DNA of 20,000 bases from an uncultured virus (IMG/VR IMGVR_UViG_3300011437_000001) (taxonomy: Duplodnaviria > Heunggongvirae > Uroviricota > Caudoviricetes). A model generated the notes under the pieces. That model saw only the letters and a program-made list of their open reading frames with translations. It had not been told where the DNA came from and searched no databases. Positions 1-20,000 of this stretch are shown piece after piece (position 1 is the first letter of the stretch; the number at the start of each line of letters is the position of its first letter). The stretch lies in the IMG/VR virus record IMGVR_UViG_3300011437_000001, one strand, 5' to 3'. The translations under genes and the position numbers were made by a program.

Positions 1-2
1 TG

Positions 3-2306
3 GATCTGGCGGACACGGACGCGGTCACGGGTGCCCTGCCCCTCGCCAACATCGTGCAGATCGCCACCGACAAGTTGCTGGGACGGGTGAGCGCATCCAC
101 GGGCGTCATTGAGGAAGTCACCTTCACGGATTTCGCGCAATCACTGGTGGACGACGTCGATGCGGCAGCGGCGCGCACGACGTTGGGACTGGTGATTGGC
201 ACCGACGTGCAGGCTTACGATTCCGACTTGGCGGCCATCGCCGCGCTGGCCACCACGGAAGGTTTCTACCGCAAGACCGGCGCCGGCACGGTTGTCGTCC
301 ACAAGTCGAACCTGGCCGCCGCGGTTGACCCCACAGTCAACGAGGACAGCGGCGACGGCTACTCGGTCGGCAGCGTGTGGATCAATACCACCGCGGACAA
401 AGTGTTCTTCGCGGCGGACGTGGCCGTGGGCGCCGCCGTGTGGAAAGAGGCCGGCGGCGGGGGCGGCGGCAACTCGTTTGCGACCATTGATTGCCCCAGC
501 GGCACGGACCCCGTCGCGGACTCGGCCACCGACACGCTGCAACTTCTGGCCGGCTCCACGAAGATGAGCATCACCGGCGACTCGGCCGCCGACTCCATCA
601 CCTTCGACGTGGTGGAGGCCAACATCGACCACGGCTCGATCGGCGGACTCGCGGACGACGACCACACCCAATATCTGCTGGCGGCCGGCACGCGAGCGCT
701 GACTGGCAACTGGGACACCGGCGCGTTCAAAGTCATCACCAAGCAGCTCGATCTCGGGCTGGGCTACGACTCTGAGAACAATCTGAACGTCGAGGCCAAG
801 GATGGCAACGCGGACGTCTCGACGATTGCAACGTGGCGCCGGGGGCGGTCTGGTGCCAATGGTGCGGCTGGTCTTGGTCTGCGGCACAACATGCAGATCG
901 AGAACAGTGCAGGTGCTTTCCATGACGCGGCCTACCTCGACGTAGCCTGGGACGATGCCACGGACACCAGCGAGGACGCATCGCTGACCATCTCGCTCTT
1001 CACTGGCGGCTCGGCGACGGAATGCCTGAAGCTCACAGGTACGGCGGGCACGTTAGGTACAGTCCCCATCGTCACCACCTCGGGCGCACAGACGCTCACC
1101 AACAAGTCGATCGTTGCCAGCCAGTTGACCGGCGCCGTGGCCATCGCCAACGGCGGCACGGGCCAGACGGCACAGACCGCGGCCTTTGACGCTTTGGCCC
1201 CCACCACCACCAAGGGCGACCTGATCGCGCACGACGGCACGGACAACGTGCGGCTGGTCAAGGGCACCGACGGGCAAGTGCTGGTCGCCGATTCGACGGC
1301 AACGGCAGGGGTCAAGTGGGACGACATGGGAGTAGGCGAGATCAGTGTTCTCGACCTGAACTCCGCACAGGACGTTGTGGCGGCCGGCAGCACCGAAGAG
1401 ACGATTTACACCTACACCGTGCCTGCCAACACGCTCAGTGCCAACGGCATGCACCTTGAGCTGGAGGCGATGGGCACCTTCGCCAACACCAGCAACACCA
1501 AGACGCTGCGCATCTATTGGGGCGGCACGCTGCTCTTTACCTTCACGCATTCGGTTACGGCCTTCTCCGACGACTGGTATCTCAAATGCGTCATCGTTCG
1601 CACCGGGGCCAGTACGCAGAAGTGTGTCGCCTTTGTCGTGGTGGATCACGCCGAAGGTCACGCGATCTACGCCTCCGCCTCCAAGGATCTGACGGCCAAT
1701 CAGGCGCTGGAGATCCGCGGCGAGGCGACGGCGGCATCGAACCTGGCCAAGGAGTGCGCCAAGGTTTCGCTGGTGGACCCCACGGCGCAGAGCGGGGCCG
1801 TCGGTCGCTACTGGACCAAGGAATGGGACCCCGGCATGGTGACGAATCCCGCCAGCGCCTTCGCGGATTTCGGCGTTCAAAACAACCGGGACGTTAACGC
1901 TTTCGATAAGAACACCGACGAGAGCGTGATCCTGGAGGGCATCGTGCCCTCCAAGTTCCGTGGTACGGGCACTCTTAAGCTGCGAATGCTGGCCATGTCC
2001 AGCACCACCACGGCGGCGGACGACGCGCGCATCGACGTGGTGACGGAGTTCCGCACGCCGGGGCAGAGCGAGTCGGGCAACATCGACAACTTCGACGGCA
2101 CGGCGGACAGCGGCACGTTCACCTTCTCCACCACAGCCTACTCGATTCAAGAGTTAATCATCACGCTTACCCCGGCGACAACGCCTGCCGCTGGCGATCT
2201 GTTTCGCATCAAAGTCACCCGCGACGCCGACAACGCATCCAGCTTGGATTCGCTCGACGCGGATTTGCTGGTGCTCGGTTACGAGTTTTACGAGGAAGTA
2301 CCTTAA
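3..2306 (+). CDS. Phage tail fibre-like mosaic structural protein (5' end lies before the window)
   Basis: The frame is open from base 3 (DLADTDAVTGALPLANIVQ...), so GTG at 54 is probably internal. The protein is Ala/Thr/Gly/Asp-rich with short modules typical of phage fibres: AAARTTLGLVIGTDVQAYD, DPTVNEDSGDGYSVGSVWINT, IDHGSIGGLADDDHTQY, GAQTLTNKSI, VAIANGGTGQT, TTKGDLI...GTDGQVLVADSTATAGVKW. Confidence 0.75.
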   Translation, partial: DLADTDAVTGALPLANIVQIATDKLLGRVSASTGVIEEVTFTDFAQSLVDDVDAAAARTTLGLVIGTDVQAYDSDLAAIAALATTEGFYRKTGAGTVVVHKSNLAAAVDPTVNEDSGDGYSVGSVWINTTADKVFFAADVAVGAAVWKEAGGGGGGNSFATIDCPSGTDPVADSATDTLQLLAGSTKMSITGDSAADSITFDVVEANIDHGSIGGLADDDHTQYLLAAGTRALTGNWDTGAFKVITKQLDLGLGYDSENNLNVEAKDGNADVSTIATWRRGRSGANGAAGLGLRHNMQIENSAGAFHDAAYLDVAWDDATDTSEDASLTISLFTGGSATECLKLTGTAGTLGTVPIVTTSGAQTLTNKSIVASQLTGAVAIANGGTGQTAQTAAFDALAPTTTKGDLIAHDGTDNVRLVKGTDGQVLVADSTATAGVKWDDMGVGEISVLDLNSAQDVVAAGSTEETIYTYTVPANTLSANGMHLELEAMGTFANTSNTKTLRIYWGGTLLFTFTHSVTAFSDDWYLKCVIVRTGASTQKCVAFVVVDHAEGHAIYASASKDLTANQALEIRGEATAASNLAKECAKVSLVDPTAQSGAVGRYWTKEWDPGMVTNPASAFADFGVQNNRDVNAFDKNTDESVILEGIVPSKFRGTGTLKLRMLAMSSTTTAADDARIDVVTEFRTPGQSESGNIDNFDGTADSGTFTFSTTAYSIQELIITLTPATTPAAGDLFRIKVTRDADNASSLDSLDADLLVLGYEFYEEVP

Positions 2307-2324
2307 CCAAAGAAGGAGATTCAA

Positions 2325-2570
2325 ATGAGGACCATCATCGGCTTGCTGTTCACCATCTGTTTGACCGGCTGTGCCAACCACTGCACAAAGCCAGGCACGA
2401 CGGCCAAGGCCAAGGTAATCGAGAGCGACTGGTCACTGTCGTGGTGCTGCCAGCAGAACGCCTGCTGGTACAAACCGAGTTGCAACGATCCGCTTGCCAG
2501 TGAGTCGAATTGTCTCGGCACCTGCCATGCCACGCGGGCGGACTGCCTGACGTATTGTCTGCCGGAGTAG
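2325..2570 (+). CDS. Small Cys-rich lipoprotein (81 aa)
   Basis: AAGGAG Shine-Dalgarno upstream of ATG. Signal peptide MRTIIGLLFTIC-LTGC with a lipobox Cys16. 11 Cys in total. Confidence 0.7.
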   Translation: MRTIIGLLFTICLTGCANHCTKPGTTAKAKVIESDWSLSWCCQQNACWYKPSCNDPLASESNCLGTCHATRADCLTYCLPE

Positions 2571-2573
2571 CTC

Positions 2574-3323
2574 GTGGCTATTGACTTCGACGGGACGAAT
2601 GACGGCCTCGACGTGGACATTTCTGCGTTCGGGGCCACCATTTCTTCGATCTTCCTGCACGGATATTTCCACTACGATACGGCAGGTACGATACGCAACA
2701 TCGTTCGCTTTCGGGACAGTGGCGATAACACGAAATTCGTTCGCCTCACGCGAACATCTGGTACGGTAACCCTGCGCATCCAGAACGGCACTGGCAATCA
2801 GAGAAATTATGGAATTTCCGGCTTGTCGGCAGGCACTTGGTACGGGTTCCAGATGTACGCCATCGGCACTTCGGGCACATTGTACTCGGGCCTGAGGATT
2901 TGGAATAACAACACCATCGCGGGGGCATGGGACACCGTAGACCCGGACGCCGGGACGCCGTTGGTACCGAGCAACCTAGATACCTGCCATTTCGGGTACA
3001 ACGGACTGGGGCTTGAGTTTTGGGACGGGCGGCTTGCGGAGTTCTGGCTTCATACTGCCTTCGACCCCGAGGGCACTACTGGAGACTCTACCGGAGTTCC
3101 ACTGGCTAATGCTTTGGGCAACAACAACTCTCCGCTGTACATAATGTCACCAGTTTATGATTATTTTGGGGCACTATGGCACTACTGGCCGATGCGCTCC
3201 GCTTCGCACCTGACCGACGTGTTCAACAAGGCCGCGCTGACGCTGGTGGATGCACCGGCAAGCCATCTGAGTCACCCCAAAATCAAGGCCCGACGATTCG
3301 GCAGGTCGGCCGTTGTTCGATAG
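2574..3323 (+). CDS. LamG/concanavalin A-like beta-sandwich protein, probable tail or receptor-binding component
   Basis: N-terminal AIDFDGTND, GTWYGF and FWDGRLAEFWL motifs resemble LamG-like domains. Lies between tail-type genes and has more A/T-ending codons than its neighbours. Confidence 0.6.
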   Translation: MAIDFDGTNDGLDVDISAFGATISSIFLHGYFHYDTAGTIRNIVRFRDSGDNTKFVRLTRTSGTVTLRIQNGTGNQRNYGISGLSAGTWYGFQMYAIGTSGTLYSGLRIWNNNTIAGAWDTVDPDAGTPLVPSNLDTCHFGYNGLGLEFWDGRLAEFWLHTAFDPEGTTGDSTGVPLANALGNNNSPLYIMSPVYDYFGALWHYWPMRSASHLTDVFNKAALTLVDAPASHLSHPKIKARRFGRSAVVR

Positions 3324-3333
3324 GTAAAAACCC

Positions 3334-3735
3334 ATGGCCACCAAGCGCGAAAAAACCATCCTGATCGAGTTCTTCAAGACGGGCACGCTGCCCACCGGCG
3401 CGCAGTTCGAGGAGCTGATCGTCAGCCTGGAGGATTGCCTGCCGCCCAAGACGCTGGAAGTGGTCAGCGGAGCGGTCACCAGAACGCAGCGCATGCACCG
3501 CGTGGACACCGAGAACCTCGCGTCCACCGATGACCTGACCACCATCAACGGCATGCTGGACGGGGAGATCATCATTCTGAGCTGCGCCAATCCGGCGCGG
3601 CCTGTCACCGTAAAGAGTACGGACAATGTCGATATTGCCAGTGACATGGTGCTCGATGCCTGGCGAAAGAACATCGGCTTGTTCTACAACGGCTCGCAAG
3701 GCAAGCTGAACGAGCTTTGGAGGAACGCAACATGA
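3334..3735 (+). CDS. Small phage tail-associated structural protein (133 aa)
   Basis: N-terminal REKTILIEFFKTGTLPTGAQFEELIVSL and internal VDTENLASTDDLTTINGMLDGEIIIL resemble modules of phage tail proteins. GC-rich codon usage. Stop overlaps the next ATG (ATGA). Confidence 0.55.
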   Translation: MATKREKTILIEFFKTGTLPTGAQFEELIVSLEDCLPPKTLEVVSGAVTRTQRMHRVDTENLASTDDLTTINGMLDGEIIILSCANPARPVTVKSTDNVDIASDMVLDAWRKNIGLFYNGSQGKLNELWRNAT

Positions 3736-4175
3736 ACCAGAACTTCGGCGGCTACTCGCCGCAGACAATGCAATCGTCGTCGCCGCAGGGTGCAAACCCC
3801 ATGCGGCAGAACCCGTTCCGCCAGGACTTCCTGGGTGGACTGCGACAACGCTTCCCCGGCCTGCCGTGGGGACAATCGGCTGGCGGAGGCATGGGCGGAG
3901 GCGCAGGCGGCACGTTCGCAGCGAACAAGCCGCCGAACTTCCTGGGCCACAGCCAGGGCGCGGCGGAGTTTAACGGTGTCGATGGAGCGCTCATGGACGG
4001 ATGGCTGGGAGGCATGGACCCTCAGGTCGCCCAGACCTACCTCATGGAGCAGCAAAGTTTGGCGAGGCAAAACGCTCTGGCGCAGCAATATTTTAACGAA
4101 TGGCGCAACATGATGAATAGCGCATACAACCAGTCGGCAAGCATGCTGCGCAACGCCGGGCAATTCATCGTCTAA
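3732..4175 (+). CDS. Putative internal virion protein 1 (Gln/Gly/Met/Asn-rich, 147 aa)
   Basis: ATG at 3732 overlaps the upstream TGA (ATGA), preferred over the TTG at 3717. Low complexity, Cys-free, contains QNPFR. Confidence 0.6.
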   Translation: MNQNFGGYSPQTMQSSSPQGANPMRQNPFRQDFLGGLRQRFPGLPWGQSAGGGMGGGAGGTFAANKPPNFLGHSQGAAEFNGVDGALMDGWLGGMDPQVAQTYLMEQQSLARQNALAQQYFNEWRNMMNSAYNQSASMLRNAGQFIV

Positions 4176-4195
4176 GCAAAGAGAGGGCAGTCACA

Positions 4196-5026
4196 ATGGC
4201 ATCTTCGGAATTTGGCAATTGGGGCTTCGGCGACCCCTCCTCGTTCTCGGGAACAGATCCAACCGGAACATTCGGGCAGAACGCATGGGAGAAGAGCGCC
4301 GGGGATTTCAGTGGACGGCGCGACAGCCATCCATTCGCCGGAACGGATTCTTCGGATTCCAGCTTTCAGCCGCCACCGTGGATTGCTGAACAGCGCGAAA
4401 GGGTGAGGCAGTTTTTTCAGGAGAGAATGGATCCCAGCTACAGCATGTTCTCGCCCCAAGCTCGCGACTCAGCCGCGCGACAAGTTGGTGCCGGCGTGGC
4501 CACCAACGAGCGCCGCATGCGTGACTCGTTCGCGTCTCGCGGCATCAGCGGCGGCGGGATCGGGGAGCAATCCGTTGGCGCCATGCGGAACCAAGGAAAT
4601 CTTGGTTTGCAGGATATCTACGCGCAAATGTCCGTGCAGGATGAAGGACAGAGGACGGCCGCCGCACAAGCGATGGATAACATTGCGCGATACGGGAACG
4701 ACACCGCGTTGCGCCTGTACGAAGCCCAACTGAACCTGCCCACGCAGCAGGCGGCAGCCATGAGTGGGCCGATTCTTGCTGGACCAGATTTGCAGTTTTC
4801 CGATCCAGCGACGTGGTTCGGCATCGGCCAAGACAAGGAATTGCTCGACATGAGCATCCAGCAGGCAATGGACGAAGGCTTGCTCAGTGGACAAGACCTG
4901 CTCGGCATGGGCCTCGAAGGTCTAGGCGCTGACGTATCAATCGGCACGTTGATCCCGGTGATGGGAATCGGATGGGTGATGTCGTTGATGGATCGTCGCA
5001 ACGCCAAGCTTGGAGGGTATAGCTAA
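4196..5026 (+). CDS. Putative internal virion/ejection protein 2 (276 aa)
   Basis: GAGGG upstream. Cys-free and helical, with a SFASRGISGGGIG motif seen in phage ejection/pilot-type proteins and a C-terminal hydrophobic segment. TAATG overlap with the next gene. Confidence 0.6.
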   Translation: MASSEFGNWGFGDPSSFSGTDPTGTFGQNAWEKSAGDFSGRRDSHPFAGTDSSDSSFQPPPWIAEQRERVRQFFQERMDPSYSMFSPQARDSAARQVGAGVATNERRMRDSFASRGISGGGIGEQSVGAMRNQGNLGLQDIYAQMSVQDEGQRTAAAQAMDNIARYGNDTALRLYEAQLNLPTQQAAAMSGPILAGPDLQFSDPATWFGIGQDKELLDMSIQQAMDEGLLSGQDLLGMGLEGLGADVSIGTLIPVMGIGWVMSLMDRRNAKLGGYS

Positions 5027-5781
5027 TGCCAATCACCCGAGGAACGCCGGGCTCGCGCGGCCTGTCGGGCCACATGGGCGCACTTGCGAGTGGCCCCTTG
5101 AATTACGCGCTGCAAATGCCTGCGCACAACAAGGCGCGCATGATGGATTCCATCTCGCGCTTCTTCCAGGCCCAGCAAGCCAAGCGTGAGGCGCGCAAAG
5201 CTGAGCGCGGCGGCGGCGGACCTGCCGGCGCTGCGATCGGTGCTGTCGCTGGTGCCGTGCTTGCCCCCTTCACCTTCGGCGCGAGCTTGGCCGCTGTTCC
5301 CGCCATGGCTTCCGCAGGCGCGAGCATTGGCGGCGCGGTTGGCAGCTACGCCAAGCCCGCCGGTTCGCCGCAGGCGCAGGCCCGCGACGACGCCATGACG
5401 GGCATGATCGGCGGCGCTCTTGCTCCGCTGGGCGCTGGCCTTGCCGGCGGTTTCGCGGCCAAGGCCAATCCGCGCAGCACGATGAGTTCCACGCCCACGG
5501 GGACGGTCGAGGGGATCACCGGCAGCGACGAGATCGGCACCATGGTGGACGATTCCGGCGAAGCCATCGGCAGCATGACCGAGCCGCGCACGGAAGCCAT
5601 CGGCACCACGGTGCAGCCCATCAAGATCACGGAAGAGAACCCGTTCCGCCGCGGCTTCCAGGATGTGTACCAGGGTGCCGAGCATCTGCGCAACACGAAC
5701 CCGTTCTTGGGGCAGTTCACTCCATGGCCGCAGCAGGAACTGATTCCCTCGAAGCGCTACGGCGGATTCAATCAGAACTAA
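5026..5781 (+). CDS. Putative ejection protein 3 with glycine-zipper hydrophobic hairpin (251 aa)
   Basis: GPAGAAIGAVAGAVLAPFTFGASLAAVPAMASAGASIGGAVG glycine zipper. Coupled start (TAATG). Two NPF motifs near the C-terminus. Confidence 0.65.
   Translation: MPITRGTPGSRGLSGHMGALASGPLNYALQMPAHNKARMMDSISRFFQAQQAKREARKAERGGGGPAGAAIGAVAGAVLAPFTFGASLAAVPAMASAGASIGGAVGSYAKPAGSPQAQARDDAMTGMIGGALAPLGAGLAGGFAAKANPRSTMSSTPTGTVEGITGSDEIGTMVDDSGEAIGSMTEPRTEAIGTTVQPIKITEENPFRRGFQDVYQGAEHLRNTNPFLGQFTPWPQQELIPSKRYGGFNQN
5527..5610 (+). repeat. Three degenerate in-frame 33-bp (11-aa) repeats
   Basis: DEIGTMVDDSG / EAIGSMTEPRT / EAIGTT start at 5527, 5560 and 5593. GAAGCCATCGGCA is identical in copies 2 and 3. 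Confidence 0.6.
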
Positions 5782-5799
5782 GAGGAGGTCGATTCACCA

Positions 5800-7164
5800 A
5801 TGCCCGCGACCGCACCTTACCAGCCCATCACCCCCAACGGTTCGCCTGACTTTCCGCAGGCGAACCTTTCCACGCGACCCGAGTGGGACGACTTCGATCG
5901 CCCGGAGTTTGCGCCAGAGCCGCAGGCCCCGCAGCGGCCGCCGACCATGTACCCCGGCGCGGCGGACATGTACGCCCGCGAACAGCAGGTGATGAACGGC
6001 GGCGCCGGAGGCATGGGCGCGCCGTCGGGCGGCGATCCGGCGCAGGAGTTTTACCAGCGGCTGATGGAGGCCCAGGAGTTCATCGCCATGCACCGCGAGG
6101 CGCAGGCTCCGCTCCCGCAGGCACCAAACGTGCCGACTCCGCCGCGCATGATGGATTTCGCGGAGTGGGCAGACCAGAAGTACCCGGAATTTGCCGGGCG
6201 TTACGTTACCCCGGAACTGGCGCGCACGATTCGCGCTCAGTACGAGTCCGAGATGGAAATGGCCCAGCAGATGTACGCCAACGATATGGACCGCTTCGGC
6301 GCGGAGATCGAGGCGGCCAAGTTCCTGATGGGCGGCGGTGGTCGAGGCGGTCGCGGCGGCGACGGCAATCCACTGGCTGACGCCATGGAGATGATGAAGC
6401 TGCAAAAGGACTTCATGCCCGAGCAGCCGGAAGCGCCGGGGAGCATCGATGCCTGGCTCGCGGGCAACCTGAACGAAGGCAAAACTCCGCAAGAAGTCGG
6501 CGGCATGCGCCGGAACATCATGGGTATGGAAGGCGGCGAAGAGGACGACGGCCTGATGACCGGCATGGCCAAGGGTCGCACCGCCGATCACCTGTGGTGG
6601 CAGATGACCCTCTCCGCCATGGGCTACAACAGTCCGCAAGACATCCCCGCGGAGAAGCGGCAGCAGGTGCTCACGTCGCTGATGAAGGACTTCCAGCAGT
6701 GGAAAACGCGCCCCGACAAGTTCGACGCGCTGGCTCTCGCCGGCAAGATGATGGGCGGCGGCCTGGAGTTCACCGACGAAGAGATCGAGCAGCAGTTCGG
6801 ACCCGGCACCGCGCCGCTCATTCGCAAGCGGCTGATGGAGCAGTTGCAGGGCGGCAGCGGCCAGCTACCGCAGGGGCCAACCCCTGCGACTGAGTCGTTA
6901 CCGCAGGGGTTCCCGGGCATGCAAGCGCCTCCCGCCATGCCCGCGATGCAATCCGGCGCACCCAACCCGTTCCCGGACCCGGAAGTGGACCTTGCCCCCG
7001 TTGCGGAGTTTCTGGAAGCTGTCCGCGGCGGGGAGATCAACCTTGACGAAGCCATGGAAGCCATCGTGACCGCTGTTGCCGATGGGACGATCGACCGCAA
7101 CACGGGCCGCGCGGCCATGGCAGAACTCCGCAAGATTCGTCCGCCCACCGGTCAGCAACCGTAA
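5800..7164 (+). CDS. Putative internal virion/ejection protein 4 (Pro/Met/Gln/Glu-rich, 454 aa)
   Basis: Strong GAGGAGGT Shine-Dalgarno, Cys-free, GC-rich codon usage, TAATG overlap with the giant gene. Confidence 0.65.
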   Translation: MPATAPYQPITPNGSPDFPQANLSTRPEWDDFDRPEFAPEPQAPQRPPTMYPGAADMYAREQQVMNGGAGGMGAPSGGDPAQEFYQRLMEAQEFIAMHREAQAPLPQAPNVPTPPRMMDFAEWADQKYPEFAGRYVTPELARTIRAQYESEMEMAQQMYANDMDRFGAEIEAAKFLMGGGGRGGRGGDGNPLADAMEMMKLQKDFMPEQPEAPGSIDAWLAGNLNEGKTPQEVGGMRRNIMGMEGGEEDDGLMTGMAKGRTADHLWWQMTLSAMGYNSPQDIPAEKRQQVLTSLMKDFQQWKTRPDKFDALALAGKMMGGGLEFTDEEIEQQFGPGTAPLIRKRLMEQLQGGSGQLPQGPTPATESLPQGFPGMQAPPAMPAMQSGAPNPFPDPEVDLAPVAEFLEAVRGGEINLDEAMEAIVTAVADGTIDRNTGRAAMAELRKIRPPTGQQP

Positions 7165-10100
7165 TGCCCAACGACAACCCGTTCATCGTTAAGCCCACCT
7201 TCGACGAACTCGTCCAAGGTGAGAAGATGCTCCAGGTCGCGGAGCGCGCTTACCGTGCGCGCTACGAGCACGCCGAGCGCGAAGCCGCCAAGCCCAAGCC
7301 GCCGCCGGAAAAGAAGGGCTTTTTCCGCAAAGCTCGCGACATCGCCGTCGAAGGCGCGTCCCACACCCTGCCCGGGCAGATCGCGCAACTCGCCGCCGGC
7401 GTGCAACTCACGCCCGAGACGATGGGCACTGAGGACCTCGGCACCGTGGGACGCGGCATGGCGGGCATCGGCGGCTTTGCGGCGGACCCCGTAACCTGGG
7501 GCAGCATGGGCTTGGGGCGTCTGGCCGGCGGTGCAGCCATGAAGGGCGCAGCCACCATACTCGGCGAGAAGGGCATGCAGAAGGTCGCCGAGTCCGGGCT
7601 GAAGCGCCTGGCGCTGAAGGGTGCGACTGCTGCTCCCGCCGGCGCGACCACACTGGCCGGCATCGAAGCGGTCAAGAACCCGTTCGCGCAACTCATCGCC
7701 ACGGGCGAATACAGCCCGGGCGAGCACGCCAAGGAAACACTCAAGAGCGCGGCACTCGGCGGCGCTGCGGGAGCCGCTGGTGCGTTGCCCATGGTCGGCT
7801 TGCCGGCGGAAGTCGCCACCTTCGCGGTGGGCGAACCGCTGCTGCACGGCGAAATGCCAGACCAAGAGGATTGGCTGAACGCGGCCATGACCATCGGCGG
7901 TTTGCGTGCCGCGGGCATCGTGACGCGGGGGATGAAGGATGTCGCCGCCCGCACCCCGCCCAAGGAAGTGGCGAAGAACATCCTCCGCGAGATGGACCCG
8001 CGCGAGGGCCTGTTCGTGTTCCGCGCCGCCCAGCACGCCCGGGCCCAGCGGGAGAACGCCTACAAGTACGCGCCGCCGGAAGGCACCAACGGGCGCTACG
8101 AGCCCATCCCCGTCACCTTGACGCCCGACGGCAAGCCCGCCAAAGGCACCAAGTGGGCGGTGCGGGATAAAGACGCCGACCGCATCGACGCCAAGCAGTA
8201 CGACAACTTCCTCGATGCGGCGAGCTCGGCGGACAAGGTGAACTTCACCGTCGCCGATCAGCCCAACCTCACGGCCAAGTCGCCGCTGGAAGTGGCGGAG
8301 CCGGGGCCTGTAGGTACCAGCGCTGCCCCACGGGGTCCGACGGCGGAAACGCCGACGCAGGCTCCGGCTCCCGCTACTCCGCCGGCCAAGCCCACCTTCC
8401 GCCAGTTCGTCGAGTCCAAAGGGTTCAAGTTGCCCGAGGGGAAGCCGACTCCCGAGCAGGTAGCCCAGATCAAGGCGTTCAAGGCGGAATACGACGCCAT
8501 CGGCGTTAAACCTGTCAGCACCACTGAACAGCCTCTAAAAACGCCGCAAACGGCCCAAGGAGCAACGCAGGCCGTTCCGAGTCCAACCGCACAGGGTAAG
8601 CCCGTAGAACCTCTTGGCGCAAGCGGGATCGATAAATTCGAGCTAAGCCAAGAGTCAGCCGTTGGTCAGCCTGCACCGGTAGTGCCAAAAACCAAGCCGG
8701 TCACGAAAAAGGCCATCGGCCAGGGCGTTAAGGATGCCCGTTCGGAGGTCCAGAAGCTCTACCAGCGGCACCGGGAGGTCATCGACGGGGAAGAGCCGGG
8801 GGTGCGTGACCGGGCCTTGTCCGAAGAGGCCAACGTCGAAACCGCCCTGCGGCCTGGGTACTCCTTCAAGCAAGGGTACGAGTCCCAGGCCAAGGAACTC
8901 CAGGAGCGGCTGCCGGCTGACCTGCGGAAGAACGTGCGGGTGGTGAAAAAGGGTTCGCCCAACTACCAGTCCGCCGACGGCCAGGACGTGTTCGCCGGCG
9001 TGGGCACGGACAAGATGGCGGAGTCCATCATCCGCTACGCCGAGCAGGCCCCGGGGCGCAACAATGCGGCCGCCCTCGATCGCACCATCCAGTTCGCCAA
9101 GTCCAACCCGGAGATGTTCACCCCGGAAGAGCATGGGGTGATCAAGAACTACGAGCAGTCGCGCGTCGGCGAAGGCGTGGAACCCATCGCGGCTGAGCAG
9201 CTCAAGGTCGGCGACCAGTTCGAGATCCAGGGCAAGCCACACAAGGTGGAGGGGATCAGCCCGGACACCGGCAAAGTCAAGATCACCGACGACATCGATA
9301 TCGACCTGCCGGCCAGGGGCAAGGTGTTTGCGGATAAGGGGAGCCTGCGAGAGAAGCCGGCGAGCGTGGAGTTTGACCCCTTCGAGATTGAAGAGAACCC
9401 CTTCCGGCAGGAAGCCGCGATTCCCCCCCGCACCTCCGAGACCATGGGCGAAGCCATCGCCCTGTCGTCTCCGTCGGGCAAGATCAGCAAACGCGCCAAG
9501 CAAGCCGCAGAGCAGCGGCTGGGCGAAAAGCTGTTCGGCAAAGAGGGATTGCAGCGAACGCAGCCGGAGCAGCCAGCACCAGCAGAAGCCGCCGCACGCA
9601 AAGCCAAGGAGTTGCGCGACCTTGCGGCGCGAGGCATGAAGCCCAAGGCGTACGCGAAGGAAGCCGCGCGGCTGGAAGCTGAAGCCGCCAAGCCTCAGGA
9701 AATCGAATACTTCAAGGGCGACAGGATTCAGTACACCGGCAAGGTGACCCCCGAAGGCTGGCGTGAGTTCGTCTACCTGGAAGGTGCCAAGAAGGGGCAG
9801 ACCGGCGTTGCGCCCACGGCGGAGATGATCGCCAAGGATCGCGCGCAGCGGCAGAAGGAAGAGGCGGACATGCAAGCCGGGTTCCGCCGGCTCGCAGAAT
9901 CGCAGAAGAAGGAAACCCGCCAGCCCAAGCAGATCATCGAGGACACGGTAGCCGAGAATCTGGCCGCCGCGGGCAAGAGCGACCCGGTGACGTTCACTGA
10001 CGGCACGCGCACGCTGCAACTGTGGAAGAGCAAAACGCTGGCCGGCACGCGCTACACGATCGCGGAGCTCAAGGACGGGAAGCCCGTCGGCACCTGGACC

Positions 10101-13100
10101 TACGCCAGCCGCAACGAAGCCATCCGCAGCATCTCCGGCGCAACCACCAAGCAAGGCTCCGCCGTCGGCAGCGTGAAGATGCGGGTGAAGCCGGCAGGCA
10201 CGGCGGAAGCGGCGCCGCCAGAGGCCATGTCCGATGCGAAGTGGGATGCGGACAATCGGGCCGCCAAAGAAAAGTCCTACAACGAAAATCTACCCGGCGC
10301 GGCGAACAAGCAGACCATTGCCGAGGACGTTGCCACGTGGGGCGCACAGCTCGGCTACGCGCCGCAGCGAATCATCGATGATCTTGTGCGAGCTGGACGC
10401 GACAAAGCGGATGCCGAGCTAGCCGTGAAGTTTGCCTTTGAGCGCACCGGCAAGCCGCTCAAGCCCGCCATGGCCCGGATGGAGAAGCCCAAGGCCGAAG
10501 TCGGCGTGCCCCTCAAGACCGAGAAGGGCCTGCTCAACCAGGACATCGACATCACCAAGCGCGGCGCGGGGGGTAAGCAAGAAACCCTCTCCCCCAAGAT
10601 CGACGAGCAGATCGCGGACAACAAGGCCGCCGCCAAGCAGCGCGAACTGGACAAAGAGATCGGGCAGCAGCCGCTCTTCGGAGATCCACCGCCGCCGGGC
10701 GGAGATCAAATGGGCATCAAGGCCCCGTTCTTCTTCAAGCCCGAGTCCATGGAGAAGTCCGCCCGCATGCTGGGCGAGCAGATGGAGCGCGCCGTCTACA
10801 GGCTGGCGAAAGCGACCAGGCTGGACAAGGTATTCAAGTTCCGCACGCCCGCCGAGAAGGAGCAATACCGCAAGGATCTGGAGATCAAGAAGCGCGCGTC
10901 ACTGCGAACCCACGGGCAGAAGGCCATGGCCGCCGCGACCGCCCGCACCGCCCTGAAAGAGTTCGACCAGCTCGCGGACACGGAAAACTCGCTCGCACGC
11001 TATCGCATCCACCAGGCCATCGTGGGGCAGTACCCGATGGAGCGCCTGCCGGAAGCGCATCGCGCCTGGGCGCAGCGGGCGCGTGAACTGCAAGACGAAG
11101 CCTCGCGGGAGTTCCTGGGCGAAGTCGTGCGGCACTTCGGGGCGGACACGCCGCTCGCACGTTCCGTGGCCCAGAACATCGGCACCTACCTGCACGAGGG
11201 ATTCGCCCCCACGGTCAGCGACAAGCTGATCGCCTACCTGCCCGGACGGTTGCGACTGAAAGCTGAACAATTCCAGCGCAAGCGCGACAAGTGGCGGGTG
11301 TTCGTGGGCGGCAAGCCAATCATCGTCAAGGGCCAGGCGGAAGCGGAAGCGCTGCGCCGCGGGCTGCTCTCTCTCCGCGAGCAGACCGAAGCCATCAACC
11401 CGTTCCGGGAAATGCTTGAGTCCCGCAAGGGCTGGGTGAAGAGCAAACTCGAAGAGGGCAAGGTCACGGCGCAGGATCTGAAGAAGGCGATCGCCGGCAA
11501 GAACATCCGCATCGAAAAGCCGCTCACCGAGAAGCAGCGGCTGGATATGGGATTCTCCCGCGACCCGCGCTTCGCCTGGGGCATCAGTTACTCCAAGACG
11601 GCGCACAACACCGCCATGCTGCGACTCTCCCGCCGGCTGAAGAAGCTAGGGCAGGAGCCGCCGACGCTGGTGGCGGGTGACGCCAAGGCGGAAGAGACCT
11701 GGGCCAAGAGCGAAGGGCTGGAGAAGGTCACCGCCTCGGAGAAGATGGTCGGCAGCCTGCACGGCACCTACCTGCCCAAGCGCTGGGCTCGCGACATCAA
11801 CGAAGCGGAGAAGGTCGCGCAGGGCTTCGCCAAGATGTGGCAGGACTACCTCACGATGTGGAAGGTGGCCAAGGTGCTCTACAATCCCGCCACGCACCGC
11901 CGCAACATCACCGGCAACGTGGGCTTCGCCTTCCTGGCCGGCATGTCGCCGTGGAACCCGGCCAATGCCCCGCACCTGCTCAAGGCGTTCACCGACATTA
12001 AGGGCCGCGGGCCGATGTACCAGCTGCTGATGAAAAACGGGGTGATCGGCGGCGAATGGTTCGGCAACGAAGTGTACGAGAAGGGCATCGAGTTCATCCG
12101 CCAGACGCCCGACTCGCCCATGAAAACCATCTGGCACGTGCTGAACAACATCCATGAGGGCGCGGGCCGCCTTTACAACCTGGAAGATCAAATCTGGAAG
12201 GTGTGGCATGCCTACAAGCTGGAGTCGCAGGGGCTCAAGGGCGCACGCCTGGCTCGCGAGGTGAACAAACACTGGCCCAACTACGCCGGTCTGCCGCGCT
12301 GGGTGAAGAAGGTCTCTCGGGATTGGCGGGGCACACCGTTCGTGGCCTTCAACGCGGAAGCCGCCCGCATCTACAAGAACGCGGCGTTGCGGCACCCGGG
12401 CCGGCTGATGCTTTGGACGCTGTGGCCCACCATGCTGACCAAGGGCACCGTGGCCTACCTGGGCATCTCCGACGACGAGAAGGAACTGATCGACGAGAGG
12501 CGGAGCATTCTGCGGGTGCCGGGCACGGAGTTGGAACTCGACTTGCAGCCGCTGCTGCCCTATCGCGACGATCGCGGCGCCGTCCGCACCATCGACATTC
12601 GCTACGACATTCCGCTGGGCAATGAGTTGCTGGAGCTGTTCGAGGGACGCCCGCCGGTAATGATGCAACCCGGCATAGTCACCGTGCAGGACATACTCTA
12701 CAACAAAGACCGCTACACCAAGCAACAGATCGTCAGCGACGACGATCCGCCCTCGACCAAGTTCGCCAAGTACGCGCGGCACTTCTTCCAAGAGACCGTG
12801 CCGGCCCCCTCCTGGGCTCCGACGCAGCACGGCTGGAACCGCGTGCGGGACGCCATCAACGGCACGCGAGAGGACGGCGTGCTGGAAGCCTTCGGTTCGG
12901 CGCTGGGCGGTATCAACTTCCGCCGGCCATACTCGACGCGCGAGGAAGCCCTGCGGCGACTCAAGACCCGCGCACTGCTGGACGATCGCATCGCGGACCT
13001 GGTGCAGCGAGCCATCGGCGAAGACCTGCGGGAGATCCCCAACAAGCGACTGCTGCGGCTGCTGGAGCGCAGCGAAGAAACGCAAACGCTGCTGGAGCTG

Positions 13101-13496
13101 TGGAACCAGTCCTACCGTTCGCTGGGTGGGCCCACGGCCCGCGTGACCGACCCCATCACTTCCGAGACCATCGCCGCCTCGCTCAAGAACGACGTGGCCC
13201 GCATCTCGCTCTTCGAGTTGCGACTGTCGCACCTGATGCAGAAAGACGTGTCCGGGGACATCGACCCCGGGGAGAAGGCGGAGCTGCAATCCATCCGCGA
13301 GTACGAGCCGCAGATCGTGGACATGATGCAGCGCATGCAGGCCGCCGAGGACGACGCGACCAAGGCTCAACTCATCGAACAATTCGACGGGCTGCTGAAA
13401 CGCGCTCGCGTGCAGATGCCGGACGCCAAGCACCCCGAACGGGAGCTGAAGCGTCTGCGCCAGCGCGGGGAGAACCCGCTACGAGATGCCGGATAA
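7164..13496 (+). CDS. Giant internal virion/ejection (large polyvalent-type) protein, 2110 aa
   Basis: Long ORF with an N-terminal Gly/Ala-rich hydrophobic region and Pro/Ala/Lys linkers. The C-terminal helical region has WKVAKVLYNPATHRRNITGN and NYAGLPRWVKKV...TPFVAF motifs typical of large phage ejection proteins. Last gene of the structural block. Confidence 0.75.
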   Translation: MPNDNPFIVKPTFDELVQGEKMLQVAERAYRARYEHAEREAAKPKPPPEKKGFFRKARDIAVEGASHTLPGQIAQLAAGVQLTPETMGTEDLGTVGRGMAGIGGFAADPVTWGSMGLGRLAGGAAMKGAATILGEKGMQKVAESGLKRLALKGATAAPAGATTLAGIEAVKNPFAQLIATGEYSPGEHAKETLKSAALGGAAGAAGALPMVGLPAEVATFAVGEPLLHGEMPDQEDWLNAAMTIGGLRAAGIVTRGMKDVAARTPPKEVAKNILREMDPREGLFVFRAAQHARAQRENAYKYAPPEGTNGRYEPIPVTLTPDGKPAKGTKWAVRDKDADRIDAKQYDNFLDAASSADKVNFTVADQPNLTAKSPLEVAEPGPVGTSAAPRGPTAETPTQAPAPATPPAKPTFRQFVESKGFKLPEGKPTPEQVAQIKAFKAEYDAIGVKPVSTTEQPLKTPQTAQGATQAVPSPTAQGKPVEPLGASGIDKFELSQESAVGQPAPVVPKTKPVTKKAIGQGVKDARSEVQKLYQRHREVIDGEEPGVRDRALSEEANVETALRPGYSFKQGYESQAKELQERLPADLRKNVRVVKKGSPNYQSADGQDVFAGVGTDKMAESIIRYAEQAPGRNNAAALDRTIQFAKSNPEMFTPEEHGVIKNYEQSRVGEGVEPIAAEQLKVGDQFEIQGKPHKVEGISPDTGKVKITDDIDIDLPARGKVFADKGSLREKPASVEFDPFEIEENPFRQEAAIPPRTSETMGEAIALSSPSGKISKRAKQAAEQRLGEKLFGKEGLQRTQPEQPAPAEAAARKAKELRDLAARGMKPKAYAKEAARLEAEAAKPQEIEYFKGDRIQYTGKVTPEGWREFVYLEGAKKGQTGVAPTAEMIAKDRAQRQKEEADMQAGFRRLAESQKKETRQPKQIIEDTVAENLAAAGKSDPVTFTDGTRTLQLWKSKTLAGTRYTIAELKDGKPVGTWTYASRNEAIRSISGATTKQGSAVGSVKMRVKPAGTAEAAPPEAMSDAKWDADNRAAKEKSYNENLPGAANKQTIAEDVATWGAQLGYAPQRIIDDLVRAGRDKADAELAVKFAFERTGKPLKPAMARMEKPKAEVGVPLKTEKGLLNQDIDITKRGAGGKQETLSPKIDEQIADNKAAAKQRELDKEIGQQPLFGDPPPPGGDQMGIKAPFFFKPESMEKSARMLGEQMERAVYRLAKATRLDKVFKFRTPAEKEQYRKDLEIKKRASLRTHGQKAMAAATARTALKEFDQLADTENSLARYRIHQAIVGQYPMERLPEAHRAWAQRARELQDEASREFLGEVVRHFGADTPLARSVAQNIGTYLHEGFAPTVSDKLIAYLPGRLRLKAEQFQRKRDKWRVFVGGKPIIVKGQAEAEALRRGLLSLREQTEAINPFREMLESRKGWVKSKLEEGKVTAQDLKKAIAGKNIRIEKPLTEKQRLDMGFSRDPRFAWGISYSKTAHNTAMLRLSRRLKKLGQEPPTLVAGDAKAEETWAKSEGLEKVTASEKMVGSLHGTYLPKRWARDINEAEKVAQGFAKMWQDYLTMWKVAKVLYNPATHRRNITGNVGFAFLAGMSPWNPANAPHLLKAFTDIKGRGPMYQLLMKNGVIGGEWFGNEVYEKGIEFIRQTPDSPMKTIWHVLNNIHEGAGRLYNLEDQIWKVWHAYKLESQGLKGARLAREVNKHWPNYAGLPRWVKKVSRDWRGTPFVAFNAEAARIYKNAALRHPGRLMLWTLWPTMLTKGTVAYLGISDDEKELIDERRSILRVPGTELELDLQPLLPYRDDRGAVRTIDIRYDIPLGNELLELFEGRPPVMMQPGIVTVQDILYNKDRYTKQQIVSDDDPPSTKFAKYARHFFQETVPAPSWAPTQHGWNRVRDAINGTREDGVLEAFGSALGGINFRRPYSTREEALRRLKTRALLDDRIADLVQRAIGEDLREIPNKRLLRLLERSEETQTLLELWNQSYRSLGGPTARVTDPITSETIAASLKNDVARISLFELRLSHLMQKDVSGDIDPGEKAELQSIREYEPQIVDMMQRMQAAEDDATKAQLIEQFDGLLKRARVQMPDAKHPERELKRLRQRGENPLRDAG

Positions 13497-13547
13497 CCGC
13501 AAAACCCTGCGCTACCGCTGCCCGGACGTTTGAAGTCAGCTGATTAC

Positions 13548-13594
13548 TGTCAAGGGGGCTAAACTTGACACTAGCCGAATTGACGTTCTAGGCT
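13548..13594. promoter_or_regulatory. Inverted repeat TGTCAAG-N9-CTTGACA (back-to-back TTGACA); possible + strand sigma70 promoter
   Basis: TGTCAAG 13548-13554 and CTTGACA 13564-13570. TTGACA (13565-13570) is followed after 18 nt by TAGGCT (13589-13594). Confidence 0.4.
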
Positions 13595-13612
13595 CTTAGG
13601 GGAAAGAATGAT

Positions 13613-13696
13613 TGCCCCGGCGGGGGCTCGAACCCCGACGGCCTTTCGACCGACAGCTTCCAAAGCTGCTCCGTCTGCCAATTCCGGCACCGGGGC
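13613..13696 (-). tRNA. Class II (long variable arm) tRNA with Leu-type body and anticodon UGG (Pro); no encoded CCA
   Basis: Reverse complement folds as GCCCCGG UG CCG GAAUUGGCAGA CGG A GCAGC UUUGGAA GCUGU CGGUC GAAA GGCCG U CGGGG UUCGAGC CCCCG CCGGGGC A. All stems pair. Confidence 0.93.
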
Positions 13697-13829
13697 GGTT
13701 TCTAGATGCGGGGGAGACGACGGCCATGCCCTTGCAAGGTGACCGTCGCCCCCCGCTTGCTTTCTGGGGGCTGTCTAGGGCTATTGGCGGTAAGTTAGGC
13801 TGGTTGCGTCAAGTCGATCGCGTGCGTGC

Positions 13830-14204
13830 TCATATCTTGATCTCCTGCATCACGGCGGTGATCTCCGCCGGGTCTACCTCGAAATAATCCGCCGCCGCCA
13901 GCACGCGGCCCCACGAACCCTCGTCCCAGCGCGTGGCGTCCAGCAGCCAGAACTGCTCCAGGGTCTGCGCGCTCAATAGCGGCAACTGCCGGCGGGACGC
14001 ATGCTCGGGGGTAAGCAGAATCTCCAGCCAGCAAGCCAAACACATCTGGCTATCGACGCGGTGACCTTCGGTGGCGCGGTAGTACGCGGGCACGAAGCGC
14101 TCGATCTTTGGGTCCTGGCGGGAACACCACGCACACCAGAACCCAATCGTACGCTCGCACCCGCCTTGGAGGCGCTTGCGATGTCGTCTTTTGCGCGAGG
14201 CCAT
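13830..14204 (-). CDS. Hypothetical protein with two CxxC motifs (possible Zn binding)
   Basis: WCAWC and MCLAC motifs and a basic N-terminus. Starts 10 nt after the stop of the sigma gene on the same strand. Confidence 0.6.
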   Translation of the reverse strand: MASRKRRHRKRLQGGCERTIGFWCAWCSRQDPKIERFVPAYYRATEGHRVDSQMCLACWLEILLTPEHASRRQLPLLSAQTLEQFWLLDATRWDEGSWGRVLAAADYFEVDPAEITAVMQEIKI

Positions 14205-14214
14205 ACCACGACAA

Positions 14215-14784
14215 TCATGGCTGCAACAGCAGCTTCTCTATCGCCTGGACCTTGATCTGGTGCGAACGCTGCTTGCTCACTCCGACCATGGCGGCGATCT
14301 CCCTGTGTGTCAGCCTATCCGCCCGCATGCTCAGCACGACCAACTCTTGCTCCGACAACCGCGACAGGCGGGGATGCTCTTCGGGCACTCCGCCGGTGGG
14401 CTTGGCTTCCGCGTCAGCCAGCCACCCAGAACCCGCGTTTTGCAGCTTTTGCGCTTTAGACGATCGATGCGCGCTGCGAATCGCCCGGTCGATGGCGCGC
14501 ACGGCGTAGGTGCTGAACTTCACGCCCCGGCTTGGTGAAAAGCTGCGCACGGCACGCAGGAACGCGAGCATCCCGTCGGAATAGATGGGGTCCAAGTCGA
14601 TCCTCCTGGACTGCCGCTCCAAATGGGCCGTGACCCTACTCACCAGCAAGGGCATGTTGGCCTTGATGAAGGCGCTGATGATCGTGCTGCACGGATCACA
14701 TAGAGGAAGGTGGGGGCGGCGCTTGCCGACCTGCCCCCTCTTGTTGCGGCACCCGCAGCGATCCAATGTGGCCCACGGCTCCAT
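14215..14784 (-). CDS. Phage-encoded sigma-70 family factor (regions 2 and 4 only)
   Basis: Region 2-like DGMLAFLRAVRSFSPSRGVKFSTYAVRAIDRAI. Region 4 HTH LSEQELVVLSMRADRLTHREIAAMVGVSKQRSHQIKVQAIEKL. AAGGA upstream. Confidence 0.85.
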   Translation of the reverse strand: MEPWATLDRCGCRNKRGQVGKRRPHLPLCDPCSTIISAFIKANMPLLVSRVTAHLERQSRRIDLDPIYSDGMLAFLRAVRSFSPSRGVKFSTYAVRAIDRAIRSAHRSSKAQKLQNAGSGWLADAEAKPTGGVPEEHPRLSRLSEQELVVLSMRADRLTHREIAAMVGVSKQRSHQIKVQAIEKLLLQP

Positions 14785-14799
14785 TCCAGCGAGTCCTTT

Positions 14800-15186
14800 T
14801 TACTTCGCCGGCTTGGCCAGCTTGAGCTTGGGGCTGTGCCCGTTGCGCGTCGCGTCCGCGGCCTTCGCCGGCTCGCTTGGCGGCTGGTTCACGGGCTCTG
14901 CGGTCGGCGCATTCGCCTGGGGCTTGGCTGCCGGCGGCGCCACCACCGCCAATTCATCCAGGCGCAGGATCGAGCTGCGTGGAATCTTGTGCATGTTGGC
15001 CACGCCCTGCGCCGTGCGAATTTGCGCCACCACGATGTAGCCGTCGGACGCATGGATCAGCGTGCCCACGACCTCGATCATGGACAACTGCTGCTCGCAC
15101 CATTGCCGAATCGACTGGCCACTCAGAAGGTCGGGGTGGCTCTGCGAATTGACCCACGACACGCGAACCCAATCATTGATCTTCAC
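14800..15186 (-). CDS. Phage hypothetical protein, small beta domain with Pro/Ala-rich tail
   Basis: AGGAGA Shine-Dalgarno before GTG. The pattern VRVSW...IEVVGTLI...YIVVA...KIPRSSI resembles a common small phage family. Confidence 0.65.
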   Translation of the reverse strand: MKINDWVRVSWVNSQSHPDLLSGQSIRQWCEQQLSMIEVVGTLIHASDGYIVVAQIRTAQGVANMHKIPRSSILRLDELAVVAPPAAKPQANAPTAEPVNQPPSEPAKAADATRNGHSPKLKLAKPAK

Positions 15187-15215
15187 TGAGATGTTCTCCT
15201 GCTGCTAAAAAAGAG

Positions 15216-15283
15216 GCCCCGGCACGCTCACGCGACAAGCGGGTTAGTCTCGACCGCTGGGCTGGCCAGACCAGCACCGGGGC
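15216..15283 (-). ncRNA. Candidate 68-nt tRNA-like four-way-junction RNA followed by U6
   Basis: GCCCCGG/CCGGGGC closing stem encloses three hairpins: GCUGG/CCAGC, AGCGG/CCGCU and CGC-GUGA-GCG. T6 on the - strand at 15207-15212. Confidence 0.45.
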
Positions 15284-15328
15284 GAAAGTTCAAAACGTCA
15301 GCCGCCGATCAGCGTTTGCAAGATCGGC

Positions 15329-15367
15329 AAAAAAAGAGGAGCGCGTCGTGGCGCGACCGCACTCCTC
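15329..15367 (-). terminator. Intrinsic terminator
   Basis: - strand GAGGAGTGCGGTCG-CGCCA-CGACGCGCTCCTC followed directly by T7. Confidence 0.7.
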
Positions 15368-15492
15368 CTTTATCGTTCCGATGCCGGGGGGCCAGTCCCG
15401 GTTTAGGCCATGACGCGGAGGACCGCGACATTTCGGGGAACAAAAGGTCGCGGGCGAGTCCGGTTCCCCAACGCGATCCCACCCGCGCGGGC

Positions 15493-15579
15493 TCAAAACC
15501 CGACAATCACCTGGATGGCCGCAAACAGGCCAACCAAGAGTGCGATGAACTCCAGCCACAGTCCTTCAAAGAACGTCAT
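15493..15579 (-). CDS. 28-aa single-helix hydrophobic peptide (not in ORF track)
   Basis: MTFFEGLWLEFIALLVGLFAAIQVIVGF*. AGGAAGGA Shine-Dalgarno about 9 nt upstream of ATG. Confidence 0.7.
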   Translation of the reverse strand: MTFFEGLWLEFIALLVGLFAAIQVIVGF

Positions 15580-15608
15580 TTGGGTGTTTCCTTCCTGCGG
15601 CTTGGCCG

Positions 15609-15980
15609 CTAGTTGTTCCCAGGCTCCTGCACCGCCATGGAACCCGTAGGCGTCACTGGCTCGCCATAGGGATCATTGATGTCGGTAGCAACCTCCTCCG
15701 TTTTGCGGCGCTCGTCCTTGATGAACCAGTCGAGCACATCTTGCTTGACCTCGAAGGTCACGCACTGCCCCTCGCCCGGCCCAAGGACAATCTTTTGGCC
15801 GAGGAACTCCATGCGGTATTCGCCGCAGTTACGGCAGCCGGTAGCCAGGCAGAACACTAACAGTGTGGCGCATCCCGCCGCGAGTTCGGCGTTCCACACG
15901 GAGCCCCAACGACGGCGCATGTCTCGACCGCAGTCGGCGCAGTACCCATAGCGGTCAATGTTCTTGTGGTCGCATGGCAT
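15609..15980 (-). CDS. Hypothetical membrane or lipoprotein-like protein with N-terminal Cys/His cluster
   Basis: CDH...CADC, then hydrophobic ATLLVFCLATGC (lipobox-like). Packed in the - strand gene run. Confidence 0.55.
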   Translation of the reverse strand: MPCDHKNIDRYGYCADCGRDMRRRWGSVWNAELAAGCATLLVFCLATGCRNCGEYRMEFLGQKIVLGPGEGQCVTFEVKQDVLDWFIKDERRKTEEVATDINDPYGEPVTPTGSMAVQEPGNN

Positions 15981-15986
15981 CAGTTG

Positions 15987-16136
15987 TTACTCTACGTGGC
16001 TGTGGGTCTTGGATTCCTCGGGAACCACGTCCTCGCAAGGCTCCCACTGCTGATCAACCCAGCAAGCGCCCCGATTGATCGCCGCGCATCCACTGAACCC
16101 GAGACACAGCACCAACAGCAACAATGTTTTCTTCAT
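15987..16136 (-). CDS. Small lipoprotein (49 aa)
   Basis: GAAAGGAA Shine-Dalgarno before ATG 16136. MKKTLLLLVLCLGFSGC signal peptide and lipobox. Confidence 0.7.
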   Translation of the reverse strand: MKKTLLLLVLCLGFSGCAAINRGACWVDQQWEPCEDVVPEESKTHSHVE

Positions 16137-16146
16137 ACAGTTCCTT

Positions 16147-16290
16147 TCATTCGCAAGTGCATAACCCGATTCTGTCTCTAAGCCCACGGCTGGGCGGAAT
16201 CGGTTGGTTCTTGATTTCCTCTAAGACCTCGACCGCCTTACGGTGCAGTTCTGCCTCCGCATCTTTGAGTAACTGCTCAAACGGTCGCAT
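16147..16290 (-). CDS. Small hypothetical protein (47 aa; not in ORF track)
   Basis: MRPFEQLLKDAEAELHRKAVEVLEEIKNQPIPPSRGLRDRIGLCTCE*. ATG immediately follows the upstream TGA and fills the gap between genes. Confidence 0.5.
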   Translation of the reverse strand: MRPFEQLLKDAEAELHRKAVEVLEEIKNQPIPPSRGLRDRIGLCTCE

Positions 16291-16539
16291 TCACTTTCCC
16301 GCTGGACGTTTGTCCAGCCCCTTCTCCTTGAGCAGCTTCGCCAAATCGTCCATGTGCAGGCAGTCGCACAGGCACGCCGAAGCACCGGGGCTTTGAATCT
16401 GAGCGATGCGCCCATTGCAGTAGTCGTTTCCCGGCTGCGCTTCAACTAGATAGCCGATCGCGCAGACGCTCGTGCCGTCGTGGTTGATGTGAACGATTGA
16501 ATCGCCATTCTTCGCTTCACGACCATTTCGATAGTGCAT
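16291..16539 (-). CDS. Phage hypothetical protein (82 aa)
   Basis: AAAGGA Shine-Dalgarno. MHYRNGREAKNGD start and CLCDCLH motif. Confidence 0.7.
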   Translation of the reverse strand: MHYRNGREAKNGDSIVHINHDGTSVCAIGYLVEAQPGNDYCNGRIAQIQSPGASACLCDCLHMDDLAKLLKEKGLDKRPAGK

Positions 16540-16552
16540 TACCCTGTTCCTT

Positions 16553-16954
16553 TCAGGTAAGTTTCTTCACTCGTTTATGCACCGTCGCGTTCACCGCGTC
16601 GTGGTGCAGCTTCATGTGGGCCTTCACGTCCGGCCCCCAATCCTCAATATACCCGATCATTCTATCCGTTGACTGGCGGTATCGCACGCCCTTCCATGCG
16701 GCAAAACCAAGGCACGCGCAGCCAAGATAGGCAGCACCGAGCTGAATGTTGACCGTGGTGATGATGTTGCCGTCTCCGCTCGCTCGATTGTCCGTGCTCG
16801 CCGTCTGCGGCCTGGTGGCAACGTCAACGTGCGTATCAATCACCGGGGCTTTGAGACACCCAACCAGCATCCATATGGTGAAAAACACGAGAAATCCAGT
16901 GATGGAAATCAACCATATTGCCCGTCGAAAGAGCGGTTTCGGGGGATAGGTCAT
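16553..16954 (-). CDS. Membrane or lipoprotein with two hydrophobic segments (133 aa)
   Basis: AIWLISITGFLVFFTIWMLVGC (lipobox-like), and a second segment IQLGAAYLGCACLGFAAW. Confidence 0.6.
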   Translation of the reverse strand: MTYPPKPLFRRAIWLISITGFLVFFTIWMLVGCLKAPVIDTHVDVATRPQTASTDNRASGDGNIITTVNIQLGAAYLGCACLGFAAWKGVRYRQSTDRMIGYIEDWGPDVKAHMKLHHDAVNATVHKRVKKLT

Positions 16955-16960
16955 AGCTTC

Positions 16961-17203
16961 TCAACATAGACGAATCTGGGTGTATCCGATTCGTTCGGCC
17001 AGCTTTTTTGTGCCCAACATGATTTCGCTGGAGCCACCCCAAATATGTGAGCCCACGAGAGCATCCAAATGTGGCACAGGGTTCAGTACCTTGAGGCACG
17101 GTTGCCCTGCTGGGGCACGCTTATCGTTGGCCGGGCCGAGGTCTAATTCGGCGGTACCATCGGGTAAATAGCGGACATCCTGGATAATCGCGTCAATGCT
17201 CAT
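16961..17203 (-). CDS. Hypothetical protein (80 aa)
   Basis: ATG ORF packed in the - strand run, with globular-looking composition. Confidence 0.6.
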   Translation of the reverse strand: MSIDAIIQDVRYLPDGTAELDLGPANDKRAPAGQPCLKVLNPVPHLDALVGSHIWGGSSEIMLGTKKLAERIGYTQIRLC

Positions 17204-17265
17204 GTTTTTTCGTATCTTCCCGGCAGCCCCTTCGCTCGTAGATGCCCGTGCTGGCTCAGCTTGAG

Positions 17266-17448
17266 CTAATAGGCACCAATCGATTCCACGCAGTCCATGG
17301 CGTTAACCTGAAGGGCCAGCACGCGGTCATAAACCACCATGCCCTTGCGGATGCCTTCCAATTCACGGGCCACCTTGAGGTTGACCAATTCCTCGCGGTC
17401 CAGGGGATCGTCTGCTCGCTTGGCGCAGTTCATTCCGGTGGCTACCAA
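17266..17448 (-). CDS. Hypothetical protein (60 aa)
   Basis: Fills the gap between two - strand genes. Start is uncertain. Confidence 0.35.
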   Translation of the reverse strand: MVATGMNCAKRADDPLDREELVNLKVARELEGIRKGMVVYDRVLALQVNAMDCVESIGAY

Positions 17449-17903
17449 CCTTGCTGGATGTTGACTTCGCCGATGATGACCACGTCGGCCTGAATGACGC
17501 CGAATCCGTACAGCGCATCATTCGGAGCCACCGGACCCGTGTTGCCAAAAGCCGGGAGCTTCTGCCCGTTGAGCCAATACAGCACGCCGATCTGGCGCAT
17601 TTCGCCGTTGGGCATTCGGCAGTCGTAGGTCATCACCGGATTTGGCTTGCCAGCGCTTTCGTGACCAAGCTGGAACGCAATGGCGCTCACGTCGCCCATG
17701 ACCATCACGTTGACATTACCCGTGCAGCGCAGGCCCTTCTCGCCGAAGCTCGCCTGGCCGGTTGGCCAGTTCGGCTGCTTGGCGACAACCTCCAGGTTGC
17801 CCGCCAGCACAGCGATGACGCCCGGTGGGCCGTTCAGCGTGAGCGCGCCAGCCACTGGACCAAGGGGCAAACTCTCAAAATCTGTTTTCGCTACAAGTGG
17901 CAT
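17442..17903 (-). CDS. Hypothetical beta-rich protein (153 aa)
   Basis: GGAAAGGA Shine-Dalgarno 6 nt before ATG 17903. GC-rich codon usage. Confidence 0.65.
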   Translation of the reverse strand: MPLVAKTDFESLPLGPVAGALTLNGPPGVIAVLAGNLEVVAKQPNWPTGQASFGEKGLRCTGNVNVMVMGDVSAIAFQLGHESAGKPNPVMTYDCRMPNGEMRQIGVLYWLNGQKLPAFGNTGPVAPNDALYGFGVIQADVVIIGEVNIQQGW

Positions 17904-17990
17904 TTGCAATCCTTTCCACGTGAAGAAAAAAGGCGAAGGTAGAGGGCCGCCGCCGTACTAACACGACGGCCCCCCACCCGCGCCAAGGAA

Positions 17991-18239
17991 TTACGCAGTT
18001 GGCGGAACCGGCGGCGTCAGGTTGTCCAACGCCTCCAGCTTCGCGGTGAGCGCATCGCTCTGCGCTTCGATCTCGTTCAGCAGCGTCTGATCTTCCGGCG
18101 TGAGGACCGGCGGCGTGTTCTGCAACTGCTCGATCTTGGCGTTCAGTGCCGCCACATCGGCGACCGCACCGTCGATAGCCGTAGCTTGACGGGCATTGAA
18201 GGCGTTGATCTTTGCGGCGAATTCAGAAATTTGACTCAT
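17991..18239 (-). CDS. Small coiled-coil protein (82 aa)
   Basis: AAGGAG Shine-Dalgarno. Heptad-like sequence ending LTPEDQTLLNEI...KLEALDNLTPP. Confidence 0.75.
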   Translation of the reverse strand: MSQISEFAAKINAFNARQATAIDGAVADVAALNAKIEQLQNTPPVLTPEDQTLLNEIEAQSDALTAKLEALDNLTPPVPPTA

Positions 18240-18259
18240 TGTCTTACTCCTTCTGGTTG

Positions 18260-18496
18260 TTAGGAAGCCGGTGGCGTTGCGGCGTCCAACGCTTCAAGCT
18301 TCCTGGTTGTCTTGCCAGTTTTGGCTAAAATGTCCTTGAGAGACGCCTGATCTTCTGGGGAAAGCTTGCCGAGTTCGTCAATGGCACTTCTCGTTTCTGC
18401 ACCCTGTCCAAGTAATGACCACAACAGGATTCTGTTCGTCGCTAACAGGCGTCGAATCTGACGTAACTCGGAAACTAACGATAACTGTTGGTTCAT
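18260..18496 (-). CDS. Small helical protein sharing a C-terminal motif with its neighbour (78 aa)
   Basis: GGAGA Shine-Dalgarno. LSPEDQASLKDI...KLEALDAATPP. Confidence 0.65.
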   Translation of the reverse strand: MNQQLSLVSELRQIRRLLATNRILLWSLLGQGAETRSAIDELGKLSPEDQASLKDILAKTGKTTRKLEALDAATPPAS

Positions 18497-18532
18497 TGGT
18501 TGTTCTCCGCGCGGCGTCTTCCACTCGCTGCG

Positions 18533-18748
18533 CTACCGGTTGTCGATTCGCGGGATGGCTGGATCGTAATTCAGAATCCCCATGGCTCGCATCAACACCA
18601 GCACGAGCATGGCGCAAACCGCGATGATGATGATTGCCTTCACCGCTGGCGGCATCGGAATATAGGTCGTTACAGACCACGCGATTAAGCCCAAGACGAC
18701 TGCTAGCACGATGAATTCAATAATTCCGATGGCACACCATCCTTTCAC
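18533..18748 (-). CDS. Small two-helix membrane protein (Thivi_2564-like pattern; possible holin)
   Basis: IIEFIVLAVVLGLIAWSVTTYIPMPPAVKAIIIIAVCAMLVLVLM: two hydrophobic helices joined by YIPMPP. GTGA overlap with the upstream stop. Confidence 0.7.
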   Translation of the reverse strand: MKGWCAIGIIEFIVLAVVLGLIAWSVTTYIPMPPAVKAIIIIAVCAMLVLVLMRAMGILNYDPAIPRIDNR

Positions 18749-19062
18749 TTTTCGATTTCTCTCAACATAGCATCATACGCCCTTTGCTCCAGCCTGTCGT
18801 ACTCAACCTGCTGCCGTGTATCATGCTCGCGCACGTACCCCAGCAGCATCCCCCCCATGAAGGCCGATAGCGTCAGCAGAAGCCCGAATCCACCGATAAT
18901 GAGCGGCCATTTCGTCTGCTGTCCTGTAACGACTTGATCGGACAGCTTGGCAATCGAGGCTGTAAGAGCATCGCCCCACCGCTGAAACGCCTCGACGGCC
19001 TTCTCCAGACCGCCAATGCGGAATTCGTTCGACGCGGCCTTGTCGTTTTGCAACTCGTCCAT
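18745..19062 (-). CDS. Coiled-coil plus single transmembrane protein (105 aa)
   Basis: RIGGLEKAVE...IAKLSDQV, then WPLIIGGFGLLLTLSAFMGGMLLGY. Typical of phage lysis-region membrane proteins. Confidence 0.65.
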   Translation of the reverse strand: MDELQNDKAASNEFRIGGLEKAVEAFQRWGDALTASIAKLSDQVVTGQQTKWPLIIGGFGLLLTLSAFMGGMLLGYVREHDTRQQVEYDRLEQRAYDAMLREIEK

Positions 19063-19065
19063 TTT

Positions 19066-19503
19066 TCACAGCCAGCCGATGTTGCCGAAGATTCCGTCGT
19101 TATCGATTTCGCTCTCGCCGTCCCGTTCCACGGTTAATTCGAGGCGCACGAGATGTGGCAGGTAATCGTGCGTGATGATGCCCGCATTGTGAAACACCGT
19201 GGGGTCTGAAATGACGAGGTGCGAATGGTCGTTGCGCAGCCGCCCGTCATCGTAGAACCCGTAGCACTTCGGGATGCCCGGCGTCTGGCATGACTTGGCG
19301 ACTCCGAAGCCAGCGGTCTTATTCGGGATTTCCACTACGACCGGCGACGGCCCGCCATGGGCAATCAGAGTAGGCACCGTCCAGTCGGAACCGTCATGGT
19401 CTCGGAAGGTGTGGTCGCGGAATGAGAACTTGCCATCCGCCCGGGAGATGCGAACCCCGTCCAGGACTATTTCGCTGAGGTTGTCGAAGCTGAGCTTCGT
19501 CAT
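19066..19503 (-). CDS. Hypothetical protein (145 aa)
   Basis: GAAAGGA Shine-Dalgarno before ATG. Packed 3 nt from the next gene. Confidence 0.65.
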   Translation of the reverse strand: MTKLSFDNLSEIVLDGVRISRADGKFSFRDHTFRDHDGSDWTVPTLIAHGGPSPVVVEIPNKTAGFGVAKSCQTPGIPKCYGFYDDGRLRNDHSHLVISDPTVFHNAGIITHDYLPHLVRLELTVERDGESEIDNDGIFGNIGWL

Positions 19504-19519
19504 GCCCGAATCCTTTCGG

Positions 19520-19807
19520 TCAGCCCGCTGCGTCCGAGCCCATTGTATGCCCCATATTTTCTACGTAAATCTCTTTTCGGCAATGGGGGCAGCGGGCCGG
19601 AAGACGCGTTCGGCCCTTATCTGTAAGTGAATTGTTTGTGTCTATCAACCCGTGCCGTCGCAGGCAGACGATAATTTCGTAGGCGCTGCCGCGATGCACG
19701 CTGAGCGAATTGGCCACGTGCTGGATTGTCGGTGGGGTTCCCGTCCGCAGCTTGTGCGCGGCGATGTATTTGAGCGCCTGAAGCTGGCGCTTGGTCGGGT
19801 TTCTCAC
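19520..19807 (-). CDS. LexA-like N-terminal winged-HTH DNA-binding protein with C-terminal CxxC; no peptidase domain
   Basis: PTKRQLQALKYI...GTPPTIQHVANSLSV...AYEIIVCLRRHGLI. GGAGG lies 5 nt before GTG 19807. CPHC near the C-terminus. Confidence 0.75.
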   Translation of the reverse strand: MRNPTKRQLQALKYIAAHKLRTGTPPTIQHVANSLSVHRGSAYEIIVCLRRHGLIDTNNSLTDKGRTRLPARCPHCRKEIYVENMGHTMGSDAAG

Positions 19808-19850
19808 CCCTTCCTCCCTCCCCATTCCTTGCTCGGCTTGCAATGGGCAA

Positions 19851-20000
19851 TCACGTACACCCTACCTTTAGAACAATCGTCGCCTTGTCCCATTCAACGT
19901 CCAGGTCGCAATCGTCACCACCTTCCGGGTCGTCGTCGGGCATAACTTCCATCCATGCATCACAGTGCTTGCAGACCCACAAGATGAACGAGTCGTCCTC
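19851..20000 (-). CDS. Partial acidic hypothetical protein with CxxC (starts beyond the window)
   Basis: Open frame from 20000: EDDSFILWVCKHCDAWMEVMPDDDPEGGDDCDLDVEWDKATIVLKVGCT*. Confidence 0.45.
   Translation of the reverse strand, partial: EDDSFILWVCKHCDAWMEVMPDDDPEGGDDCDLDVEWDKATIVLKVGCT

Follow-up and report, generated by a model that had tools for sequence, protein, structure and literature searches.

Few natural tRNAs uncouple the anticodon from the amino acid, and the nev-tRNAs, the allo-tRNAs, and tRNA-ProX have each changed views on the fixity of the genetic code. The nev-tRNAs of nematodes are class II molecules with glycine or isoleucine anticodons, and they are predicted or shown to be charged with leucine. 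We know of no link between nev-tRNAs and mobile elements or a matched codon. The IS1595 family of insertion sequences, as classified in ISfinder, includes subgroups that carry passenger genes. In bacteria, the main text of Mukai et al. (2017, NAR, PMC5389517) describes allo-tRNAs and "polycistrons of irregular tRNAs" from Acidobacteria and soil metagenomes, and it reports missense insertion and toxicity for the allo-tRNAs in E. coli. The tRNA-ProX/ProRSx systems of Streptomyces and Kitasatospora have a proline body with alanine, asparagine, or threonine anticodons, according to the available text of PMC11415595. An engineered tRNA-Leu(UGG) in yeast is active, exchanges proline for leucine, and strongly inhibits growth, as stated in the available text of PMC11028032.

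The tRNA described here lies in a window of 20,000 nt, meaning the whole stretch of DNA that was analysed, and the window is a novel phage-like element of freshwater-sediment and groundwater metagenomes. The only tRNA that ARAGORN calls in the window is 84 nt long, occupies 13613-13696 of the minus strand, and has the anticodon tgg at position 35. Its parts were assigned on the reverse complement by a fixed-anchor parse. The acceptor stem (GCCCCGG/CCGGGGC) has 7/7 pairs and is followed by U8 and G9, and the D stem (CCG/CGG) has 3/3 pairs, the D loop GAAUUGGCAGA, and A26 after the arm. The anticodon stem (GCAGC/GCUGU) has 5/5 pairs, one of which is G-U, and the T arm (CGGGG-UUCGAGC-CCCCG) also has 5/5 pairs, with the T loop UUCGAGC. 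The molecule thus has a canonical 7/5 cloverleaf with 7/3/5/5 pairs and with U8, GAAUUGGCAGA, U33, and UUCGAGC in place. The anticodon loop (13658-13664, minus strand) reads U32 U33 U34 G35 G36 A37 A38, and the anticodon occupies 13660-13662. The variable region CGGUC-GAAA-GGCCG-U (13638-13652, minus strand) counts 15 nt in the comparison with tRNA-Pro and folds into a 5-bp arm with a GAAA loop, followed by U48. The tRNA has G1:C72, A73, A15:U48, and A37, and CCA is not encoded. The single-sequence fold has an energy of -46 kcal/mol, compared with -36.1 +/- 3.2 in 200 dinucleotide shuffles (z -3.12), and one shuffle was equally stable. In silico, the predicted fold also closes U32-A38 and U33-A37, which is usual for tRNA loops.

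The window gene is a real, intact class II tRNA with no stem defect. The sequence-only reading had described this 84-nt cloverleaf with its stems, 5-bp arm, G1:C72, A73, and the loop UU-UGG-AA, all of which are present in the ARAGORN call and the anchor parse, and its view that the gene is not a decaying pseudogene agrees with the complete pairing of the stems. Other contigs reproduce the sequence. L043, a metagenome contig of 13.3 kb, is 100% identical to the window across 657 nt, and contigs from runs X3 and X4 of two other studies span 13300-13800 and 13521-13931 with 0 differences, so that the anticodon loop, for which raw reads had been proposed as a check, is not an assembly slip. Run X4 also contains a second copy in another context, which resembles the L055 relative described below. 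The contigs of run X6 leave 13597-13893 uncovered, and they are short, so nothing is inferred from the gap. With the Rfam model RF00005 at a cut-off of 29 bits, neither the window nor the identical L043 gives a reported match, and this is not read as evidence against a tRNA. The same model gives 50.7 bits for L055, which is 91% identical to the window tRNA, 54.2 bits for L153, and 42 bits for the tRNA of phage G002.

Bacterial LeuRS recognises A73 and the D-arm and tertiary core (A15:U48), and it does not read the anticodon. The determinants of ProRS include G35, G36, and A73, and G15:C48 is a feature of bacterial tRNA-Pro. The window tRNA has the discriminator A73, the long variable arm, the 3-bp D stem with the placement of G18G19, and the A15/U48 of a tRNA-Leu, and it departs from one in the anticodon, which is UGG with A37 rather than NAG or NAA with G37 in the CUN readers. 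Compared with tRNA-Pro, it shares the NGG anticodon and A73 and lacks the short variable loop, C1:G72, G37, and G15:C48. The combination of A73, A15 with U48, and a Leu-type D arm with the anticodon UGG is therefore as first noted from the sequence. So is the absence of the short arm, C1:G72, and G37 of bacterial tRNA-Pro, traits that are found in all three tRNA-Pro of the acidobacterial MAG G003. The replacement of G37 by A37 removes the TrmD (m1G37) site from the tRNA.

Among 50,697 phage records, the closest matches are a gene of Burkholderia phage BcepSaruman (80.6% across 62 nt) and a gene of Microbacterium phage Magritte that is annotated as tRNA-Leu. The BcepSaruman gene is called tRNA-Leu(tag) by ARAGORN, and its variable arm is identical to that of the window tRNA. 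The anticodon loops differ at three positions, with UU-UGG-AA in the window and UU-UAG-GU in BcepSaruman. The D arm of the window tRNA matches those of Leu(CAG) and Leu(GAG) of G003 and those of the BcepSaruman Leu genes.

The surroundings of the tRNA are mostly without family assignment. Rightward ORFs occupy 3-13496 and leftward ORFs 13830-20000, and the tRNA lies within the 333-nt convergent gap. The last rightward ORF encodes 2110 aa of no known family (7164-13496, plus strand), is convergent with the tRNA, and has its stop 116 nt from the tRNA 3' end. The last ORF of the leftward block encodes 124 aa (13830-14204, minus strand), has no Pfam or PHROG match, and is unrelated to IS1595 transposases; its stop is 133 nt upstream of the tRNA. 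Only 2 of the 22 ORFs tested have family matches, namely a sigma-70-family factor with Pfam Sigma70_r2 and Sigma70_r4 (14215-14784, minus strand) and a LexA-like DNA-binding protein (19520-19843), and no integrase was found among these 22. In a word-based protein search, the sigma protein occurs in this element only, on 6 contigs of up to 66,636 nt, and it has no relatives among viral contigs. The whole window has no megablast match among phage records. One 7.7-kb IMG/VR fragment (G001) is identical to window positions 1314-8995 and does not include the tRNA.

Directly 5' of the tRNA on the RNA strand is a GC-rich hairpin (13706-13760, minus strand), formed by the inverted repeat I1 with arms at 13712-13726 and 13740-13754. 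It may terminate the operon or stabilise a processing end. A 164-nt peat metatranscriptome contig matches 13680-13761 with one other letter and one gap and then continues into an L055-type tRNA; this contig proves neither charging nor expression. The space between the 2110-aa ORF and the tRNA contains a second inverted repeat, I2 (TACTGTCAAG / CTTGACACTA, 13545-13573). A 10-nt inverted pair (13576-13585/13807-13816) was considered as cassette ends and is too weak, and a terminator-like call at the tRNA is the acceptor/T stem itself. The promoter scan gives one promoter-like site on the plus strand, antisense to the tRNA. No IS1595 transposase is present in the 20-kb window by tblastn or by a profile search at maximum sensitivity (best E 0.21). 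An incomplete search of the examined loci showed no neighbouring synthetase gene.

The element itself is not recoded, as the sequence-only reading had held. Its genes contain 45 CCA and 171 CCG, a total of 216 in 6034 codons, and efficient decoding of these codons as leucine would be costly to its own proteins. In the FSPSRG motif of the sigma factor, which had been cited as a conserved proline position encoded by CCA, 81 of 120 homologues have Pro at the position of P84 and none has Leu. Recoding of the window is ruled out on this one informative CCA column, and recoding of the transposases that accompany relatives of the tRNA is ruled out by the alignment of CCA/CCG with conserved Pro in 15 of 16 conserved columns. 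CCA occurs in the last 4 codons of 4 of the 14 leftward window ORFs. A bias of CCA toward ORF ends was considered and rejected, since CCA accounts for only 4 of the 16 Pro codons within the final 10 positions, compared with 12.5% overall, a difference that is post hoc and not significant.

Relatives of the window tRNA were sought with patterns. The IMG/VR pattern fixed only the Leu-type D loop, YU-UGG, a long arm, and GGTTCRA; it found 15 places, one of which is a tRNA, the sole tRNA of the 47.5-kb phage G002 (98% complete by CheckV). This phage has no proteins in common with the window. Exact body patterns, with the loop free or fixed, gave 0 matches in IMG/VR, and the window tRNA has no match in E. 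coli genomes. A slightly tighter pattern found 82 places in metagenomes, of which 80 loci were taken, and 82 rows were parsed (the 80 loci, L008, and the window). Fully paired long-arm tRNA(UGG) make up 56 of the 82 rows and 44 distinct sequences, and their metagenomes are of soil, sediment, marine, and gut origin. Of the 26 rows left out, 5 are not tRNAs, 9 are copies of a "CCCAAAG" group with an unpaired 3' acceptor strand, and the rest are partly mispaired.

All 44 distinct members have A73 and U48, neither of which was fixed by the search pattern, and they include 30 acceptor stems and 42 variable arms. At position 37, 27 members have A, 12 have G, and 5 have C, and the pair 1:72 is G:C in 38 and C:G in 4. 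The anticodon loop CTTGGAA occurs in 11 members, and TTTGGAA, the loop of the window tRNA, in 7. The closest members to the window tRNA are L055, whose flanks are unrelated to the window, and L024 and L235, which have the acceptor stem of the window tRNA and different remaining stems.

Covariation was examined in an alignment of 54 distinct sequences, including 10 distinct ones from bacterial MAGs. The cloverleaf is paired in 97.3% of stem cells, a percentage inflated by pre-filtering of the input for pairing, which does not inflate covariation; the search pattern itself prescribed the D loop and UGG. Two-sided changes occupy 367 cells, against 100.7 +/- 8.8 in shuffles and 62-95 in slid controls. 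Compensatory change is seen at 19 of 23 pairs, and the covariation score is 0.821 versus 0.208 in shuffles. Judged from these patterns, the window tRNA is under selection. Homologues that keep UGG with covarying stems, which the sequence-only reading had proposed to look for, were thus found, and the diverged homologues speak against a private mutation. Its description of a mismatched-identity phage tRNA stands for the mismatch and can be widened beyond phages, since the family is not phage-specific and most of its members are carried in bacterial genomes by IS1595-type transposons.

The Leu-type body also occurs with other anticodons. A scan of 185,579 species genomes for this body with any N-B-G anticodon gave 49 loci, of which 48 could be parsed and 28 are well paired. 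The anticodons of these 28 are UGG (12), GUG (5), GCG (4), CUG (2), UUG (2), CGG (2), and AGG (1), so UGG is the commonest variant, and His, Arg, and Gln anticodons are also represented. The 12 with UGG come from bacterial MAGs. Several unrelated anticodons on one body fit an anticodon-blind synthetase better than four anticodon-reading enzymes. The acidobacterial MAG G003 has a full canonical tRNA set, nearly all genes of which encode CCA. The set includes five tRNA-Leu, in which the NAG readers have G37, and three tRNA-Pro, which are short-armed with C1:G72 and G37. G003 has in addition a pair without CCA. One of the two is a class I tRNA(GCU), which is short, and the other is a long tRNA(UGG), whose D arm equals that of the host Leu(CAG) and Leu(GAG). 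Since the normal set is complete, the family comes on top of the decoding set and does not replace part of it.

When the flanking ORFs were compared all against all, one conserved protein emerged beside the tRNA, both in phage G002 and in loci of four phyla. Its zinc ribbon and DDE domain (Pfam PF12760/PF12762) identify it as an IS1595-type transposase, of which there are roughly 7,860 homologues. Of the 80 metagenome loci, 17 have the transposase no more than 300 nt from the tRNA, and 7 of 49 genome loci have it within 2 kb (5 with UGG, 1 with UUG, and 1 degenerate); none of the 31 control loci around canonical tRNAs has it. Where the stop is visible, the tRNA is convergent with the transposase in 11 of 13 cases, at gaps of 3-91 nt, and in tandem in 2 of 13. 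This proximity to the transposase stop places the tRNA inside the element, as a passenger. No convincing terminal inverted repeats were seen flanking transposase and tRNA. Genes for NYN or PIN nucleases adjoin relatives of the tRNA in L116, L133, and L135.

The transposases have the C-terminal motif GKRL-x-[YL]-[RKQ]-x-X, in which X is the position of the matched codon. Of the 19 distinct transposases beside family tRNAs, 14 have CCA as codon X; the single element whose tRNA has the anticodon UUG has CAA, the one beside the degenerate "AGG" tRNA has CCT, and the remaining three have CTG, CTA, or GCG. The codons neighbouring X vary synonymously, whereas CCA is constant, and in the linked transposase genes as a whole CCA accounts for 23 of 92 Pro codons. 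When viral loci were selected by the transposase only, 46 of 80 had the motif, and a long-arm tRNA(UGG) lies beside 3 of 7 CCA loci versus 1 of 39 other motif loci. Two of these three tRNAs are within the 1.5-kb flank, and the third, that of phage G002, is just beyond it. The L235 tRNA in this set has the acceptor stem of the window tRNA and the loop CUUGGAA. Two close relatives have CCG at the matched position and no tRNA within 1.5 kb.

The residue at the matched position is Pro in 75 of 101 near homologues, and among the 46 motif-bearing viral loci it is Pro in 16, Leu in 8, Thr in 7, and others in the rest. The proposal that this position must be Leu is unsupported, as the position is variable across the wider transposase family, and the matched position does not reveal the residue wanted. 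A second CCA-rich transposase column (4 of 5 Pro codons CCA) is suggestive only, as 13 columns were inspected. The coupling of codon and anticodon is strong for UGG/CCA and suggestive only beyond this pair, with one non-UGG case and related sequences. In the transposons, the match between anticodon and codon points to ribosomal use in the family.

The best reading of the window gene, which we give about an even chance, is a mobile-element tRNA that is charged with leucine and decodes CCA/CCG. The gene belongs to a horizontally mobile family of class II Leu-type tRNAs in which the anticodon has switched to UGG and A37 has replaced the canonical G37 of the CUN readers. The carriers of this family are mostly IS1595-type transposons and in some cases phage-like elements, such as the window and phage G002. 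The host LeuRS presumably charges the tRNA, as suggested by A73, the Leu-type D arm, A15:U48, the occurrence of one body with several anticodons, and the anticodon-blindness of LeuRS. The Leu-tRNA would pair with CCA and CCG, compete with the host tRNA-Pro, and insert leucine at a fraction of these codons. In the transposon copies, the target would be a fixed CCA that precedes the transposase stop by a few codons. The window copy is a solo gene at the 3' end of the leftward operon, behind the strong hairpin, and no client codon or client gene was identified for it in the window. It may be cargo captured from a transposon, a decoder of client codons still to be recognised, or also an RNA-processing signal after the hairpin. 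We infer leucylation, ribosomal use, and a benefit to the window element. The points against the leucine reading include the 216 CCA/CCG codons of the window, with CCA at the conserved sigma P84, the presence of the ProRS determinants G35, G36, and A73, the Pro-like C1:G72 in 4 of 44 relatives, the variable matched position, the two close relatives with CCG and no nearby tRNA, and the lack of a transposase in the window, where the one role proposed for the family is without a visible counterpart.

Some of the same observations agree with a proline tRNA in an unusual body, which would be charged by ProRS and provide extra, TrmD-independent (A37) decoding of CCA/CCG with their meaning unchanged; the sequence-only reading had named such charging, by an anticodon-reading ProRS, as an alternative. 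These codons are standard in the window (sigma P84) and in the transposases (15 of 16 columns), and with 216 of them in the window a proline inserter would be harmless and possibly useful. The four relatives with C1:G72 have the acceptor end of bacterial tRNA-Pro, and the matched transposase position is mostly Pro in near homologues (75 of 101) and has drifted to CCG in two relatives. We nevertheless consider a proline tRNA rather unlikely. The pair 1:72 is G:C in 38 of 44 members, A15:U48 is present instead of G15:C48, A37 is found in 27 of 44, and the arm is long. Gln, His, and Arg anticodons occur on the same body, and it is improbable that GlnRS, HisRS, ArgRS, and ProRS would all charge it. 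A proline tRNA would also leave aside the UUG copy beside CAA at the same transposase position, and hosts such as G003 already have three canonical tRNA-Pro.

A gene that does not decode in the window would be a processing or stability signal (an RNase P/Z cut protecting the hairpin 3' end), a decoy for enzymes, or an inert transposon relic. A signal or relic needs no fixed anticodon, yet UGG, A73, and U48 are kept in 44 distinct members with 30 acceptor stems, the transposon anticodon matches a fixed codon in a way that suggests ribosomal use in the family, and the window copy is without a stem defect. Such a role thus has a low probability, in spite of the position of the gene at the extreme end of the leftward block, right after the strong hairpin, of the RNA-library contig that joins this hairpin to a related tRNA, and of the missing transposase or client gene in the window. 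The NYN/PIN nuclease genes by L116, L133, and L135 also count in favour of a non-decoding role, and the main text of Mukai et al. (PMC5389517) mentions some irregular tRNAs that are charged yet unused in translation. Far less probable still is a one-off origin, by assembly error or by a recent A35-to-G mutation in a phage tRNA-Leu(UAG), and this is refuted as far as the contigs show. The sequence is identical in L043 and in contigs of two other studies, the loop differs from that of Leu(UAG) at three positions and not one, and diverged relatives keep UGG together with A37. There is precedent in five long-read loci (L036, L038, L054, L088, and L097) that look like a Streptococcus-type tRNA-Leu(UAG) with UGG (compare L108), and the L038 array includes a tRNA with the 4-base anticodon "tttt"; these five loci are probable base-calling errors and are to be discounted.

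The reading as a leucine-charged decoder can be extended to the family, as a proposal that we regard as possible and somewhat doubtful. Leu-charged, anticodon-switched tRNAs would form a mobile "private decoder" system on IS1595 transposons and phages across bacterial phyla, each matched to a fixed near-terminal transposase codon (UGG/CCA, UUG/CAA). The element would read its own codon unlike the host and would make a variant protein only when the tRNA is expressed. The solo copy in the phage-like element would lead, during infection, to low-level replacement of proline by leucine in host and phage proteins, or would serve an unrecognised client codon.

Searches of openly accessible full texts found no published natural Leu-type tRNA with a Pro anticodon from a bacterium or phage and no published IS1595-borne tRNA matched to a transposase codon. 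"UGG" is absent from the main text of PMC5389517, and the supplementary figures, which lie outside this search, may show related sequences. The findings add to the described cases a Leu-type family of canonical geometry with a Pro anticodon in bacteria and phages, its mobility across phyla by transposons and phages, and a carrier transposase codon that tracks the tRNA anticodon, which is the first sign of specific ribosomal use versus genomic noise. The long-standing question of whether mobile elements manipulate decoding for their own benefit becomes testable. For annotation, it should be kept in mind that tRNA finders call such genes "tRNA-Pro" by the anticodon only.

Compared with other known systems, the window family resembles the allo-tRNAs, which are natural tRNAs of bacteria and phages, in having the body identity of an anticodon-blind synthetase and the anticodon of another amino acid, as described in the main text of PMC5389517. 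According to the same text, the allo-tRNAs are also from soil and sediment metagenomes, near transposon-related and toxin-antitoxin genes, and an irregular tRNA with a GCU anticodon is included, as is the case for the short tRNA(GCU) beside the long tRNA(UGG) in G003. In contrast, the allo-tRNAs of that text have 8/4 or 9/3 acceptor/T geometry and the serine identity G73, and the window tRNA has 7/5 geometry, A73, and a Leu-type D arm. The tRNA-ProX of PMC11415595 is likewise bacterial and has a deliberate mismatch of body and anticodon; in the available text its logic is opposite to that of the window family, and a dedicated synthetase gene lies alongside it. IS1595 elements with passenger genes are a further point of comparison, since the family tRNAs sit inside such elements, 3-91 nt off the transposase stop, and the window copy is without a transposase. 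The nev-tRNAs share with the window tRNA a Leu-type long-arm body and a non-Leu anticodon, and they are different from the window family in being eukaryotic and chromosomal and in having other anticodons. The yeast tRNA-Leu(UGG) has the same design and is man-made, whereas the natural family has A37/A38 and is on mobile DNA (available text of PMC11028032). This yeast tRNA shows that a Leu body can decode Pro codons, and its toxicity in yeast leads one to expect that the natural copy is weakly expressed or narrowly used.

In the IMG/VR contig L214, the C-terminal motif of the viral IS1595 transposase reads GKRLKYKS and is followed directly by TAA. This stop codon takes exactly the place where CCA is found elsewhere, and about 450 nt downstream there is a long-arm tRNA(UGG). 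A second IS1595 transposase clade, comprising seven viral contigs (L215, L217, L236, L244, L250, L251, and L284) and locus L119, has CCT fixed at the matched C-terminal position, while the adjacent codons are variable. ARAGORN found no tRNA within 1.5 kb of these CCT-clade genes. Another IS1595 homologue, in genome G007 (locus L155), lies beside a 98-nt long-arm tRNA-like gene (2518-2615) with the anticodon UGC; the transposase has TCG at that position, which does not match this anticodon.

The window contains CCA among the final four codons in 4 of its 14 leftward ORFs, at approximately 14215-14217, 16300-16302, 17997-17999, and 18269-18271, and the last codon of the sigma gene is CCA. This resembles the CCA located a few codons ahead of the stop in the IS1595 transposases, although the excess is not significant when only proline codons are compared. 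For the ORFs of 2110 aa (7164-13496) and 767 aa (3-2306), neither Pfam nor PHROG gave a match at E <= 0.001. With Rfam model RF00005, neither the gathering mode nor the E-value mode reported the window tRNA (13613-13696, minus strand) or its identical copy in locus L043, whereas near-identical relatives scored about 50 bits.

The Leu-type class II body is also combined with anticodons other than UGG. GCG occurs in three Gemmatimonadaceae MAGs (L104, L131, and L141), which share the anticodon loop CUGCGAA and differ in their stems. GUG is found in L118, L125, L147, and L152, CUG in L105 and L142, and UUG in L110 and L149. None of the GCG, GUG, and CUG loci has an IS1595 transposase within 2 kb. 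A different mismatch is seen in a class I tRNA that is short, lacks the long arm, and carries the serine anticodon GCU; it directly adjoins the long-arm tRNA(UGG) in the acidobacterial MAG G003 (L153 2488-2562; G003:C8:710329-710402) and in a metagenome tRNA array (L036 203-277). The G003 copy has A73, and its 3′ CCA is not encoded. This tRNA(GCU) should not be charged by SerRS, which would make it a second mismatched tRNA accompanying tRNA(UGG).

A gut and rumen group of long-arm tRNA(UGG) genes (L041, L049, L052, L058, L069, L079, L081, L091, and L099, with L135 and L145 from a Prevotella MAG) has T at position 73 and an acceptor stem with five of seven pairs, or six of seven in the Prevotella copies. 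Pairing is incomplete because the final bases of the 3′ strand differ; an integration event may have cut the tRNA, or the acceptor design may be different. The Prevotella MAG carries two copies of the locus, which adjoin a PIN-domain gene and show 100% identity across about 4 kb. Base-calling errors beside a GATC site are the probable source of the tRNA(UGG) on five large contigs of long-read metagenome assemblies (L036, L038, L054, L088, and L097), which probably do not belong to the family. The Streptococcus-like ribosomal tRNA array of L038 has UGG at the place expected for tRNA-Leu(UAG), and a four-base "tttt" anticodon at that expected for tRNA-Lys(ttt).

Of the 12 genome loci with a well-paired tRNA(UGG), 3 have a nuclease gene with an NYN or PIN domain beside the tRNA (L116 101-802, L133 1365-2090, and L135 2466-3035). 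This arrangement resembles the toxin-antitoxin neighbourhood that has been reported for allo-tRNAs (PMC5389517).
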